From IMG/VR virus record IMGVR_UViG_2513237125_000007, positions 1 through 64,000 of that record: a stretch of DNA of 64,000 bases. One strand, given 5' to 3'. Shown in pieces: positions 1-64,000 of this stretch. Each line of letters begins with the position of its first letter. The first letter of the stretch is position 1. A model generated the notes under the pieces. The model did not search any database, was not told the DNA's origin, and saw nothing but the letters and a program-made list of their open reading frames with translations. A program made the translations under genes and the position numbers. Source of the DNA: an uncultured virus (IMG/VR IMGVR_UViG_2513237125_000007). Taxonomy: Duplodnaviria > Heunggongvirae > Uroviricota > Caudoviricetes.

Positions 1-906
1 ATGCAGGAACGTCCAGGACAAATTGGGAAATACTGGCTCAGTCGGCGTGCCGACTCTAAAAACTGGTATCGAACATGGTGTGAGTCTGCTACTCGACGGA
101 CAAAGCGCGCATCTCTTGGCACAACGGATATTCAAGAAGCGAAAATAAGTTTATACCTGTGGTACGCCAAACATGGCGATGTAAGCAAACAAACGCCACA
201 GGATATCCTCCTGGACTTAGTCCTAACCAGGTATTGGGAGCAACATGCCCAGAACACCACATCAGCGGAAAGCGCGAAAGCCGCATTGAATCGAGCATAC
301 AAGGAAGGGGAAATTACTTCGGTGCCATACATCATCCCAGGGAAAGACGCACCGCCCAGGGATCAGGTGCTATCACTTCAGGAGTCAGCCGCATTATGGG
401 AGGCCGCGACCCTATCTCATGAACGTATGTACCTTGCACTCGCTTATGGAACTCTGGCAAGACCAGAGGCGATCCTCGGACTACGGCGTGAGTTCGCAGA
501 CATCCAACGACGCCTATTGACGCAGAATCTACCAGGGCGCAAGCAGACGAAAAAGTTTCGGCCTGTCGTTCCCATCTGTGATTTTCTCCTTCCTTGGATA
601 CTGTCAGTAGACAGCGGTCCTCTGGTGCACTGGCACGGCAAACCTATTGCGAGCTTCAAAACTGCGCGGCGCGCATTACGGACACATGCAGGCTTACCCA
701 AGGACACCGTTCCAAAGGTAATCCGGCACACGATGGCTACCGAGCTACGCTCGGCAGGCATGGCTGCACAAGACATTCAAGGGATGCTTGGGCACCGTGC
801 ATATAGTGGGATTACGGACATCTATGCCAAGTAGCGGCCTGACTATATGGCCGATGCTGTTCGGGCTATTGATGCGTACATGGCCCAGCTGCGCGCCAGT
901 CAATGA
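1..906 (+). pseudogene. int: Degenerate phage tyrosine integrase (ORF 1..834; frame continues past the TAG to 906)
   Basis: Catalytic motifs LARP, IRHT, LGH and DIY are present. After TAG 832-834 the frame reads on RPDYMADAVRAIDAYMAQLR. The N-terminal part looks short for an integrase, so a core-binding-domain deletion near AESAK/AALNRA is inferred. Confidence 0.75.
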
Positions 907-1087
907 TTCACAGATTGTGCAACCTATTGATTCTATTGGTGGGCGGTACAGGGTTCGAACCTGTGACCCCTACCATGTCAAGGTAGATGGAGATTAGCAG
1001 AATCAACAACATAGACGTAATACAAACTACTTTGAGCCTCACAAAAATGCGGCTTTCAGCCGCAGTGCGTGTTAGTTGCGTGTCAGT
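890..1087. repeat. Putative integrase arm sites (TGCGYGYYAGT at 890-900, 1066-1076, 1077-1087) and IHF site (920-932) around att core 1
   Basis: 11-bp direct repeats on both sides of the core. AATCAATAGGTTG on the minus strand matches the IHF consensus WATCAANNNNTTR. Confidence 0.6.
937..986 (-). mobile_element. att core: 3' 50 nt of tRNA-Val(GAC), not a complete tRNA
   Basis: Reverse complement is CTACCTTGACATGGTAGGGGTCACAGGTTCGAACCCTGTACCGCCCACCA: anticodon arm with GAC, T-loop GGTTCGAAC, CCA end. No D-arm or 5' acceptor strand follows. It lies just downstream of int. Confidence 0.9.
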
Positions 1088-1165
1088 CTCTATGGTCTGC
1101 ACATACCTGAGGAGTAAACATGGATAAGGCGTCTTGTGGTAACCCCTCTGCCAAGTGGGTAAGCA

Positions 1166-1228
1166 GCCGGTAGAGGCGCTGCTCCAGCGCCACACGGGTT
1201 GAGCGGCCATCGTGGCCCCGCGTCCGGC
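1166..1228 (-). ncRNA. Putative structured RNA element, copy 1
   Basis: 63 nt nearly identical to 36818-36880; folds into a multi-stem junction. Confidence 0.5.
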
Positions 1229-1319
1229 AGGGTTACTATGCTGGATGAGGTGGGGGGTGGCGATATCGGAGAATGCCGCAGCGCGATGTAGGGGTTTCGG
1301 TATTGATTTCCTGAAGTGC

Positions 1320-2819
1320 TCAGATGCGCGCACGGACATAATCAGGAGCACCGGAAAGTATGCATGGCGCTTCGCCGTCCACTAAGTTAGGCACGGTGGC
1401 TTGCCCGTCGGTTCCGAACCGCCATCCCGACACCAAGCCATTGATAGACGTTAAATCCTTATGCGTGAAGAAATCAGTGATCTCGACACTAGAAAGCGCC
1501 CTGTTGAACACGCCCAGGCTGTGTAGATAGCCATTGAAATAGCGATCGGGTGATCCTGCGTTATAACGCCGTGCGATGGTGAACGGGGGCACAAGGGTTA
1601 ATGTGGTTGATGGTGTGCCACTTGCTTCGGAGTCCGTCCACGGTGTGGTGTGCGTAGCGGCATAGCAACGCCCCGCATCGTATTTGCCTGCGTGAGCAGT
1701 CCAACGCCCCGCCGTGGCAGAACCTGCGCCCTCGAACCCTCCGTATGGATTGGACCCATCCGCATAAGATTCATAATAGGTGAATGCGGTTTCGTCGGAG
1801 ACAGCGCCGATACGTAGTTGCGGCGTTCCTAATGCGCCGCCGCTGAATACCGCTTGACGTGTGCCGGTAGAGCCAAAGCTGCCGAGTGGGTTGTAAAGCG
1901 CCAGAATAGTGTGCGGCGTACCCCCGATGACCGACGAGGGAAGCGATGCGATATCACCCCATTGGTTTTTACCGTTAAACGCAACGCAAATAGCGGTCGT
2001 GTAGCTGGCTTGTCCGGTGATGCTTGCTGTGATGACGTCCGCTTCGCTGCTGCTCAGGAATACAAGGGCAGCGGCTTCGCCCTGTTGCAGTACAAACGCG
2101 CCTGCCGACCCGTTAAGGGTCATGCCTGCGCCTGAGGAGAGGGTCAGTGTTCCACTGGACTGGTTGGAAAGCACGGTGGCCATCCCAGACGATACCAGCA
2201 GCCCAGCGGGGACGGTCACCGTCTTGGCTCCGCTATATGTGAATCTCAAATAGCTCCCTGCCTGGGATTGTGTCAGGGTAGTTGCGGCTGATGCGATGTT
2301 TTCAATGCGCATACCGCCTGTGCTGCCACCACCTGCGGAAGCGGTATTGGCGTACACATGTTTATTCGCGGAGGCGTCCCACACCAATGCTTTTTTGTCT
2401 GCTATCCCGGAGGCGTCCACATCGGCAAGCGCGCTCACCTTCAGCAAGACGCTCCCTGTGTTGCCATTCACTGAAATCACCGGAACGGGGTGCCAGCCTT
2501 TTACGCCTGTGGCGTCGGTGCCGTAGTAGGACGTGCTTCCCGGGGAGCGTGCATCCCCCTCAAGGTTCAGACTGACGAAGCCGCTAGAAAGCGTGCCTGT
2601 TACATTGACTGAGCCTGTTGCAAGCAGTTGCGCATTGGGCGCGCTGCTACTGCCATTGGGGGGTGCGGTATGGAGAGCAGCTTGCAACGCGTCTATCTGC
2701 TGCTGTAACTGCGTTGCGGCATCGCTTGGGGATAACGAGGACAGGTAGGTGCGCCAGCTTCTTGTCACCAGTCCGGAGGCGTCAAGAAACGGTTCGTTAT
2801 TGTGGGGGATGGTGGTCAT
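1320..2819 (-). CDS. Putative tail fibre/receptor-binding protein with C-terminal LamG/concanavalin-A-like domain
   Basis: Last gene of the late operon; Ser/Thr/Gly-rich; C-terminal FNGYLHSLGVFNRALSSVEI..LVSGWRF is a LamG-type motif. Confidence 0.7.
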   Translation of the reverse strand: MTTIPHNNEPFLDASGLVTRSWRTYLSSLSPSDAATQLQQQIDALQAALHTAPPNGSSSAPNAQLLATGSVNVTGTLSSGFVSLNLEGDARSPGSTSYYGTDATGVKGWHPVPVISVNGNTGSVLLKVSALADVDASGIADKKALVWDASANKHVYANTASAGGGSTGGMRIENIASAATTLTQSQAGSYLRFTYSGAKTVTVPAGLLVSSGMATVLSNQSSGTLTLSSGAGMTLNGSAGAFVLQQGEAAALVFLSSSEADVITASITGQASYTTAICVAFNGKNQWGDIASLPSSVIGGTPHTILALYNPLGSFGSTGTRQAVFSGGALGTPQLRIGAVSDETAFTYYESYADGSNPYGGFEGAGSATAGRWTAHAGKYDAGRCYAATHTTPWTDSEASGTPSTTLTLVPPFTIARRYNAGSPDRYFNGYLHSLGVFNRALSSVEITDFFTHKDLTSINGLVSGWRFGTDGQATVPNLVDGEAPCILSGAPDYVRARI

Positions 2820-3598
2820 GCGACTCCCTGCCCGAAGGCGATCCAGTCAAAAGGGATGGGGGAGATGATCGGATCGGTGTTTTTCTCTTTGCTGTCTGCG
2901 ATCACGAAGTTAAACGTTGCATTGGTCGTCGATGTACCGCTGACGCTTTCTGCAACGAGGCTGCTGGCGGTGGCAAGTGCTGCGGTGACACTGGCTGTTA
3001 CGAAATAGGGGGTATTCGCGAACGGCTTTGGGAACGTCACCAGTTTCAAGGTGGCCGCTTTGCCACTGGCAGGGGCTGTGTCACGCCCCCACTGGATCAT
3101 GAAATTCCCAATCTTCAACATATCCGTACTGACGGTGTATTGGGGGTCCGGCGGACGTGGGAGGCTTTGCCAAAGCAGATTCTCGCCATCGGTGCCAAGC
3201 ACCTTACCACCCATCCCGACAGGGTCAGGGACTTCCCGAATGGCTGACCACAGCAATATCGCCCCGTTATTGGTCAGGAATTTGCTGGAATCCAATGCGG
3301 GGATGGTTAGGCCTCCGCCGCCAGGGATGGACACCCCGTCAGCCTCACCCTGTTTTGCACCGAGGCTGTCAAAGAGTTCGACGAAATAGGACCCTTGCCC
3401 CCAGATATCCACGTCAGGGCGACCTGAGCTATCCAGCCGAACCGCAACACCGTTGTTCACGGTCAATCCGCTATCGCCGTACACAGGGCGCGGGGTTGTC
3501 GTGCCTGCGTTATAGAACTTAAGCTGTCCGGCGGCCAGCAATTGCCCTGTCATTCCATAAAAGGTGTTCAGGCGTGAGAACAGGCGAAAGGCGGTCAT
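2816..3598 (-). CDS. Putative tail fibre/adaptor protein
   Basis: N-terminal head-binding-like LKFYNAGTTTP..LDSSGRP; C-terminal IQWG..VTFPKPF..WIAFG motif typical of tail-fibre C-termini. Confidence 0.65.
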   Translation of the reverse strand: MTAFRLFSRLNTFYGMTGQLLAAGQLKFYNAGTTTPRPVYGDSGLTVNNGVAVRLDSSGRPDVDIWGQGSYFVELFDSLGAKQGEADGVSIPGGGGLTIPALDSSKFLTNNGAILLWSAIREVPDPVGMGGKVLGTDGENLLWQSLPRPPDPQYTVSTDMLKIGNFMIQWGRDTAPASGKAATLKLVTFPKPFANTPYFVTASVTAALATASSLVAESVSGTSTTNATFNFVIADSKEKNTDPIISPIPFDWIAFGQGVA

Positions 3599-3618
3599 GT
3601 CGTAGACTCCTGAAAATG

Positions 3619-3640
3619 AAAACCCCGTCGAAACGGGGGT
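3619..3640 (-). terminator. Intrinsic terminator-like hairpin
   Basis: CCCCGTTTCGACGGGG followed by TTTT on the minus strand. Confidence 0.5.
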
Positions 3641-3693
3641 GTTGGCTGCAAAAACATGGTTTAGTTACGACGTAAATTGTTACCATATGGGTT

Positions 3694-3912
3694 ATGACTA
3701 CACCTATCCGCACCTTTATCGACAAGATTGCCCGTCACTCGAACGATTTCCTATCGGGATTTGGCCAGGCGTTTTCGCTGTGGCCTAGCGATTCGCTCGA
3801 CCGTTACCTGGTGCCTGACAACACCGCCTCCCGTATCTATGAAAACTTCGCGCGTGTTGGCGGGTACATGGATTCAGCGATGCAAAAGGTGATGGGTGAG
3901 CAGGAAGCGTGA
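3694..3912 (+). CDS. Moron, small hypothetical protein
   Basis: 72-aa ORF in the gap between structural genes, on the opposite strand; GTGA-coupled to the next ORF. Confidence 0.55.
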   Translation: MTTPIRTFIDKIARHSNDFLSGFGQAFSLWPSDSLDRYLVPDNTASRIYENFARVGGYMDSAMQKVMGEQEA

Positions 3913-4142
3913 TGGAAATTTTCTGGAAGGTGTTCATCATGCTTTTCGTCTTCCCTGTAGTGATTTCGCTTTACGCGGCGGCAGTGCATTTTCTTGGCGC
4001 GTTCATCGTCAGAATCTCGCCGCGCTGGCTGGTACGTGTGTTTTCCATCAAGCTATGGACCACTGAATTTGACAAAGGGCGCGCCGTCAACCGCATCGCA
4101 TTGCAGGCCGAAGACAAGCTCAATAAGCGTTTTGATCGCTAA
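3909..4142 (+). CDS. Moron, small membrane protein
   Basis: Hydrophobic N-terminal half; opposite strand to the late operon. Confidence 0.55.
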   Translation: MMEIFWKVFIMLFVFPVVISLYAAAVHFLGAFIVRISPRWLVRVFSIKLWTTEFDKGRAVNRIALQAEDKLNKRFDR

Positions 4143-5908
4143 GGAATCTCCTCTTGAAGAAGCTTCTTGCTACCTGCCAGAGTGGTGATCTGGCCCGCAC
4201 GGCCTAGCCCTTTACGCAAGCCACCCTTTGCGCCTTGAGCCGCCAGCAGATTGGCAAAGAAGTCCGGTTTGCCTGCATTACGCGCAAGCCAGTTCCCTGT
4301 GAACGGCGAGTTCAATGCGCGTCCGACGGTCGCACCGCCTGCCAATGCGGTCAGGGCCGGAACAATGCCACCTGCCAGGGCCCCCCCGCCGCCAAAGAGA
4401 TTCAGCGAAACTAACCGGCCCATTGTCCCTGAATCCGGAATGGGGTCCTTTAGCAGGTTTTGACCCACTTTGGCCAACTCGCGGAATTCCTGCGTGGCCT
4501 TCGGGCCGCGAGCGTTGACCGCACTCCATAGCGCCGCTGGGGCGATATCGGCCTTTGCGCCGGGCTGGCGAGTGAGCAGCTTCTCCAATGTTTTGAAGTT
4601 GTTGTACTTCCGGTTTGTTTGTTGCAGTAACGCCATATCAGAGGGGGTGATGGAGCTTTCCGCATCGCCGATCAGCTCCTTACGCAGCCGCCCGACATAG
4701 TTGCCGACCGATGTTCCAGGCTGCACCTGGGCTAGGGTACGCGCGAGCCGCTGGTAGTTCCTGCCGCTGATCGTCCCTTCCTGCCCTGCTTGCGCAATGT
4801 CATCCAGAATGCGCCCGAACTGGTTTTCGACCACCTTGCCGCCATCGGTACCGAGATCGCGGTAGGCATTCTGCACAATCTGATGCATCCGTGTGGCTGT
4901 TTCAGGGGAGATCGTGACATCGTTACGGTTCCAGATCGTGTCGTAGGCCTCGCCTAATGCCTGCTTCTGTCTGGCGATCCAGCTGTCATCCAGCCGATCC
5001 GTCGCATCGCCTACGTGGCGTGTGAGTGCGCGATTCCAGGCGTTCTGCTGGTTCCGTGCAGCGGCATCGGCTCCGCTGAAGGGGAGGTACTTGGCCATAC
5101 TGGCCATCGTGCGCGCCGGTGTGGATTGGGCTACCTGAGAAATATGCAGCGGGATGCCTTCACGCTGGGCAATGGTGATATCTGCTTGGAGGAGCGGATC
5201 GCCACGACGTGCTAAACCACCCGTCACACCTCTGGCAGCACCCAGTGCCCCACGCGCTGCAACCCCGCCCAGCGCGCCATAACCTGCATTGGCCAGCCGG
5301 TTTTCCCCTGTACGGGTTTCCCCTAATGCGCCGTAGCCTGCGCCTTCCGCCGCCGCCACACCGGCCTTGGCGGCGAGCTGTGCCGCCTTGCCCGCCTGCC
5401 CCAACCGCCCAAGTACGGCAGCCTCAGGGCCTCCAATAACGGCTGTCGCTGCATACGGCAATACGCGGCCTATAAATCCAGAAACACCGTTGACCCCTTC
5501 CTGCATCGGCGCATCGGCATCAATACGCTGTTGCAGGGCGCGCCCCCTAGCTGAGTCTTTAGGGGTGACCAACTGCTGAAGGCCGCGCCCGATGCGGTTC
5601 ATCTCTGCGCCTGCCGCGATGAAGGGGCGTTGATACCAGGGAGAGTCGTCGTACACCTGACGCGCAATCGCCGCTTGATCGACGGGCGGCGCGGGATGGA
5701 CAGGACCGCCAGGCGCACGCCCCTGTTGCTGCTGTTTCGGTGCCGTATCTGTATCAAAAGCGCGACGAACCTCCGCAAGTTCCTCCTGATTAACAACGTT
5801 CGGGGCTACCACATGGTCGAAATATTCGTTACGTGCTTCTTCACGTTCCTGGGGGGATAGCGCCATGTACTGCGGCGATGAGGCAACCTCGCTCCATTTT
5901 TTGGCCAT
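4139..5908 (-). CDS. Internal virion/DNA ejection protein
   Basis: Large Ala/Gly-rich ORF at the position of the P22 gp16-like ejection gene. Confidence 0.65.
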   Translation of the reverse strand: MAKKWSEVASSPQYMALSPQEREEARNEYFDHVVAPNVVNQEELAEVRRAFDTDTAPKQQQQGRAPGGPVHPAPPVDQAAIARQVYDDSPWYQRPFIAAGAEMNRIGRGLQQLVTPKDSARGRALQQRIDADAPMQEGVNGVSGFIGRVLPYAATAVIGGPEAAVLGRLGQAGKAAQLAAKAGVAAAEGAGYGALGETRTGENRLANAGYGALGGVAARGALGAARGVTGGLARRGDPLLQADITIAQREGIPLHISQVAQSTPARTMASMAKYLPFSGADAAARNQQNAWNRALTRHVGDATDRLDDSWIARQKQALGEAYDTIWNRNDVTISPETATRMHQIVQNAYRDLGTDGGKVVENQFGRILDDIAQAGQEGTISGRNYQRLARTLAQVQPGTSVGNYVGRLRKELIGDAESSITPSDMALLQQTNRKYNNFKTLEKLLTRQPGAKADIAPAALWSAVNARGPKATQEFRELAKVGQNLLKDPIPDSGTMGRLVSLNLFGGGGALAGGIVPALTALAGGATVGRALNSPFTGNWLARNAGKPDFFANLLAAQGAKGGLRKGLGRAGQITTLAGSKKLLQEEIP

Positions 5909-5911
5909 GCT

Positions 5912-7120
5912 TCAATCCCCCCACACATGGCGGTACTTGTCCCCCGCAGTGGGTGTCGCCGTGTTTGCCGGTGTTTTTGCGGGAGTAGATACACCCATTT
6001 GTGGAGGGGGGGCCGAGGCAGCCTTGTCCGTCATTTTTTTAATAGTGCTCAGGCTTGCTTCGAGCTCATCATGAGAAACCCCGGGTCTCAACGTGGCAAT
6101 TGAGCTTTTAAGCAATTCCAGTTCTTTTTCGCTCAGCGCTCCGAAGCCGGAGGCACCCTGAGGAGAGAGTGCCTTTAAGCGCTGCATCGTGGTCAATGCC
6201 ACCTGTCCGGCGATGTTATCCAGTTGCGCTTGCGCGTCAGTGGCACGCGTATATGGAAGTTTCGACAGGCCCCCACCTATGAGCGTACCCAGTTGCTTGT
6301 AGCCTTTCGACGTCTGCAACTTGTCGATTGCATCGCTCAGGCTTTGCGCGCTCCCCACGTATTCGTTGTAGCGAGCCATCGCCGCTTGGTGCACCTGATT
6401 GTTTTTCATATCCAGCGCCGCTTGCTTCGTAGCGGCAACATCCCTGCGATTTTCACTTTCAAGCGCCAGGCGTTCTCGGCTCAGCGCCAGTTGCGCCTGC
6501 TGGTACGGCGTGATCATCTGGGAGGTATCAGGCTTGGGCTCAATCCCCGGAACCGGCGTGAATACAGGCGTGCCATCGGGAGCCATTTTGACGAACCCTC
6601 CCCGTGCCGCGTCGTATTGCGGTTTTTCCTGTAAGGGCGCTTCGGCCACCAGTGTGTTATTACTGTCATACCGACGTGCCCCCGGAGCGAGCGTGTACGG
6701 CTGCGCGCTTGGGCCTCTTTGCAGCATGGCCAGATGCGCTTTGGCGGTTTGATCCAGGGAGACAGGGTCGTATTGGTCCGGCAGCTGGAGCCCAGCGGCC
6801 CGGGACTGAGGGGCGATAAAGGTATCGTAAAAGTGTTGCCGCTGCTCGGGGGGCGCGTTGGCCGTGGACAGCCACGCACTGGCCAACCCTGCGGCGGCTT
6901 TCTGTTGCCGGTCCTGTGTGGCTTGTGCGTCCTGCTGCAACTGCTGCTGCACTTTATAACCAGCCATCGGGTCAACGCCATGTAAGGCGCGCATGTAATC
7001 ATCGCGCTGGGCGCTATCGGGGGCGGTCAGGGTTTGACCGGCAAGGCGGTTAATGGCACGCAATCGGCCTGTGTCACCGCCTTTTTTGATGTACTCGTAA
7101 ATTTCTAATGGGTTCGCCAC
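5912..7120 (-). CDS. Internal virion/DNA ejection protein
   Basis: Gln/Ala-rich with GALSEKELELL motif; P22 gp20-like position. Confidence 0.6.
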   Translation of the reverse strand: MANPLEIYEYIKKGGDTGRLRAINRLAGQTLTAPDSAQRDDYMRALHGVDPMAGYKVQQQLQQDAQATQDRQQKAAAGLASAWLSTANAPPEQRQHFYDTFIAPQSRAAGLQLPDQYDPVSLDQTAKAHLAMLQRGPSAQPYTLAPGARRYDSNNTLVAEAPLQEKPQYDAARGGFVKMAPDGTPVFTPVPGIEPKPDTSQMITPYQQAQLALSRERLALESENRRDVAATKQAALDMKNNQVHQAAMARYNEYVGSAQSLSDAIDKLQTSKGYKQLGTLIGGGLSKLPYTRATDAQAQLDNIAGQVALTTMQRLKALSPQGASGFGALSEKELELLKSSIATLRPGVSHDELEASLSTIKKMTDKAASAPPPQMGVSTPAKTPANTATPTAGDKYRHVWGD

Positions 7121-7123
7121 GGC

Positions 7124-7831
7124 TTAACCTCCCGCGTACCATTGGTGTTGTCTGTAGGGGTCACTGATATAGGGGTTGCGTGCGTAGGGATCAGCCGTAG
7201 AGGCGTTCCCAAAAGACGCCCCGTTGTTGGTGTGGCGTTGCCGTCCCTCGTACCAGTCATTCAAGGTATTCCCCACACTGGCAAGCATGTTCGTGGTGTT
7301 GTCGGCGCTTCTGTTCGCGGCCCAGCCTTGCGCCTGAGCCGCATTGTTGAACAGGTTGCCCATGTTGGCAGCGTAGTTCTGCCCAAAACCGGCCAGATGA
7401 CTAGAGGCGGCTTGTCCTGCATTAGACATCCCTGCTAATCGGTTCCAGTAGTTGTTAAGGTTCTGCATCGCCAAACCCTGGGCGTAGTTCACAAGGTCCG
7501 CCTGATGCCCGCCGGAGTACAGCGAGCCACGTGCGGCGGCGCTGCGATCCACGCCCTGCAACCCCTGCTGCAACGCGTACGCGTAATCAGGGGAGTTCTG
7601 GAAGCCGGAATAATCGCCATGTAGTACGGCTTGCTGTCCGGCCAGCGCGTTTTGCCCCGCCGTCAGCCAAGGCATCTGGTCCTGCCGTGTCTGGTTGTAC
7701 TGGCGCTGCTGTTCGGCGATCGCCGCCTGGTTGGCCTGTGTTTGTGCATCCGCCGCCCGATGGGCGGAGCGGTTGGAGATAATACTACCGAGGATAGAAC
7801 CCGCCGCAGGAATAAGAGAAGCCCAAGGCAT
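7124..7831 (-). CDS. DNA injection protein (P22 gp7-like)
   Basis: Q/N-rich; FQNSPDY..SAAARGSLYSG motif; gene position. Confidence 0.7.
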   Translation of the reverse strand: MPWASLIPAAGSILGSIISNRSAHRAADAQTQANQAAIAEQQRQYNQTRQDQMPWLTAGQNALAGQQAVLHGDYSGFQNSPDYAYALQQGLQGVDRSAAARGSLYSGGHQADLVNYAQGLAMQNLNNYWNRLAGMSNAGQAASSHLAGFGQNYAANMGNLFNNAAQAQGWAANRSADNTTNMLASVGNTLNDWYEGRQRHTNNGASFGNASTADPYARNPYISDPYRQHQWYAGG

Positions 7832-7861
7832 TACGATTGCTCCAGAAAGAAGGATGAGGGG

Positions 7862-8080
7862 TTAGGCAGGCCCTGCTGAGGCTTGCAGCGACATCGCCAG
7901 CAGATGAGCGACCACAGGATCAGTGATACGGATGTCGAACACCCACTGCCGCCCTTGCCCAAGGCGGTAACGTCTGACGCGCTTCTGAAATGCACCCACG
8001 TCGCCAAGATCGCGTTCTACCCAGGCCGACCAGTTGTGGCCGCCGTCTTTGCTGTAGCGGAGCATCACTTTTCGGCTCAT
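7862..8080 (-). CDS. Separately encoded C-terminal segment of gp10 tail hub
   Basis: MSRKVMLRYSKDGGHNWS..RLGQGRQWVFDIRITDPV resembles the gp10 C-terminus; ATGA overlap with the upstream stop. Confidence 0.65.
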   Translation of the reverse strand: MSRKVMLRYSKDGGHNWSAWVERDLGDVGAFQKRVRRYRLGQGRQWVFDIRITDPVVAHLLAMSLQASAGPA

Positions 8081-10005
8081 GTTGGGCAGTCCAGGTGGAA
8101 TTGCCACGCCGTCCCAGCCAGCGGTGAGTACACCCGAACCTCGGCGATCGTATCGGCGGTGGTCTTTTGGAACGTGGCGGTTTCGTAATGTTTGTTGGCG
8201 AACTGGGCAGCCGGATCGCTTTCGCTCCCCGGCCTCTGGGTGATGGTCTCTGAGGGCAGCCCTCTGCTGCTCAGGTCCGCATCCAGCTGCGCCTGGTAAC
8301 TGGTGTCGCCGTGGTAGCCCGTATCGATGACCTTCTGCCCGCCGATCCACACCTGGAACTTATCGGGGTTGGCAACGGTGGCGTAGGTGAGCGTCACAAG
8401 TCCCGTTTGGCTTCCAAGTTGGACGTGCACGCTATTCGGGAATGCTTGCCCTCCGCTATAGCGCGTGGCAGTGCCGCAAAGCACCTCGGCGGCTGTAACG
8501 ATGATCGTGTCGGTCACCGATGCCCACAGCCCGTTCGCGTCGGTCACGCGGAGCGTAAAGGGGTAGGCGCGCTTGGTTCCGGAAGCCAGTCCCGCCACCT
8601 CCACGGTGCCTGACAACAGGCCTTGAGGATCAAGGCTCAACCCTTCGGGGAGCGCACCGCTCACCACACTGACGGCCACGATGGGCGTTGCGCCAGGTTG
8701 CATGGTGTAGGCGTAGTTGTACGCCTGTTTGTTCAGGGCATCTGGTGCGTCGCCGCTGAGGGCAGGCCCAGCGGGTTGTGGGGGGGTGAGATCGCCCGGC
8801 CCTTTGTAGCCGCCAAGGGCGTCTGTCCCAAACACAAGCTCCACGGCATCCACGGTCAGCCGGTTCTGATGGTCGTGCAGTACGCCGTTCACACGGCGGC
8901 GCTCAATCACCTCTCCGTGCTCCCACGGCATCCCCCAGTCAAGGGTGTAGAGCTTGCCGTTTGCAAAATCACCAGCCACCCACTGTGCGGCCCACCGTAC
9001 ACAGGCGTTCATCCTCCAGCGGCTGATCCCGAAAGACTCGCGGCGGTGCCATTCATGGGTGGACGCATCAAACCCCCAGGTCATCCCATCGGGGAAGGTC
9101 AGGTAGTACACCTGATGCCCGCGATCTTCATAGGTGAAGGCGAACGCTTCTTCGTGGTTGCACGCGGTGATGGCCTGCTCCAGCGGCGGTGTGCTGATCC
9201 GGACCGGTTGATAGCCGTCTAGCCGATACACACGACCGTCATGCCCCAGCCAGAACACGGCACTGCCCATCTGCTGAAGGGTATGCCTGCTGGCGCAGCC
9301 TATTTGCATTTCAGTGCCTGCATGGCGCTGGAAGGTGCCGGTTGTTGCGCCGCTGTTGTAGAAGAATTCCCCTGAGCGTTTACCCAGGACGAAAACAGTG
9401 CGATGGAGCACGGTCAATCCGACAATGCGGTCGGGCTGGCTTTCGGCTTCGTAGCGGTCCAGAGCGCTGTAACGGGTGGCATCGGCCAGGGCAGAATGAA
9501 ACCAGTACCTGCCCGAAGGCTCAACACCCACAATGTAGCTGTCCACGTAATCGCACGCCTTAAGCCCTGGGAACCCTTCACCAGTGATCTGTTCGGCAAG
9601 CCGTTCCGTGCCTGTGTTGTAAACGTAACCGGAGGTGCCGTTAGCGATCACCAGCTGGTTCCCTCCGGCGATCTGGTTGTGCGCCATACTGACGCGCTCC
9701 ACGCCTGGGATGGTGCCGCGAGGGATGGCCACCCCCGCTGTGGTGATCTGCCATAGCTTCGTACCGATCACTGCAAACAGCTTGTCTTCCACATCGTGCA
9801 ATCCGCGCACCGGAGCAGGATTAGCGGCCTCAGGGACGCAGAACACCGCCGCCCCAGGAGCACAGCGCAACATGGAGGATGAACGCCCTCCGCCACGTTC
9901 GGCGGCTTCTGGAATCCAGTTGACCGTATCTTGCACTGTCCAGGCGCGTGTCTCGTCGCTGTAAGCGCCTCCGGTCACAGGGGCTTCACGCCATCGGGCG
10001 CTCAT
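8077..10005 (-). CDS. P22 gp10-like packaged-DNA stabilisation (tail hub) protein with Ig-like (He_PIG-type) extension
   Basis: gp10-like motifs (AESQPDRIVG, GC..R, FWLG, GHQVYYLTFP); Ig motif SGALPEGLSLDPQGLLSGT..YPFTLRVTD. Confidence 0.8.
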   Translation of the reverse strand: MSARWREAPVTGGAYSDETRAWTVQDTVNWIPEAAERGGGRSSSMLRCAPGAAVFCVPEAANPAPVRGLHDVEDKLFAVIGTKLWQITTAGVAIPRGTIPGVERVSMAHNQIAGGNQLVIANGTSGYVYNTGTERLAEQITGEGFPGLKACDYVDSYIVGVEPSGRYWFHSALADATRYSALDRYEAESQPDRIVGLTVLHRTVFVLGKRSGEFFYNSGATTGTFQRHAGTEMQIGCASRHTLQQMGSAVFWLGHDGRVYRLDGYQPVRISTPPLEQAITACNHEEAFAFTYEDRGHQVYYLTFPDGMTWGFDASTHEWHRRESFGISRWRMNACVRWAAQWVAGDFANGKLYTLDWGMPWEHGEVIERRRVNGVLHDHQNRLTVDAVELVFGTDALGGYKGPGDLTPPQPAGPALSGDAPDALNKQAYNYAYTMQPGATPIVAVSVVSGALPEGLSLDPQGLLSGTVEVAGLASGTKRAYPFTLRVTDANGLWASVTDTIIVTAAEVLCGTATRYSGGQAFPNSVHVQLGSQTGLVTLTYATVANPDKFQVWIGGQKVIDTGYHGDTSYQAQLDADLSSRGLPSETITQRPGSESDPAAQFANKHYETATFQKTTADTIAEVRVYSPLAGTAWQFHLDCPT

Positions 10006-10409
10006 CCGTCGTACCCGTCACGACCAGAGCGCCGTTGGCTTTCGGCAGCGGGCAGGTCGTACTGCATACGAACGCCGCTGGCGTGCACCGTATCACTGAT
10101 CAGCATCGCCCTGCCCCGTTCGGCGGCGCTAACCACATCCTGCTCCAACACAACACCGTAACTGGCTCGCAGACACACTGCCAGGCTGTACCCAATGGCC
10201 TCCTGCGCTTCGGCGGGCGCTGGCAGCAGGTCATCGGGGCTGGCAACCTCCGACCAACCTAGCGCAATCCCGTTCGCCTCCCACCGGCGCATCATCAGGT
10301 TGAGTGCACGCATCGCCTTAACCGCATCTTCTGCTTCTACTGCTTCGTTGGCATCCAGTACACGCAAATGTCCGAGCGCATCACGGATGATCTCTGCCAC
10401 CTTGGTCAT
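10002..10409 (-). CDS. P22 gp4-like head-tail adaptor
   Basis: IIRDAL..DAVKAMRALNLMMRRWEANGI motif; located between coat and gp10. Confidence 0.75.
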   Translation of the reverse strand: MTKVAEIIRDALGHLRVLDANEAVEAEDAVKAMRALNLMMRRWEANGIALGWSEVASPDDLLPAPAEAQEAIGYSLAVCLRASYGVVLEQDVVSAAERGRAMLISDTVHASGVRMQYDLPAAESQRRSGRDGYDG

Positions 10410-10429
10410 GGGCGCTCCTGTCAGAGGGG

Positions 10430-11656
10430 TTACTGCGTCACGCGGCACGCATGATCAGGACGGACAGGGGCAGGCGTGCCAAACAACACATCCACGCGGG
10501 TATGTTCCATATCGTTTTTGCCATCGCCGAAGGTCATCACGCGCACGCTGATGTTTTTTATGGTGGCCGTATAACCTTCACACGAGGCCAGCACTGGAAG
10601 GGGGGCGAACGCGGTGGCGAATGCATCCCGGTGGAAGACAAGGTTCTGAACGGCTGCCTTCCCCGCTTCGCCGAAAACCCTGACGACCGCGAGATCGTCT
10701 GGGGATTTGGTTACGGTACCAATCTGCCCAGGGGTTGTTGGGATGATTGCCGGGTAAATGGACAACGTTCCGTTGCCTGCTACGTAGTCAGCAGTGACTA
10801 TAAACTGCCTCAACTTATCCACGGGAGCGCCGGTGATGGGGTGCACCTCAAAGACGTTATCAAAGGTGATGATGCTCCCTTTAGTGATCTCGCTTTTCCC
10901 TGATTTTGGGTCAACGGTAATCGTCGAGCCGGTCTGGCCTGCGCCTTTGATCTGATAGCCTGCGCCATAGCCGTTGGTGTGCCTGGGCAGTGATAGTTGT
11001 TTGTAAAACTCAAGGCCTGCAAACACGCCGACCGCGTTTTTACTGAACTCACCGCGCAGTTCGTCGGAGGTATGGAACAGCGCCGCATTCACCTCGGCCA
11101 AGGCGTCATTTGAATCGGTGGAGAAGTGCGCGCAGCGGTCCTCTTCAGGAGCTAGATGGCGATCCAGGACCGAGGCCGCCGACCGCCACGGGCCACGCGA
11201 ACTTGGGACGCGCCCCCACGTGCCCACCACGTTTGGCGTTTGCTGGTACATCGACGCCAGCAGGATTGCATTCACTTGGCTGGAGAGCGAGTTCATCGCC
11301 GGACGTAAAAAACGCTTGCTGAAGTCCGTCAGGTCCAGCTTCTTTTCTTTCGCCGTAAACGTCAGCGGGACATGGTATTGCTGATCCAGTTGCAAGGTAA
11401 CGTAACTCTCGCTGATGGGCGGTGCCGATAACGGAGCGGATGTCGCGCCAGAAGCGGCAAAGACGGAGCCGCTATAGGTCACCGGAACCGGCGGGATCAT
11501 GATTTTTACGGTGTCCCCTTTTTTATAACCGTTGATCTCTTCCCCAAATTCCTTGGAGCGTTCGGTATTGATGTTGGTAACAACGTTGTTCTGCTCAACA
11601 AGCATCTTGGCCGCTTCACGGGCGATCATCTGATGGGTGAGTGCCTGAGTACCCAT
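10430..11656 (-). CDS. Major capsid protein (P22 gp5-like)
   Basis: K-G-D-T-V N-terminal motif, NLVFHRDAF, RVDVLFG; follows scaffold and portal. Confidence 0.85.
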   Translation of the reverse strand: MGTQALTHQMIAREAAKMLVEQNNVVTNINTERSKEFGEEINGYKKGDTVKIMIPPVPVTYSGSVFAASGATSAPLSAPPISESYVTLQLDQQYHVPLTFTAKEKKLDLTDFSKRFLRPAMNSLSSQVNAILLASMYQQTPNVVGTWGRVPSSRGPWRSAASVLDRHLAPEEDRCAHFSTDSNDALAEVNAALFHTSDELRGEFSKNAVGVFAGLEFYKQLSLPRHTNGYGAGYQIKGAGQTGSTITVDPKSGKSEITKGSIITFDNVFEVHPITGAPVDKLRQFIVTADYVAGNGTLSIYPAIIPTTPGQIGTVTKSPDDLAVVRVFGEAGKAAVQNLVFHRDAFATAFAPLPVLASCEGYTATIKNISVRVMTFGDGKNDMEHTRVDVLFGTPAPVRPDHACRVTQ

Positions 11657-11704
11657 AGGGTGTGCTCCTACAATGGAAAGTGTGGGGTTGGTGTGTCGTT
11701 GCGT

Positions 11705-12559
11705 TTAGCGCTTGCGCCGCTTGTCGACATCGCGGCGGTACCAGTCGTCATCGGTCAGCTTCTCGGACGGAATCTCCGTGGGAGAGCGGCCTGATACTGA
11801 CGGGGGCGGGGGTGGAGCGTTGCTGATCGGTTTGCCTGGTGAGGGGCCTGAAGTGAGGGGGGGGTGTGTCTGGGGGGCGGCCATGCGCGCCGCCAGCCGT
11901 TCCACCGCAGCAGGCAGTAAGTCTTCACGTACCGAAGCCAGGGACCATAACGCATCGTCCTGAGTGGCCAGGTGGTAGGCGATCTCAGGGCCTTTCTCGT
12001 GCTGGATCACCGCAGCCTGCACGGCAGGGCTTAGCAGGGAAAGGTCCATTGAGCCGACCGTCTCGTAAAAATCAGGGTGCGCATTCACAAACTCTGCGGC
12101 ACGTGCTTCATAACGCGTCTGGGCACTGTGCTGCTGGCGGACGGTTTCGGCCTGCTGTTGTTCCTGCTGCCACTGCTGGAACAGATGGCTAAAACGCGCG
12201 TCCACCCATTCGTTCCAGTTATAGGCGTAATCTTCAAGTCCAGGTGCGCCTTCCTGCCCTGTCTGCGGCGTGTGGCTGGAACGCGTAGAGCCGCTTTGCT
12301 GCTGCCGCTCCAGCGCCTCAAGCCGACGGCGTAGCTCGCTGTTTTCACCGTTGATCCGCTGAATGTATTCGCGGGTACGGTTGCCCTGTTTCTTTTTCTC
12401 TTCGGCCTGCTTGTCCGCTTCGCCCGTGTCGCTGGGCGGTTCACCGGTGGGGTCCGGTGTGGGGTGTTGCTGCTGTTCTTGCAGCGCCGCTTGCGCGTCG
12501 TTTGTGGGCGGTGTTACCGCCTCAAGACTCACGGTAGCGGTGTTGGTATCGTCGCTCAT
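11705..12559 (-). CDS. Scaffolding protein
   Basis: Coiled-coil and Pro-rich; GPEIAYHLA motif; between portal and coat. Confidence 0.75.
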   Translation of the reverse strand: MSDDTNTATVSLEAVTPPTNDAQAALQEQQQHPTPDPTGEPPSDTGEADKQAEEKKKQGNRTREYIQRINGENSELRRRLEALERQQQSGSTRSSHTPQTGQEGAPGLEDYAYNWNEWVDARFSHLFQQWQQEQQQAETVRQQHSAQTRYEARAAEFVNAHPDFYETVGSMDLSLLSPAVQAAVIQHEKGPEIAYHLATQDDALWSLASVREDLLPAAVERLAARMAAPQTHPPLTSGPSPGKPISNAPPPPPSVSGRSPTEIPSEKLTDDDWYRRDVDKRRKR

Positions 12560-12560
12560 C

Positions 12561-14642
12561 TCATCCTCTCGGGGTTGGCCTGACCGGACCAATACGGACG
12601 CGGCTGTGATCAGCCGGTATCACGCCGTGAGGCGCAGGGCCTTCAGGCATAAAAAAACCGCCTTGCGGCGGTGTGTTGTTTGGGGCCTTAGGAAGCCACC
12701 CAGGATCAACGGCAGGCGCGTTTAAGGCATGCGCAGCCGCCAATGTCTCAATATGCTGTTGTGCGGTGTCGGCCCGTTGATGTTGCGCCCGGGCATCGGA
12801 CAATTCCGCATCCGCCGATAGTTTCTTCACACGGGCTATCTGCATGGGATCGGGCGCAGGCGGCTCCGGAGGTGGCTCGCCGTCTTTCGGAGGGAGCAAG
12901 CCTTGCGCGACAAGTAGCTTATGGAAAGCAGCTACGACTTCCTCCCCGCCGACCAGGTCCATATTCCGCATTCCAGCGTAGGCGGCTACGGTGGCAATTT
13001 GAGGCGCAACGCCGCCCATCTGGGCCGCTAATTGCATCATGGCATCAGCAGCTTCCATGCGTTGCGTGGCGTAGCTTGGGCCCACCGTGACCACCACATC
13101 ATATTTGCCCTGACGGATATCATTCAGGGTGACCGTGTGGCCGGTCGTCGGGTCGGTCACCTGTTGGTACAACTGTTTCCACTTCTCGCCGCCATCTTCG
13201 CCCAGGACACGCACCGCACGCGGCGTATCGTAGACACGAGGAATCATGTCTACGAGGATTTCATAGGTGTAACGCACCGCGTAAGCCAGATTATCAATGT
13301 AGTTAAACGTGGCCACCGCGCCCTGCATTTTGCGGCTGTTGATCGCAATCCCGCTAGTTTCATTACTGCGGGCACCTAGGCTCGCATCGTAAATCCCCGT
13401 GGCGGCTTTCACATCGTCGTTATCCATGCCCGCCAGTTGAATTAAAGCGGTGGGGACCTGGGCCTGTTCGACACGCACAGGCGTGCGACCTTGGCAGTCA
13501 ATGATATTCGCCAACAGATAGGGGAAGTCCTCAGAATGTGAGTCGTTCCACATCTGCACATGCCCCTCTATCATTTTGGGGTCAAGGAGGAAAGGCGCTT
13601 TAGGGGATTTAGCGACCGCTTCAACAAGCGCTGTTCGATGCACGTTATGTAGGCGTTGCTGGTCCTTCCCAAAACGCACCATGCCCGACCAGTAATCACT
13701 GCCATCGATATTCTCGATATTCCCCCATACCGGAACGATGGGGATGAATTGGCAAGGGAATTCGTAAGGCTCCGTCAGCCAGGTGTGCCCATTGGTCAGC
13801 CGCATCAGCACGCGGTGGCCCTCAATGGTGCGTGTACGTACGATCTGCACACCCGCCGACTCTAAAAACGTTTTTGCTTCCTCCACACTCAATCCGGCCT
13901 GCGCGGCGATCTCGTCGGCAAACACCACGCGGCCATCCGACAGGGCCAGCAATTCCCGTTTTCTGGGGTCTTTCCACCAGTATTCGGCAATGCGCACCTG
14001 CCCAGCATCACGCCACGCACCGCACTGTGTATCTGCGTCGAAGTCGGACACATCGGCGTCCGGAAAGCGGCGCTCAAAATCGGTTCTCGGAATCAACTCC
14101 TCAACAAACGCAAAGTTTGCATCGCGCCGGTCAATCTCAACGGCGGCAGGGTCGAATTTCACCGCAAACGGGTTACGTACCGCCTTGATGCGAATATCCT
14201 GCTCAAAATCATCCTCATTGAGATAATCCGTCGTCACGCGCAGCACGCCAAAACCACCCTTGACCGCTTTCTCGTACGCAATGTCGTAGGCGTGATCGGC
14301 ATTGGATACGCTTTCAATATTGCGACAAATCCCCTGCATGATGTCAGCCAGCCCACGGTCCGCTTCTTCCACGCCGCGCACTTTGCAAGAGGGGCGTTGC
14401 TGGCGCATCTCGTTGATCACCTGCTGGGTATGCATGCGCAGCTTGGGAAATTCATATGTCTGACGGTGTCTGCGGCGTTTCTTCAGCGACTCATCCCACT
14501 GGTTCCCAGGGACGGTGACAAACTTAATATCATCTCGCGCCTGGTCGTAAAGATCGCGGCAACAATCACTGGCGAGCTGGTAGCGCGAGCGCATCTGGGC
14601 CAGTGCATCCGTGGTGTTTTTCTGTGTGCGGGGCATCTTCAA
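12561..14642 (-). CDS. Portal protein (P22-like)
   Basis: 693 aa; GNQW, IPIVPVWG, KDQQRLHN, ETSGIAI, GKYDVVVTVGPSYATQR motifs. Confidence 0.9.
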   Translation of the reverse strand: MKMPRTQKNTTDALAQMRSRYQLASDCCRDLYDQARDDIKFVTVPGNQWDESLKKRRRHRQTYEFPKLRMHTQQVINEMRQQRPSCKVRGVEEADRGLADIMQGICRNIESVSNADHAYDIAYEKAVKGGFGVLRVTTDYLNEDDFEQDIRIKAVRNPFAVKFDPAAVEIDRRDANFAFVEELIPRTDFERRFPDADVSDFDADTQCGAWRDAGQVRIAEYWWKDPRKRELLALSDGRVVFADEIAAQAGLSVEEAKTFLESAGVQIVRTRTIEGHRVLMRLTNGHTWLTEPYEFPCQFIPIVPVWGNIENIDGSDYWSGMVRFGKDQQRLHNVHRTALVEAVAKSPKAPFLLDPKMIEGHVQMWNDSHSEDFPYLLANIIDCQGRTPVRVEQAQVPTALIQLAGMDNDDVKAATGIYDASLGARSNETSGIAINSRKMQGAVATFNYIDNLAYAVRYTYEILVDMIPRVYDTPRAVRVLGEDGGEKWKQLYQQVTDPTTGHTVTLNDIRQGKYDVVVTVGPSYATQRMEAADAMMQLAAQMGGVAPQIATVAAYAGMRNMDLVGGEEVVAAFHKLLVAQGLLPPKDGEPPPEPPAPDPMQIARVKKLSADAELSDARAQHQRADTAQQHIETLAAAHALNAPAVDPGWLPKAPNNTPPQGGFFMPEGPAPHGVIPADHSRVRIGPVRPTPRG
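12651..12672 (-). terminator. Terminator-like hairpin inside the 3' end of the portal gene
   Basis: ACCGCCGCAAGGCGGT followed by a T-tract on the minus strand. Confidence 0.5.
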
Positions 14643-16054
14643 TAATCCACCGAGTAATCGTAAACATTAAATGTGGTGGCGTGCGGTGCCTTCGCGTACC
14701 GCCGCATCATCATCGCGTACCGCGTCGCGCTGAGCAGGTCGTCATGCTGTTTGACGATCCGCCCGTCTTCACGGTGGTAGAGCCTGAATTCTTCAAACCA
14801 TTCCGTCAGGTGGCTAAACACCTTCAAACGTCCGGTGTGCATCCGGTCGAGCATCTCAGTGACGCCTGCTTCCAGGCCATTGGTGCCGTCTGTGAATGTC
14901 GCCCGTTCCCCCAGCATGGAAAGCCCTTGCTGCCGGTATTGTTCGGCCAACTGTTCACCGCTGCCCTTGTCGTGTTGCAATCCGTCGTGCGGCCATGCCC
15001 ACGGCAAGCGTGCACCCCAGGGCCTCAATGCCGCCGTGTGAATGACAGGGGTTGCTTCACGCTGGCGGTATGCGCACATCACGTAAAGCACATCGGCTTC
15101 ACGATCCCAGGCCATTTTGACCGCAGCGAACGGGTGGTCATATCCAAAGTCCATCCCGCCAATCAACGCCCATTCTTCAGGAATCGCGAACGGCGCGATG
15201 GCAATCGAGTCCTCCGCGATCGGAAACACGCGGCCACTGCCCAATGAAGGAGTGCCCTTGGTGCGTGCCTCGCGCTCGTGGGCGGGGTAGCTGGCAATGA
15301 TGCGCGCCCGATCCTCAGGGCTGTAATGTTCGGCGTCGTCAATGGTCATCTGCACCAGCCCTCTGTCAGGGGCTTCTTCCAGCAGAAATCGCCGTACCAC
15401 GCTGGACATGCCCTTCAGCGGTGTAAACGTCATAAACACTGGGCCAAAGGTCCGATTGGTCCGAGTGATCCCCTCGAAATACACATCTTCGGGTGGCTCC
15501 TCGTCAAACCACACCCAATCGACCGTATCGGCTTGCCATTTCTCACGGCCCTGATCAAAGGATTTGAGCGAGATCGAACTACGCTCCCCGCACGCATGCC
15601 GCACATACACCGTATCGACCAGTTCAGGCACGCCACGCGCCCAGGTCACGCCCTCAATGCATTCTCCAGGAATCGCGCCTGTCCCCATCTCCGTTTTAGG
15701 ATCGCGCCCTAGCAAAATGCGCTGTACGCCGCGCCGCGTCAGTTCCCCCGTTTCAGAACCCGCCAGGCCGTGATTGGACCTTTCAAAACGTTTGCCCTCC
15801 CACCAGTGCGGATAGCGGCCTGTGAGATGCATCGCCACCTCATGCCCAGCGCACAGTGTCTTTCCTGACTGGTTTGCCGCCGCCAGCAACCGTTCACGCG
15901 TGCCCGCACCCATCGCATGAAAAGCGCGTTGCTTTGGGTATGGGCTGTAGTCGGCCAGACGGTTAGTGCGGCGTCGCCGCGCTTTCTCCTCTAACAACAA
16001 GGCTAATACCTGCTTGGGTGGCATATGCTGCAATGGCGGCATCCAATTCATCAT
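14639..16054 (-). CDS. terL: Terminase large subunit (P22-like)
   Basis: Walker A AANQSGKT, Walker B WFDEEP, nuclease GMDFGYDHP and DDLLSATRY. Confidence 0.92.
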   Translation of the reverse strand: MMNWMPPLQHMPPKQVLALLLEEKARRRRTNRLADYSPYPKQRAFHAMGAGTRERLLAAANQSGKTLCAGHEVAMHLTGRYPHWWEGKRFERSNHGLAGSETGELTRRGVQRILLGRDPKTEMGTGAIPGECIEGVTWARGVPELVDTVYVRHACGERSSISLKSFDQGREKWQADTVDWVWFDEEPPEDVYFEGITRTNRTFGPVFMTFTPLKGMSSVVRRFLLEEAPDRGLVQMTIDDAEHYSPEDRARIIASYPAHEREARTKGTPSLGSGRVFPIAEDSIAIAPFAIPEEWALIGGMDFGYDHPFAAVKMAWDREADVLYVMCAYRQREATPVIHTAALRPWGARLPWAWPHDGLQHDKGSGEQLAEQYRQQGLSMLGERATFTDGTNGLEAGVTEMLDRMHTGRLKVFSHLTEWFEEFRLYHREDGRIVKQHDDLLSATRYAMMMRRYAKAPHATTFNVYDYSVDY

Positions 16055-16289
16055 CGCCCGCCTCTTTCAACTCCAGTTCACCACAGACACGGGCTTCCGT
16101 GGGGATCATCCGCGCCGCTAGTTTGTAGAAATCTGTTTTGTTCTCCTGCGCCCAGGCGACCAAGGCAGGCACACCGCCGAGCTGGTCAAACGCTTCCAGA
16201 AAGGCTTGTTTGATCGCCGCCGTATTCCTGTTCTTGCTGCCCATCGCGCGGCCCTTGGGGTTGCCAGATTGGCCTTTCGCCCACGCCAT
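15963..16289 (-). CDS. terS: Putative terminase small subunit
   Basis: WAKGQSGNPKGR N-terminal motif; directly upstream of terL. Confidence 0.65.
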   Translation of the reverse strand: MAWAKGQSGNPKGRAMGSKNRNTAAIKQAFLEAFDQLGGVPALVAWAQENKTDFYKLAARMIPTEARVCGELELKEAGDDELDAAIAAYATQAGISLVVRGESAATPH

Positions 16290-16603
16290 TACTGCACCCT
16301 CACCAAAATACGATGAACACGGCAAACGCCATCACTGAGCGTTGTACGTGCAGAAACCACACCCTCACCGCAACGCTGGCCGGTGATCCAAATATCGAAA
16401 CGGCGCGCACCTACATCCCCCGCAACGGCATCGGCGGCACACTGGCGGCTGGTGTCCAACGTCATTGAGGTAATAGAAACACTTTTCGGCATCGCACCCT
16501 CCATCTCTAACGTGCATTTCATCCGTTCACCCTCCGCCATGCGCAACACATGCGTGCGCGCCGTGTCGTAAGCGCTTGCGTAGAACACCCCGTTGCGACT
16601 CAT
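16289..16603 (-). CDS. Hypothetical phage protein
   Basis: Translationally coupled ORF between the lysis and terminase genes. Confidence 0.55.
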   Translation of the reverse strand: MSRNGVFYASAYDTARTHVLRMAEGERMKCTLEMEGAMPKSVSITSMTLDTSRQCAADAVAGDVGARRFDIWITGQRCGEGVVSARTTLSDGVCRVHRILVRVQ

Positions 16604-16941
16604 CGCACACCGCAGCGCAACATACGGTCGCGCAACGTGATCCGATTCAAATCCGTATGCAGCCCCGCAATCGCCTGCCTGTCGATCTCACGTAACGCAC
16701 GCAGCCGCGCAATCGCCGCATCTTGATCGCGATTCATCGCAACCTGCGCATCCAACGTGCTTTCCACCGTCGCTAACTGGCCTTCCAGCTGCGCCGCCCG
16801 CTGCGCTAATTGACTGCGCTCGGACCACGCCAGCACCGCATGTGCCACCAGCGCCACCAACGCACCAATCATCATGTACTCAATCAGCAGCCGCACACTG
16901 GGCAAACGTCGCCCCACACGGCGCAGTGTATTAACGATCAT
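16600..16941 (-). pseudogene. C-terminally truncated i-spanin (Rz-like)
   Basis: Nearly identical to 56681..57142 up to NRITLRDR, then diverges and stops after 7 aa; no o-spanin follows. Confidence 0.65.
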
Positions 16942-17260
16942 CCGAACTCCTTCGCCCCGTGCCAAGCTTGGGCACAATCACGTTCTGAATCAGTTCTAAG
17001 GTCTGCGGTGTATCGATTAAACCGGAGGCAATCACCGCCGCCACCGTGAACGCTTGGCTCATCTCCAACCATTCACACACACACATCACAAATAAGCCGA
17101 CAAACCCCGCAATCCCCGCCTCAATCAACACGCGGGAGACGGCCAGCCTCTGCTTAGCGTCCAGTGCACGCATGACGTAACTCAGCGTCCCCGTGGCCAT
17201 CGCCAGGCACACATAAAACGCCTCCTTCCACCAGGCAGGCAGCAGCGAGGGATCAATCAC
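16931..17260 (-). CDS. Holin
   Basis: 109 aa with about three hydrophobic segments; between lysozyme and spanin. Confidence 0.75.
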   Translation of the reverse strand: MIDPSLLPAWWKEAFYVCLAMATGTLSYVMRALDAKQRLAVSRVLIEAGIAGFVGLFVMCVCEWLEMSQAFTVAAVIASGLIDTPQTLELIQNVIVPKLGTGRRSSDDR

Positions 17261-17753
17261 GGCGGCCCTTGCTCTTCAAAGCGGCACGCTGTTTCTCCGC
17301 TTCGGCACGCCAGTCACCATCTTCAAATAACACACGTTCGGCGGCACGCCTGACAATTAAACCCGACTGCACACGACCACCCGCCCATTTCCACACATGA
17401 AATTGCTCCAACGCGCCAGCCACATCACCGGCATTGAGCCGCTTTAGCAAGGTCGAGCGATGAAACGCCCCCGCACCAATGTTGAAGCTCAGCGATACCA
17501 ACGCATCAAACTGCTGTTGCTTGAGTGGCACACGCACATAACGCCGCACCGCTGGCTCAAATTCTTTCGCTAAGCGTGCACGTAACATCGCATCGGCTTC
17601 CTGCTCATTGGCAAGAGACATATCAGGCGTCACATGCTTGCCCGTCTCGCCGTAGCCAATCGTCAACACCCCCCCAGGACAGGTGTACGTGCTCAGCTTG
17701 CAACCCTCAAAAAACTTGATCAGTGCAATGCCTTCTTCACCAATGGTCTGCAT
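17253..17753 (-). CDS. Endolysin, GH24 lysozyme
   Basis: [34 protein letters not shown] motifs. Confidence 0.92.
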   Translation of the reverse strand: MQTIGEEGIALIKFFEGCKLSTYTCPGGVLTIGYGETGKHVTPDMSLANEQEADAMLRARLAKEFEPAVRRYVRVPLKQQQFDALVSLSFNIGAGAFHRSTLLKRLNAGDVAGALEQFHVWKWAGGRVQSGLIVRRAAERVLFEDGDWRAEAEKQRAALKSKGRRD

Positions 17754-17772
17754 GGGGGGGACTCCAGAACGC

Positions 17773-17835
17773 AAAAAACCGCCCGAAGGCGGTCGCTGGC
17801 TTTGAATAAAAAAGCCCTGCTGAGATGGGCAGGGC
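17773..17835 (-). terminator. Two tandem intrinsic terminators (17808-17835, 17773-17793), tR'-like
   Basis: GCCCTGC..GCAGGGC-T6 and ACCGCCTTCGGGCGGT plus T-tract, between Q and the lysis genes. Confidence 0.75.
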
Positions 17836-17879
17836 GCGAGTAAATCATTCGATGAGGGCATCGCACCACTCAGGCGCGT

Positions 17880-17917
17880 ACAGTAGGGGGGAAAGTGCGG
17901 AGGTATCAACTCCGCAC
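17880..17917 (-). promoter_or_regulatory. Late promoter, pR'-like (TTGATA-18-TACTGT)
   Basis: Immediately after the Q stop and upstream of the tandem terminators; the -35 box is bracketed by the inverted repeat GTGCGGAG/CTCCGCAC. Confidence 0.55.
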
Positions 17918-18639
17918 TACGCAGCCTCTACCTGCAACGCCTCTTGAAGCTCCCTAGCCGCTTGGCGTTCAGCACTACGCATCTTGTTAAGTAACCACTC
18001 GTACACGCCACACCACACCCTGCGATAGGCAGCCTCATCACGGCCAATCGCTGCCGCCCGACGGCGATCACTCACCGGCAGCATTCCCCTGCCACCGCAC
18101 GCCATGCACACCTTCACCAACGCCCCTACGCGCACGGTCCCCCGACCGTGGCACGTCGGGCAATCACGCGGCTGAGACAGCTCGTTCACCACCGCCGCAA
18201 CCAGGACCGGCAGCATCTCCAATGTCGCTTGTGGCCATAGCTGTGCCTTGGCCTCCTCCAGCCGCTCCTCCGCACGCCTCAGCGCAGCCTGCTGTGCGCT
18301 TGTCGTCGCTCGGGTCCACCCCATGCACGCCTTGGCTATGCCCACGTCTGTACGCGCTTCCAGCAAGCGCTGCTGCTGCCGTCGAATCTCCGGCACCACC
18401 AACGCCACCGCCGCATCGCGCAAGGGGCCACGCCGCAACACCGCACCATCCGGCCACCAGCACGCCTCCAGTACCTCACGCCCCAACCCCGCTGGGGTGA
18501 GCGCTAAGGCATGGGCAATGTCCTGTGCCGTCAGCTCAGGCACTCCACCAGGCAGCGTGTCATAGCGCACGGTGCTCGGGTTCAAACGCGCCAGTAAGCG
18601 GCGCGGATTGGGGTGTTGAAAAAGTCCTGTTGTTTGCAT
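17917..18639 (-). CDS. Late antiterminator Q (lambda-Q-like, Zn finger)
   Basis: CPTCHGRG..CMACGGRG zinc finger; upstream of promoter, terminators and lysis genes. Confidence 0.75.
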   Translation of the reverse strand: MQTTGLFQHPNPRRLLARLNPSTVRYDTLPGGVPELTAQDIAHALALTPAGLGREVLEACWWPDGAVLRRGPLRDAAVALVVPEIRRQQQRLLEARTDVGIAKACMGWTRATTSAQQAALRRAEERLEEAKAQLWPQATLEMLPVLVAAVVNELSQPRDCPTCHGRGTVRVGALVKVCMACGGRGMLPVSDRRRAAAIGRDEAAYRRVWCGVYEWLLNKMRSAERQAARELQEALQVEAA

Positions 18640-18779
18640 TCGGAAATACCCAGCTGCGAGAAAGCGTGGGACTAGTATAACCCATTGATTATAAAGAAGA
18701 TTATTGGGTGATGCAGCGGCGCTTGCTTCCGTCGGAGGGGCAGTGGCTGGATGTACGGGCGCGAAAGTGCTGAGGACTG

Positions 18780-19026
18780 TTTGCACCTTGCACCGCTTTC
18801 ACCCCCCCTAAAAGCGAAAAGCTATATATATATATATATATCTGTAATTTCTAATCCAACATATAGAAAAAGGGGTTTAAAAGGAGGTGCAAGGTGCAAA
18901 AATTAGTTCCATATTTTTTTCGTTTACAACTAAGTAGCATAAAAGTTGGCTAAAAGGAGGTGCAGGAGGTGCAGAGGGTGTAAACCGCCCTCAGCACTCT
19001 GCAATAGCTATTGCGAAAGCGCTGAG
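18780..19026. other. Putative replication origin 1
   Basis: 15-bp inverted repeat TTTGCACCTTGCACC/GGTGCAAGGTGCAAA around an AT-rich core with (TA)9; further GGTGCA repeats; downstream of the primase gene. Confidence 0.6.
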
Positions 19027-19045
19027 TGGGACGCAGCCCGCGTTA

Positions 19046-21583
19046 CTAGAAGGGATCAGTGTTCAACAACCTTACCCCTTGGATGGCTACGAACCTACGG
19101 CGCTTCCCCCCTTCGGGGGTTTCGTATATATCTTTCTTCTTAAACTCCGGCACACGCCGCTCCAAATCGCCAATGAAACGGACTTTGGATAGTGGGTGAA
19201 CGCCGCTGGCTTTGCACCATTGCGTATAGGCTGGGTACAAGCCATCACCCATCGGCGTAGTTAGTTTCTCCTCATACTCGGCTCCTTTCTCACATTCTTC
19301 GTCGATGAACTGCCCTACGCGGTCCTGTTCCTCCTTGTATTCCTCCGAAGCGGCCAACACGATATCAGGCGGCCTCAGTCCGTTCTTGTACCACTCCACG
19401 GCACCGGCCACGATCCACGCTAAGACACCTTCTCGTTCAGCGGCCAGCTTCTCAGCGATCCTCATATCCCGAGGATACTTGCCGTTGCCGGTCTCTTCCC
19501 CCTCAACGGCATCAAACTTCGCTTTAAACGGGATGAGCATAATGCGCCTCCAGATGCCGCTGTCCTGCCCCTTGATGACAGGCTTATGGTTGGTGAGTAA
19601 TTGCAGCTTGTGCGTGGGCTGGAACTCGAAGAATTCACCGTACAAGTAACGGGCCTTGAGCGCATCGCCGCCAGTGGCTTGTTTCACGAACTCTTCCCGC
19701 AACACTTCGCCCTCCCCTGATTCGTGGGTAGTCACCATGCGCCGCCCGAAAAGGTCGGCAACGGCGTTAGGGTGTTGTTGGCCGTTCTTGCCTGTGAGCA
19801 GCCCTGGGGCGGCCACGCCCGCATAGCGGCCAAGAATCCCCGAGATTAGGTCCAGTAGCGTGCTTTTACCGTTATTACCACCATCTCCGTACAGCACAGC
19901 GAACTTCTGTTCGCGTACCGAGCCGGTGACGCAGTAGCCGAACCAGCGTTGCAGGAAGTCACTGAGTGGCTTGCCAGCCTGCCCCTCTTCGCAGGTAATG
20001 CGTTCTAGTGTCTTTTTAAAGACAGGCGCGGGGGCGTTTGGATTGTAGTTAAGGGGAACGACCCGCGTAATGCAATCTTCACGGCGGTGCGGGGACAGCT
20101 CCCCCGTGCGTAAGTCCACGGTGCCATTGGCGCAGTTCAATAGCCAAGGGTTGTTATCTAGTCGATGTGGTCCTACGGTGAGGTGGTTCGTAGCCCATTC
20201 CACTGCTGCTTTCAGCCTGGAGGTTGATTCGGACTGTTTAGCCCATTTATACAATGTGGCAGCTTTTTTATCGTCTTTTTCTTGCGCTGCTTGTTCTGCT
20301 TCGTAACGGATGGCGTTCGGGAATTCGCCTATTACTTGGAACGCTTCGGCCTTGCCCTTCTTCCAATATTCCCCGTTCCAGGTGTACCAATCACCGGCAA
20401 CAAGCATTAGCTGTTTTCCGTAGTACTTAACGATGCGAGCACCGTTCGCTTTATCCGTTGTCAGCTCCTTTGATGTGGCGAGTCCACTAATAATCATGTC
20501 GTCCGTGGGGGTGTGTTCTGTCGTGGTCACGCCGAACATGTTCACATCCATTTCGCCTATTCCGCGGTCTAATACTTCTTCCTCGGCATAGTTCACCCCG
20601 TTTAGAAATTCTTCTTGCGACCTATTGCGGCAATGGGCGTGCTGGCACACAAACGCGCCATTGGCATAGCCTCCGGTATGCGCGGGGTAGTACACCGTGG
20701 CTGTGGGGTTAGAGGCTTGCGTATGGTGTGCTTCGAATGGGCAGGTGATGAACAGCTGTCCTTCTTTACCTGTGGAGAGGACCGTCCAGTTGTGCGCGAG
20801 ATGCACAGCCACGGGATCGTTAGCCGCCGCAGCCATGAGCTTGTGTTGGCGGCTGGGTTTGCCTTCACTCTTGGCACTTTCCAATATCTCTGCATCAATC
20901 TCCAGCAATACAGAATCCTCAAGAAGGCCTTTCACAAAGCCGCTACGCACTGGCACCGGATCGGCCACACCGGCTTCAAACACAGGGGCGGCGGTGTAGT
21001 GGATTTGCACCGTATTAAATACAGAAGCGTCCAGGGCTGGAGCGCAGGCAGTGGCCCAGGCTTTGAGCTGTGCGCTGGTATACGGTGTATGTAGCCAGAA
21101 CCATACATGAGCCTTTAGCTTCCCTTCACTCCCAGGCCGCCCCGCGCTACTGGATAACTGCCAATGGTAATCCGCACCTGCGAACCAGAACGGGAGATGT
21201 GCGTGGAGGAACTCGCTGATGCTCCCCACCGGATCGGCGACCGGATCAAGGCGCAGTGGCTCGAAGTTATCGATCTCAACGAGCATCCAGTGATGCGGGA
21301 TATCCTCGTACAGCTCGGCAATGCGCCGTACTTTTCCTTTCTGGAACTCTGTATCCAGCGCAGCGGCTTTGGCATCGCCCACATACACGCCACGGATCAC
21401 ACAGGCATGCCGGTTATTCTCCAGCTCCGTGAGGAGTGCAGACAGCTCGCGGCTATTGTTGAGCGGTCGTTGCTCCACCTGGAAGAACTTGGCGTTGTCG
21501 TAGGCTTTCACCGTGCCATCAGCGCACCATGTTTTGGCGAGGGTATTTACGGGGTGTTTCAGGAGTGTGATAGAATCACTCAT
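19046..21583 (-). CDS. P4-family/D5 primase-helicase
   Basis: SF3 helicase GDGGNNGKST, KQATGGD, TNHKP, GIWRR; D5_N LLNCANGTVDLRTG; C..H/CQHAHC zinc motif. Confidence 0.9.
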   Translation of the reverse strand: MSDSITLLKHPVNTLAKTWCADGTVKAYDNAKFFQVEQRPLNNSRELSALLTELENNRHACVIRGVYVGDAKAAALDTEFQKGKVRRIAELYEDIPHHWMLVEIDNFEPLRLDPVADPVGSISEFLHAHLPFWFAGADYHWQLSSSAGRPGSEGKLKAHVWFWLHTPYTSAQLKAWATACAPALDASVFNTVQIHYTAAPVFEAGVADPVPVRSGFVKGLLEDSVLLEIDAEILESAKSEGKPSRQHKLMAAAANDPVAVHLAHNWTVLSTGKEGQLFITCPFEAHHTQASNPTATVYYPAHTGGYANGAFVCQHAHCRNRSQEEFLNGVNYAEEEVLDRGIGEMDVNMFGVTTTEHTPTDDMIISGLATSKELTTDKANGARIVKYYGKQLMLVAGDWYTWNGEYWKKGKAEAFQVIGEFPNAIRYEAEQAAQEKDDKKAATLYKWAKQSESTSRLKAAVEWATNHLTVGPHRLDNNPWLLNCANGTVDLRTGELSPHRREDCITRVVPLNYNPNAPAPVFKKTLERITCEEGQAGKPLSDFLQRWFGYCVTGSVREQKFAVLYGDGGNNGKSTLLDLISGILGRYAGVAAPGLLTGKNGQQHPNAVADLFGRRMVTTHESGEGEVLREEFVKQATGGDALKARYLYGEFFEFQPTHKLQLLTNHKPVIKGQDSGIWRRIMLIPFKAKFDAVEGEETGNGKYPRDMRIAEKLAAEREGVLAWIVAGAVEWYKNGLRPPDIVLAASEEYKEEQDRVGQFIDEECEKGAEYEEKLTTPMGDGLYPAYTQWCKASGVHPLSKVRFIGDLERRVPEFKKKDIYETPEGGKRRRFVAIQGVRLLNTDPF

Positions 21584-21721
21584 ACGTTGAGTCCACCTTT
21601 GTTTTGGGCGAGTTGAGGCCACCCCCTCAGCCCGCCCTTTTTTAACTGCGGGGGTGGTTTAACGATTTGAAAGTCACTCCTTACTAATTAAGGAGTACGG
21701 CCAGACAGACAGCCGCAGGTG

Positions 21722-22321
21722 TTAGCTGAAGCGGCGATAAGTAACCCCCCTGACCTTTTGGGCAGCCTGTTCCATCTGAGGGCCGAGGGCCTTCTCTATA
21801 GGGCCAACGCCGCCGTGCAGGCCATCTAGCAGACGGTCGTAAAGCGCCCCGCTCATCTGCCTAGCCCCAAGCCATGCTAGGGCTTGCGGAACCTTGTTGG
21901 TGAATACCGTTTCATGCAGCGACTTGAATTGGCTGCACAGAATCCAGATGGCGTAAAGCACATCGTCATTCACCAGCGTTCCGGTAGCCGAATAGCCCCC
22001 CGTCTTGCGGATCGAGGGAAGGACTTCCGAGGTTACCCACTTGGAGAATTTACGTGCTTCTGGCTTTCTGGAGCGGAGTACCAAGGCGTATAGGCCCGAC
22101 TCGGAAATGATGTTGGTAGGAACCCCTAACGGGGCGTTAGGGGTAGGAATCTCAATGGTGGCGCGCTCATCGGAATCTAGATGATCCCCAAGAGCCTTGC
22201 TTGTGTTGGAGTAATTCAGCGCCCTGCAAACATCGCCAGCAATGAACCACGGATTGCCATCGCGCATCACAACGCGCACAGCGTGAGAATGAAAGTCGAA
22301 CGGGATAATGGACTGCGCCAT
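21722..22321 (-). CDS. Bro-N antirepressor-family protein
   Basis: FDFHSHAVR..PWF..DVC..ISESGLYALVLRSRKPEARKFSKWVTSEVLPSIRKTG; AGGAG RBS. Confidence 0.85.
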   Translation of the reverse strand: MAQSIIPFDFHSHAVRVVMRDGNPWFIAGDVCRALNYSNTSKALGDHLDSDERATIEIPTPNAPLGVPTNIISESGLYALVLRSRKPEARKFSKWVTSEVLPSIRKTGGYSATGTLVNDDVLYAIWILCSQFKSLHETVFTNKVPQALAWLGARQMSGALYDRLLDGLHGGVGPIEKALGPQMEQAAQKVRGVTYRRFS

Positions 22322-22384
22322 GAGAACGTCTCCTGCTTTTGAGAGGTGATCTCGGGGAGACGTTTCTAAGCGCCGACCCGAGAA

Positions 22385-22465
22385 TGTCGGGAGGTTAGAA
22401 ACCGGAAAGCAGACCGGCCAGCAGCTTTCCCCTTGCGGGTGTTGTATCGCTGCTGCCTCCCGACG
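22385..22465 (-). ncRNA. C4/CI-like antisense RNA, allele 1
   Basis: GTCGGGAGG..CCTCCCGAC closing stem; exposed CTGCTTT and GTTTCTAA are complementary to paired targets upstream (22516-22536) and downstream (22333-22369, over the RBS). Confidence 0.8.
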
Positions 22466-22550
22466 TAAAAACGTACGGGCACAAAAAATCCGCGAGCTGA
22501 CGAGTGCGGATACCGCTGCTTTCTCGGAGTTTCTAAGCTCCTTACCAGCG

Positions 22551-22579
22551 ACGGTACCGCAGCCACGTACAGTGGTCAA
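22551..22579 (-). promoter_or_regulatory. Promoter of C4 module 1 (TTGACC-17-TACCGT)
   Basis: Both hexamers and the spacing are conserved at 62749-62777. Confidence 0.65.
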
Positions 22580-22581
22580 GC

Positions 22582-22965
22582 TCACGACACAGTCCGAGCC
22601 ATGCGCGCTTGCAAGGTTTCTAAGCCTTTTACTGCGGCAATGAACTCACGTTGCAACTGTGCCGCTTCATCATCAGGGTTCAATGGCTGTGGTTCTGTGT
22701 AACCGGCATCGCGCGCTTCGTAGTGCGCCAAGATATGCACTCCCGCCTTGCGGGCTTCTATCCGGATCGAACGTAATTCGCTCAGGTCGAGCTTTTCCCG
22801 TTTATTAGGGTTGAGACACGAGGCCAACTTGCGGCCTGCGTCATCGGCAGGCATGTCAGGCCACAGCATATTCCCTACTTTCTTGAATCCGCCAAGGGCG
22901 GTCACGCAATCGTGGATCACATCCTCGTAAGAGTAATAAAACAACGTGTTTTGCAGGCTTGTCAC
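22582..22965 (-). CDS. CII-like regulatory protein (putative)
   Basis: HTH-like GGFKKVG..LNPNKREKL; downstream of cro. Confidence 0.5.
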   Translation of the reverse strand: MTSLQNTLFYYSYEDVIHDCVTALGGFKKVGNMLWPDMPADDAGRKLASCLNPNKREKLDLSELRSIRIEARKAGVHILAHYEARDAGYTEPQPLNPDDEAAQLQREFIAAVKGLETLQARMARTVS

Positions 22966-23052
22966 TCTCAGTACCTCTCAGTGGGACAGCGTGGGACACG
23001 CCCACCAGGTTATAAAAGTGGCTCGACATCGCCAGGACACCGAGCCGTGGAA

Positions 23053-23382
23053 TTAGTTAGAAACCTGATGCTTCTTCAAATCTTCTGCTTGCTTATGGAT
23101 CATCAAAAAATTCACTTCGCTTTCAAGCATCTCTATTTGCTCGCTGATTTCTCGTTTTCTGGAAAAAACAGCTTCTTGATTAGTTATAGCCATACGTTGG
23201 AGGTCCAAAGTGTTCGTAAGCAAGTCTGAAACTGCGTCAAGTAAAAATGAGATTCGACGCTCCAACTCCGCTGCGCTAATGGGTGCTTCTTCTGGCGTAA
23301 TGATCTTTTCGCTGACAGGGGGAGCGGTACCCGGTAGAACATTTATCTTCGTAACGGGGTTTATTTCTTCCTCATGCTGCAT
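23053..23382 (-). CDS. Hypothetical coiled-coil protein
   Basis: ORF overlapping the cro 3' end, preceded by AGGAGG. Confidence 0.5.
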   Translation of the reverse strand: MQHEEEINPVTKINVLPGTAPPVSEKIITPEEAPISAAELERRISFLLDAVSDLLTNTLDLQRMAITNQEAVFSRKREISEQIEMLESEVNFLMIHKQAEDLKKHQVSN

Positions 23383-23590
23383 CAGGCACCTCCTGCCTGT
23401 GATTTGTGGGGGTTTCACCGAAGATGTCGGGGCGGCGAAGCCTCCATATTTCGGGGATACCTCGGTACTTCCAGTTCTGCACGCGCTGCGTACCGCCTGC
23501 ACGTGGGTCTATTCCAAGTTGTCTGGAAATTTCAGCGGGGCCGCCAAGGCGGTTGATCAGGTCCGCATCTGGGTGTGTGGTCGTGTACAT
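23372..23590 (-). CDS. cro: Cro-like repressor
   Basis: LINRLGGPAEISRQLG..VQNWKYRGIP HTH; divergent from cI. Confidence 0.75.
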   Translation of the reverse strand: MYTTTHPDADLINRLGGPAEISRQLGIDPRAGGTQRVQNWKYRGIPEIWRLRRPDIFGETPTNHRQEVPDAA

Positions 23591-23597
23591 ACAGGCG

Positions 23598-23651
23598 ATT
23601 ACACACTGCGTTTCATCACATGTCAACACGCCGCGTTTAACACATGGCGTT
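23598..23651. promoter_or_regulatory. pR (TTGACA-17-TGTAAT, minus strand 23598-23626) with three operators ACAC-N3-GCGTT
   Basis: Operators at 23600-23612, 23625-23637 and 23639-23651; same design as at 24477-24516. Confidence 0.75.
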
Positions 23652-24354
23652 TACTTTCTTGAAAACTTCATCAATGGTTAGACATAGCAAAACCTTCCTT
23701 CGTCTCATGAAGGCTGCTTCTGTTTTGGAGAATCCGATCAAGGGTCCCTCTGCATTGGCAATTGCGCTTGGCGAGGCACCGCAGACAGTCACCAATTGGG
23801 CGATGCGAGGGGTATCCAAACAAGGAGCAACGAAGGCTCAATCTGTACTCGGGATCAGTGCCACCTGGATACTCGAAGGAAGCGAGCCGATGTTCTTTGG
23901 TGATACATCGGACACCGTCCCCTTTACTGCAACACCCCGAGGCTATATTCGTGTCATGCAGATGGGGGAAGCCGGTATGGGCAGCGGTCGTGAAAACGAG
24001 GATTTACCGGAAATAGTCCGCACCGTTGAGTACTCAGCAAACTTCCTGCGTTCGCTGGTAGGATTCCTACCCCCTCCTGGGCGTTTAGTGCTCGTCACTG
24101 GCAAAGGCGACTCCATGATTCCCACTATCGCGCCGGGGGAGGTCGTACTTGTAGACACTGGAACGCATACTTTTGAAGGGGATGGCCTTTATTTAGTGAA
24201 TCTTGGCAACGGTCAGCAGATCAAGAGGTTGGAGGATCGTGGAAAGATTTTTGTCGTGAGTGACAATCCCGTAACCCACCCATTCGAATTCCCAGAAGGG
24301 GGGATAGTTGGGGGGAAGGTATATCTAATCAACAAGATAGAGCGAGTGAATTGA
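23644..24354 (+). CDS. cI: CI repressor (HTH plus S24 peptidase); start codon uncertain
   Basis: HTH ALAIALGEAPQTVTNW; GDSM.PTI..G catalytic Ser; IKRL Lys; A-G cleavage site. Confidence 0.9.
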   Translation: MAFTFLKTSSMVRHSKTFLRLMKAASVLENPIKGPSALAIALGEAPQTVTNWAMRGVSKQGATKAQSVLGISATWILEGSEPMFFGDTSDTVPFTATPRGYIRVMQMGEAGMGSGRENEDLPEIVRTVEYSANFLRSLVGFLPPPGRLVLVTGKGDSMIPTIAPGEVVLVDTGTHTFEGDGLYLVNLGNGQQIKRLEDRGKIFVVSDNPVTHPFEFPEGGIVGGKVYLINKIERVN

Positions 24355-24393
24355 TCGTAACCACGGAAGAATCGATCTTCGAAATCCTTACAC

Positions 24394-24416
24394 AGCCCCG
24401 CTCCAGCGGGGTTTTT
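24394..24416 (+). terminator. Terminator after cI
   Basis: CCCCGCT CC AGCGGGG TTTTT. Confidence 0.75.
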
Positions 24417-24476
24417 CATGCGTGATGCCCCACCCCAAGCAAGATGTAACTAAAAATCTCCGCTTTGATTTAATTA

Positions 24477-24516
24477 CACACCATGTGTTGACACAACATG
24501 AAACACCGTGTGTAAT
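24477..24516 (+). promoter_or_regulatory. pL-like promoter (TTGACA-17-TGTAAT) with two operators
   Basis: CACACCATGTGTT and AACACCGTGTGTA overlap the -35 and -10 boxes. Confidence 0.75.
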
Positions 24517-24573
24517 ATCTCCACATCGCCCCACGACACCCGCAACCGGCGGCAGGGGCCAGGAGATACGAAA

Positions 24574-25473
24574 ATGGCATCAGGTACCTACGGCCCAGTG
24601 AAATACAACCCTAACGGGTCGGATTACATGATCGATAAAAGCATCTGGGCAAAAGCAGACTACAAAGCCGCAGAAGCCGCCCGCGTGATCGAACAAGCAC
24701 CGCTGTTCTTCCGGAACGGCATCAAAGACGCAAAGGGCGAAGAGCTGCAACCGGTTTTCTATACGGAAGCACCGTTAATAGTGAACTCAGAAAAAGGGAT
24801 CTTTATCCATGCCATCAGTGAAGCAGGGTTTAGCCCGCTGCTGCTTGACTGCTTTAAGGCCCTTGAAACCTGCTATGTAATGAAAGGGTATTCGAGAACC
24901 CACCTCATACTCGTACATCCCTTTCATCCGCTCTACCCACAGATAAAGGCTGCTGCTGAGGGTGCGGCGGTCGAACAGATGCCATTGTTTTACTTCAACG
25001 GCATTCGGGATGAGAAAGGCGGGGAGTTGCAACGCGCCAATTACTCCTACGAAAAGCCGCACGACAGGGATAACTCGGAAATTAGGGTCATCGCCACGCA
25101 TTACACGCGCTTTAGCCCTTTAGTGCATTCCTGTTTTACGGTGTACAACAGCACCGACGTGATGACGGATTATTTTGACAACGATAAGTTCACTGTCGCC
25201 ACAACGCATCCACTGTATCCGCACGTTAAAGCTGCCCTTGAGGCGGTGCGTAATCGATCTGCGGCGCAGCTCGCTGCATCGGAGAAAAAGCGACAAGAAA
25301 AGCGTAATGCGGCTCGTGCTGCGCTCGAAGCCGCTAAAAAAGAAGCGTGTGCTGCGTACGACGCCGCTAAAGATGAAGAAGCGCGTGATGCTGCTTTTGC
25401 TGCCGCTCGTGCTGCTTTAGCTACATACGAAGCCGCTGAAGCTGCCGCTGAAAGCATGGGGGTGGCCGCATGA
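24574..25473 (+). CDS. Hypothetical early protein with two tandem copies of one domain and an Ala-rich tail
   Basis: PLF..NGI.D.KG.ELQ / FSPL / HPLYP..KAA repeated; AGGAG RBS. Confidence 0.7.
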   Translation: MASGTYGPVKYNPNGSDYMIDKSIWAKADYKAAEAARVIEQAPLFFRNGIKDAKGEELQPVFYTEAPLIVNSEKGIFIHAISEAGFSPLLLDCFKALETCYVMKGYSRTHLILVHPFHPLYPQIKAAAEGAAVEQMPLFYFNGIRDEKGGELQRANYSYEKPHDRDNSEIRVIATHYTRFSPLVHSCFTVYNSTDVMTDYFDNDKFTVATTHPLYPHVKAALEAVRNRSAAQLAASEKKRQEKRNAARAALEAAKKEACAAYDAAKDEEARDAAFAAARAALATYEAAEAAAESMGVAA

Positions 25474-25940
25474 GCACCTTAACTAACACCAACGAAAAAA
25501 CACAGCCCAGCCAAGCCACATCAGCACCTACAGAAGCGCCGCCGTTGGACTTGGGCGGCCTTGAAGACGCTAAAATTTTGGCGTTGCTAGAAGGTTTCCA
25601 TATCAAGGAAGCAAAGGGGCCTGAAGGTACTTTAGAAATCCTTTCGTTTAAAGACAAACGTTTTAGCCCGCTCATGCGTTCGTGGTTTAAAGGCAGGCAA
25701 GACAGCGAAATAGGATTTAGTTTCGGTGGTGGGCGGGAGTACATACGCGTGCGGCCAAGGCACCCGTTGTATTGGCACGTAAGTACTGTATACACAGTAA
25801 ACATATTAACCGCACAAAGAACTCAATTAAGGCTTAAAGCTAAAGCTAGGGCTGAAGCTGCAAAAGCGCGTAATGCCGTTAGTGAAAGAGGTGGCCAGAT
25901 GCGTACTGACATTACCGCTACGGCAAAGGCAGGCGCGTAA
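25470..25940 (+). CDS. Hypothetical protein, divergent third copy of the same domain
   Basis: IKEAKG..RFSPL..HPLY motifs; ATGA coupling. Confidence 0.6.
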   Translation: MSTLTNTNEKTQPSQATSAPTEAPPLDLGGLEDAKILALLEGFHIKEAKGPEGTLEILSFKDKRFSPLMRSWFKGRQDSEIGFSFGGGREYIRVRPRHPLYWHVSTVYTVNILTAQRTQLRLKAKARAEAAKARNAVSERGGQMRTDITATAKAGA

Positions 25941-26341
25941 TGGCTGGTATTGGATATAGCAGTTATAACGATCCGCGTTTACAACCACCGGAAGACGATT
26001 TTAAAGAGTATTTTGCCGAGCGGGTCGATGCACGGGTTCATGAGTATTTAAATAACCCAGATAAACGAGCGGAAGCGGATGAATGGGCGGCGGATATACT
26101 ATCTACTGAGCATTATAAAGCGATGGGAAGTGCTTTAGCGGATTTATATACCTTCCCTTCGGATCAGTTAATCGGCAGCGATGTCTTAACCCGTCTGTAT
26201 GCACTAGCCGAAGTGCAAGAACGCGTACGGCTGGAGCAATTGCAGCTTCTCGCTGAGGAAGACGTCAAGGAAGACATGCGCCACGAAGCAGAATGCTTTC
26301 ACGCGATGCGCGGCGGTGCCATGCAGGAGGACTATGCATGA
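25940..26341 (+). CDS. Hypothetical phage protein
   Basis: Coupled ORF in the early operon. Confidence 0.6.
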   Translation: MAGIGYSSYNDPRLQPPEDDFKEYFAERVDARVHEYLNNPDKRAEADEWAADILSTEHYKAMGSALADLYTFPSDQLIGSDVLTRLYALAEVQERVRLEQLQLLAEEDVKEDMRHEAECFHAMRGGAMQEDYA

Positions 26342-26532
26342 ATCGTTATCGCAAAGCGGAGGAGCGGAGTATCGCATTGCGCCACTATTACAGCTCGCGC
26401 CCTTGGTTAGCCCACTTTATTTTGCACGATACCCGAGCAACGCCAAACGCACTACGCATCGCCAATTACCGCGTGCGCCGCGCGCACTACGACGCCGCTA
26501 AAACGCTTTCTGAAACCCTAACTAAACACTAA
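26338..26532 (+). CDS. Hypothetical phage protein
   Basis: ATGA coupling; AGGAGG upstream. Confidence 0.5.
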   Translation: MNRYRKAEERSIALRHYYSSRPWLAHFILHDTRATPNALRIANYRVRRAHYDAAKTLSETLTKH

Positions 26533-26563
26533 CCCCGAACGTTTTTCGGGAAGGAGTTTTTAT

Positions 26564-26836
26564 ATGTCGTCTTTTGTGCCGACAGAGTCGCCGATGCGTT
26601 CGGAAAGGGTTAACGACTTTACGAACAACCTAAAAGTACTAACAGGCGTGGAGCATTTCACCCCTTTAGAAACCGAGTTGATAGCACGCCTTGCCGTCTT
26701 GCTAGAAGACTACGAAGAGGTGCGTGACGCACTGCATATCGCACATTCAAAACTGCTGGACCACGGGATTAGCACCTGCGGCGCAAGTGAACAACACAGC
26801 GAAACGAAGTACCCCCTACACGAGAAACACCTATGA
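26564..26836 (+). CDS. Hypothetical protein (paralogue of the next gene)
   Basis: AAGGAG RBS; FTPLETELIARL..LEDYE. Confidence 0.6.
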   Translation: MSSFVPTESPMRSERVNDFTNNLKVLTGVEHFTPLETELIARLAVLLEDYEEVRDALHIAHSKLLDHGISTCGASEQHSETKYPLHEKHL

Positions 26837-27024
26837 CCCCCATGCCGACAGAAATGTTCATGCGTTCGATGAGTGATAGCGAACTTGTGAATGTCCTAGC
26901 AGCCGCGCAAGCCATGGAGCGTTTTACGCCTGTAGAAAGCGAGTTGTTGTTTCGTCTTACCGCCCTAGTAGAAGACTACGAGCGCGCATGTGAGGCACTG
27001 GAGCAGCGCAGCGATGCGCAGTGA
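26833..27024 (+). CDS. Hypothetical protein
   Basis: FTPVESELLFRL..VEDYE. Confidence 0.6.
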   Translation: MTPMPTEMFMRSMSDSELVNVLAAAQAMERFTPVESELLFRLTALVEDYERACEALEQRSDAQ

Positions 27025-27521
27025 TGACAACGGACAACGCACCAGCACCAGCTAACCCACACACGAGAGAAAAACCCATGTTCCCTATGACCGTCACCAT
27101 TACCGACCAGGCCCAATTAAACGCTGTTTTGGCGGTGCTTAAGCCGCCCAGCAGGTGCAGCCCCGCGCAACCTGTGCTTGACGATACACCGCGCAGCGAT
27201 AGCGCCCCTGAAAAACCAACGGCGGCAACGCCTCCCGCTGCGGGTAAGACGCAGCGCGCTGCCAAACCGGCTGCTGCTCAGAGCACAACGGACGTTATGC
27301 GCACGCCTGGATATGCTGAGGTGGCGAAGGCGTTAACAGCCCTGTCTAAGGAACTTGGCGAAAAGTACGCCTACGACGTTTTGGAATCATTCGGCGTCAA
27401 AGTGTTGTCCAAGATACCGGAGAAGCTATTTCCGGAGGTAATGAAGCACATCGAAGGGTTTTACATCGCCCACGAACGCGGTTTGCCCTTAGACGCTGTG
27501 CCCTCAGACGGTGAGCCATGA
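27021..27521 (+). CDS. Hypothetical phage protein
   Basis: Pro/Ala linker with C-terminal VLESFGVKVLSKI; typical position upstream of DUF2800. Confidence 0.6.
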   Translation: MMTTDNAPAPANPHTREKPMFPMTVTITDQAQLNAVLAVLKPPSRCSPAQPVLDDTPRSDSAPEKPTAATPPAAGKTQRAAKPAAAQSTTDVMRTPGYAEVAKALTALSKELGEKYAYDVLESFGVKVLSKIPEKLFPEVMKHIEGFYIAHERGLPLDAVPSDGEP

Positions 27522-28797
27522 GCCAGCACGCCATGCTATCCCCAAGCAGTGCGCATCGCTGGCTGCACTGTCCGGCAAGCGTTCCGTTAACGCGCACCTG
27601 CAAAGACGACGCTAGCCCATTTGCCGATGAAGGCACCGTGGCCCATACGGTGGCTGCCAACGCATTACGCACCGGGTCCGATGCCAGCGCGTACGTAGGA
27701 GAACGCCATGAGATCAACGGTCGCACTTGGGAAGTGACCGCAGAGATGGCCGCGTCCGTGCAGGAGTATGTGGATTACGTGCGCGCCATTGCGGGGGTGC
27801 GCCTGGTCGAGCAGCCCTTACACATTGCCTCCATCACGGGGGAGCAAGGCGCTCAAGGGACCGCTGATGCGGTGATCCTGTCCGGGGATGAGTTGACCAT
27901 CGTTGATCTCAAATACGGCAAAGGCGTCAAAGTCTTCGCCGAAGGTAATGAGCAGTTGCAGCTGTATGCGCTGGCAGCGCTGAGTGAATTTGGATGGGTG
28001 GAAGACTTCCAGCAGGTGCGGCTAGTGATCGTGCAACCACGGCTCGGACATGCGGATGAGTGGGTGCGCACCCTCCCCGAGATGTGGAGGATTTTAAACA
28101 GCGGGTCAAGCGCAGTGCTACGCGGTGTATGGAAGCGATTGGGCACTACACCAACGTAGGCGAATTATCTTCGGAGTATTTCGGCCCCGCAGAAAAACCA
28201 TGCCGGTTTTGCAACGTCAAGGCGACGTGTCCGGCATTGGCCACGCACGTACTGACCACGGTCGCGGATGATTTTGTTGATCTCACCCAGCCCGTGGCCC
28301 CGCAGCTCAGCCACGCGGCCCTGCGCACGTTTGACAACACCACGTTAGCCTCCCTGTTTGGTGCAACAGAGTTAATCGACTCCTGGTGTAAGGCTGTCCG
28401 CGCCAAGGCAGCAGCGGAGTTGCGTTCAGGGAACGCCGTGCCTGGATACAAGCTGGTCCAAGGCCGACAGGGGCCGCGCCGTTGGGTGGATGAGACAGCC
28501 GCCGAGGACGCGCTCATTCAGATGCGCATTGGAGTCGCTCACCTGCATGACGTGTCCCTCATCAGCCCCACGAGCGCCGAGAAACTCCACCAGGCCGGAA
28601 TCATCGGGGAGCGCCAATGGACCCAGCTCCAACCGCTCATTCATAGGGCCACAGGGGCACCCGTTGTTGTCCCGACGTCGGATCAACGCCCCTCGCTCGC
28701 CCTTCAGGACGCGACGGATTTCGAGGACTTGAGCCGCTCCCCTAACCCAACACCAGCAAAAACACCAACCCTACTTTCACCCCAGGAGACACCGTGA
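27518..28797 (+). pseudogene. DUF2800 PD-(D/E)XK (Cas4-like) exonuclease with a +2 frameshift near 28085
   Basis: HAMLSPSSAHRWLHCP, GTAD..DLKYG, QLQLYA in ORF 27518..28159; CRFC..CP and GYKLVQGR in ORF 28060..28797; span is 3n+2. Confidence 0.75.
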
Positions 28798-29363
28798 TGA
28801 AACTCACCCTAAAAAACGTGCGCTTAGCCTTCCCCGTGTTGTTTGAACCTAAGAAAGTGAATGGCGAAGGCGAAGCCGCCTTCTCGGCCTGCTTCCTCAT
28901 CGACCCTGCCGATCCGCAAGTGAAAGCCCTTAACCAGGCGATTGACAAGATGGCCAATGACAAATGGGGCGTTAAGGCGGCGGCCCAGCTTAAACAGATG
29001 CGTATGGGTGACAAAGTCGCGTTGCATGATGGCGACCTGAAAGCCAGTTATGACGGGTTTGCAGGGCACCTATACGTCTCTGCGCGTAACAAGTCCCGGC
29101 CACTGGTGATCGACCGTGACCGGACCCCGCTCGCCGCGCAGGACGGCAGGCCGTATGCCGGATGTTACGTCAACGCCAACATAGAACTCTGGGCGCAGGA
29201 CAACAACTACGGCAAGCGGATTAACGCCTCGCTGGGTGGCGTGCAGTTCCTGCGTGATGGCGAGGCGTTCGCTGGAGGCGGTGTGGCCAGCGTGGAGGAC
29301 TTCGAGGACCTGAGCGCCATTGCTGAGCTGGCGGATGTTGAAGGAGACATGCCGTGGGGGTGA
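28794..29363 (+). CDS. DUF2815 ssDNA-binding protein
   Basis: NVRLAFP..DGD..YAGCYV..GVQFLRDGE.F.G and acidic tail. Confidence 0.85.
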   Translation: MMKLTLKNVRLAFPVLFEPKKVNGEGEAAFSACFLIDPADPQVKALNQAIDKMANDKWGVKAAAQLKQMRMGDKVALHDGDLKASYDGFAGHLYVSARNKSRPLVIDRDRTPLAAQDGRPYAGCYVNANIELWAQDNNYGKRINASLGGVQFLRDGEAFAGGGVASVEDFEDLSAIAELADVEGDMPWG

Positions 29364-29434
29364 ATCGGATTCACACCACTGGCAGCACACGCAACGCGCA
29401 CCCTCCACCCCCTTACACCTTTAAGGACACCCTC

Positions 29435-30940
29435 ATGCAGGCACCCTCTGAGTTCACTCTCCAGTTTGAATCCCACGCCGTGCGTGTCCAGCGCGACGAA
29501 CACGAGCGGCGATGGTTCAACGCCAATGACATTTGCGCGGCGTTGGCGTTGTTAAATCCGCGTGCTGCACTTGCTCAGCATGTGGACATAGAAAACGTCC
29601 AGAAGCGGGCCATCGTCGACGCCATCGGGCGGACTCGACGCGCCAACTATCTCAATGAGCCGGGAATGTACGCCCTGCTCATCGGCAGCACCAAAGACAC
29701 CGCCAAACGCTTTCAGCGATGGCTCACCAATGAAGCGCTGCCCGCAACCCTAAAAGCGGGTCAACACAGTGTCCTGCTGCATCACGCGCCTTCCGTCTCC
29801 ACTCCCTTCCAACCCACAGAGGACCACACAATGAATGTAATCACTCCATTTCAATTTGAATCGCACGCCGTGCGTACCGTGGTTGATGATCACGGTGAAG
29901 TGTGGTTTGTCGGCAAAGACGTTGCCGATGTACTCGGCTACACCAACCATAACAAAGCTTTGGGCGACCATTGCAGGGGGGTGCCGAAGCGTTACCCCCT
30001 TCAGACACCAGGCGGGATTCAAGAAATCCGGATCATCTCCGAGCCTGACATGCTCCGCTTGATTGTGAGCAGCAAACTCCCTGCCGCAGAACGGTTCGAG
30101 CGTTGGGTGTTTGAGGAAGTCCTGCCCACCCTGCGCAAAACAGGCAACCGTCCCGCGCTTGACCACTCCACTCATTCCGCCAACGCAATCACTCCATTTC
30201 AATTCGAATCAAAAGATGTGCGCATTCAGCTCGACGAGGCCAGTGCGCCCTGGTTCAACGCCAATGATGTGTGTGCCGTTCTGGAGTTTGGCAATCCACA
30301 TCAAGCCATTGAATCCCACGTAGATGCAGATGACCTCCAGAAGTTGGAGGTAATTGACGCGCTGGGGCGAACTCAACGCGCTAACCACATCAACGAATCC
30401 GGTTTATATGCCCTGATCATGGGCAGCACAAAACCTGCGGCCAAGCGCTTTAAGCGTTGGGTGACGAGTGAAGTCCTGCCCACCCTGCGCAAGACAGGCA
30501 CGTACTCCACACCAGGGGCGCTGCCCACCTTGCCTGGGCCAACGCAGGATCGCATTGCCGCACTCCTGTTAATCGGCCAATACATTTCTACAGTGCCGGG
30601 CGTGAAACCAGGAATTGCCGCCGCCGCGACCTTGGCCTGTATCAAAAGCAATACGAATTTAACGACCGAAGAAATACGCCGCGCATTGCCTGCACTGCGG
30701 GACCCGCTTTGCATGCTCAATGCGACGCAACTAGGCAAGCAGCTGCATTGCTCGGCTAAGGAGGCGAACCAGTTATTAGCGTCGGCAGGGTTGCAGTTCC
30801 GTAATGAACGCGACGACTGGGAATTAACCGAAGCCGGTCGCGTATGGGGCGAAGCCATTCCGTACTCACGCAACGGGCATAGCAGCTACCAACTCTTGTG
30901 GAATCCGACGGTGGTTGAGTCGTTGAAGGTCGCCGCCTGA
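29435..30940 (+). CDS. Antirepressor-family protein with three Bro-N domains and a KilAC-like C-terminus
   Basis: Three F.FES..VR..WF..D..INE.G.Y..F.RW..EVLP repeats; LNATQLGK..WELTEAG C-terminus. Confidence 0.85.
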   Translation: MQAPSEFTLQFESHAVRVQRDEHERRWFNANDICAALALLNPRAALAQHVDIENVQKRAIVDAIGRTRRANYLNEPGMYALLIGSTKDTAKRFQRWLTNEALPATLKAGQHSVLLHHAPSVSTPFQPTEDHTMNVITPFQFESHAVRTVVDDHGEVWFVGKDVADVLGYTNHNKALGDHCRGVPKRYPLQTPGGIQEIRIISEPDMLRLIVSSKLPAAERFERWVFEEVLPTLRKTGNRPALDHSTHSANAITPFQFESKDVRIQLDEASAPWFNANDVCAVLEFGNPHQAIESHVDADDLQKLEVIDALGRTQRANHINESGLYALIMGSTKPAAKRFKRWVTSEVLPTLRKTGTYSTPGALPTLPGPTQDRIAALLLIGQYISTVPGVKPGIAAAATLACIKSNTNLTTEEIRRALPALRDPLCMLNATQLGKQLHCSAKEANQLLASAGLQFRNERDDWELTEAGRVWGEAIPYSRNGHSSYQLLWNPTVVESLKVAA

Positions 30941-30941
30941 G

Positions 30942-33122
30942 ATGGCCACCGCGCAGCCACCCGCACCGATCCTATGGGGGGATTTAGAGACGTACTCCCC
31001 CGTCCCGATGGCCCATGGCGTGCATGCGTATGCCGAGCACGCCGAGCTGTTGCTGTTCGCCTACGCCTTGGGTGAGGGGCCGGTGCAGGTGTGGGACTGC
31101 ACGGCCACGGCCACGCCGCCTGACGACCTGTCCGCCGCGCTGCATGACCCAGGCGTATTACTGTACTTCCACAACTCTCATTTTGATCGGACCGTACTAC
31201 GCCATTGCGGCATCGACATCCCCTTGGAGCGCTGGCGCGATTCAATGGCCCAGGCCTTGGCCCATTCACTGCCTGGGGCGCTGGGCACGTTATGCGAGCT
31301 GCTGCGCGTGCCTGTGGAGCACGCCAAGGACAAGGACGGCAAACGGCTCGTTGCACTGTTTTGCAAACCGCGCCCCGCCCATTGCACGCTGCGCCGCGCC
31401 AGCCGTGACACCCATCCGACGGACTGGGCGCAGTTTGTGGAGTACGCCAGGCGCGATGTGGACGCGATGCGGGACGTGGTGAAGCGGTTGCCGTCCCACA
31501 ACTACACGGGGGCGGAACTGGCGCTGTGGTTCCTGGACCAAACCATCAATGATCGCGGGGTCCTCATCGATACGGACTTGGTGCAGGCCGCGATTCGCGC
31601 TGTGGAACGCGCCAAGCAAACGTTAGCCCAGCGTACCGAGGCGTTGACCGGCGGCGCAGTGCAGGCCGCGACGCAGCGCGATGCACTGTTGCAGCACCTG
31701 AACACCGCGCACGGCGTGGCGTTGCCGGACATGCAGCAACACACGGTAGAACGTTGCCTTGATGATCCGCTGTTACCAGAGACGGTGCGCGAACTGCTGT
31801 CCATTCGCCGACAAGCCAGCAGCACCAGCACCGCTAAGTACCAGGCGCTACTGCACTGCACCAGCCGCGATGGCCGCCTGCGCGGCACACTGCAATTTAA
31901 TGGGGCCAGCCGCACTGGGCGCTGGGCGGGGCGGCTGTTCCAGCCACACAACCTGCCGCGTCCCACGCTCAGCCAAGAAGTGATCGCGGTCGGCATCGAT
32001 GCCCTAAAAGCCGGTTGTACATATTTGGTCTTTGACGATGTCATGGCGCTGACCAGCAGCGCGCTGCGCAGTTGTCTGATTGCGCCAAAGACTAAAAAGC
32101 TGGTCGTGGCCGATCTGTCCAACATTGAAGGCCGGGTGTTGGCGTGGCTGGCCGGTGAAACCCCCAAGCTGCACGCGTTTCGTGAGTTTGATACGTGCCA
32201 AGGGGTGGATGGTACATGGCACAGCGGCGAGGCCATCACGCACGGCGCGCTGCGCGGTGCGCCGATCGCCTTGCAACGCAATGCTGAGGACGCGCCTGTC
32301 CGCAAAGGGGACGACATTTACAAGCGGGCGTATGCCCATTCGTTCGGGATCGCGCCCCAGGCCGTGAGCAAGGAGCAACGCCAAATCGGCAAAGTGCAAG
32401 AATTGGCGTTGGGGTATGGCGGCGGTGTCGGGGCCTTTGCTGCCTTTGCAGCGCTGTACCACATTGATTTGGAGGCGATGGCCGCGCAGGCCGCCCTACC
32501 GCCGCTGCTGCTTCAGGAGGCAACGGAATTGCTTGAATGGACCAAGGCGAACCACCGTCCCACCTTCGGCCTCTCCGATCGCGCATGGCTGGCGTGCGAT
32601 GTGTTTAAGCGCGCATGGCGCAATGCGCATCCGGCCATTGCGGCGTTTTGGCAGGCGTTGCAGTTCGCGGTGACGGATGCGATCCATCACCCCGAAACGA
32701 CGCACACCTGCTGCGGGATCACAGTGCAGTACCGCCGTGCCTGGCTGCGTCTGCGTCTGCCGTCGGGGCGGGTGCTTTACTACGCCGCTCCCAGAGTCGA
32801 TGAGCACGGCGCGCTGTCCTACATGGGCACGCATCCGATCACGCGAAAATGGACGCGCCTCACTACCTACGGCGGCAAGCTGGTCGAGAACATCACTCAG
32901 GCGGTGAGCCGCGACGTGTTGGCCGCCTGCATGCCTGCGATTGAAGCCGCCGGATACAGCATCGTGCTGACCGTGCACGACGAGATCATCACCGAAGCCG
33001 ATGACCACCCCTGCTTCAACGCCGCGCACTTGGCTGCACTCATGGCGACACCGCCCCCCTGGGCAGAGGGGTTGCCCTTAGCGGCGGAAGGCTTCGACAC
33101 CTACCGGTATAGGAAGCAATGA
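30942..33122 (+). CDS. Phage DNA polymerase, family A
   Basis: Exo DLETYS and HNSHFDR; Pol RTGRW, DLSNIEGR, R.IGKVQELALGYGG, VHDE. Confidence 0.92.
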   Translation: MATAQPPAPILWGDLETYSPVPMAHGVHAYAEHAELLLFAYALGEGPVQVWDCTATATPPDDLSAALHDPGVLLYFHNSHFDRTVLRHCGIDIPLERWRDSMAQALAHSLPGALGTLCELLRVPVEHAKDKDGKRLVALFCKPRPAHCTLRRASRDTHPTDWAQFVEYARRDVDAMRDVVKRLPSHNYTGAELALWFLDQTINDRGVLIDTDLVQAAIRAVERAKQTLAQRTEALTGGAVQAATQRDALLQHLNTAHGVALPDMQQHTVERCLDDPLLPETVRELLSIRRQASSTSTAKYQALLHCTSRDGRLRGTLQFNGASRTGRWAGRLFQPHNLPRPTLSQEVIAVGIDALKAGCTYLVFDDVMALTSSALRSCLIAPKTKKLVVADLSNIEGRVLAWLAGETPKLHAFREFDTCQGVDGTWHSGEAITHGALRGAPIALQRNAEDAPVRKGDDIYKRAYAHSFGIAPQAVSKEQRQIGKVQELALGYGGGVGAFAAFAALYHIDLEAMAAQAALPPLLLQEATELLEWTKANHRPTFGLSDRAWLACDVFKRAWRNAHPAIAAFWQALQFAVTDAIHHPETTHTCCGITVQYRRAWLRLRLPSGRVLYYAAPRVDEHGALSYMGTHPITRKWTRLTTYGGKLVENITQAVSRDVLAACMPAIEAAGYSIVLTVHDEIITEADDHPCFNAAHLAALMATPPPWAEGLPLAAEGFDTYRYRKQ

Positions 33123-33397
33123 TGACCATCCCCCGTGAGCGAACGATTGAACGTTATTTAGTCGCCCAGGTCAGGGCCAAAGGCGGTGAAATCCGCAAGG
33201 TGAAATGGGGTGGCCGCCACGGTGCGCCAGATCGCATTGCCATGCTGCCCAACGGGCGCACCCTGTGGGTGGAACTCAAAGCCCCCGGCCAGCAGTGCAC
33301 ACCGCATCAAGTCCGTGAGCATGAGCGTATGCGCCGCATGGGGCTGCGCGTGGTCGTGGTCGATTCTTTGCAAGGCGTCGATGAGGTGCTGGCGTGA
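33119..33397 (+). CDS. VRR-NUC nuclease
   Basis: GAPDR..WVELKAPG..Q motif. Confidence 0.85.
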   Translation: MMTIPRERTIERYLVAQVRAKGGEIRKVKWGGRHGAPDRIAMLPNGRTLWVELKAPGQQCTPHQVREHERMRRMGLRVVVVDSLQGVDEVLA

Positions 33398-33398
33398 C

Positions 33399-33704
33399 TC
33401 AGAAAAACGCTTTGATGATCAGTGCAATGAGGCTAGTGACGATCACACCGAACATCCATTTCAGTAGCAACATTTCGCCTTTTATTTCAACGAACCCTTT
33501 ATGCACATCAGCGAACCCTTTATCTATTTTCGATTCGAGCTTTAATTCAAGCTCCCGCAAATCTCGCTTTGTCGCAAGGTCTTGCAAATTCGTTTCCAAC
33601 ACTTCCGCCAAGGCCTCGGCTTCCGCCTCCGCATGGGCCGCAGGAACGCCTGCCGTTTTCAGCCGGTTCGCAAATTTAAGTGTATCGAACGCTACGGATG
33701 TCAC
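33399..33704 (-). CDS. DUF1640/CCDC90-like membrane-anchored coiled-coil protein (moron)
   Basis: FDTLKFANRLKTAG..LATKRDL..LLKWM with C-terminal TM segment; antisense within the early operon. Confidence 0.8.
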   Translation of the reverse strand: MTSVAFDTLKFANRLKTAGVPAAHAEAEAEALAEVLETNLQDLATKRDLRELELKLESKIDKGFADVHKGFVEIKGEMLLLKWMFGVIVTSLIALIIKAFF

Positions 33705-33767
33705 ACATGCCCCTGTCTTAACCCCATGTGATGGCGAGTGTAACACCATGGTTAGCGGAGCTTTGAC

Positions 33768-35189
33768 ATGAACCTACGCCCCTACCAACACACCATGGTT
33801 GATTTCATCCTGACGCACCCACGCTGCAATCTGTTTGTGCCAATGGGCTTAGGGAAGACGGTAGCCACGCTGACGGCGTTAGATGTGCTCCTGGTGGTGG
33901 AAGACGTTGCGCCTATGTTGGTCATTGCTCCGCTGCGCGTTGCGGCCACGACATGGCCGGATGAGGTGGCTAAGTTCCCCCATTTGCGCCATCTGCGGGT
34001 GGCCGTGGTCGTGGGCAGTGCGGCGGCACGTCGTCACGCCTTGGAGCAGGACGCGGATATCTATTGCATTAATTACGACAATCTAAAATGGCTGGCGGAG
34101 TTTTACGGGGACCGTTGGCCGTTCCGTACCGTGGTCGCCGATGAGTGCTCCAAGCTGAAAGGGTTCCGGTTGCGGCAAGGCACACGGCGCGCCCGCGCAC
34201 TGGCCAAGTATGTGCATACCAAGGTGGAGCGCTACATTGGTTTGACCGGCACGCCCGCGCCGAATGGGCTACAGGACCTGTGGGCGCTGATGTGGATGGT
34301 GGATCGGGGGGCACGGCTGGGGACGCATTTCAAAGCGTTTATCGATCGCTGGTTCCGTGCGGTGCAGATCGGCAGTGATCCGCCATCCGCGGTGCGCCTT
34401 GTGCCCGCGCCCAATGCATCGAAAGAGATTCAGGACACGATACGCGACCTGTGTTTATCCCTTGATCCACAGGCGTACTTTGATTTACGCCAGCCGATTG
34501 TCAATACGATTCGCGTTGTGTTGCCAGAACGCGCCAGACGTTTGTACAAAACGATGGAGCAAGAGATGCTCATCGCCTTGGAATGCGGTGCCGAAATAGA
34601 AGCCTTTAACGCCGCCAGTAAAACCATAAAATGCCTGCAACTGGCCAATGGTGCGCTGTATACCGATGACACACGCCAGGCCTGGGAAGTCGTGCACGAC
34701 GCAAAACTAGAGGCGCTGCACGACATTATCGAAGAGGCCGCCGGTATGCCGGTGTTGGTGGCGTATCACTTTAAAAGCGATGTCGCACGGTTGCAGCGTG
34801 CTTTTCCTAAAGGGCGTGTCTTGGACCAACACCCCGACACGATCCGCGATTGGAATGCGGGGAATATTCCCGTGTTGTTCGCCCATCCGGCCAGTGCCGG
34901 TCACGGCTTAAATCTGCAAGACGGCGGAAACATTTTGGCGTTCTTCGGGCACTGGTGGGACCTGGAGCAGTACCAACAAATCATCGAACGTATTGGCCCC
35001 ACACGCCAGGCGCAAGCCGGACATGATCGCCCCGTCTTCATTCACCACATCGTGGCGGCGGGCACGGTGGATGAGCTGGTGATGGCCCGCCGTGAATCCA
35101 AACGCGAAGTACAGGACTTGCTGCTAGAGGCGGTGAAACGCAGCGAAACATGTAAACCACTCACATCACAAGGAGCCATGAGGCGATGA
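33768..35189 (+). CDS. SNF2-like phage helicase
   Basis: LRPYQ, MGLGKT, DECS, LTGTP, GHGLNLQ. Confidence 0.9.
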   Translation: MNLRPYQHTMVDFILTHPRCNLFVPMGLGKTVATLTALDVLLVVEDVAPMLVIAPLRVAATTWPDEVAKFPHLRHLRVAVVVGSAAARRHALEQDADIYCINYDNLKWLAEFYGDRWPFRTVVADECSKLKGFRLRQGTRRARALAKYVHTKVERYIGLTGTPAPNGLQDLWALMWMVDRGARLGTHFKAFIDRWFRAVQIGSDPPSAVRLVPAPNASKEIQDTIRDLCLSLDPQAYFDLRQPIVNTIRVVLPERARRLYKTMEQEMLIALECGAEIEAFNAASKTIKCLQLANGALYTDDTRQAWEVVHDAKLEALHDIIEEAAGMPVLVAYHFKSDVARLQRAFPKGRVLDQHPDTIRDWNAGNIPVLFAHPASAGHGLNLQDGGNILAFFGHWWDLEQYQQIIERIGPTRQAQAGHDRPVFIHHIVAAGTVDELVMARRESKREVQDLLLEAVKRSETCKPLTSQGAMRR

Positions 35190-35483
35190 GCGACACCTGC
35201 AACTACCGCTTTGTTGATACCACGCAATCGGACGAAACGGCTCCGAGAGAATCAGTAATTTTTAACCGTTAATGAAGTGTGCGAGCTAACCGGTTACAAG
35301 ATATTTGCTGGCCAACGTAAATGGTTAGACAGCGAAGGCTGGTGCTATGTGACCAACGCATCTGGACGCCCGATAGTGGGGCGCTGGTATGCACGTTTGC
35401 GCGTCGCCGGTGAGTCGCTGCACATGGCAGGCGCTGGTATACGTCCAGTAAAGCTTCCTAATTTTGCTGCGCTAGATGAATAG
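35186..35483 (+). pseudogene. Excisionase (DUF4224-like) with a +1 frameshift near 35256
   Basis: FLTVNEVCELTGYK..Q.KWL..GRPIV..PNFAAL; ATGA-coupled start at 35186 is out of frame by one base. Confidence 0.65.
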
Positions 35484-35494
35484 GGCACAGCACC

Positions 35495-36558
35495 ATGCGC
35501 CCAAAATCAAGCCACAAAGATTTGCCGCCCAAGATGCTACGCCGTACCCGCGTATTAAAAAGCGGAAAAGTGTGGGAGTCGTTTTACTACAACGGGCGCA
35601 CCACCGAAGGGCGGCGCGTTGAAATTCCGTTGGGGGGTGATTTAAACGAAGCAAAGCGTCAATGGGCGGAGTTGGAGTGCTGCAAGGCCCCCGTAGAAAC
35701 AGAAGTGCTTGGCTTTATATTTGATCGCTATTTGCGCGAAGTGGCACCCACTAAAGCGCGTGCAACCCGGTACCAAATTAAAAGCTGCATTACCACGTTA
35801 CGTAAAGTATTCGGCGATGTGAATATTCATACAGTGACCCCGCAGCAGCTTGCACAGTACCGCGACAAACGCGCACGCACTGCGCCGGTACTCGCTAACC
35901 GGGAACTCAGTGTGTTTTCCAGCGTGTGGACTATGGCGCGTGAATGGGGCTACACCAATAAAGAAAACCAAGTGAAAGGGATTCGCAAAATCAAAGAAAA
36001 ACCCCGTGATTTCTACGCCGATGCTGCTGTATGGAACGCTGTCTATGCCAAGGCGTGTGAAGAACTCAAAGATGCGATGGATTTAGCCTATTTAACCGGC
36101 CAACGGCCTGCTGATGTCCTCAAGATGCGCTTTACGGATATTAGAGATGGCTCGCTTGAGGTACAACAAAACAAAACAAAGAAGAAGTTAGCGAATTCTT
36201 TTGGAGAGTGAGGGAATACGCACAGAATTAGGGAAAGTGATCGACCGTATTAAGGCGCGCAAACGTAAGGTTGTCGGCTTTTCTCTCGTCTCCACATCGA
36301 AAGGCGTTGGGCTAGGGCAGCAAGCCCTTGCGAGTCCGATTCCAACGTGCGCGAGTTGCTGCTGCAAAGGTTGCCTCTGAATCGGGCGAAGCAGATTTAG
36401 CAAAAAGAATTCTTATTTTTCAGTTCCGCGATATTCGCCCCAAGGCTGCGAGTGAACTACCGTTGGAACATGCCAGCAAGCTGTTAGGCCACACTCAGCA
36501 GCAAATCACCCAGCGGGTGTATCGGCGCGTTGGGGAAGTAGTGAAGCCTACCAAGTGA
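35495..36558 (+). pseudogene. int: Tyrosine integrase with two +1 frameshifts (about 36191 and 36326)
   Basis: TGQR, QNKT, FRDIR, LLGH, VY motifs lie in three frames; removing two bases gives one open frame. Confidence 0.8.
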
Positions 36559-36580
36559 GCACCAACGGGGGATAGTCTGT

Positions 36581-36793
36581 AAGTTGCGGAAACTATTCCC
36601 GCAAGTTGCGGAAACTTTGATTGGGAAATCTTTTTAGATCAATAGCTAATGTAGTGTGTTCTAATGATGGCGGTGCATGATGTCAAAATCTTAAAAATCA
36701 AACAGTTAGCCTCAATTCTTTTCCGCAACAACCTCTATCAACTCCAATGTAACTTGTTGATTTTATTGACCGCTTGAAACAGTATGCGGAAAC
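36581..36793. mobile_element. attP-like region 2 (arm repeats and IHF sites)
   Basis: AAGTTGCGGAAACT at 36581 and 36603; related TTTCCGCAAC at 36720 and TGCGGAAAC at 36785; IHF consensus at 36696-36708 and 36750-36762. Confidence 0.65.
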
Positions 36794-36817
36794 GATTTTT
36801 AGCGGTCGAATTAAGGT

Positions 36818-36880
36818 GCCGGTAGAGGCGCTGCTCCAGCGCCACGCGGGTTGAGCGGCCTCAATGGCCCCGCGTCCGGC
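36818..36880 (-). ncRNA. Putative structured RNA element, copy 2
   Basis: 63 nt nearly identical to 1166-1228. Confidence 0.5.
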
Positions 36881-36968
36881 AAGGATTAAGATGCCTCATG
36901 AAGCGGGACGGTGGTATCAGAGAATGCCGCATTGAGGTATCAGAAAATGTGGAACTGATAGTAGGTCC

Positions 36969-38051
36969 CTATATGTTCTGATGGTCAGCGCGGGAGTGGC
37001 GCATGACGTGATCGCGTACTTGCGTGTTGATGGCGGCAGCAACATCCGGATGGCTGTTGGGCCGCTCGGCTTCGACGCTACACCGGTAGCCGTTTTTGTC
37101 TAGGCAATGTTGCACACGGGTGACGAGCCAATCGCCATTAACTCCTTCCCGCCAGCCGTTGAGAGTCAAGACGGCTTCTGCGGACAGCTCCGCACGCCCT
37201 GCCATCTCTAGAGTGAGTTTGGTTTCAGCACGGGCACGGCGTGAGAGTTCACCCCGAGCGGCGGCGATGGCGGCAGCAGCATCAGGTAGGTATTGTTTGA
37301 TGCGGTGAACGGGATGCCCGTCGCCGACGCTGACTTGATGCAGTTCAGCGCGGCGTGCCAGACGGTAGAAGGCAACCACTGTGCCGGGGCTGTCCCGCGT
37401 TGCGTAGGTCATTTGCCAGGAGGCGATCGCATCAGGTGTCAAGGTGATGCGTGGCATATCAATGCCTGTGACGCTTTTAGACTCGCCGCGTTTGGCAAAA
37501 ATCAGTCGGCCTCCGGCAGGTTTAGCAATCGCATCGTACCGCTGTGCTAGCCGTAGCAGGACGTTGATATCTGATTCTTCTGTCTGATCAATGTGTGGTA
37601 ATGCCACTCCTGCTAGTGACGGGGAGATCGCGGGAGCCATGCCATGTTCGGCAGCCATTGTGGATAGCATGGCACCGAGTGTGGTTCCGGCAGGCCAGGA
37701 GCGGGTTTTTTGGGTTTGCAGGTCACTTTTGCCTTTAGGGGTGCCTTCCCAGGGGGCAGCGTGGGCGCGCAGGGTCATTGTGGCCGGCCATCCGGACAAT
37801 TGGATTTCGCTACACACAAAAACGCCCATCGGGCGTAATTGGCCGTCGTAGCCTAATGCCAGTTCCAGTTCCGCCCCCATCGGTGGCAGCTTGAGCGGGG
37901 CGTTAGGCAGATGATCAGCCAGGACCACTTCCAAGGTATCAGCATGACTTCCGGACTCATCGGACAGCTGTAGGCTTGCCATACGTGCGGCGATGAGGGC
38001 GGTAATATCGTTGTCGTTGGCGATGAGCCGGTAAGAGGGCGTCACTCCCAC
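36969..38051 (-). CDS. P2 gpD-like baseplate hub/late control protein
   Basis: LGYDG, HIDQTEESD..L.RLA motifs; end of the tail operon. Confidence 0.88.
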   Translation of the reverse strand: MGVTPSYRLIANDNDITALIAARMASLQLSDESGSHADTLEVVLADHLPNAPLKLPPMGAELELALGYDGQLRPMGVFVCSEIQLSGWPATMTLRAHAAPWEGTPKGKSDLQTQKTRSWPAGTTLGAMLSTMAAEHGMAPAISPSLAGVALPHIDQTEESDINVLLRLAQRYDAIAKPAGGRLIFAKRGESKSVTGIDMPRITLTPDAIASWQMTYATRDSPGTVVAFYRLARRAELHQVSVGDGHPVHRIKQYLPDAAAAIAAARGELSRRARAETKLTLEMAGRAELSAEAVLTLNGWREGVNGDWLVTRVQHCLDKNGYRCSVEAERPNSHPDVAAAINTQVRDHVMRHSRADHQNI

Positions 38052-38260
38052 AATGCGACTCCTGGAAGGGTGTGCGGTGTGGCCGCAGGGTCTGGCAAGG
38101 TGATCGCGATAGCTTCCGGCAGCACGGGACCCCAGGCGGCTAAGCCGTGGTTTGCTTCATAGATCGCCGAGATGATGGCCGCATCGGTGCGTGCGTAATA
38201 CTTCCATGCGAGCCAGTCGACGGTGTCACCGTGGCGTGTGCGATAGATGTGCAGGCTCAT
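38042..38260 (-). CDS. Tail protein X (P2 gpX-like)
   Basis: GDTVDWLAWKYY..AN.GLA.GPVLP..LW. Confidence 0.88.
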   Translation of the reverse strand: MSLHIYRTRHGDTVDWLAWKYYARTDAAIISAIYEANHGLAAWGPVLPEAIAITLPDPAATPHTLPGVALWE

Positions 38261-38739
38261 GGGGCGGCCTCTACGGCCTGGTCGTCGTTGACGCGTTGTA
38301 AGGCGAGTGTGAATTCAATGCGCCGTGGTGTGCCGTTGGGGTGATGGTTGCTTTGGCGTTCTTCAATGCGTTCGATGACATACCAGCCATGGATGACGCC
38401 ATTACTATCAATGAGCTGTAAGGGCTTGCCTTGGGCGGCCAAGGCGCGTAATTCGTCCAATGAGGCACGTTGGCCTTGCCAATCTGGGTAGGCGATACCG
38501 GGCAGTTCGATACTTTCCTCCCCTGGGCCGGTGTATTGGCGCGCATCGCGCTGCCCATAGCGTTCGATGGCGGCCCAGCGGTATTCGTTCACGCGGGCGA
38601 GTTCTTGGTAGACGAGGCTAGCCAGTGAGAAGGTGTAGCCGCCTAGCATCATCAGGACAGGCCGGTTACCGCTGGTGTTGGTTTGGAATGCGTTTTGCAG
38701 GGGTGCGGCGACAGTGTTCCACAGGGTGTGACGGATCAT
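38257..38739 (-). CDS. P2 gpU-like tail protein
   Basis: MMLG.F..YRW..QYTGPGEE.I.L.G..RRIEFTL.L. Confidence 0.88.
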   Translation of the reverse strand: MIRHTLWNTVAAPLQNAFQTNTSGNRPVLMMLGGYTFSLASLVYQELARVNEYRWAAIERYGQRDARQYTGPGEESIELPGIAYPDWQGQRASLDELRALAAQGKPLQLIDSNGVIHGWYVIERIEERQSNHHPNGTPRRIEFTLALQRVNDDQAVEAAP

Positions 38740-40955
38740 TCTTGGCCTCTGGCATCGTCGTACAGGGCGCTGCGTGGTGGCCTCTGTGATGGGTTGGAGT
38801 GTGCGGCGATGCGGCGTGCTAGGGTTTCGCCACGTTCGCCCGGTTGTTGGGTGATGTTGTAGGTGGCGTAGCTACGGTAATCCGCATTGTTTGTCCTATG
38901 CTGTTGCGCCAATGGCGGCATGCGCACCGTTGCTGTGGGGGCTGCGCCTGCACCTGCGGTAGCAATGGTGTGTTGGGTTAGGCTGTCGCCGATGCCTAAC
39001 CATTGCTTCATTGTGGTGAACTTTTCGGTGGCCCAATCCCATAGCGATTTGAGTTTGTCGAAGAAGGCGGTAGCGATGGTGCCGACGCCATCAAACATGG
39101 TTTTGAATCCGTTTTTCACACGGTCGAAGTTGCCGGTAAAAAGGCCTGTAATCCCATTCCAGGCACCGCTGAAGATCGTTTTGACCTCTTCCCATAGGGT
39201 GGTCATGAACGGTTTGATGGTGTTCCAGTGTTGGATGATCAGCAACGCACCTGAAGCAATCGCGGTGACGGCCAGTCCCACCGGATTCATGAGCAATGCC
39301 CGGCCCATCCACAGTGCCGCACGGCCAGCCACCATGCATGCCACGGGGACGACGCGACCTAGCACGCGCCCCACGGCCAGCGCGGCAGTGCGCACTTGGG
39401 CCATAGACGCCAAGGTGCCAACAGCCCGCCATGAGGCGATCAGGCGCAGCCCGAGCAACAGGGGATAGTGAAGGGCGGCAAAGGCAAAGCGCAGGGCGAT
39501 GACGGCGACTCTAAAACCGGTCAGGGCCAGGGCGGTTCCCAGCACTGCTTTCACTACGCCGGGATGTTGTTGTGTCCATGCTGCAAATCGCTCAATGACC
39601 GGAGCCGAGGACGCTAACAGGTCGTTGATAGCAGGCAGTAAGGCGTTACCAATGGCTACGGAAAGCTCGGTGAGGCGATTTTTAGTGATCTGCCACTGCG
39701 CGGCTGTGGTGCGCTGTCTGGCTTGGAATTCCCGCGACATGCTGCCTTTGGCGGCTTCTCCGTTGGCAAGCGCCAGTTGGCGGCGGTATTCATCGACACC
39801 GTTAGCCAGCTTAGCAATGGCACCGCCCCAGTCTTTGCCGAACAGGCGTGTGACGGCCTCCATTTGCTGTTCAACAGGAAGTTTCTTAATGCGTGTGAGA
39901 ACGTCCAGAATCATGGACTGGGGATCGGTGACCATGCCTTTTTGGAGTTGGTCAGCGGTCATGCCCACCATCCCCACGCCGATCTGGAAGCGTTTGGGGT
40001 TCATTTTGGCAATTTGTAATTGCCGTAGCAGTCCAGAGGCGGCGGTGTCAGCGCGTTCGGCGGATTCCCCCAGGGTGAGGAAGGTAGACGCCAGCGCCGC
40101 CGCATTTTTGGCGGATAAGCCCATGGTGGAGGCCGCTCCGGCCAGGTCACCCTGCATCACTTTGATGATGTCGCCACCTTTAGAGATGGCGTTGTCATCG
40201 AGGTAGTTGATGGCGTCGCCCAAACGCTCAATGTCGCTGATCGGGATTTTAAAAATGCCAGCGATTTTTCCCATGTTATCGGCAAGTTCATCAGCAGGCA
40301 TCTCAAAGGCGGTGGCCGCCATGGCCGAGACGCGCGTAAATTCGATCAGTGTTTTTCTTGCCTGTTCCGGGTTCATGCCTTCGGCAATGCCCATACGCGC
40401 ACCGGCGGTCACCATGTCGGCCAGTTGATTGGTGGCTATGGGGATCGTACGCGCGAGCTGCTGGATGGCGTTGCCCATGTCCTCATACACGCAGGTCAAC
40501 TTGCCGGTAGGGTCGCGTGCGCCATCGACTTGCTTGACAATGCCAAGCATGGCGGTTTCAAACTCAACCGCCGCCTTGATGGGAAAAAACGCGGCGGCAG
40601 AGACAGCGCTCAAGGTGCCTACGGCGCCCCCGAGCTGGCCGCGCGTCTGCGAAAGGTGGGCGCGGTGTCCTTCAAGGGCCGATTGTGCTTGGTTGAGCCG
40701 CTGTTGTGCGGCGCGGGTGCGTTCTAATTGTCTGGTTAATGCGTCATACCGGGTGCGCAGCCCGTCAATATTGCGCCCCATGCGCCCAAAAGTTTGAATG
40801 CCTTGCCCGAGCAGACGTTGCTGCCGCGAGAGTGTGGTGACCGCCGCGCCAATACGTTGTACGTTGCGCTGTGTGGACCCGAAGGCGCTTTTCAATGTGC
40901 TGGACAGGTGCCCAGCAATGATCAGGCTTGCGTGGAATTGTTTTTTACTCGCCAT
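38736..40955 (-). CDS. Tape measure protein
   Basis: FETAM..LGDAINYLDDN..RLFGK..MNPVG; Ala-rich. Confidence 0.92.
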   Translation of the reverse strand: MASKKQFHASLIIAGHLSSTLKSAFGSTQRNVQRIGAAVTTLSRQQRLLGQGIQTFGRMGRNIDGLRTRYDALTRQLERTRAAQQRLNQAQSALEGHRAHLSQTRGQLGGAVGTLSAVSAAAFFPIKAAVEFETAMLGIVKQVDGARDPTGKLTCVYEDMGNAIQQLARTIPIATNQLADMVTAGARMGIAEGMNPEQARKTLIEFTRVSAMAATAFEMPADELADNMGKIAGIFKIPISDIERLGDAINYLDDNAISKGGDIIKVMQGDLAGAASTMGLSAKNAAALASTFLTLGESAERADTAASGLLRQLQIAKMNPKRFQIGVGMVGMTADQLQKGMVTDPQSMILDVLTRIKKLPVEQQMEAVTRLFGKDWGGAIAKLANGVDEYRRQLALANGEAAKGSMSREFQARQRTTAAQWQITKNRLTELSVAIGNALLPAINDLLASSAPVIERFAAWTQQHPGVVKAVLGTALALTGFRVAVIALRFAFAALHYPLLLGLRLIASWRAVGTLASMAQVRTAALAVGRVLGRVVPVACMVAGRAALWMGRALLMNPVGLAVTAIASGALLIIQHWNTIKPFMTTLWEEVKTIFSGAWNGITGLFTGNFDRVKNGFKTMFDGVGTIATAFFDKLKSLWDWATEKFTTMKQWLGIGDSLTQHTIATAGAGAAPTATVRMPPLAQQHRTNNADYRSYATYNITQQPGERGETLARRIAAHSNPSQRPPRSALYDDARGQE

Positions 40956-41095
40956 CGCGCGGTAATCCGTCGATCCAGAATAGGAATTCACGCGTTGGGA
41001 GCGCGAGAATGTCCACGAGCGACCATCCTGTATGCGAGGCTAAGGCCAGAACGCCTTGGCGGAGTTCCTCCAGCGTTAGCCTCACTCGATAAAAA
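40945..41095 (-). CDS. gpE'-like -1 frameshift extension of the tail chaperone
   Basis: -1 frame after the T5 run reads FYRVRLTLEELRQGVLALASHTGWSLVDILALPTREFLFWIDGLPRDGE*, similar in pattern to P2 E'. Confidence 0.65.
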
Positions 41096-41369
41096 TCAGA
41101 AAGGCTTCCTGTAGCCGTTTGTAGTTACGCAGGCTGAAGGTTTCTAAGGCTTCGGGGGCCACTTCCAGAAGGTTGGAAAAGAGGCGCAATTCGCGTTCGC
41201 CTTCGTTGCCTGGGAGTGCAAAGGAGCGTTTCATATCCCCTGCGGTCGGTTCGCGCATCCATAGTTCATTGACGGTGGCCCCGTTGATGCTGACGGGTGA
41301 GGCGAAGGTGATGTGTACGCCGCCTTCTGCTTCGCGGAGGTACGGTTTATCCGTGGTCGGTCCGGTCAT
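41082..41369 (-). CDS. Tail assembly chaperone (gpE-like)
   Basis: L.MREPT.GD..NL..Y.RLQ.AF; between tube and tape measure genes. Confidence 0.82.
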   Translation of the reverse strand: MTGPTTDKPYLREAEGGVHITFASPVSINGATVNELWMREPTAGDMKRSFALPGNEGERELRLFSNLLEVAPEALETFSLRNYKRLQEAFLIFIE

Positions 41370-41371
41370 GG

Positions 41372-41881
41372 TTAGAGTCCTAGTGCGTTGCGAGCGGGGG
41401 CGAGCAGATCAATGCCGTTTTGCTGAAAGATCATGTTTTCTACGTCGATTTCATGAATGACGGTGGCGTTGTGTACTTCTTTGTAGTAGCTCAGTGCCAA
41501 CGCCAGTTTTAGGGTGGATTTGTCAGCCGGTTTCCAAGTGCCGCGATCGATTTCTTTGACTTTGCCGCGCAGATGGATCGCAAGGGTTGTTGTCGTCCCG
41601 TCGAAGGATTCCAGAAAGCCACGCACGGTGCAGTTCACCTGCTTTCCTTCGGTGACGCCGAACAGCAGGAGTGCGTCGCTGCTGTAGCAGATCAAGCTGA
41701 CATCGGTTTCGAGCTTCTCCATACCCATCGTGAGTTCCACAGGGGCCAGCATGCCGCCACCCCGGAACTCTTCGGTTTTTAAGGTCAATTTAGGCAGGTT
41801 GATCTCTTCGACCTGCCCTGCATAGCCTTTGCCATCAATAAACAGGTTGAGGTGTTTGAGGAGATGACGCGGTGCGGACAT
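41372..41881 (-). CDS. Tail tube protein (P2 FII-like)
   Basis: NLFIDG..LPKL..EFRGGGM..SYYK..EID. Confidence 0.92.
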   Translation of the reverse strand: MSAPRHLLKHLNLFIDGKGYAGQVEEINLPKLTLKTEEFRGGGMLAPVELTMGMEKLETDVSLICYSSDALLLFGVTEGKQVNCTVRGFLESFDGTTTTLAIHLRGKVKEIDRGTWKPADKSTLKLALALSYYKEVHNATVIHEIDVENMIFQQNGIDLLAPARNALGL

Positions 41882-43059
41882 TAGAACACCTCCACAAGAT
41901 AATCACTGGTGAGCCGACTACGGAAGGTGATGTGTTCGGCGGGATAGGCCGGGGTGAAGTCGAAATTAAAATAGACGTGCCCGGCGGTGATGGCGTCTTT
42001 TGTATTGAGTTCCGGATCGGCCCAGCATCGGCCATTAATAATCGCGCCCAGGCTTTTCAGTCGGCGCAGATAGGCATTGACGCCTTCCTCAACATCACTG
42101 GCGTAGGTCTTGGTAATGGAGCGATCCACCGCCCACAGATGGGCCGCTTGTAAGCTATCGGCGATGATATCGGCGATGCGGACCACGCAGAGGTAGGTCC
42201 ACTTGGGATCGCTGGATAAGGTGCGGTTTCCCCATAATCGGTAGCCGTCATGACGAATGATGGTGGCAATCTTTTTTTCATTGAGCAGATTGGCGCGGCT
42301 GGTGGCATCGCCCAATGCAAAATCAATGGGGCGTGAGGTGCCAAGAATGCCGTTGATGGGTTGGTTGGAGGGGGACCACCACCAGCCGTTGCGGTTATCT
42401 ATCTTGGCGATGAGTCCGGCCACCGCAGCGCTGCTGTAGGCAGTGATGGTGGTGCCATCGGCACCCAGTGTGGTGATAGGCGGATCGACCAGGAACACAC
42501 GTTTGCTACCAAAGTCTCCCGCATAAGCAATGGCCTGTGCATCAGTGGTACCCGGGCCGTCAGCAATGATGATGGCACGCAGTCGCTCGGCAATGCCGAT
42601 CAATTCGGACACAACGGGGTTGGCCTGTGTCTGTTCTGGGCGTTGGTGGGTCAAGCCTGGAGCAATCAGCAGGCGCGGTTTGTAGCCGGTGATGTTTTCG
42701 GCAGCCAGCAGCGCATGGACGCCTTCATAGGTGCCGTTGGCGGCGTTGATGCCACCGACGGCATGAGACAGCCGCTCGGTTTCATCAACGCTATCTTCAA
42801 TACGCACCACAATCACGGCTGCGCCAATCTGATCAAAAATGCTGTCCATGGCCTGGGGCAAGGTGCCTGCTGTCCCTAGTGTGGCCGCCATTGCGGTTGA
42901 TCCTGGGATCAGCACGGGGGTGTTGAGGGGATAGGTGGTGGCGTCGGCCAGAGGTGCAGTGCCCACCAGGCCAATGACGCTGCTCGAGGCCGTTTGGATC
43001 ACGCGTGCGCCATCGTCGATCTCCAGCACTTCAACGCCATGTAGATAGTGTTCCGTCAT
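41881..43059 (-). CDS. Tail sheath protein (P2 FI-like)
   Basis: YLHGVEV, WWSPSN, GYRLWGNRT, P.E.ITF. Confidence 0.94.
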   Translation of the reverse strand: MTEHYLHGVEVLEIDDGARVIQTASSSVIGLVGTAPLADATTYPLNTPVLIPGSTAMAATLGTAGTLPQAMDSIFDQIGAAVIVVRIEDSVDETERLSHAVGGINAANGTYEGVHALLAAENITGYKPRLLIAPGLTHQRPEQTQANPVVSELIGIAERLRAIIIADGPGTTDAQAIAYAGDFGSKRVFLVDPPITTLGADGTTITAYSSAAVAGLIAKIDNRNGWWWSPSNQPINGILGTSRPIDFALGDATSRANLLNEKKIATIIRHDGYRLWGNRTLSSDPKWTYLCVVRIADIIADSLQAAHLWAVDRSITKTYASDVEEGVNAYLRRLKSLGAIINGRCWADPELNTKDAITAGHVYFNFDFTPAYPAEHITFRSRLTSDYLVEVF

Positions 43060-43114
43060 CAGGCCCTTCGTATGCTGTAAGACGGGGAGATGATCGGTGC
43101 GACAGCTGTTTGCT

Positions 43115-43133
43115 GTCCTGTGGCTATTTTTCC
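43115..43133 (-). promoter_or_regulatory. Late-promoter motif copy upstream of the sheath gene
   Basis: GGAAAA-N5-CACAGGAC. Confidence 0.65.
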
Positions 43134-44716
43134 GCGTGGCGTGGCGCGCCGGTCAGTGCGTTTACTTTGGCGGACAGCTGTGCAATGGCATTCACCAGTA
43201 CGGGCAGGAGTTGGTCCAGGTTGACCGAGGGGACGTAAGCGCCTTGGAAGGGGATGCCTTCGGGATTGACCGTTTCCGGCATTAGGTCGAGTAGTTGTTC
43301 TGCCTCTAAAAATAGGCGGCGGCGTCCGTCGGGGGTGTAGGCCGGTTTGTAGCGTCCGATCAGGGGGGTGAGTTGTTCAATCTCTGCCAGGCCATACGGC
43401 AGGGGGCCTTCGATGTCTTTTAGTTTTCGGGAGGAGCCTTGGGCGTAGCCGCCTGCCGAGACGATAGTGCCTTTCACTGACAGGGTGCCATTGTCTTCCA
43501 GTGCCATCAGTTGCGCTTCATTGGTACTGCCGCTGCCGCCGCTGTCGCTGCGTCTCCAGAAAAAGGCGTGGCCTCCGTTCTTTTTGTAAAAGGCAACGTG
43601 GGTTGTGTCGTGTTGCTGATAGTAGTAATTACCTGCGGTTTCAATCCACAGTAAGCCTGTTTTTGCACCAATCACTGTGCTGGTGTTTTTGGTGCTGGTC
43701 CCGAAATAACAATGGTTGCTGGTGCCGAAGAACAGTTGTGCGATGGCTGGGGAGGTGCCGCTGCGGAATGTCGCTGCGTAAGGAATATTGTTGTCCCAGA
43801 ATTCACAATCGTTACCGATTTTCAGTGCCGGAATGCGTCCGTTACCTAGTGCGTCCCCAATCAGGGTGCCTTGGGACTGGAGCGAGCCGGTCATGAGGCT
43901 GCCCGTTTTTTTCACCAGAGTATCTAGTTGTGAGGCCAGTTCAGGGAGATCGCTGCTGGCGTGCTGGTGGGCGCTCGGTGGATAGGTCTGTGGGGTGTTC
44001 TGGAGGTTTCTCCATTGCAGGTAGTAGGTGCCGTGATAGCCGTCCAGTAAATCTGCATCCAATCCTTTTTCTGATCCGGTGTCCATCACGGCGGCATCGC
44101 CCAGGCCCAGGAGGCGACGGAGGGCGGGCGCATCGGCGCTGGCCATCAGTGTTTTGGCATAGTCAGAAGGGGCGGCTTCGCCTAGGCGGTGATCCAGGGT
44201 GGCTTTCAATGCGGTAGGCGGTACGGCGCTGCGGTCCTCCAGGCCCGCGATGGCTTGGGCGTTGCTGGACAAGGTGAGGACGCCTGCCACTGTCTGTGTC
44301 GCCGGAGGGTTGTTCCAGGAGGTGTCACCGAAGGAGAGTTGCGTCGCATCGGTATCTACGAATCGAACATCAATGGCCAGCAGGAGCATGGCCGATGCGG
44401 ATTTGCTGAGAATGATGTCCTGTTGGGAGTAGGTGGCAAATAAGGTGCCATCCTCCAGGTAGACACCAAAGCCGCGGATGTCGTACTGGTCGGCGGTTGC
44501 ATCGCGGATGGTGATGTGAATAGTGTCTGCGGCCACCACGCCGCCTGAGAAGGTGGTCAGGCGTTTGGATTCCTCAGGCATCGTTGCCGCGGCGGGGTCA
44601 AAGTGTTGCGCGGTCAGGCCGACAGAAGCCAGCCGCACCGGGACGGTGCCATGATGCTCGGCGTTCACCAGGGCGGCGCGGCCCTGTGGGGTGATGGTGA
44701 TCTGGAGTGGGGTCAT
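43124..44716 (-). CDS. Tail fibre with C-terminal intramolecular chaperone (S74-like)
   Basis: gpH-like N-terminus, GLDADLLDG repeat, SSRKLKDI..LVNAIAQL chaperone. Confidence 0.85.
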   Translation of the reverse strand: MTPLQITITPQGRAALVNAEHHGTVPVRLASVGLTAQHFDPAAATMPEESKRLTTFSGGVVAADTIHITIRDATADQYDIRGFGVYLEDGTLFATYSQQDIILSKSASAMLLLAIDVRFVDTDATQLSFGDTSWNNPPATQTVAGVLTLSSNAQAIAGLEDRSAVPPTALKATLDHRLGEAAPSDYAKTLMASADAPALRRLLGLGDAAVMDTGSEKGLDADLLDGYHGTYYLQWRNLQNTPQTYPPSAHQHASSDLPELASQLDTLVKKTGSLMTGSLQSQGTLIGDALGNGRIPALKIGNDCEFWDNNIPYAATFRSGTSPAIAQLFFGTSNHCYFGTSTKNTSTVIGAKTGLLWIETAGNYYYQQHDTTHVAFYKKNGGHAFFWRRSDSGGSGSTNEAQLMALEDNGTLSVKGTIVSAGGYAQGSSRKLKDIEGPLPYGLAEIEQLTPLIGRYKPAYTPDGRRRLFLEAEQLLDLMPETVNPEGIPFQGAYVPSVNLDQLLPVLVNAIAQLSAKVNALTGAPRHAEK

Positions 44717-44723
44717 GGCATCC

Positions 44724-45281
44724 TCATGTGGCCTGTGCAAGGTGTAAGCGTCGGTACGCGGTGATCTGTGCGCCACCCAGCAGGCCAATCTGTCCGATGG
44801 TGTGCACGCCTTGGGTAAAGGTGAAATGGCTGCGAACGGGTTTGGTGCGGATCACTTCTGTAATGACATCTGCAACAAATTCGGCAGTTGTCTGACTACC
44901 GCCCTGCCCTGATAAGGTAAGCAGCAGTGTGAAGGTGTGCGGTGCGGCGGGTGGGTTTTGTTGCCACCACTCGGTGATGAGGACATCCCCGCCAAAGCTG
45001 CGCACCACATCGCGCACACTTTTGACGCTGCCTTTACAACGCTGAATCTCGATGGCCGCCGCAATACGCGCGCGTTTGATATGCACGGGCCACGTGCTGC
45101 GCCAGGTGTCCACGGACAATGACCAGGCCAGCCAGGGGAGCAATGGCTCGGGGCACGTGTGCGGGTCCCATAGTTGTTTGAATGGGATCGGGATGTCGGC
45201 CATGCGTGCCATCACTTGCTCCAGGGTGCGCATGAGCGGCGTGGCCGTGGGGGGCAGCAGGCTGTGCAGAGGGTCATTCAT
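44724..45281 (-). CDS. Baseplate/tail protein I (P2 gpI-like)
   Basis: SLLPP..LWDP.TCP..LLPWLAW.LSVD.W..KPVRSH. Confidence 0.9.
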   Translation of the reverse strand: MNDPLHSLLPPTATPLMRTLEQVMARMADIPIPFKQLWDPHTCPEPLLPWLAWSLSVDTWRSTWPVHIKRARIAAAIEIQRCKGSVKSVRDVVRSFGGDVLITEWWQQNPPAAPHTFTLLLTLSGQGGSQTTAEFVADVITEVIRTKPVRSHFTFTQGVHTIGQIGLLGGAQITAYRRLHLAQAT

Positions 45282-46167
45282 CCACACCCCCATGCACGAC
45301 GGTGATGTTGGTGCAGCGGGCCGCCTGGGTACGGTCCATCGTCAGTCCCTGTTGTGGTGTGAGCAGTTCTACGCGTTGAATGCCTTCAACATGCAGTCCG
45401 GCATACAGGCCACTGATGGCAATATCACGGCCTAAGCGGAATGTGTCTGTGGTGTAGGCGGTGATGCGGCGCTGTGCTTCGGACAGGACGACCGCTGCAT
45501 CCGGTCCGGCGTAGGTGTGCAATCGTGCGTGGACTTGGTAGTCAGTGATCTGTGCCGGTTGTACGGTGACATGATCGGTCATCGGTCGTACTGATTCTTG
45601 GTTAACCGCCGCCATCACGGCGTCAAGTACGTCTTGTGAAGGCTGTCCGTTGGCGCTGCGTGATAGCACGGTGATGATGACGTCCCCAGGGGTTGGACTG
45701 GTGGCACTGACGTCACGCACGTCGGCATGGGCGCTGATGGCATGGTAGATGTAAGCGCCTTCTGGACCGGCGACGCTGTAGCCTTCCGGTGCAAGGACGA
45801 TACGCCGCCGGAAGGCGGCATCACTCTCCATCGTCGGGGGGATGCCCTTAGAGGGGTCACCTGCATCCAGCATGAGGCGCTTGACGCGGAATAATGCGGC
45901 TAAATGGTCCAGGTCGGCATCGCTGGCCAAGGCCACCATCACGGCTTTGGCATCTTCGTTGCTTTGGTAGCGGCGCACGGCTTCGCGGTAGGCGGCCACT
46001 TCCAGCAGGGTGTAGATGGGGTCTGAGGGCAGGAGGTCTTTCAGGGTCGGATCACGTGCCGCCAGATCAGCCAGCATTTCTTGCAAAATCACGTCTGCGG
46101 CCACTTGCCGTATCACATCCGGCATGGGCAGCTTGGAGATATCAATGGCGGTCAGGGTGTTATCCAT
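45274..46167 (-). CDS. Baseplate assembly protein J
   Basis: AYRE..DLD.L..ESD..FRRR..SVAGP.GAY..VRPMTD. Confidence 0.92.
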   Translation of the reverse strand: MDNTLTAIDISKLPMPDVIRQVAADVILQEMLADLAARDPTLKDLLPSDPIYTLLEVAAYREAVRRYQSNEDAKAVMVALASDADLDHLAALFRVKRLMLDAGDPSKGIPPTMESDAAFRRRIVLAPEGYSVAGPEGAYIYHAISAHADVRDVSATSPTPGDVIITVLSRSANGQPSQDVLDAVMAAVNQESVRPMTDHVTVQPAQITDYQVHARLHTYAGPDAAVVLSEAQRRITAYTTDTFRLGRDIAISGLYAGLHVEGIQRVELLTPQQGLTMDRTQAARCTNITVVHGGVDE

Positions 46168-46506
46168 CAGCGCACCTGGATGCCGTCCAGGGTGACGGTT
46201 TTGCCCGCAGGCAGGTACTGGGCGATCAGGTCCAGGATGACCGTGCCCGATGCGGTGGCGCGGGCCGTCACTTGGCGCAGTCTGATCCGTGGTTCGTGGG
46301 CGGCAAGGGCTTGTGCGGTGGCCGCGTACAGGTCCATTTCTAGGGCGCGGGTGATCGGGGCATCAAGCAGGTGCGGTAGCCTGCTGCCGTAATCACGGCG
46401 CATGATCCGGCTCCCCAAGGGGGTGCTCAAGATGTTCTGCACCGGATTGGCGCAGGTGGGCGATGCCATCAAGCGGCTTTCCGGTGTGCATGTTCATTCC
46501 GCGCAT
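46167..46506 (-). pseudogene. Baseplate wedge gpW/gp25 with a +1 frameshift near 46443
   Basis: MRGMNMHTGKPLDGIAHLRQS joins VQNILSTPLGSRIMRRDYGS..EPRI if one G is removed; N bases nearby. Confidence 0.75.
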
Positions 46507-46538
46507 GCTCAGCAGCNTNGGGGGACTCACCGGGCGGT

Positions 46539-46557
46539 GTCCTGTGGCGGGTTTTCC
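46539..46557 (-). promoter_or_regulatory. Late-promoter motif copy upstream of baseplate gpW
   Basis: GGAAAACCCGCCACAGGAC. Confidence 0.65.
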
Positions 46558-46591
46558 AAAAACCCTTCCATGGGGGGTTCAACACATGATG

Positions 46592-46633
46592 ATGTACAAA
46601 ATATTAGACAAAATGTCGTTATTTTTGTACATT
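46592..46633 (+). promoter_or_regulatory. TA promoter (TAGACA-17-TACATT) with inverted-repeat operator ATGTACAAAA/TTTTGTACAT
   Basis: Perfect 10-bp inverted repeat; the -10 box ends 7 nt before the toxin ATG. Confidence 0.65.
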
Positions 46634-46640
46634 CATTTTC

Positions 46641-46955
46641 ATGCAGACGATTATTTTCATTGGGAGCACTCTGGAGGATATCCGTACTTTCCCTGCATCC
46701 GCCCGCCAAGCATTGGGCCGTCAACTTCTGCGATTACAAGAAGGGTTAGATCCACAGGACTGGAAACCGATGAAAACCATCGGTCCTGGGGTTCGTGAGG
46801 TGCGTATCCATGCGGGCGGCGCGTTCCGGGCCTTTTACGTCACGAACATTGGTAACGCTGTTTATGTGCTACATGCATTTGTCAAGAAGACGCAGACAAC
46901 TAGCCCTAAGGACATTGCATTAGGTCAGCAGAGATTCAAACAAATTGGAAAATAA
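46641..46955 (+). CDS. RelE/HigB-like toxin (Gp49/DUF891 type)
   Basis: DWKPM..IGPGVREVRI..AFR.FY..YVLHAF.KKTQ.T. Confidence 0.88.
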   Translation: MQTIIFIGSTLEDIRTFPASARQALGRQLLRLQEGLDPQDWKPMKTIGPGVREVRIHAGGAFRAFYVTNIGNAVYVLHAFVKKTQTTSPKDIALGQQRFKQIGK

Positions 46956-46956
46956 A

Positions 46957-47238
46957 ATGAGCGAAAAAATGACAGTGAGTTGCGGTAACGTGTTCGAGGA
47001 TCTGGGTTTCCCCCCTGATGAGGCCGCCGCCATGCTGGCACGTGAAACGTTGTTGATCGCGCTGGAAAAGGAATTACGCAAGCGTGGCAAAAAGCAGCAG
47101 GAACTGGCTGATGAACTCGGCGTGCCTCGGACTCGTATTTCTGAAGTGATGCATCTCAAAACAGATCGATTCAGCGTGGATAAGCTTGTCAGTTTGTTGC
47201 ATCGTGCTGGGAAACGCGTGGAAATCCGTGTGCGTTGA
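46957..47238 (+). CDS. HTH (XRE/HTH_37-like) antitoxin
   Basis: GNVFEDLG..Q.ELA..LGV...RIS....DRFSVD.L. Confidence 0.85.
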   Translation: MSEKMTVSCGNVFEDLGFPPDEAAAMLARETLLIALEKELRKRGKKQQELADELGVPRTRISEVMHLKTDRFSVDKLVSLLHRAGKRVEIRVR

Positions 47239-47249
47239 GATTTCAAGAG

Positions 47250-47549
47250 ATGAGTCTGTCTAAAACACTTCCCCCCATTCACCCAGGGGAAATTCTCCGG
47301 GAGGAGTTTATGGTCCCTCTAGGTCTGTCCAGTAATGCGCTGGCTAAGGCCATTGGGATAACGGCGGCACGCATCAATGAGATTGTGCGCGAGCGGCGCG
47401 GGATCACCGCAGATACTGCTTTGCGTCTGGCGCGCTACTTCGGTACCGATCCGCAAAGCTGGCTGAATTTGGAACAGCACTATGCGTTGGAATGTGCCAA
47501 ACGTGATCTTGGAGATGCGCTGTCACGGATTCATCCGCGAGTGGCTTGA
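47250..47549 (+). CDS. higA: HigA/VapI-family antitoxin (orphan)
   Basis: PIHPGEILREEF..R.ITADTALRLARYFGT..WLNL. Confidence 0.9.
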   Translation: MSLSKTLPPIHPGEILREEFMVPLGLSSNALAKAIGITAARINEIVRERRGITADTALRLARYFGTDPQSWLNLEQHYALECAKRDLGDALSRIHPRVA

Positions 47550-47553
47550 ACGC

Positions 47554-48204
47554 CTACCCCTGCGCTGGGGTGGTGGGTGCATTGGGTCCTTGGGCCGTAT
47601 GGTGGTGACGTTGTAGGCCAATATCTGCGGCGGTGATGTCCCCGTGTGCGTGAATGGTGCCGTCTACGGTGAGGTTGCCGGTGAGGTGGAGGTTAGGCGT
47701 GTCCAAGGTGAGGCGGTCGCTAGCGGTGAGGGTGGCGCTGGCGCAGATCAGGGTGACGGTGCCGGATGCGGCGGAGGCATCCACGGTCAGGGCGTGGGCT
47801 TGGCGGTCGTAGGTGATGCGGGTTCCGTCGCCAAACAACAGGCAGGGCTGGTGGGCGGTGCTGCTGGGCGCGGGGAAGGTTTCTTGGTAGAGGCTGCCAG
47901 GCAAGACGATGCCCAGTGCTGAATCCCCATTGGGGCACAGTGCAATGACTTGTTCCCCCAGGTGCGGCAGCCACCAGGAGCGGTCGGCTCCGGCACGTGA
48001 AGCCATCACCGGCAGCCAGCCAGTGAGCAGTTCTCCGGCTTCAATCCGCACGCAGGCGGTCGCAGGGTCCAGTGCGGCGACGGTCCCTTGAAGGATCAGG
48101 TGCGCTAATTGGCGGGTGTGTTCGTTGAGTGTCTGTCTCACGGGGCGATCTGGTGATAGCTGTCTTGGAAGGAGGGGCCGGTCTGCGGGGTGAAGGACAG
48201 CCAT
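47554..48204 (-). CDS. Baseplate spike gpV (start uncertain)
   Basis: LTGWLP..RAG..W.P..GEQV..F.DG..YD; C-terminal HxH motif. Confidence 0.88.
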   Translation of the reverse strand: MAVLHPADRPLLPRQLSPDRPVRQTLNEHTRQLAHLILQGTVAALDPATACVRIEAGELLTGWLPVMASRAGADRSWWLPHLGEQVIALCPNGDSALGIVLPGSLYQETFPAPSSTAHQPCLLFGDGTRITYDRQAHALTVDASAASGTVTLICASATLTASDRLTLDTPNLHLTGNLTVDGTIHAHGDITAADIGLQRHHHTAQGPNAPTTPAQG

Positions 48205-48680
48205 AGGTGGGTGGGCAGGGTGCCTGCATGGGTCCAGGCGCTGTTACCAAGAAAGACGGGTTGTTGCCATTCCACGGTCCAGACGACGTATTGATCTAAT
48301 TCGGCGTTGAATTCGTCTGGGTAGATGGCAATCACGCGGCACGGATCGGTCGGTACGCCACGCCAGCGGCGCTGGTACAGCCAGGTGCCCAGGGCGGCGG
48401 CGGCCAGACGTGCTTGTAGGTGGGTGGTGGGGCCGCGGTGCCCTAGGACAAGCCGTGCCTGAAAGCGCAGCAGGGCGGGGAATTGTCCGGTGCCTGCATC
48501 GTTTTCGGGGGCGGGTTCGATCTCGCTCAGGGTCAGTAAACAGGCGGGCATGGGCAATTGGTGGTCTTCATCGTCCTGGTAAAAGGTCACGGTGGCCAGG
48601 TCTGGGAATTGCGCTGCAATTTGGTCGCGGATGGCGGTATGCAGGGCGTCCAGGCTTATGTCGGTGTGCGTGTCCGCCAT
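48138..48680 (-). CDS. Tail completion/terminator-like protein
   Basis: Position between neck genes and gpV; coupled ORF. Confidence 0.55.
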   Translation of the reverse strand: MADTHTDISLDALHTAIRDQIAAQFPDLATVTFYQDDEDHQLPMPACLLTLSEIEPAPENDAGTGQFPALLRFQARLVLGHRGPTTHLQARLAAAALGTWLYQRRWRGVPTDPCRVIAIYPDEFNAELDQYVVWTVEWQQPVFLGNSAWTHAGTLPTHLWLSFTPQTGPSFQDSYHQIAP

Positions 48681-49177
48681 TGCAGTTCGTGCTCAAACAG
48701 GGTGTAAAAGCGTGCTTCACAGGGGGCTGTGTCAAGAAGGCCGTTTTCAATATAGGTGATGGAGGGGGCGTAAATGTCGGCTGTTTGAACGGCCACGGGG
48801 TAGCGGGCGCGGCCCAGGCGTTTGAGTACCTGCCGTTTGCCGCGCACTGTGGCGATGAATGCGCCTTTGATCTGACGCCCGCCAAGGGCGCTGACGCCGC
48901 TAGGGGTGGCTTTGGGTTTCAGCCATAGGAGGGGGACGGGGTTCAGGCCGTACCACACTTTCATCTGGTCGCGTTGTCGATAGGTGCGCAGGCGGCGGCG
49001 TACGATCTTTTGTTGGAGTTGCAATGCATCGCTCAGCCCACGCACGGAGCGGGTACGCAGCCAGGCCGCCATTTTGATGCTGGCCGAACGTAGGGCCTGT
49101 TGCATCTGGGTTTCCGTGGCGTTGAGTGCTTGCGCGATGGCGGTGAGGCTGTGGGTGTGGATGTGGAAGCCAATCAT
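48656..49177 (-). CDS. Minor tail/neck protein (lambda Z-like)
   Basis: Basic; GAFIA..V.KR.GRARYP motif. Confidence 0.65.
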   Translation of the reverse strand: MIGFHIHTHSLTAIAQALNATETQMQQALRSASIKMAAWLRTRSVRGLSDALQLQQKIVRRRLRTYRQRDQMKVWYGLNPVPLLWLKPKATPSGVSALGGRQIKGAFIATVRGKRQVLKRLGRARYPVAVQTADIYAPSITYIENGLLDTAPCEARFYTLFEHELQWRTRTPT

Positions 49178-49500
49178 GGGGGCACCATCGGGGCCAGCCG
49201 CACGAGGGCCATGCCGGTTCCATCCGGTTGTGGGTCGTGGGTGAGGCGGTAGTGGCGATCTTCAATGCGGGCGTAGTCATGTTTTTTGAAGCCCATAACA
49301 TCGGTCTCTTTGCAGGTAAAGGAGGGTTCCGGGGCGTTCATTCTGTAGTCGCCGATGTCCGCATCAATGTAGGTCGCGTCAAAAACAATGGTGCATGCAT
49401 GGACGCGCCCCGTTTTCTCCGAGTGCAACTGGGCTGTCACGGCAAAATCATCGGTTTCTAGGAAGGCGTCTAGATCGTCCCAGCAGGGGTGGTGCATCAA
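49174..49500 (-). CDS. Head-tail joining protein
   Basis: DLDAFL.TDDFA..PQPDGTGMA.V.L. Confidence 0.7.
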   Translation of the reverse strand: MMHHPCWDDLDAFLETDDFAVTAQLHSEKTGRVHACTIVFDATYIDADIGDYRMNAPEPSFTCKETDVMGFKKHDYARIEDRHYRLTHDPQPDGTGMALVRLAPMVPP

Positions 49501-49757
49501 CGGCGACCGCCGCGTTGGGATGGCTTCTCATTGGTTTCTGTACGGGTCAACGTGTTGGGCGTGGGCGTTTCGCCGCTGGGTGGGTCGATGATCACCCCCA
49601 CGGGGCCATCGGCATCACCGGCAAGCTCAGCACGGCCACGGCGCATTAAATCGTGCGCCAGTGCCGTAGGGACCTGGACGATTGTGCCAGGGCGGTAAAT
49701 CAGGCCTTGGATCACCACCGCAGCGCTGATTTTGAGGGTGTTTGTCGTCGTCGACAT
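49497..49757 (-). CDS. Small head-associated hypothetical protein
   Basis: Follows the capsid gene; AAGGA RBS. Confidence 0.55.
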   Translation of the reverse strand: MSTTTNTLKISAAVVIQGLIYRPGTIVQVPTALAHDLMRRGRAELAGDADGPVGVIIDPPSGETPTPNTLTRTETNEKPSQRGGRR

Positions 49758-49774
49758 GGTGTGTTCCTTAAGGG

Positions 49775-51655
49775 TCAGGCGGCTGCGCCGTAGCAGAAGC
49801 TTTCGGTACGACGGATGTTAAAGTCGACGTCTTGGAACACGACAATCCGCGTGCCGCCGCTGGTGCTGAGGCTGTAGGGGTCAACGGTGATATCTAAGCC
49901 TCCCCACATGGCAATGATGAGGTCCGCCCAGTTCCCAAAGAAGACATCACCGGCCTTAATCTGGTTGGACACGCTGGCGGGGTAGCCGTTGACGGTGTTG
50001 CCGGATTCCCAAATCGTGCCGCTGGCGGCGGTCTGGGGAAACTTCAAGGCCGTTTTGGCGTAGCCACGTATGCCCGCATTGAAGGCGTAGGACATGGCGT
50101 TCACATCTGCGTTGTTCAGTGCAATTTGCGTTTCCATCTGGACAAGTTCAGCAAATGTGGGTTGCCCTTTTTGTGCAAAGGACACGGCGTTAATGCCGCT
50201 GTGGTGTTTAACGCCTGTGGGTTGCATATCCGAGCCGCTGCCGTAGATGGCGGCACGGTCCACTTCCAGGGCCATGACGTTCAGGAGGTCGCTGCGGACG
50301 ATTTGTTCGGCATCCGGGGTGGATTGCAAGAGCAGACGCCGGGTGATGTCGGTATAGGCGGCCAGGGATTTGGGGGTGAAGTGGATTTGGTCCAGGGCCG
50401 GTTTGCTTTTTTCCGGTGAGTCACCTTCCCCCACCCAGTAGGCTTGGGTGGTGCCTTTCTGTCTAGGAATATCGACGTTGCCAACCAGGCCGCCCATCAC
50501 GGTAGCGCGCTGCATGACCCAGGTTTTATTACGCAGGATTTCGATAAAGGAGGAGGCGTGCAGTTCGGTGGCAATGATGTTGCCGCCGGGGCCGTCCGTC
50601 GGGGTGGTGGTGGAGAAGGCGCGGTTCAGGACGTCCGAGGGGATCAGCAGGCCGCGCGCCTGTTTGCCGTAGGTTTTTTCTGCGGCGGCGGAGCAGGCAA
50701 TCTCAAAGGCCGCCGCGTTGCGGTCGGTTTGGCTGGCATTAGGCAATAACGCGCGGACCGCGCGGACGATGCTGTAGTGCCGTATTTCTTGTGTGGACAG
50801 GCCGATGCCGGTGTCAGTGTCGGTCTGTGGTTCGGATTGGGGCATGGATGCTTTGTCCGTCAGTTTTGTCAGTAAGGCGCGCTGGAATGCTTCCGGTGAG
50901 TGGCCTTGGGTAATGTAGTCATGCGCTAGTTCCAAGTGCCCGTAGGTTTTGCCAAGGTCCGCAATGTGTCTGACACGGGTCCGCTCGGCATCGACGCCGT
51001 TGAGGGTGCCGGTATCGTTGGATGTCGGCTGGGGTGTGCTGGTGGTGTCGGCATGGGTGGGGGGTGATGGTTCCGTCATGGGTTGATCCTCAGGGGTGCA
51101 TGGAGTGTGTGGTGCGGCGGCTGGGGTGTCCTGTGGCGGATTTTCCAAGGCGCGCCCGATGCCCACGGAAGGGTCGGCAGGGATGCTGACAATGGAGATT
51201 TCAATGGGTTCCCAGTCCGTGGCGCGGTATAGGGGGCACCCGTCGCGTTGGCCGATCACTTCGACTTGATGCACCAAATAGCCCACTGAGACGTGTTTAC
51301 GGATGCCGTCCAGGACATCTCGTAAGATTTCTTCAGCACGTGGGCTGCGCCCGAAGCGCACGATGGCGCGTCCGCGGTGGTCGCTGTCAATAGAGGCCGA
51401 TTCGACAACGCCAATCTGATCGCGCGGGTTGTGGTCCAGGAGTAAGGCGGCACCGTTGTCAAGACGGTGCAGGCGCACTTCGCCGGGGCGGTGGCCGAGA
51501 ATCTCCACGCCGGACCATGTCTTTACTTCTGCTGATTCGCTGCTAAATGCAAGTTCAAGGGTTCGGGCGGGTGCGTCTATCGACAGGACGTCGGCATGGC
51601 GGTACTGGGTGCCGCCTTTGCGAAGGTCCCGTACTACTTCAGTCGCTGTGTTCAT
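49775..51655 (-). CDS. Fused prohead protease-scaffold-major capsid protein (HK97 fold)
   Basis: LLDH..IGVV..VSVGY..EISIVSIPAD protease; ER.R scaffold segment; AYWVGEG..PK..FGNW capsid. Confidence 0.88.
   Translation of the reverse strand: MNTATEVVRDLRKGGTQYRHADVLSIDAPARTLELAFSSESAEVKTWSGVEILGHRPGEVRLHRLDNGAALLLDHNPRDQIGVVESASIDSDHRGRAIVRFGRSPRAEEILRDVLDGIRKHVSVGYLVHQVEVIGQRDGCPLYRATDWEPIEISIVSIPADPSVGIGRALENPPQDTPAAAPHTPCTPEDQPMTEPSPPTHADTTSTPQPTSNDTGTLNGVDAERTRVRHIADLGKTYGHLELAHDYITQGHSPEAFQRALLTKLTDKASMPQSEPQTDTDTGIGLSTQEIRHYSIVRAVRALLPNASQTDRNAAAFEIACSAAAEKTYGKQARGLLIPSDVLNRAFSTTTPTDGPGGNIIATELHASSFIEILRNKTWVMQRATVMGGLVGNVDIPRQKGTTQAYWVGEGDSPEKSKPALDQIHFTPKSLAAYTDITRRLLLQSTPDAEQIVRSDLLNVMALEVDRAAIYGSGSDMQPTGVKHHSGINAVSFAQKGQPTFAELVQMETQIALNNADVNAMSYAFNAGIRGYAKTALKFPQTAASGTIWESGNTVNGYPASVSNQIKAGDVFFGNWADLIIAMWGGLDITVDPYSLSTSGGTRIVVFQDVDFNIRRTESFCYGAAA
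51128..51146 (-). promoter_or_regulatory. Late-promoter motif copy inside the protease-capsid gene
   Basis: GGAAAATCCGCCACAGGAC, upstream of GAGGA and the in-frame ATG at 51079. Confidence 0.65.
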
Positions 51656-53237
51656 GGGGGGTGGGTTCCTTCTCGGTCGGTGTGGCGTTGGCGACAGTGA
51701 GGTCTGCGCCATACAGCAGGTACTTGAGGTAGTCGTTGGGGATGCCGGAGGCTTGCATTTCTTTCAGGTCTTGGGCGATTTCGCGAAAGACGTCCTGGGG
51801 GTCGCGGCCTTGTTCCAGGATCACTTGGCTGGTGGAGGTCAGGCCGCCACGGATGCAGGTCAGTGCGCTTTCAACGTCGGCGCGGGGATCAACCCAGGCC
51901 CAGCGGCGGCCTTGCCAGGAAACGCGGCGGTATCGGTCGTAGTGCTCGGCAGGCAGTGGTTTGCCATGGACGCGAATCTGTCCGCTCAGCAATGCCACTT
52001 TCAAGGCCGCTTCAAAAACAGGGGTGTGGAGGGATTCGATAAAAAATTGCTGGTCTTCTTTCCAGCGTTCGCGTTCATCCAATGTGCCTTGGCGGATGCT
52101 GGAGTAGTTGACGTCCGCCAGATCGCCGGAGAGGGCGTGGTAGGAGAGATCCATGCCCGCGGCCAAGCTTTGTTTGGCGGCTTTGGTGAATAAGCCAAAT
52201 TCCCCTGAGGGGTATTGGGGGTTCCAGTCTTGAAATTCTGCGCCGTGGGGGAGTTCGTGGATGGCTAAGGGTCCGGCGTTCATCTGGATTGTTTGGGCAA
52301 CGTTTTCCTGTTCGTCGGCGCGCGGTCCATAGCCCTCCGGATAGCGGACAAAGCCCATTTTGCTCGCGGCGGCGCGTGCGTTTTGTACGGCGGCTTCTTC
52401 AAAGCCTTGTAGGTGGTGCAGACGCAGTAGGGAGGTGGCGGCCCAAGGCAGGCCGCGGCGTTGTCCCACCATCACGGGTTTGAAGATGTGGATCACTTCG
52501 TCGGCAGGAACGCGGACGTAGCCTCGTCCATTGATGCTGTAGTAGTAGGCGTCACGTTCGTCAATGGAGCTGAAGTGATAGGCCAGTGGTTTTCCGAATC
52601 GGTTAAATTCGATGCCTTGTCGGACAAATCCGCCGGTCTGGTCGGTTTTCAGCATTTGGTAGCGCACCGGCAGGCGCAAGGGGTCAATCAGTTGTAAGCA
52701 AAAGCCATGCGGTCCGGCGTGTGTGCCATAAATTTTTCGGGCAATACACTCTCCATCACGGGCGCAGGTCTCGACGCAGAGGGTCTGGATTTCACGCCAT
52801 GATAATTTTCCGGTGACGTCACAATGGCCTTTGCGGCCCCAGTCTTGCCACCAGGTTTCAATGGCGTCGTTGATGGTGGTGTCCAGGGCACCGCTGCGCG
52901 ATTTTCTGCTTTGGGCCTGCATGACGATGCCGCGAGGACCCACAATGTTACGGCGGCATAGGTCAATGTACCGTTTGACATGGTCGTTGTTGGACCATTG
53001 TTCGCGCATGCGCGCGACCAGGATTGGAAGACGTTGGGTGATGTATTCGTCCGGGGAGACGGGGATGCTGCTCCACAGGTCATTGGCATCCACTTGTCCG
53101 GCTTTGAACATGCCGCCTAGGGGCAGCAGGCGCTGATACCAGCGCCGCGGGGTGTGGTTTGGCTGGGGTGTTGCCGTGTCTGGGGTGGGCTGATCTGGAG
53201 GGGCTGTGCGCTGTGTCCACCATGTCCAGAGGTTCAT
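51639..53237 (-). CDS. Portal protein, lambda family
   Basis: DGE, GIEFNRFGKP.AY, GQRRGLPW, VNYSSIR, WVDP. Confidence 0.92.
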   Translation of the reverse strand: MNLWTWWTQRTAPPDQPTPDTATPQPNHTPRRWYQRLLPLGGMFKAGQVDANDLWSSIPVSPDEYITQRLPILVARMREQWSNNDHVKRYIDLCRRNIVGPRGIVMQAQSRKSRSGALDTTINDAIETWWQDWGRKGHCDVTGKLSWREIQTLCVETCARDGECIARKIYGTHAGPHGFCLQLIDPLRLPVRYQMLKTDQTGGFVRQGIEFNRFGKPLAYHFSSIDERDAYYYSINGRGYVRVPADEVIHIFKPVMVGQRRGLPWAATSLLRLHHLQGFEEAAVQNARAAASKMGFVRYPEGYGPRADEQENVAQTIQMNAGPLAIHELPHGAEFQDWNPQYPSGEFGLFTKAAKQSLAAGMDLSYHALSGDLADVNYSSIRQGTLDERERWKEDQQFFIESLHTPVFEAALKVALLSGQIRVHGKPLPAEHYDRYRRVSWQGRRWAWVDPRADVESALTCIRGGLTSTSQVILEQGRDPQDVFREIAQDLKEMQASGIPNDYLKYLLYGADLTVANATPTEKEPTPHEHSD

Positions 53238-53782
53238 CCTACAAACCTCACAGGAACGACGTTCCCCCAGCGGGGGGTATCGGTGGGTGTTTCGCGCTGT
53301 ACGGCAACGGCGTAGAAGGTGCGCAGTTTCAGTAATTCGGCGATGGGGGTGCGCCACAGTTCGCGGTTGTTGATGCGGTAGCGCTGTTGGTCCTGGGTGG
53401 CGCGTTTTTGCAGGACGGCGTTGATGGCATCTAAGGCGCGTTGGTTGTCGCTGCGTCCGTCATAGCCTTGGGGCAGCGATGCGAAGTCCGGTTCCACACG
53501 GAATGTGCCACGTTTTAGTTCGATGGTGTGGGGGCTGTGTGCTGCACGCAGTTGGTAGAGGTAATCGCCGGGTGTCCACTGTGCAGTGTCCGCAGCGGGG
53601 ATGTCGAAGCGGTGGGTGGTGTTTTCACCCTGGGCGATGAGGTCCAGTGATGCCGGACCACGCAGCAGGCAATGGAGTGTCCAGTCGGGCCAGGGGTAGT
53701 CTTTGAGTGCAAAGGCGATCTGTAATGAGCATCCAGCATTGATCTTGGCAGGGAATGTTGGGCAGCGGTGCTGGAATGTCAT
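53234..53782 (-). CDS. Head completion (lambda gpW-like C-terminus) protein
   Basis: C-terminal LDAINA..YRINNREL..EL.KLR; between terL and portal. Confidence 0.6.
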   Translation of the reverse strand: MTFQHRCPTFPAKINAGCSLQIAFALKDYPWPDWTLHCLLRGPASLDLIAQGENTTHRFDIPAADTAQWTPGDYLYQLRAAHSPHTIELKRGTFRVEPDFASLPQGYDGRSDNQRALDAINAVLQKRATQDQQRYRINNRELWRTPIAELLKLRTFYAVAVQRETPTDTPRWGNVVPVRFVG

Positions 53783-53785
53783 GGG

Positions 53786-55738
53786 TCACCAGTCGTTAGC
53801 CCATGTTCTCCGGCTTTTTAAGGGGTGCCGGGGGCGTTGGGGGCGGAAATGAGGGGTATGGTGTTGCACTTCTGGGGTGGGGTCCTGTGGCGGTTTTTCC
53901 TCGGGCAATAAGGCGGCGGCGTCCTTAATACGCTTGGCGTCATGTGGTAGATGCGGGTTGATGATTTTGAGGGCGGCGTAGGCGTAGACGCGGCAATCCA
54001 ATGCTTCGTTGGGGGTTTTGTCGGGTTTGGTCCATTGGCGTATGGGCTGGCCTTTGAGGTAGCGGGTGCGCAATTTCTCAGCCGTCAGTTGGGCAAACCA
54101 GTCGGGGGAACGGTCTGCGGGGAAATGGGAGTAGCCTGGGCCGGGCTGGGTGATGGCAAGGCGGCGCATCACAATTAATTTTGCTTCGTCCACGCCAACG
54201 GTAAAGAGGTTGATTCTGGGTGCGTTGCGTCCGGAATGTTTGCGTTGTGCTTTGTCTACGATGGGACGGCCCCAGCCGCCAACGCCTTTAATGCCAAAGA
54301 GGCGTCTGCCTGTCCTGGTACGCAGGTATTGGTAAGCGGCTTGGGTGTAGCCGGAGGTGCCTCCGGTATCTAAGCAGGCAGCCTGGATGGATAGACGTAG
54401 GCCGCTTTCATGCTGCCAGGTGGTAGAGAGGTAGCGGTCCAGTGCGTCCCAGACGTCGCCTAAGAGGGGATCGCCGTAGAGAACGGCGGTATGAATGGAC
54501 CAGGATTCTTCGCCAATGCCCCATGCGACAATTTCCACTTCAAGGCGGTCGGTTTGCATGTCGATGCCCGCCGTGAGAAAGACGCCGCCCATAGGAACAT
54601 CGGCAAGGTAGGTTTCAAGGCGGCGCAGTAGGTCGTCAATGTCGGCCTGTTCGGCGGTCTCGCTCCATACGCGGGCCAGGCTGACGTTGGTGAATGTTTG
54701 TAGGTCCTGGTGTTTGAGTTTGTCCAGGTAGTCTTGAACGATGGCGCTTTGGCGGCGGAAGGTGGAGTAGAGTTCGTTCAGTTCGTAGGAGGCATGGCCG
54801 TTAAAGGGTTTGCTGGCCTGCCAGCGGGCTTGGCGAACAGCGGCAATGCGTTGGCCGTCATCCCAGCATACGCCGCACCCTTGGCAGACGTAGCGTGCAG
54901 TGTGCGGTTGATGGGCGTCGATAGTGGCCAAATCGGCGTCGGGGTCGCTTTGGCGTCCAACCCAGCTGACGTGTTCCCATTCTAGGGTTTGTTCGCATCC
55001 GCAAGCGGGGCAGCGTACATAAAATCGCCTCTGGTCTCCGGCCCGGTAGGCCTCATCAATATAGCTGGCACCTTCAATGGTGGGTGTGCTGATCTCCAGA
55101 AGAAACCGTTCATCCCCAAAGGTCGCGGCGCGCTGCCACAACAGGCTCACCGGGTGGCCTTCGTCCGTGCGTTCGTAGCCGTCGATTTCGTCGCACACAA
55201 TCAGTGGAGCTGAGCGCCCGCGCATGGTCTTTGGGGAGCCTGACCAGGCAAACATCAGAAATCCTCCAGGGTAGGATTTCATCCGCTGGTTGTTGACGCC
55301 ATCGCGACCACGTGGTTTTGCAATGAGGTGTTGCAATCCTTGGTTGGCTGCAATCAGCGGGGAGAATTTGGTTTCTAGCCAGGCTTGTAAATCGCCTTGG
55401 GAGGGTTGCAGCATCATTTGGCTGCGAGGGGCCATTTCGATGCAGTAGCCTTGTACGCATAAGGCCAGCATGGTTTTACCGACTTGTGCGCCCCATTTCA
55501 GGGTGACGCGGTAGCAGTCCGGGTCCACCAGCATATCCATGGGTTCGCGTTGGTAGGGGGCGTTGTCGAGGCGCAAGGGGCCAGGAATGGCGTTGCCTTC
55601 AGGAATGCGGATGCGTGTCTGTGCCCATTCGGAAGGCTTCATTGCTGGGGGTGGTCGCAGCATCTGTAAGGCGTTGCTGATCATCTGATCGACGCCTTCT
55701 TGGTTTTCTAGGGCGGTTAAACCAAAGGTTTCAGACAT
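53786..55738 (-). CDS. terL: Terminase large subunit, lambda GpA family
   Basis: PYQRE, AQVGKT, CDEID, STPT, GIDMQ, NEALDC. Confidence 0.93.
   Translation of the reverse strand: MSETFGLTALENQEGVDQMISNALQMLRPPPAMKPSEWAQTRIRIPEGNAIPGPLRLDNAPYQREPMDMLVDPDCYRVTLKWGAQVGKTMLALCVQGYCIEMAPRSQMMLQPSQGDLQAWLETKFSPLIAANQGLQHLIAKPRGRDGVNNQRMKSYPGGFLMFAWSGSPKTMRGRSAPLIVCDEIDGYERTDEGHPVSLLWQRAATFGDERFLLEISTPTIEGASYIDEAYRAGDQRRFYVRCPACGCEQTLEWEHVSWVGRQSDPDADLATIDAHQPHTARYVCQGCGVCWDDGQRIAAVRQARWQASKPFNGHASYELNELYSTFRRQSAIVQDYLDKLKHQDLQTFTNVSLARVWSETAEQADIDDLLRRLETYLADVPMGGVFLTAGIDMQTDRLEVEIVAWGIGEESWSIHTAVLYGDPLLGDVWDALDRYLSTTWQHESGLRLSIQAACLDTGGTSGYTQAAYQYLRTRTGRRLFGIKGVGGWGRPIVDKAQRKHSGRNAPRINLFTVGVDEAKLIVMRRLAITQPGPGYSHFPADRSPDWFAQLTAEKLRTRYLKGQPIRQWTKPDKTPNEALDCRVYAYAALKIINPHLPHDAKRIKDAAALLPEEKPPQDPTPEVQHHTPHFRPQRPRHPLKSRRTWANDW
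53882..53900 (-). promoter_or_regulatory. Late-promoter motif copy in the terL 3' end
   Basis: GGAAAAACCGCCACAGGAC. Confidence 0.65.
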
Positions 55739-56282
55739 CGCCTGTTTCCTCGTCCTCGTCCTCGTCCTCGTCTTCGTCGGCGTCCGTGTCTTCTTGGGTC
55801 AGGTCCAAGGACGCGAGATTTTCTAAGGTCTGATCGATTTCTTGCAGCAGCACGCGTTTGTAGCGGCGCTCGTCGGTTTCACCCAGTAGGAGGGCGACGG
55901 TCCGCCCTGGAATAGTGCGCAGGTTGGCACGCACTTCTGCAAAGACGCGGGCCAATGTCTTTTCCACCTGCTCCAAAGGAGCAACCTGCTTTTTTGCATC
56001 GGCCAAGTGCAACTCTTCACGTTGCGCTTCAGCGGCGATCTTGCGGCGCTTCCATTCTTCAATATCGGCCACCGCTTCACCCGCCGCTTCTTCTGCGGCT
56101 TTGTCACGTAACCAGCGGGCAACTACAGCCGTGTCAAACGCCCATTCCCGCCCACGCCCACCGCGTTTCACGACCGGGCAGCCGTTACGTGCCCATTGAT
56201 CGATCGTCGGCAACGCTACACCGAATATCTCCGAAAGGCCTGCACGATTAACCTGTTTTCCTTGCTGCTTTTGTAAAACCAT
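55731..56282 (-). CDS. terS: Terminase small subunit, Nu1-like
   Basis: VNRAGLSEIFGV..TIDQW..GCP...GG.G....FDTA.V..W matches the Nu1 winged-helix pattern. Confidence 0.9.
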   Translation of the reverse strand: MVLQKQQGKQVNRAGLSEIFGVALPTIDQWARNGCPVVKRGGRGREWAFDTAVVARWLRDKAAEEAAGEAVADIEEWKRRKIAAEAQREELHLADAKKQVAPLEQVEKTLARVFAEVRANLRTIPGRTVALLLGETDERRYKRVLLQEIDQTLENLASLDLTQEDTDADEDEDEDEDEETGDV

Positions 56283-56335
56283 CGGTCGATATAAACAACA
56301 AGTGAGAATTAAAATGCCACGCACAATGGAAGCTT

Positions 56336-56379
56336 CGCGGAGTTTCGACCCCGCAGGCCTCCCCCATCAGGAAGGACCC
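56336..56379 (-). other. Lambda-like cos site (cosQ 56373-56379; predicted 12-nt cohesive end 56340-56351)
   Basis: GGGTCCT..CG|GGGTCGAAACTC|CGCG compared with lambda GGGTCCT..CG|GGGCGGCGACCT|CGCG; just upstream of terS. Confidence 0.7.
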
Positions 56380-56454
56380 ATGAAAATCTGTCAAATTGCA
56401 GCTAAATTCGCTCATTTGACGCTTCCACATCCACCAGATGCCACTACACCATGG

Positions 56455-56784
56455 TCACGGTGAGGTATCGCTGTCTTCCATTCCGCAGCCATCTGAGAAC
56501 CACGGCTGCCCCCTCCGTGCCGCCTGCACCCATGCCGCAACACAGCGCACTTGCGCCGCACACTGTTCATAGGCAAAACGCCATCCCAATGTCTGGTTCA
56601 ACACATCGCGGACGGTCTCTACACGCGGCAACTCCGGCGCCTCACACGGCTGCAACAACACCTGCGGCGGTGCGATGACTTCAACGCGGCTTTGCGTGAG
56701 GGTGACTGGCTTGACAGGAACCGCCGTCGAGCAAGCACCCAAGCACATCAGGCACATCCCTATCCAAAAAAGCTTTCGCCTCAT
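56455..56784 (-). CDS. o-spanin (Rz1-like lipoprotein)
   Basis: Lipobox LGAC; Pro-rich; overlaps the i-spanin gene. Confidence 0.75.
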   Translation of the reverse strand: MRRKLFWIGMCLMCLGACSTAVPVKPVTLTQSRVEVIAPPQVLLQPCEAPELPRVETVRDVLNQTLGWRFAYEQCAAQVRCVAAWVQAARRGQPWFSDGCGMEDSDTSP

Positions 56785-57142
56785 CGCTGTGTTGCTCCAA
56801 ATGTGTGATGCGCTGCCGCAATGCCCGGTCGCGCAACGTGATCCGATTCAGATCAGACTGCAAACCCGACATCGCGCGGCTGTCAATCTCCCGTAAAGTG
56901 CGTAACCGTCCAATTGCAGCGTCTTGCTCCATGTTGATCGCGACCTGCGCATCCAACGTGCTTTCCACCGCCGCTAACTGGCCTTCCAGCTGCGCCGCCC
57001 GCTGCGCTAATTGACTGCGCTCGGACCACGCCAGCACCGCATGTGCCACCAGCGCCACCAACGCACCAATCATCATGTACTCAATCAACAGCCGCACACT
57101 GGGCAAACGTGTTGCGACGCGACGCAGTGTATTAACGATCAT
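56681..57142 (-). CDS. i-spanin (Rz-like)
   Basis: N-terminal TM plus coiled coil. Confidence 0.75.
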   Translation of the reverse strand: MIVNTLRRVATRLPSVRLLIEYMMIGALVALVAHAVLAWSERSQLAQRAAQLEGQLAAVESTLDAQVAINMEQDAAIGRLRTLREIDSRAMSGLQSDLNRITLRDRALRQRITHLEQHSDEAKAFLDRDVPDVLGCLLDGGSCQASHPHAKPR

Positions 57143-57461
57143 CCGAACTCCTTCTCCCACCCCCCACTTTGGGGACTATGAAGCTTTGAATTAGGTCTAA
57201 ACTGGCAGAGGCTCCAAGCCAACCAAACACCCCCACAGTGACGGCTGTCAGTTGCTGGCTTAACTCCAGAGACTCACACACCCACATCGCAAACAGCCCC
57301 ACCAGCCCCGCCGCACTGGCTTCGATCAGCACACGCGCCCAGGTTGGTTTCTCACCGTTGTCTAGAGAACGCATCAGGTAGCCAAGTATCCCTGCCACCA
57401 TCGCAAGGCACGTGTAAAACGCTTCTTTCCACCAGGACATCATGCTCGAGGGATCAATCAC
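57132..57461 (-). CDS. Holin
   Basis: Three hydrophobic segments; GWLGA motif; lysis cassette position. Confidence 0.78.
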   Translation of the reverse strand: MIDPSSMMSWWKEAFYTCLAMVAGILGYLMRSLDNGEKPTWARVLIEASAAGLVGLFAMWVCESLELSQQLTAVTVGVFGWLGASASLDLIQSFIVPKVGGGRRSSDDR

Positions 57462-57948
57462 GGCGACCCTTTAAAGCAGCACGCCGTTGCTTCTCTTCAG
57501 CACGCCAGTCACTGCCTTCAAACAATGCACGTTCGGCGGCACGTCTGATGATTAAACCCGACTGGATACTGCCCCCCGCCCATTTCCACACATGAAACTG
57601 CTCCGCCGCACCAGCCACATCACCGGCATTGAGCTTGCGTAACAGCGTCGAGCGGTGGAACGCACCCGTACCAATGTTGAAGCTCAACGACACCAACGCA
57701 TCAAACTGCTGTTGCTTCAGTGGCACACGCACATAACGCCGCACCGCCGGTTCAAACTCTTTGGCTAATCGAGCACGTAACATCGCATCCGCTTCCTGCT
57801 CATTGGCAAGACACATATCAGGCGTCACATGCTTGCCCGTCTCGCCGTAGCCAATCGTCAACACTCCACCAGGACAGGTGTACGGGTTCAACTTGCAACC
57901 CTCAAAAAATTTGATCAGTGCAATGCCTTCTTCACCAATGGTCTGCAT
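57454..57948 (-). CDS. Endolysin, GH24 lysozyme
   Basis: Nearly identical to 17253..17753. Confidence 0.92.
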
Positions 57949-58532
57949 GACACGTCCCGGAGACATTCATTGCCGCTCATCCTGCGCGTCTCCTCGGCGC
58001 ACGTCCTGTGACAGGTTTTCCGTGACGGGTGCCAGGGACTACCCCCAGCGAAATTCCTGACGTGCCTGACACTGATCCCAAATATCGCGGCAATGACATC
58101 CAAGGGCACACCACGACGCAAAAGCCCCACAACTGCACAATCCCGCGCATGGCGGGCAATGCAATTGCAATTGGCTGGCTGCAAAATCTCCCCACCGAAA
58201 ACATCCACCAGCTTTTGTGCATCCCCCCATCCCAGAATGGATACCAATCGGTGATGGGGTGACAAAACCTTAGGGACATACAAAATCACCTTGCCACTGC
58301 GGCGGCCTTTGGGATACGTACGCGGCAACTGACCAATCAGGGTTAACGCTTGCTCCCGTCCGATGACATCCGCCAACTCCTGCACACTGGCAGGCAACCT
58401 GGTAGCAACGGCGGGCCTCACCCCAACCCCTACCGCATCCCCACATCTCGCAACGGAGGGCTTCCCACCCAAGGACAAACGCGCCAGCAAGCGAGGCGGA
58501 TTGGAGCGTTGCAGAAAGCATGTTGTTTGCAT
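57915..58532 (-). CDS. Mor/C-family-like late transcription activator (N-terminus resembles the Q start)
   Basis: [21 protein letters not shown]...FGGE..RD..C-terminal [17 protein letters not shown]. Confidence 0.7.
58003..58021 (-). promoter_or_regulatory. Late-promoter motif copy upstream of the lysis genes
   Basis: GGAAAACCTGTCACAGGAC. Confidence 0.65.
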
Positions 58533-58677
58533 TGGTCACTCACCCATCACAAAAAAACATGGGAACTAGTATAACCCATTGATTGTAAAGAAGATTATTG
58601 GGTGATGCGGTGGCGCTTGCTTCCGTCTGTGTGGCAGTGGCTAGCTGTACGGGCGCGAGAATGGGGTGACTATTAAG

Positions 58678-59006
58678 GGGTGCACTAGCCACACTGTTAT
58701 TCGGGTCAATTTCCTATTTCTCCCTATATACGCTGTATATTTTTTATACAATGAGTTGGGACGGATAATAGAAAAACATAGGCAGAAACAGTGAGGGTAG
58801 TGCAACCTTGCACTTAATGCACTTCAAAAACGTGCAATTTCCTGTTAACCCCCGTGTATGGTGTACATATTTTATACAACGAGTTTAGATTGATATCGCA
58901 AAACGCAAGTGTAAGAAGTGCAGGGGTGCGACTGTAGGCGGTGCGGCTTTAACACCCTACAAACCCTCGGCATCTCGCTAACAGCCATTTGCGAGATGCC
59001 GAGGGC
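58678..59006. other. Putative replication origin 2
   Basis: AT-rich with several GTGCA/TGCAC repeats and a long hairpin at 58964-59006; same position as ori 1. Confidence 0.55.
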
Positions 59007-59022
59007 GCTGTACTTCTTTTCG

Positions 59023-61560
59023 TTACAGGTCAGCGCCCGTCAACGCGATGCCTTGAATAACTAGAAACATCCGGCGCTTCCCCCCTTCAGGGGTTTCATA
59101 CACATGCTTTTTCCTAAACTTCGGCACGCACCGCTCCAATTCGCCAAGGAAACGGACTTTGGATAGCGCGTAAACACCGCTGTCTTTGCACCATTGCGTA
59201 TAGGCAGGGTAGAGGCCACCACCCATTGGCGCGGTTAGCTTCTCCTCGTGCTCCATTCCTAATACGCACTCATCGCTAATGAACTGAGTAACGCGGTCCT
59301 GCTCCGTCTGATAGTCCTTGGAAGCGTCCCGCACAATCTCCGGAGGGTTCAACCCCTCCCTGTACCACTCCACCGCCCCCGCCACGAGCCACGCCAAGAC
59401 GCCTTCTCGTTCAGCGGCCAGCTTCTCAGTGATCTTATGGTCTATGGGGTATTGGGCGATCCCCGCCTCTACCTCTTCAGCGGTGCCGAAGCGCGCTTTA
59501 AACGGGATGAGCATCAGGCGACTCCAGATGCCCACGTCCTGCCCTTTGATCACCGGCTTATGGTTAGTCAGCAGTTGCAGCTTGTGCGTGGGCTGGAAAT
59601 CGAAGAAATCGGCACGCATATAGCGCGCCTTGAGCATATCGCCACCAGTGGCTTGCTTCACGAAGCCTTCTCGCAAGAGGCCGCCTTCGCTGGTTTCATT
59701 CACCGTTACCATGCGCCGTCCTACCAAGTCGGCGATCTCGGTAGGGTGCCGGTCGTGACCGGCATCCATTAACAGCCCAGGGGCGGCCACGCCCGCATAG
59801 CGGCCAAGAATCCCCGAGATCAGGTCCAGTAGCGTGCTTTTCCCATTGCGACCCATCCCGTACATCACGGCGAGCTTGTGCTCACGCACCGAGCCGGTGG
59901 CACAGTAGCCGAACCAGCGTTGCAGGAAGTCACTGAGTGGCTGCTGGGCCTGCCCCTCTTCGCAGGTAATACGTGCCAGTGTCTTTTTAAACACAGGTGC
60001 AGCGGCATCCGGCGTGTAGTTAACGGGAACGACCCGCGTCATGTAGTCCTCAGGGCGGTGCGCTTTGAGCGTTCCGGTGCGCAGGTCCACCGTGCCATTG
60101 GCACAGTTCAATAGCCAGGGGTCCGTGTCCAGCCGTTCCGCTTTCACGACCAACATACTTTTGGCCAGCGCCATCGCCGCCTCTACAGTGCTGCGCATTT
60201 CCGACTTCTTGCCCCATGCCTCCAGTGCAGCGGCGATCTTTGCGTGTTTGCTTTTCTCCTTCTCTGTGTCGGCGCGTTTGGTGCGCCATTGCTCCACTTC
60301 ACCACGAATGATTTTGGAGAGTTTTAACGTTAGCAGGCGTGCCGCATCCGTATCATGCGCCCAGTGGGTGCCTTCCCAGACGAACCAGCGCTCAGCAGAC
60401 ACCATGATCCGTTTGCCGTAGTGCTTGGCGATCCGCACTGCGTTCGCTTTGTCAGTGGTCAGGTACAGCGCTTCGGGCACGTCGTGCCTCTCAATGGCGA
60501 GCGTGGCAGGCGCGTCCGTGAGGTCCTCGAACATGGCTAGCATTTCCTCATCGGAATAGATTCCTATTTCGTGTAGAAACGCCGTTTGTGGCAGCCCTCG
60601 GCAGTGAGCGTGCTGACATACAAACGCGCCATTGGCATAACCTCCGGTGTGTGCGGGGTAATACACCGTGGCTGTGGGGTTAGAGGCTTGTGTATGCTGC
60701 GTAGCCAAGGGGCATTCGACAAAGAGTTCACCCGCCTTACCGCTCGATAAGATCATTCCGCGTTCTTCAAGGCGCACGGCCACAGGGTCGTTAGCCGCCG
60801 CCGCCATGAGCTTGTGTTGGCGGCTGGGTTTGCCTTCACTCTTGGCGCTTTCCAGGATCGCTGCATCAATCTCCAGCAATACAGAATCCTCAAGAAGGCC
60901 TTTCACAAAGCCGCTACGCACTGGCACCGGATCGGTGACACCGGCTTCAAACACGGGGGCGGCGGTGTAGTGGATTTGCACCGGATTAAATACAGAAGCG
61001 TCCAGGGCTGGAGCGCAGGCAGTGGCCCAGGCTTTGAGCTGTGCGCTGGTGTACGGCGTATGTAGCCAGAACCACACATGAGCTTTTAGCTTCCCTGCGC
61101 ACTCGCCCCGCCCCGCGCTACTGGATAACTGCCAATGGTAATCCGCACCTGCGAACCAGAACGGGAGATGTGCATGGAGGAACTCGCTGATGCTCCCCAC
61201 CGGATCGGCGACCGGATCAAGGCGCAGTGGCTCGAAGTTATCGATCTCAACGAGCATCCAGTGATGCGGGATATCCTCGTACAACTCGGCAATGCGCCGT
61301 GCTTTCCCCTTCTGGAACTCTGTATCCAGCGCAGCGGCTTTAACATCGCCCACATACGCCCCGCGAATCACGCAGGCATGGGGGTTATTCTCCAGCTCCG
61401 TGAGGAGTGCAGACAGCTCGCGACTATTGTTGAGCGATCGTTGCTCCACCTGGAAGAACTTGGCGTTGTCGTAGGCTTTCAGCGTGCCATCAGCGCACCA
61501 TGTTTTGGCGAGGGTATTTACGGGGTGTTTCAGGATTGTGATAGAATCATTCTTCATCAC
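59023..61560 (-). CDS. P4-family/D5 primase-helicase, second copy
   Basis: GMGRNGKST, KQATGGD, TNHKP; N-terminal ~270 aa nearly identical to the first copy. Confidence 0.9.
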   Translation of the reverse strand: MMKNDSITILKHPVNTLAKTWCADGTLKAYDNAKFFQVEQRSLNNSRELSALLTELENNPHACVIRGAYVGDVKAAALDTEFQKGKARRIAELYEDIPHHWMLVEIDNFEPLRLDPVADPVGSISEFLHAHLPFWFAGADYHWQLSSSAGRGECAGKLKAHVWFWLHTPYTSAQLKAWATACAPALDASVFNPVQIHYTAAPVFEAGVTDPVPVRSGFVKGLLEDSVLLEIDAAILESAKSEGKPSRQHKLMAAAANDPVAVRLEERGMILSSGKAGELFVECPLATQHTQASNPTATVYYPAHTGGYANGAFVCQHAHCRGLPQTAFLHEIGIYSDEEMLAMFEDLTDAPATLAIERHDVPEALYLTTDKANAVRIAKHYGKRIMVSAERWFVWEGTHWAHDTDAARLLTLKLSKIIRGEVEQWRTKRADTEKEKSKHAKIAAALEAWGKKSEMRSTVEAAMALAKSMLVVKAERLDTDPWLLNCANGTVDLRTGTLKAHRPEDYMTRVVPVNYTPDAAAPVFKKTLARITCEEGQAQQPLSDFLQRWFGYCATGSVREHKLAVMYGMGRNGKSTLLDLISGILGRYAGVAAPGLLMDAGHDRHPTEIADLVGRRMVTVNETSEGGLLREGFVKQATGGDMLKARYMRADFFDFQPTHKLQLLTNHKPVIKGQDVGIWSRLMLIPFKARFGTAEEVEAGIAQYPIDHKITEKLAAEREGVLAWLVAGAVEWYREGLNPPEIVRDASKDYQTEQDRVTQFISDECVLGMEHEEKLTAPMGGGLYPAYTQWCKDSGVYALSKVRFLGELERCVPKFRKKHVYETPEGGKRRMFLVIQGIALTGADL

Positions 61561-61692
61561 TATTCTCCTTTATTCAGGGCGAGTTGAGGTCACCCCCTCA
61601 GCCCGCCCTTTTTTAACTGCGGGGGTGGTTTAGTGATTTGAAAGTCACTCCTTACTAATTAAGGAGTACGGCCAGGTAGCCCGCCGGAGGCG

Positions 61693-62520
61693 TTAGCTAA
61701 AACGGCGATAAGTAACCCCCCTGACCTTTTGGGCAGCCTGTTCCAGGTGCGGGCCGAGGGCTTTTTCTGAGAACGCTTTACTCATGCGCTCGATCGCGGC
61801 TTTTGCGATATCTGGTAGATGCTTGCTTGGAAACGTTGGGTGTCTGACCCAATCGGCTACTTCGTCGCTAGTAAGAACATTGGTATGCAGCGTGACGGGT
61901 GTCAGCCGTAGCCTGAAGTCATGATCGAAATCCAATACCCAGCGATGCCATCTCAATAGTTCGACGAGTGCTGATGTGGCAATGGCTTCACTATCTTCCA
62001 ACCCTTTTGGGAATTCAGGCTCTTTTATTCCTGCGGACTCAAGTAGCCGTCTGACATCGCTAATCCAACGGCTATGAGCGGTGTTTAACTCCTCCATATG
62101 CTTACGGTCTTTGGAGTAGCTGCGCATCTGGTCGTATCCCAGATCAGGATGAACTGTGTACTCGCACGTCTTGCGGATCGAGGGGAGGACTTCCAACACA
62201 TCCAGCACCCAGCGACGAAACGCGGCGGCGACTGAAGTACGGGCAAACATCGCCACCAGGTGGCAGCCGCGAGGGCTGAAGAGTCGGACAGGTTTGTCTG
62301 AGTTGCCGCTTCCAAACCCCTTGGTGGCCAAATTGACCACCAAGGTCATTTGATAGGTGAACTCGTCGGAATGACGGTTGTAGATACGTGAAACGGATCG
62401 TTCATCGGCGTAGCCAAGCGCTCGGGCCAGATCGGCAGCCGTCAAGTACGGCATACCGTCACGGTCGATAATGGAAAGGGATTGGCCGGAAAAACACACG
62501 GCAGCAGGTAACTGCGTCAT
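61693..62520 (-). CDS. Bro-N-like antirepressor-family protein
   Basis: LTAADLARALGY..IYNRHSDEF..RLFSPRGCHLVAMFART..AFRRWVLD; AGGAG RBS. Confidence 0.8.
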   Translation of the reverse strand: MTQLPAAVCFSGQSLSIIDRDGMPYLTAADLARALGYADERSVSRIYNRHSDEFTYQMTLVVNLATKGFGSGNSDKPVRLFSPRGCHLVAMFARTSVAAAFRRWVLDVLEVLPSIRKTCEYTVHPDLGYDQMRSYSKDRKHMEELNTAHSRWISDVRRLLESAGIKEPEFPKGLEDSEAIATSALVELLRWHRWVLDFDHDFRLRLTPVTLHTNVLTSDEVADWVRHPTFPSKHLPDIAKAAIERMSKAFSEKALGPHLEQAAQKVRGVTYRRFS

Positions 62521-62583
62521 AAAACGTCTCCTGTTTCGTGAGATGACCACAGGAGGAACGTTCTTAGGCGCCGCACCTGTGGG

Positions 62584-62664
62584 TGTCGGGAGGCTAAGAA
62601 ACCGGAAACAGACGGCGGGCAGCTTTCCCCTTGCGGGTGTTGTATCGCTGCCGCCCTCCCGACG
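62584..62664 (-). ncRNA. C4/CI-like antisense RNA, allele 2
   Basis: Same scaffold as allele 1; exposed CTGTTTCC and TTCTTAG match targets at 62716-62734 and 62531-62567. Confidence 0.8.
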
Positions 62665-62748
62665 TAAAAACGTGCAGGCGTAAAAAAACCGCATGGATTT
62701 CGGATGCGGGTACCGCTGTTTCCAGAGTTCTTAGGCTCCTTACCGGCG

Positions 62749-62777
62749 ACGGTACCGCAGCGGTGAATGTGGGTCAA
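62749..62777 (-). promoter_or_regulatory. Promoter of C4 module 2 (TTGACC-17-TACCGT)
   Basis: Conserved with 22551-22579. Confidence 0.65.
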
Positions 62778-62876
62778 GCTCACGGTGTCACCGTGACTGT
62801 CGGCGAAGAAGCGCCTGCCCCTTGGTTGTTTTATGATGGGAACGCCAACATCCATCACACTGCAAGGAGAACACCG

Positions 62877-63131
62877 TTGAAGGTAGGCACCGTCCGCGCG
62901 ATGAATCCACGAAGAGGGATGCTTGTTATAGAGATTGATGGGTACGGCCATTTTTCAATCTTTGAGATACTTGACGGCGTCGATATCAAGATCGGCGATG
63001 AAGTCAGAGGAAAGCTGGACACCACAGGCAGCCAGAAGCTCATGCATTCGGCCAGCCAACGCTGGTTTGATGTCTATGGGGAAGGCGGGTACGCCAGACT
63101 CGAATCTGCATGCAAGTCCATCGGACTCTAG
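62877..63131 (+). CDS. Hypothetical moron protein (84 aa)
   Basis: AAGGAG RBS before a TTG start; opposite strand to the flanking operon. Confidence 0.55.
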   Translation: MKVGTVRAMNPRRGMLVIEIDGYGHFSIFEILDGVDIKIGDEVRGKLDTTGSQKLMHSASQRWFDVYGEGGYARLESACKSIGL

Positions 63132-63315
63132 CTCCCTATCCCGCTTCGCAAGCGTTCCGTTATCGGATTTCAAATCAACAAGGCCGCAAGCATATCCATA
63201 GCAAAACGCCGCTTGCGCAATGCCATATAAGTTGTTGGCCGGGGTACAACGCTTCCAAAGCCGGTACTGTCGGCGAAGAAGCGCCTGCATCTGCGCATCA
63301 AAATCATTACTCATT

Positions 63316-63544
63316 GCGCATCCTTCCCGAGCGCCGTTGGCATCGGACGTACGCTGAATGGGAAGCCGCTGCGGAGCAACACTTCAAACGCCTCAATGAC
63401 CAGGGCATCAGGACCGTCAAGGCCGAGATACGATCCGCTGACTTCGTTGCCTGGTGCCGGAGGACCGGCCGCAATATCGATAATAAGGCGCTTGTTGCCC
63501 TCGCCAACGAGGCTGCCTACAGGGTCATCAAAGGGAACCACTGA
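63316..63544 (+). pseudogene. Probable 5'-truncated hypothetical gene
   Basis: Protein-like segment TYAEWEAAAE..FVAWC..; no clear RBS or start. Confidence 0.35.
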
Positions 63545-63613
63545 GATATACATAACAACCTTTCCTCTTACGGTCATTCATACGGGTCAAGCTCACGCTG
63601 TCATCGCTTGCTT

Positions 63614-63862
63614 TCATTCTTGATTCCTTGAGGGCTTTTTAAGTCCCTTCAAATAAAGCACCACGCCTTCTCCAAGAGGCGAATGCCCATTCTTGGCCCG
63701 TAACAGATAAGCGTCCTTTAGTGCTTGTTTTGCAGCGTGTTCTACCGCTTCATCAACACAAGCCAGTCCATAGATTTGTGCGTATTGCTCAAATATTTTT
63801 CGATCAGCAGGGCTTAGATCAATTTCCACAGGGCCTCCAAAGGGCCTGGTTAGGCACTTCAA
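63614..63862 (-). CDS. Hypothetical phage protein
   Basis: Coupled to the upstream partial ORF. Confidence 0.5.
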   Translation of the reverse strand: MKCLTRPFGGPVEIDLSPADRKIFEQYAQIYGLACVDEAVEHAAKQALKDAYLLRAKNGHSPLGEGVVLYLKGLKKPSRNQE

Positions 63863-63999
63863 GCCGCGTCTACTTGCCGCTTATCATTCTTTATCGCAGC
63901 AGTGGCTACCGATAACGCCAGTGCACGAACCAACGCCGCCGGTTGCATCCCGTTGTAGTGGGCCAACGCATTAATCAATGCGTGCTCGGCATCGTTAAA
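63859..63999 (-). CDS. Partial hypothetical (possible DNA-binding) protein, runs off the window
   Basis: Open frame FNDAEHALINALAHYNGMQPAALVRALAL..DAA*. Confidence 0.45.
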   Translation of the reverse strand, partial: FNDAEHALINALAHYNGMQPAALVRALALSVATAAIKNDKRQVDAA

Positions 64000-64000
64000 A

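Follow-up and report, generated by a model that had tools for sequence, protein, structure and literature searches.

An sX11-type candidate RNA unit at the prophage ends of Xylella, Stenotrophomonas and Xanthomonas phages

In phage lambda the sib/tI site is responsible for retroregulation of int, and sib acts there as a long RNase III hairpin within the transcript that carries int in sense orientation. The put RNA of phage HK022 is a cis-acting antiterminator of about 65 nt found at the head of its transcript. It comprises two stem-loops with about one unpaired base between them. The small RNA sX11 (Rfam RF02230) was found in Xanthomonas campestris pv. vesicatoria 85-10 (Schmidtke et al. 2012, PMC3300014). 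There sX11 is described as a 138-nt RNA with a primary start in dRNA-seq and a Northern signal in Xanthomonas, and is reported to be repressed by HrpG/HrpX and to be without known function (PMC3300014). Here we describe a short structured element at prophage ends and compare it with these systems.

The window (the whole stretch of DNA that was analysed, 64,000 nucleotides) belongs to a 77.7-kb IMG/VR provirus record which contains exactly two copies of the element. The cores lie at 1165–1229 (copy A) and 36817–36881 (copy B), and in both the sense strand is the minus strand of the window. The covariance model R1, described below, scores them at 85.9 bits (E 2e-16) and 94 bits (E 3.4e-18) respectively, and found no third copy in the window or in the whole 77.7-kb record. 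The original prediction had placed two copies at 1166–1228 and 36818–36880, with differences in the P3 loop and one change in P2, and all of this is correct; over these stretches the copies differ only in that loop (ATCG versus TCAA) and at one P2 position (A1194 versus G). A conserved element is indeed present, but its extent was put too low at 63 nt: homology between the copies spans approximately 1160–1298 and 36812 to approximately 36950, with 82% identity over 121 nt, and the conserved unit is about 135 nt long. It includes upstream blocks at 1230–1298 and 36882–36950 (both minus strand). Block A, recognised in alignments, is promoter-like and contains TGCGGCATTCTC at 1270–1281; the second conserved block that had been predicted, GAGAATGCCGCA, was located at 1270–1281 and 36921–36932. 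Block B contains a tandem duplicate of GGTATCAGARAATG at 36911–36924 and 36936–36949 (plus-strand positions). The same duplicate (36911–36949) is also found upstream in the gpD-linked relatives L004, L009 and L037, and the YYGATA motif discussed below is thereby doubled.

Copy A is flanked by integrase A (1–834, plus strand; Pfam Phage_integrase, E 1.7e-9), which is convergent with the sense strand of the element. Between the two are a tRNA 3' fragment that is likely to be the att core (937–986, minus strand) and, 100 nt downstream of core A, a terminator-like hairpin TGCGGCTGAAAGCCGCA with a T run (1040–1064, minus strand). No complete tRNA was found in the window. On the other side, 20 nt upstream of block A and on the same strand, is the last late gene (1320–2819, minus strand), a tail-fibre-like ORF with a Laminin_G_3 match which is a homologue of gp45 of Xylella phage Xfas53. 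At copy B the integrase fragment (35495–36211, plus strand) matches Pfam Int_N and only positions 23–72 of the 172 in the Phage_integrase profile; it comprises the N-terminal domains with the start, or first third, of the catalytic domain, and looks truncated. The last late gene at this end is gpD-like and belongs to a myovirus module (36969–38051, minus strand; Pfam Phage_GPD). The Pfam matches agree with the flanks first proposed, namely an integrase and a fibre-like gene at copy A and an integrase fragment and gpD at copy B. In both cases the order is int (plus strand), att fragment and element, so that the element lies beyond att and downstream of int. It is plausible that these two sites are attP, and the order of int, att, element and late genes could equally mark a seam between tandem prophages rather than a free attP.

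Contigs from RNA runs extend from 937 and from 986 into full tRNA sequence. Five such runs contain a small share of the region 600–2600. In four of them, compared with 1–3000, int, the tRNA fragment and several variants of the core are represented by contigs, and 1300–3000 by none; these contigs are unstranded, end where repeat copies diverge and may include DNA carry-over.

The core is a junction of two arms closed by a 6-bp helix, P1. The P2 arm (6 bp) encloses a 3-bp P3 hairpin and an unpaired (C/A)GCUCA, and the P4 arm (5 bp) has the loop nnGAGCA. In copy A the bulge is CGCUCAA and the P4 loop is UGGAGCA. The longest helix of the core is 7 bp and the helices range from 3 to 7 bp. Helices P1 to P4 and the unpaired CGCTCAA are present as first drawn, and so is the G-C/G-U change in P2, where the copy A variant gives a U.G pair in the minus-strand fold but an A.C mismatch in that of the plus strand. 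In each window copy the minus strand has the more stable fold: copy A at -34.7 kcal/mol (z -1.8) against -31.7 (z -0.7) for the plus strand, copy B at -39.4 (z -3.4) against -37.3 (z -2.3).

The element belongs to a wider family and is not private to the window. The nearest named relative of the record is Xylella phage Xfas53, in which the element is found between gp45 and int. Pattern scans of IMG/VR seeded from the window returned 16, 20 and 27 stretches, and two more carriers, Stenotrophomonas phage S1 and a Xanthomonas hortorum plasmid, came from blastn. A looser pattern in which only GCTCA, CCCG, GAGCA and CCGG were fixed gave 89 stretches, 80 of which were listed. R1 matches all 80 listed loci (80 of the 89) over its full length, 79 of them at 55–94 bits and one at 31; its score is 58.4 bits for the element of phage S1 and 73.9 bits for that of the X. 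hortorum plasmid. Xfas53 and S1 are the two named phages with the element, which is unannotated in both records, and literature searches on sX11 in Xanthomonas, on Xfas53 and attP, and on small RNAs and ncRNAs of Xylella prophages brought up no description of it.

A pattern was also run over genome contigs, in a scan that possibly leaves Xylella genomes outside it. The only result was an exact 31-nt match in a Roseateles toxinivorans contig (L025, 2001–2031). It lies inside a LytTR response-regulator gene whose protein reads HRSTLGALEQRL, and was judged a chance coding match. R1 gave no match in 151 genomes of the Burkholderiales, the order of Roseateles, a set that holds no Xanthomonadales.

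R1 is based on a MAFFT-only alignment of 23 distinct cores on the minus strand. Pairing in that alignment amounts to 97.4% of cells when it is read as the minus strand and 95.8% as the plus strand, and three to four pairs are compensatory. When 69 distinct cores were aligned to R1, 96.6% of cells were paired and seven pairs, accounting for 49 cells, were altered on both sides; these counts lean towards the minus-strand model to which the alignment was fitted. Examples are pair 9–44 (GC in 35 and CG in 27) and pair 15–32 (GC in 62 and AU in 6). The covariation score was 0.160 against 0.088 in shuffles, with none of 500 shuffles reaching 0.160, and in slid controls only 35–49% of cells pair. Minus-strand pairing of the G-U kind, which the plus strand would lose, is seen in 46 cells, against 14 A-C or C-A cells that would pair only on the plus strand (pair 1–73 excluded); five of the 14 fall in the variable last pair of P2. 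Of the covariation asked for in the original prediction, compensatory changes are thus seen in seven pairs, in an alignment fitted to the model, and none falls in P1.

Loop and linker lengths differ by 1–3 nt among copies, and there is no conserved reading frame. A protein-coding reading was rejected for both strands. The plus-strand ORF that begins in the P3 loop (MAPRPA...) has unrelated tails, no conserved product and no start outside Xylella, and the minus-strand frames are interrupted by stop codons in the loops and by 1-nt indels.

The GCUC and GAGC motifs could pair with each other as a pseudoknot. Single changes are seen in each motif, GUUC in L003 and GGGCA in L037, and both keep U-G pairing in the putative pseudoknot. 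The search patterns required GCTCA, GAGCA and CCGG, so the invariance of these motifs is not independent evidence and the case for the pseudoknot is weak.

In the 80 nt upstream of the core, short motifs are conserved at fixed spacing and the intervening sequence is variable. These flanks, of which 76 are distinct, were left unconstrained by the search pattern. A -10-like hexamer, NANNNT, is found at -11 to -6, with A at -10 in 72 of the 76 and T at -6 in the same number; its variants include CATCCT (19 flanks) and CAATCT (16 flanks). YYGAT occurs 38–40 nt upstream in most of the 76. In the window the hexamer of copy A is CATAGT (1235–1240, minus strand; positions -11 to -6, 5 nt before the core) and that of copy B is CATCTT (36888–36893, minus strand; positions -12 to -7, 6 nt before the core). 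The second motif is CCGATA in copy A (1264–1269, minus strand; positions -40 to -35, 35–40 nt before the core) and CTGATA in copy B (36915–36920, minus strand; positions -39 to -34, 34–39 nt before the core). A canonical -35 is absent, and YYGATA lies 21–23 nt from the hexamer. A sigma-70 promoter scan predicted nothing at either window copy or at locus L023, and no consensus RNA structure was predicted when the upstream block was tested. A canonical terminator directly precedes the upstream region in L096 and L162, therefore these copies need a promoter of their own. Taken with the compensatory changes and the wobble asymmetry, the -10-like hexamer upholds the central proposal of a structured, RNA-level unit that is read on the minus strand and is common to unrelated phage modules.

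A subfamily of the upstream region (L116, L124, L147, L160 and L163) has a perfect 20-bp palindrome between YYGATA and the hexamer, for example GATATGGGAAATCCCATATC. This palindrome looks like an operator for a dimeric regulator.

No Rfam family matches the element at the gathering threshold. In a permissive search sX11 was the sole family matched, on the minus strand, in both window copies (21.7 and 22.2 bits) and in six relatives (15.3–31.8 bits), all below the gathering cut-off of 70. A tRNA with a terminator scored 21.8 bits with the RF02230 model, so that the RF02230 score alone proves nothing. The Rfam cmscan search first suggested as a check thus brings up sX11 at 22 bits, but short of the 70-bit cut-off. 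RF02230 gave no match in 151 genomes of the class to which Roseateles belongs, a set with no Xanthomonadales that is silent on absence elsewhere.

Real sX11 loci were therefore compared directly with the phage form. They were fetched by a pattern made from the Rfam consensus, which gave seven metagenome loci, six of them at 115–118 bits. R1 scores 14.4 bits on real sX11 (E 0.27), and a strict sX11-consensus pattern had no match in viral contigs. In both forms P1 closes two arms: arm 1 contains a GCUCA bulge, arm 2 is a 5-bp stem capped by a 7-nt loop, and a linker of 3–4 nt returns to P1. The arm 2 loop is CUGAGCA in sX11 and in phage relatives of high GC content, and UGGAGCA in the window and in Xylella. 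The likeness extends upstream, where both have CCGATA at about -38 and NANNNT at -11 to -6 before the first base of P1. In L182, the one sX11 locus whose flank was read, CCGATA is at -38 to -33 and CACAAT at -11 to -6 before the RNA start. In sX11 and in the phage form the upstream motifs lie 5' of the same RNA strand.

The two forms also differ. Arm 1 of sX11 contains a 37-nt insert of two hairpins, one of which has the C-rich loop ACUCCCCA; at this position the phage form has only the 3-bp P3 with a loop of 3–6 nt. sX11 has an intrinsic terminator 7 nt after P1, whereas the phage form usually lacks a terminator. sX11 is single-copy and chromosomal, between adk and mpl (context read in locus L183), whereas the phage form occurs in many copies and is located at prophage ends. 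The phage element looks like a stripped-down, phage-borne relative of sX11. The original prediction had recognised no family, a view that does not survive this comparison: real sX11 shares the promoter geometry, the architecture and the loop motifs, though the RF02230 score is far below the cut-off.

Two other RNAs invite comparison. sRNA-Xcc1 (RF02221) has matches in the window at 22378–22464 and 62577–62663, both on the minus strand, of 67.7 and 82.3 bits against a cut-off of 53. They are found in the early region, where a conserved leader sequence of about 270 nt immediately precedes the probable true start codons of two genes with a Bro-N domain. A D5-type primase/helicase gene comes after each of the two, and the long ORFs called at 21722–22585 and 61693–62694 extend through sRNA-Xcc1. 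Like the element, sRNA-Xcc1 is a small non-coding unit of prophage and plasmid accessory regions that is shuffled among unrelated neighbours (a 'moron' sRNA). It has a different sequence and fold and belongs to an early-region leader, not to an att end. The put RNA of HK022, compared by description only, resembles the element in its length, in its two stem-loops with about one unpaired base between them and in its place at the head of a transcript, which for the element is a proposed one; put follows early promoters and has no enclosing P1.

The sense strand of the element faces the nearer end of the provirus record in 76 of the 80 listed loci, with a median of 2.6 kb ahead of it and 39 kb behind. 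As a rule the unit directly follows the last late gene; in the window and in many relatives it begins 20–160 nt behind that gene and lies on its strand. The upstream neighbour is either such a co-directional late gene or a divergent cargo gene (for example Panacea, HigBA or BrnTA, and an SOS-response peptidase in S1). Downstream, a co-directional ORF starts after 21–155 nt in roughly half of 85 distinct flanks, by a reading of the ORF list. These ORFs belong to several unrelated small-protein families, an MqsA-like HTH among them in Xylella, as assigned from the ORF list and in part from Pfam and NCBIfam. In about a dozen flanks a convergent gene ends within 10 nt, and the remaining flanks hold att or int. 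Such mixed neighbours are more in keeping with an independent unit than with a terminator or with a dedicated leader. The original suggestion that the element is the leader of a lost gene gains from the frequent co-directional ORF in relatives, but not from the copies that are followed by a convergent gene end or by att. A terminator-like site is present within 150 nt downstream in only two of 84 distinct flanks, both of the copy A type, and copy B has none; the phage form is therefore not a classic stand-alone sRNA.

Some of the small ORFs that recur 74–155 nt downstream of the core may be related to each other (L089, L094, L105, L108, L113, L133 and others). Their N-termini read MLPSHGYQGFRTAPIPSGW..., MPLPADFxWTTRSAS... 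and MTLPEELAWDRTDQWGRDW..., and they are preceded by the palindrome TCGCAG-GATC-TGCGA and by TATCCT near the ATG. The downstream ORF of L082 (108 aa) had no Pfam or NCBIfam match.

We consider that the element is best explained as a phage-borne, sX11-type promoter followed by a 65-nt structured 5' RNA domain that is read outward on the minus strand, and we give this reading a probability of about 0.58. It is favoured by the conservation, the compensatory structure and the strand bias, by a position and orientation that stay constant, and by a promoter geometry that real sX11 also has. Each copy would be a small sX11-type transcription unit at the late-gene/att end of temperate Xylella, Stenotrophomonas and Xanthomonas phages. 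YYGATA about 38 nt upstream and NANNNT 5–6 nt upstream would start a minus-strand RNA at the first base of the 65-nt domain. Because the phage form is usually without a terminator, the domain would be the 5' head of a transcript that leaves the prophage outward. This transcript may enter a cargo ORF, run antisense into the end of a convergent gene or cross att, and in the int-att-element arrangement of the window it would be antisense to int. We infer both the transcription from the proposed start and what the RNA does; our guess is that the domain is a stabilising or regulatory 5' part of an outward transcript expressed in the lysogen.

The proximity of the unit to the late genes suggests instead that it belongs to the 3' end of the late operon, where a compact fold would stop the transcript or protect its 3' end, or where an RNA derived from the 3'-UTR would be cut out, and a promoter of its own would be needless. 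We regard this as rather unlikely. The short distance of 20–160 nt to a co-directional last late gene, which the window shares with many relatives, and the lack of a predicted sigma-70 promoter are what such an arrangement would give, and the strand bias fits it equally well. However, a divergent gene or a canonical terminator is found just upstream in the Panacea, HigBA and BrnTA cassettes, in S1, and in L096 and L162, and the hexamer and YYGAT are conserved at fixed distances across a variable spacer. A U tract is absent behind both P4 and P1. In addition real sX11, which has the same upstream motifs, has a primary start (PMC3300014).

The position of the element relative to int raises a further alternative, a topology-dependent and functionally sib-like brake on int. 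The outward RNA would be harmless in the lysogen and would become antisense to int once int, attP and the element are contiguous, whether after excision, on infection or at a tandem junction. The element and a convergent int lie on opposite sides of att at both places in the window, in L003, L004 and L017 and in Xfas53, the element points outward at the prophage end in the 76 of 80 listed loci, and most copies have no terminator. Copy A nevertheless has its terminator-like hairpin before att, and after many copies there are cargo genes and not att. We consider a brake of this kind improbable. It would in any case not be sib itself. Both sit close to attP on its late-gene side, with a convergent int on the other side, and would be joined to int only where attP is formed; the strand supported for the element runs antisense to int, its helices span 3–7 bp with no long RNase III-type duplex, and a promoter-like signal is present. 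Of the sib-like retroregulation first envisaged, the position across att from int therefore stands, but the strand opposite to int, helices of at most 7 bp and the missing long RNase III hairpin do not fit. In its most elaborate form, which we hold to be a long shot, the idea becomes a topology-sensing switch. A constitutive, terminator-less outward promoter with a nuclease-resistant 5' domain would fire into host DNA in the lysogen and yield a stable antisense RNA to int, or to the int of a neighbouring prophage, only once attP has re-formed. Such a switch would apply the logic of sib by means of an antisense RNA in at least 80 Xanthomonadales proviruses, and would be derived from host sX11 or ancestral to it.

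Conservation might also act on the DNA. Here the element would be a hot spot of module exchange, or a folded single-strand recombination site for cargo cassettes, conserved through recombination. Flanking sequences change abruptly at both edges of the unit. L004 (2890–3300) and L005 (2760–3130) are recombinant: up to the word TAAG they have the left flank of copy A with its att, and from there on the copy-B variant of the element with the right-hand gpD flank, so that the unit is a crossover point as well. One provirus (G307; locus L003, 400–1400 and 2900–3060) has three copies within 2.6 kb with toxin-antitoxin cassettes between them, and several others have two; in G308 and G153 there are two copies within 2.6 kb and two within 3.2 kb. 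The genes between arrayed copies are BrnT-BrnA, HigB-HigA and RelE-like cassettes, all opposite to the sense strand of the element, in a cassette-like layout. Folded single-stranded DNA would also tolerate the G-T wobble. Homologous exchange, however, needs neither compensatory changes nor a conserved -10-like hexamer, and the chromosomal sX11 between adk and mpl has the same design outside any cassette context. Identity with an integron attC was tested and rejected: an integron-type integrase is missing (25.5 bits for integrase A, with a TIGR02249 cut-off of 265), no R'/R'' core sites were seen, and the word GTTGAGC is internal, reads GTGGAGC in many copies and lies away from the cassette edge. 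A site acting at the DNA level is in our estimation an improbable explanation.

A selfish REP- or MITE-like short repeat, or a decayed and functionless gene fragment, is very improbable: the element is short, GC-rich, palindromic and multi-copy, Xylella copies have a TAAG(G) word at both edges and the Roseateles LytTR gene contains the exact-pattern match, but copies were seen only at prophage ends and on one plasmid, in fixed orientation (IMG/VR scans and blastn), terminal inverted repeats beyond P1 are absent, the 151 Burkholderiales genomes have no R1 match, and the varying loops and linkers and the plus-strand ORF described above do not fit a decayed gene.

The reading of the element as an sX11-type promoter with a structured 5' domain has consequences for both forms. 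Rfam has no family that captures these elements, and they constitute a new RNA motif with 69 distinct cores, a defined strand, a likely start and a rule of position and orientation at prophage ends. sX11 thereby gains a minimal conserved core, the P1-P2-P4 junction with its GCUC and GAGC motifs, and a candidate promoter is now proposed for each of the two RNAs. Should the phage RNA affect int or the cargo at the prophage end, it would serve as a general control element among the temperate phages of an important group of plant-associated bacteria.

Follow-up and report, generated by a model that had tools for sequence, protein, structure and literature searches.

Results

Two modules precede Bro-N and primase-helicase genes in neighbouring prophages

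The window, that is, the whole stretch of 64,000 nucleotides analysed here, contains two neighbouring prophages with one module each, both read 5' to 3' on the minus strand. In each, the order is a promoter-like element, a target pair b1-a1, a hairpin followed by a U-run, an 87-nt RNA, a second target pair b2-a2, a Bro-N gene and a primase-helicase gene. The original prediction had described this anatomy, and its element order and coordinates were confirmed for both modules. The features of allele 1 are:

22551 to 22579, minus strand: promoter-like element, read from sequence and of putative function (TTGACC 22579-22574, 17 nt, TACCGT 22556-22551)
22516 to 22536, minus strand: upstream target pair (b1 TTAGAAAC 22536-22529; a1 AAAGCAG 22522-22516)
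22483 to 22511, minus strand: leader hairpin (22511-22489) and U6 run (22488-22483), read from sequence as an IsrK-like leader terminator
22378 to 22464, minus strand: RNA of the sRNA-Xcc1 family (Rfam RF02221, 67.7 bits, E 4.2e-10)
22322 to 22369, minus strand: downstream target pair and ribosome-binding region (b2 22369-22362; a2 22339-22333)
21722 to 22321, minus strand: Bro-N (antirepressor-like) gene, 199 aa (Pfam Bro-N, E 8.5e-26; ATG at 22321)
19046 to 21622, minus strand: D5_N/DUF5906/Pox_D5 primase-helicase (P4-type) gene, 858 aa (Pfam)

The corresponding features of allele 2 are:

62749 to 62777, minus strand: promoter-like element (TTGACC 62777-62772, 17 nt, TACCGT)
62716 to 62734, minus strand: upstream target pair (b1 CTAAGAAC 62734-62727; a1 GAAACAG 62722-62716)
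62682 to 62709, minus strand: leader hairpin (62709-62689; CCGCAT/ATGCGG stem, 9-nt loop) and U7 run (62688-62682)
62577 to 62663, minus strand: RNA of the sRNA-Xcc1 family (Rfam RF02221, 82.3 bits, E 1.4e-13)
62521 to 62567, minus strand: downstream target pair and ribosome-binding region (b2 62567-62560; a2 62537-62531; then GGAG)
61693 to 62520, minus strand: Bro-N gene, 275 aa (Pfam Bro-N, E 3.5e-8; ATG at 62520)
59023 to 61560, minus strand: D5_N/DUF5906/Pox_D5 primase-helicase gene, 845 aa (Pfam)

The primase-helicases of the two prophages are 71% identical. The Bro-N genes are assigned by Pfam, and their homologues in the Xylella phage Xfas53 are annotated as anti-repressors in RefSeq. 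The promoter-like element and the hairpin with its U-run were identified by reading the sequence and by their conservation: a sigma-70 consensus scan called the module promoter, of which TACCGT is only -10-like, in neither allele, and a terminator consensus scan called the hairpin and U-run in neither allele (stem loops of 9-12 nt). The promoter-like element is conserved in the 8 Xfas53-like rows of the module alignment described below. The leader upstream of the RNA matches no Rfam family in either allele and folds no better than shuffled sequences; in allele 1, the predicted fold places b1 in the loop of a GGAG/CTCC hairpin. Only 18-19 nt lie between the U-run and the 5' stem of the RNA, which makes a separate promoter for the RNA unlikely. 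A third copy of TTAGAAAC is found within the upstream ORF of allele 1, at 22623-22616 on the minus strand.

In a search of public RNA-seq data, three small RNA runs of one study contained 6% of the sampled words, and the other raw-read runs were unrelated. The contigs are 90-99% alike to parts of the window only and then continue into unlike sequence, which indicates that they come from relatives, and the raw-read run gave no sequence that aligned to the window. These runs do not bear on expression of the two alleles.

Both RNAs are members of the sRNA-Xcc1 family

The window RNAs belong to the Rfam family sRNA-Xcc1 and not to Rfam C4. Both exceed the sRNA-Xcc1 gathering score of 53 bits and align to the model over its full length (positions 1-87 of 87). 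As its check, the original prediction had put forward the models C4 and c4-a1b1 of Rfam, neither of which recognized the modules. The C4 model (RF01695; gathering score 45 bits) gave 21.8 bits (E 0.098) on allele 1 and no match at E<=10 on allele 2, and neither c4-a1b1 nor c4-2 (RF02944) nor isrK (RF01394) matched anywhere in 22200-22700 or 62400-62900 at E<=10.

Minimum free energy and centroid folds agree with the Rfam consensus structure in giving both RNAs a three-way junction, composed of a closing stem and two hairpins, in place of the four-arm cloverleaf that had been proposed. Both folds expose two segments, with a' presented by an 8-nt loop and b' by a single-stranded junction of 6-7 nt. 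In allele 1, these are CTGCTTT (22412-22406) and GTTTCTAA (22402-22395), respectively, and the fold has a minimum free energy of -41.3 kcal/mol (z -3.86). In allele 2, a' is CTGTTTC (62611-62605) and b' is TTCTTAG (62600-62594).

RNA and target segments change together

As noted in the original prediction, each RNA has its complementary sites twice. On the minus strand, each allele has two copies of the compound target b-N(3-30)-a, whereas 100 shuffles give expected numbers of 0.00 and 0.01. At the downstream site, the last G of a2 is also the first G of the Shine-Dalgarno sequence GGAG, and a2 lies 11 nt (allele 1) or 10 nt (allele 2) from the ATG. The predicted fold of the allele 1 Bro 5'UTR has the Shine-Dalgarno sequence paired (-23.7 kcal/mol, z -2.77); here ACGTCTCC (22363-22356) is able to pair with GGAGACGT (22333-22326).

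To follow these segments beyond the window, we used an alignment of 25 related modules in which 16 RNA-target pairs were scored per side and compared with 500 shuffles. On the upstream side, 98.9% of the cells are paired and 10 of the 16 pairs have changed on both sides; the covariation score is 0.496 versus 0.157 for shuffled alignments, and none of the 500 shuffles reaches the observed value. Structures shifted by 1-3 columns as a control were only 24-48% paired. The downstream side behaves in the same manner, with 94.2% of cells paired, again two-sided changes in 10 of the 16 pairs, and a score of 0.518 versus 0.175 that was likewise reached in 0 of 500 shuffles; G-U cells are tolerated there (one U-G cell at each of two pairs). 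The scaffold is conserved, as originally claimed: variability amounts to 0.70 bits per column in a'/b' and to 0.12 in the remaining RNA. Eleven a' variants and 10 b' variants combine into 19 distinct codes among the 25 modules. Covariation shows that a' and b' pair with their target sites.

Between the two alleles of the window, in-register Watson-Crick pairs number 6-8 of 8 per site for cognate combinations versus 4-6 of 8 across alleles. The four target sites of each prophage match its own RNA, so each RNA should act best on its own phage. Naive RNAduplex energies barely discriminate (for RNA2, -16.8 with the cognate downstream target and -16.2 with that of the other allele). Since the method unfolds stems and pairs segments in other registers, the differences are slight or lack consistency, and these energies were excluded from the evidence on orthogonality.

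The arrangement recurs across the family

A family set of 220 sRNA-Xcc1 instances was assembled, of which 3 could not be parsed; removal of duplicates and of loci whose b junction exceeded 11 nt left 194 of the 217 parsed. Complementarity of at least 6 nt extends to all four sites in 114 of the 194 cognate combinations (59%) but in only 1.37% of the 37,442 non-cognate ones; when 7 nt or more are required, the figures are 56 of 194 and 0.25%. The joint change of RNA and targets holds across these 194 loci. In the remaining 80 loci, at least one of the four sites has no match of 6 nt or more, and in five Xanthomonas copies the upstream pair alone was found matched. Distinct a' loops number 134 among the 194 loci.

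Placement of the sites recurs as well. The a2 end lies 7-11 nt upstream of a start codon in 100 of 151 loci, 138 of 194 have a run of at least six T no more than 90 nt upstream of the RNA, and a1 is 5' of the run in 129 of 130. Among 184 downstream ORF fragments, 84 have an antirepressor-type N-domain (Bro-N, Rha, KilA-N, P22_AR_N, AntA or ORF6N) and 91 match no Pfam family.

The nearest phage record, that of Xylella phage Xfas53 (GQ421471), matches 54% of the query at 79.1% DNA identity. It shares the gene order of CI, two small genes, module(s), bro-N and P4-family primase. Unlike the window prophages, with their single modules, Xfas53 has three tandem modules of ~380 bp, each with its own code, whose RNAs score 76.6, 69.6 and 71.1 bits against sRNA-Xcc1. 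The record annotates them as 'repeat_region' and as 'repeat-encoded proteins' gp20/gp21, that is, as protein-coding. Relatives including Xfas53 bear tandem arrays of 3 to 5 modules with different codes.

The two prophages also differ in their CI repressors

The modules had been placed on top of a lambdoid CI/Cro switch. The CI-like repressor of prophage 1 is encoded divergently from the early minus-strand genes:

23644 to 24354, plus strand: CI-like repressor gene of prophage 1 (Peptidase_S24, Pfam E 2.3e-12)

An S24 repressor is also present at L231:2612-3382. No Cro was identified, the first early ORFs (23053-23502 and 22582-22965) having no Pfam family. Between the two prophages, the CI proteins share 25% identity in the S24 domain, whereas their N-terminal parts do not align; the phages are thus probably heteroimmune, judging from these sequences, whatever their RNA codes.

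The difference in codes had been proposed to let the two phages coexist. Since the CI repressors are also unrelated, it is not required for coexistence, and we see about even chances that it is not the cause at all: unrelated repressors would provide heteroimmunity, and different codes would be the expected product of a family so diverse in its a' loops that any two members nearly always differ. However, that both layers differ also fits selection on each layer, and in P1/P7 both heteroimmunity and coexistence are credited to small ImmI differences (PMC6906374, in the portion accessible).

Discussion

Comparison with known antisense locks

The likeness to P1 c4 and P4 CI RNA asserted in the original prediction is borne out by the layout, which matches both and that of Gifsy-1 IsrK/STnc1160 as well. 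P1 c4 is cut from a longer precursor by RNase P. Like the c4 RNAs of P1/P7, the window RNAs are structured and expose two segments with same-strand complements upstream and downstream, the downstream pair is located at the ribosome-binding site of the leading gene in an antirepressor operon (a putative one in the window), and specificity resides in a few letters. In immI of P1/P7, a1 b1 lie upstream of c4, and a2 b2 lie over the icd ribosome-binding site, followed by ant (Citron & Schuster 1990, as related in the available parts of PMC7313666 and PMC4825925). Unlike in P1/P7, the scaffold here is an elaborate ATACAA...ACCCGCAAGGGGAA hairpin scoring well below the C4 cut-off, no icd-like upstream ORF is seen, the downstream genes encode Bro-N and a P4-type primase, and the modules sit within a lambdoid early operon and not in a plasmid prophage.

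The isrK-orf45(STnc1160)-anrP locus of Gifsy-1 in Salmonella, as far as its description was available, likewise comprises a promoter, a short leader, a leader-complementary RNA of ~80 nt and an antirepressor gene, antirepressor-like in the window. An intrinsic terminator bounds the IsrK leader, STnc1160 (~80 nt) is a processing product of read-through transcripts, and the long mRNA is inactive in translation (Hershko-Shalev et al. 2016, PMC4825925, available in part). In contrast to Gifsy-1, the window modules have no match to Rfam isrK or C4 above cut-off, the first ORF after the RNA is Bro-N itself and no orf45-like ORF overlapping the RNA is seen; nor is a counterpart of the Gifsy-1 outcome, AntQ toxicity, seen in the window modules. 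The P4 CI RNA (seqA/seqC), according to the accessible sections of PMC4825925, is processed from an untranslated leader, has complementary sites on both sides and a terminator close to the upstream site, and controls the operon with a P4-family primase, features that the window modules share or would share. P4 acts by premature transcription termination, however, whereas the downstream site here lies at a ribosome-binding site and control of termination is only possible. The likeness to P4 is one of layout.

With sRNA-Xcc1, by contrast, the window RNAs share covariance-model membership and the same three-way junction. The founding member, from Xanthomonas campestris, is a stable RNA of ~100 nt by Northern blot and 88 nt by RACE (PMC2996969, available in part). 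In the parts accessible of PMC2996969, PMC12189769, PMC12444791 and PMC7313666, it is treated as a trans-acting, virulence-linked sRNA, and neither target pairs in cis nor a c4-type role is described. We found no literature stating that sRNA-Xcc1 is c4-type.

A probable c4-type lock on an sRNA-Xcc1 scaffold

Our preferred reading, which we consider probable, is that each prophage carries an antisense-RNA lock of the P1 c4 or Gifsy-1 IsrK type built on an sRNA-Xcc1 scaffold. A weak promoter would start a leader bearing the decoy sites b1 and a1, and most transcripts would probably end at the hairpin and U-run as a short, IsrK-like leader RNA. Transcripts that read through would include the 87-nt RNA, probably excised as are P1 c4 and STnc1160. 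Its loop a' and junction b', as the covariation shows, pair with b2-a2 on the mRNA, where a2 abuts the Bro-N Shine-Dalgarno sequence. Bro would then go untranslated, and polarity would probably lower the downstream primase-helicase, a gating that we infer from gene order. The leader sites b1-a1 are able to pair with the same a' and b' and would titrate or autoregulate the RNA. Repression as the sign of the RNA's effect is taken from P1, because the Bro 5'UTR itself already sequesters the Shine-Dalgarno sequence in cis.

A purely cis-acting leader switch would have the ~260-nt region toggle a'/b' between a1/b1 and a2/b2, with no action in trans and no RNA immunity between phages. It accords with the presence of all partners on one transcript, with the alternative structures of the Gifsy-1 isrK locus (PMC4825925, in the part available) and with the covariation, which cannot distinguish pairing in cis from pairing in trans. 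Nevertheless, we regard it as unlikely. Variability is far greater in the exposed segments and in their targets than in the scaffold, and there are 19 distinct codes in the 25 modules, which counts against a switch in cis only, because selection against cross-talk would give such variability and cross-talk matters only in trans. The tandem arrays with 3 to 5 different codes also speak against it, as does the stable, processed nature of the founding RNA in the accessible text of PMC2996969. Action in trans could also take the form assumed for that founding member, the RNA being mainly a host- or plant-directed virulence sRNA and its local complementarity incidental. The available portions of PMC2996969, PMC12189769 and PMC12444791 report positive control by HrpG/HrpX and many predicted targets. 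Such a role is most improbable as the main one, given that the complementarity co-varies at four local sites, that a target site keeps a fixed distance from the start codon and that, in prophages from many phyla, the RNA is followed by genes of antirepressor type.

In duplex DNA, a site and its reverse complement are one site in two orientations, and covariation alone would also fit co-evolution of a protein with its operators; the three b...a copies could then be operator sites of a DNA-binding protein, one of them inverted, and not RNA pairing partners. We give this next to no credence. The b-to-a spacing of allele 1 is 6, 3 and 23 nt across the three copies, which is ill-suited to a bipartite protein site, and the middle copy coincides exactly with the loop and junction of a structured RNA scored by Rfam. 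The tolerance of G-U cells and the fixed distance from a2 to the start codon argue the same way. The protein-operator reading was rejected on the unequal half-site spacing and the structured-RNA context.

Reach of the c4-type reading

If the lock reading is true, the two-part code would permit prophage immunity groups to be predicted by sequence alone, and its hypervariability would offer many natural RNA-target pairs, possibly orthogonal. A further step, which we put forward tentatively and lean against, is that a' and b' form a two-part combinatorial immunity code and that Xfas53-like arrays are an inherited stock of antisense RNAs for immunity, in which every RNA has its own decoy. An array-bearing prophage could then shut off, or evade, antirepressor/replicase operons in several heteroimmune rivals simultaneously. 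The Xfas53 'repeat-encoded proteins' and the cluster of five 'sXF' RNAs in Xylella fastidiosa would be such arrays, and thus neither protein-coding genes nor plant-directed sRNAs.

A proposal of 2025, available in part, has sRNA-Xcc1 delivered to plants in vesicles. Should sRNA-Xcc1 be a c4-type lock on antirepressor and symE toxin genes, interpretations of it as a virulence sRNA and the corresponding annotations would need revisiting. This Rfam family is widespread. An exact-motif scan found it in Alpha-, Beta-, Gamma- and Deltaproteobacteria and a few other phyla, and one module type is present in 161 of 5,426 complete E. coli genomes.

Two prophages with equivalent modules

The window covers the initial 64 kb of its record, a 77.7-kb IMG/VR provirus. 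In a self-comparison, 16625–22586 and 56826–62784 align in the same orientation, ~40.2 kb apart, with 78–90% DNA identity that covers lysozyme, primase, the 3′ end of the Bro gene and the RNA module. The primases of the two prophages are 71% identical, and the Bro N-domains only 30%. According to Pfam, a Bro-N gene stands behind each module (E = 8.5e-26 for allele 1, 3.5e-8 for allele 2) and is followed by a D5_N/DUF5906/Pox_D5 primase-helicase. All module parts listed in the original prediction were found on the minus strand in both alleles, with targets b1 and a1 upstream, and b2 and a2 downstream, of a predicted RNA that exposes segments b′ and a′:

22579–22551, minus: allele 1 promoter-like element (TTGACC, 17 nt, TACCGT)
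22536–22529, minus: allele 1 b1, TTAGAAAC
22522–22516, minus: allele 1 a1, AAAGCAG
22511–22483, minus: allele 1 hairpin and U6 run
22464–22378, minus: allele 1 RNA, 87 nt (sRNA-Xcc1 match 22378–22464, 67.7 bits)
22369–22362, minus: allele 1 b2, TTAGAAAC
22339–22333, minus: allele 1 a2, AAAGCAG, its final G being the first G of GGAG
22321, minus: allele 1 Bro-N ATG
23644–24354: S24 CI-like repressor gene of prophage 1 (Pfam), divergent, upstream of the module
62777–62520, minus: allele 2, identical layout, targets CTAAGAAC and GAAACAG
62577–62663, minus: sRNA-Xcc1 match in allele 2, 82.3 bits
64611–65381 of the record, past the window end (L231, the record beyond 64 kb, 2612–3382): S24 CI-like repressor of prophage 2

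The compound target b-N(3–30)-a occurs twice per allele on the minus strand, against 0.00 and 0.01 expected. By itself, TTAGAAAC has 7 copies in the window against 0.86 expected; extra copies lie at 22616–22623 (minus), 23057–23064 (plus), 26666–26673 (plus) and 41140–41147 (minus), the first of them on the RNA-target strand within an ORF (22582–22965) just upstream of the allele 1 module.

RNA family and fold

At gathering thresholds, Rfam gives exactly two matches in the whole window, both to sRNA-Xcc1 (RF02221). The modules had been expected to answer to the C4 or c4-a1b1 models, which they did not: C4 (RF01695) reached 21.8 bits on allele 1 against a cut-off of 45 and had no match on allele 2 at E ≤ 10, and none of c4-a1b1, c4-2 and isrK matched either module at that E-value. 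The weak C4 alignment on allele 1 nevertheless falls on the same site, with closing stem, hairpin, loop and junction succeeding one another as in sRNA-Xcc1, and the two families thus look similar in architecture. Both RNAs fold into a three-way junction with a 9-bp closing stem (−41.3 kcal/mol, z −3.86, for allele 1; −37.6 kcal/mol, z −1.91, for allele 2). The long hairpin holds an invariant ATACAA...ACCCGCAAGGGGAA core, a′ lies within the 8-nt loop of the short hairpin, and b′ sits in a 6–7-nt single-stranded junction. The RNA for which the family was founded is stable and ~88–100 nt long (PMC2996969), and transcripts of Xylella homologues have been detected (PMC12189769).

RNA–target matching across the family

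Scanning for exact matches to the invariant core motif returned at least 106 viral-contig and at least 121 prokaryote-genome stretches. There were 220 instances with enough flank, of which 217 were parsed; dropping duplicates and parses with a junction >11 nt left 194 loci, each scored by the maximum length of exact complementarity to a′ and to b′ within 200 nt on either side. Among the matches listed, all four sites reached ≥6 nt in 114 of the 194 cognate cases against 1.37% of 37,442 non-cognate pairings, and ≥7 nt in 56 of 194 against 0.25% of those pairings. Again among the matches listed, a2 ends 7–11 nt short of the following start codon at 100 of the 151 loci with both a2 and ORF callable, and at 138/194 loci the RNA is preceded, at a distance of ≤90 nt, by a T≥6 run, such a run being present further upstream at 18/194 and downstream at 4/194; a1 is 5′ of the T-run at 129/130 (median 27 nt).

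Downstream ORF fragments from the matches listed (184) were scanned against Pfam at E ≤ 0.001. Antirepressor-type N-terminal domains sum to 84/184 (Bro-N 26, Rha 15, KilA-N 13, P22_AR_N 12, AntA 9 and ORF6N 9), alongside HTH (4), the SymE toxin domain (3), integrase (1) and replisome organiser (1); 91 of the fragments, many just 45–75 aa long, have no Pfam family at this threshold. From a2–start spacing, T-run position, a1 placement and downstream ORFs, the order promoter, targets, terminator, RNA, targets, RBS is, at the sequence level, a property of the family beyond this window.

Covariation of segments and targets

We aligned 25 distinct modules, comprising the two window alleles, three units of Xylella phage Xfas53 and 20 IMG/VR modules. 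Upstream and downstream sites are paired in 98.9% and 94.2% of cells, figures favoured by a pairing structure written from allele 1; changes on both sides cannot come from that choice, and they affect 10/16 pairs upstream and 10/16 downstream (78 and 77 cells, respectively). Covariation was 0.496 upstream against 0.157 when shuffled and 0.518 downstream against 0.175, with 0/500 shuffles reaching the observed value in either case, and sliding the structure by 1–3 columns left 24–48% of cells paired upstream and 34–47% downstream. Entropy per column is 0.70 bits in the 16 a′/b′ columns, 0.12 in the other 64 RNA columns and 0.44 in the remaining non-coding leader. The 25 modules draw on 11 variants of a′ and 10 of b′, which assort independently and give 19 different (a′, b′) codes; a′ CTGTATCC is combined with five different b′. 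The covariation shows that the a′/b′ segments pair with both target sets, b1/a1 as well as b2/a2, whether in cis or in trans. A constant scaffold with jointly changing segments and targets is a pattern that would be expected from selection for distinct specificities, and a switch acting in cis alone would have no need for it.

Specificity and coexistence

Within each allele, the four sites match their own RNA at 6–8 of 8 positions in register, compared with 4–6 of 8 across alleles. Between alleles, a′ is shifted by one base and b′ differs at three positions; naive duplex energies separated cognate from non-cognate pairs poorly. The heteroimmunity of P1 and P7 is attributed to small differences in ImmI (PMC6906374), and code differences this small can therefore be enough. 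Since 134 distinct a′ loops occur in the 194 loci among the matches listed, any two family members are expected to differ. The CI repressors of the two phages are unrelated, with just 25% identity over the S24 domain, and would confer heteroimmunity regardless of RNA codes. The RNA-code difference may be a reason, as a candidate, why they coexist.

Proposed mechanism

The a2 site abuts the ribosome-binding site. In P1 and P7, c4 RNA pairs at the icd ribosome-binding site, keeping the antirepressor off (cited in PMC7313666). In P4, CI RNA pairs with the flanking seqA and seqC, causing premature termination; in Gifsy-1, most transcription from the isrK promoter stops at a terminator to give short IsrK, whereas read-through yields an isrK-orf45-anrP mRNA that is translationally inactive, together with STnc1160, a ~80-nt processing product complementary to IsrK, and short IsrK supplied in trans turns translation on (PMC4825925). 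By analogy, the leader with b1–a1 and the U-run would be a decoy or autoregulatory RNA, the 87-nt RNA would be cut out of read-through transcripts, and this RNA would keep the Bro mRNA closed. Only 18–19 nt separate the U-run from the 5′ stem of the RNA, which makes a promoter of its own unlikely. Both Bro 5′UTRs (22326–22363 and 62521–62562, minus) have a fold of their own that pairs the SD; in allele 1, ACGTCTCC pairs with GGAGACGT (MFE −23.7 kcal/mol, z −2.77). On this predicted fold, the Bro mRNA may be closed by default, as is reported of the long isrK-anrP transcript. With the SD of the Bro 5′UTR already paired in cis, the view that the RNA represses is assumed by analogy with P1. From gene order alone, we infer control of the primase by the RNA.

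Tandem and dispersed modules in relatives

Among phage records, Xylella phage Xfas53 comes closest (79.1% identity over 54% of a 901-nt query), and it shares the window's gene order: CI, two small genes, module, bro-N and P4-family primase. Its module region is an array:

GQ421471 13655–14688 (3240–4273 of L230, the retrieved Xfas53 piece): three modules, annotated ‘repeat_region’ and ‘repeat-encoded proteins’ gp20/gp21

Each of the three annotated repeat regions contains one sRNA-Xcc1 RNA (76.6, 69.6 and 71.1 bits) together with all the sites that match it, and each has a different code (a′ CTGTTTC, CTATGTC and CTACTTC), in the order promoter-like element, b1–a1, hairpin and T-run, RNA, b2–a2, SD and ATG. 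In two full ~380-bp units the ATG is followed by a bro 5′ fragment, and the third continues into a complete bro-N gene; the repeat-protein annotation is probably wrong. An IMG/VR record (L232; G001:C1:7300–10600) has five tandem modules with RNAs at 7577, 8261, 8643, 9024 and 9407 and five different a′/b′ codes. Its first unit is without an a2 site, and its last four are 381–383 bp apart, a spacing resembling that of five clustered ‘sXF’ RNAs in Xylella fastidiosa Temecula1 (PMC12189769). Units inside arrays end in the first ~115 nt of an allele-2-type bro gene. That the codes differ while the scaffolds are nearly identical suggests that units either diversified once duplicated or were captured from other phages; on a bolder reading, the tandem arrays would be a repertoire of antisense immunities.

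Three complete proviruses (G003, G004 and G005, the records of L017, L045 and L029) have 3, 4 and 2 dispersed sRNA-Xcc1 matches, of which 3, 3 and 1 are above the cut-off; one phage can thus hold several locks at different genes.

Neither the RNA family nor the regulatory logic is new in itself. In the literature on sRNA-Xcc1, c4 antisense RNA and c4-a1b1 we found no link between them, Chen et al. 2011 and Summer et al. 2010 being outside its coverage; where the available text names both c4 antisense RNA and Xcc1, they are listed side by side, as unrelated.

In five Xanthomonas spp. loci (L110, L114, L142, L156 and L170), a′ varies (CTATGAG, CTATGTA, CTACTAG, CTACGTG) and the upstream a1/b1 follow; no matching a2/b2 was found before their conserved 88–89-aa downstream ORF. 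The SymE-linked copies come from Xanthomonas arboricola (L166), a Lysobacteraceae MAG (L171) and a Lysobacter MAG (L179). The available text of a 2025 integron paper leaves the symE/sRNA-Xcc1 mechanism open (PMC12444791). All three copies retain the full four-site logic before symE, with a2 ending 8–9 nt from the start codon, and in these loci symE probably has sRNA-Xcc1 as its RNA antitoxin.
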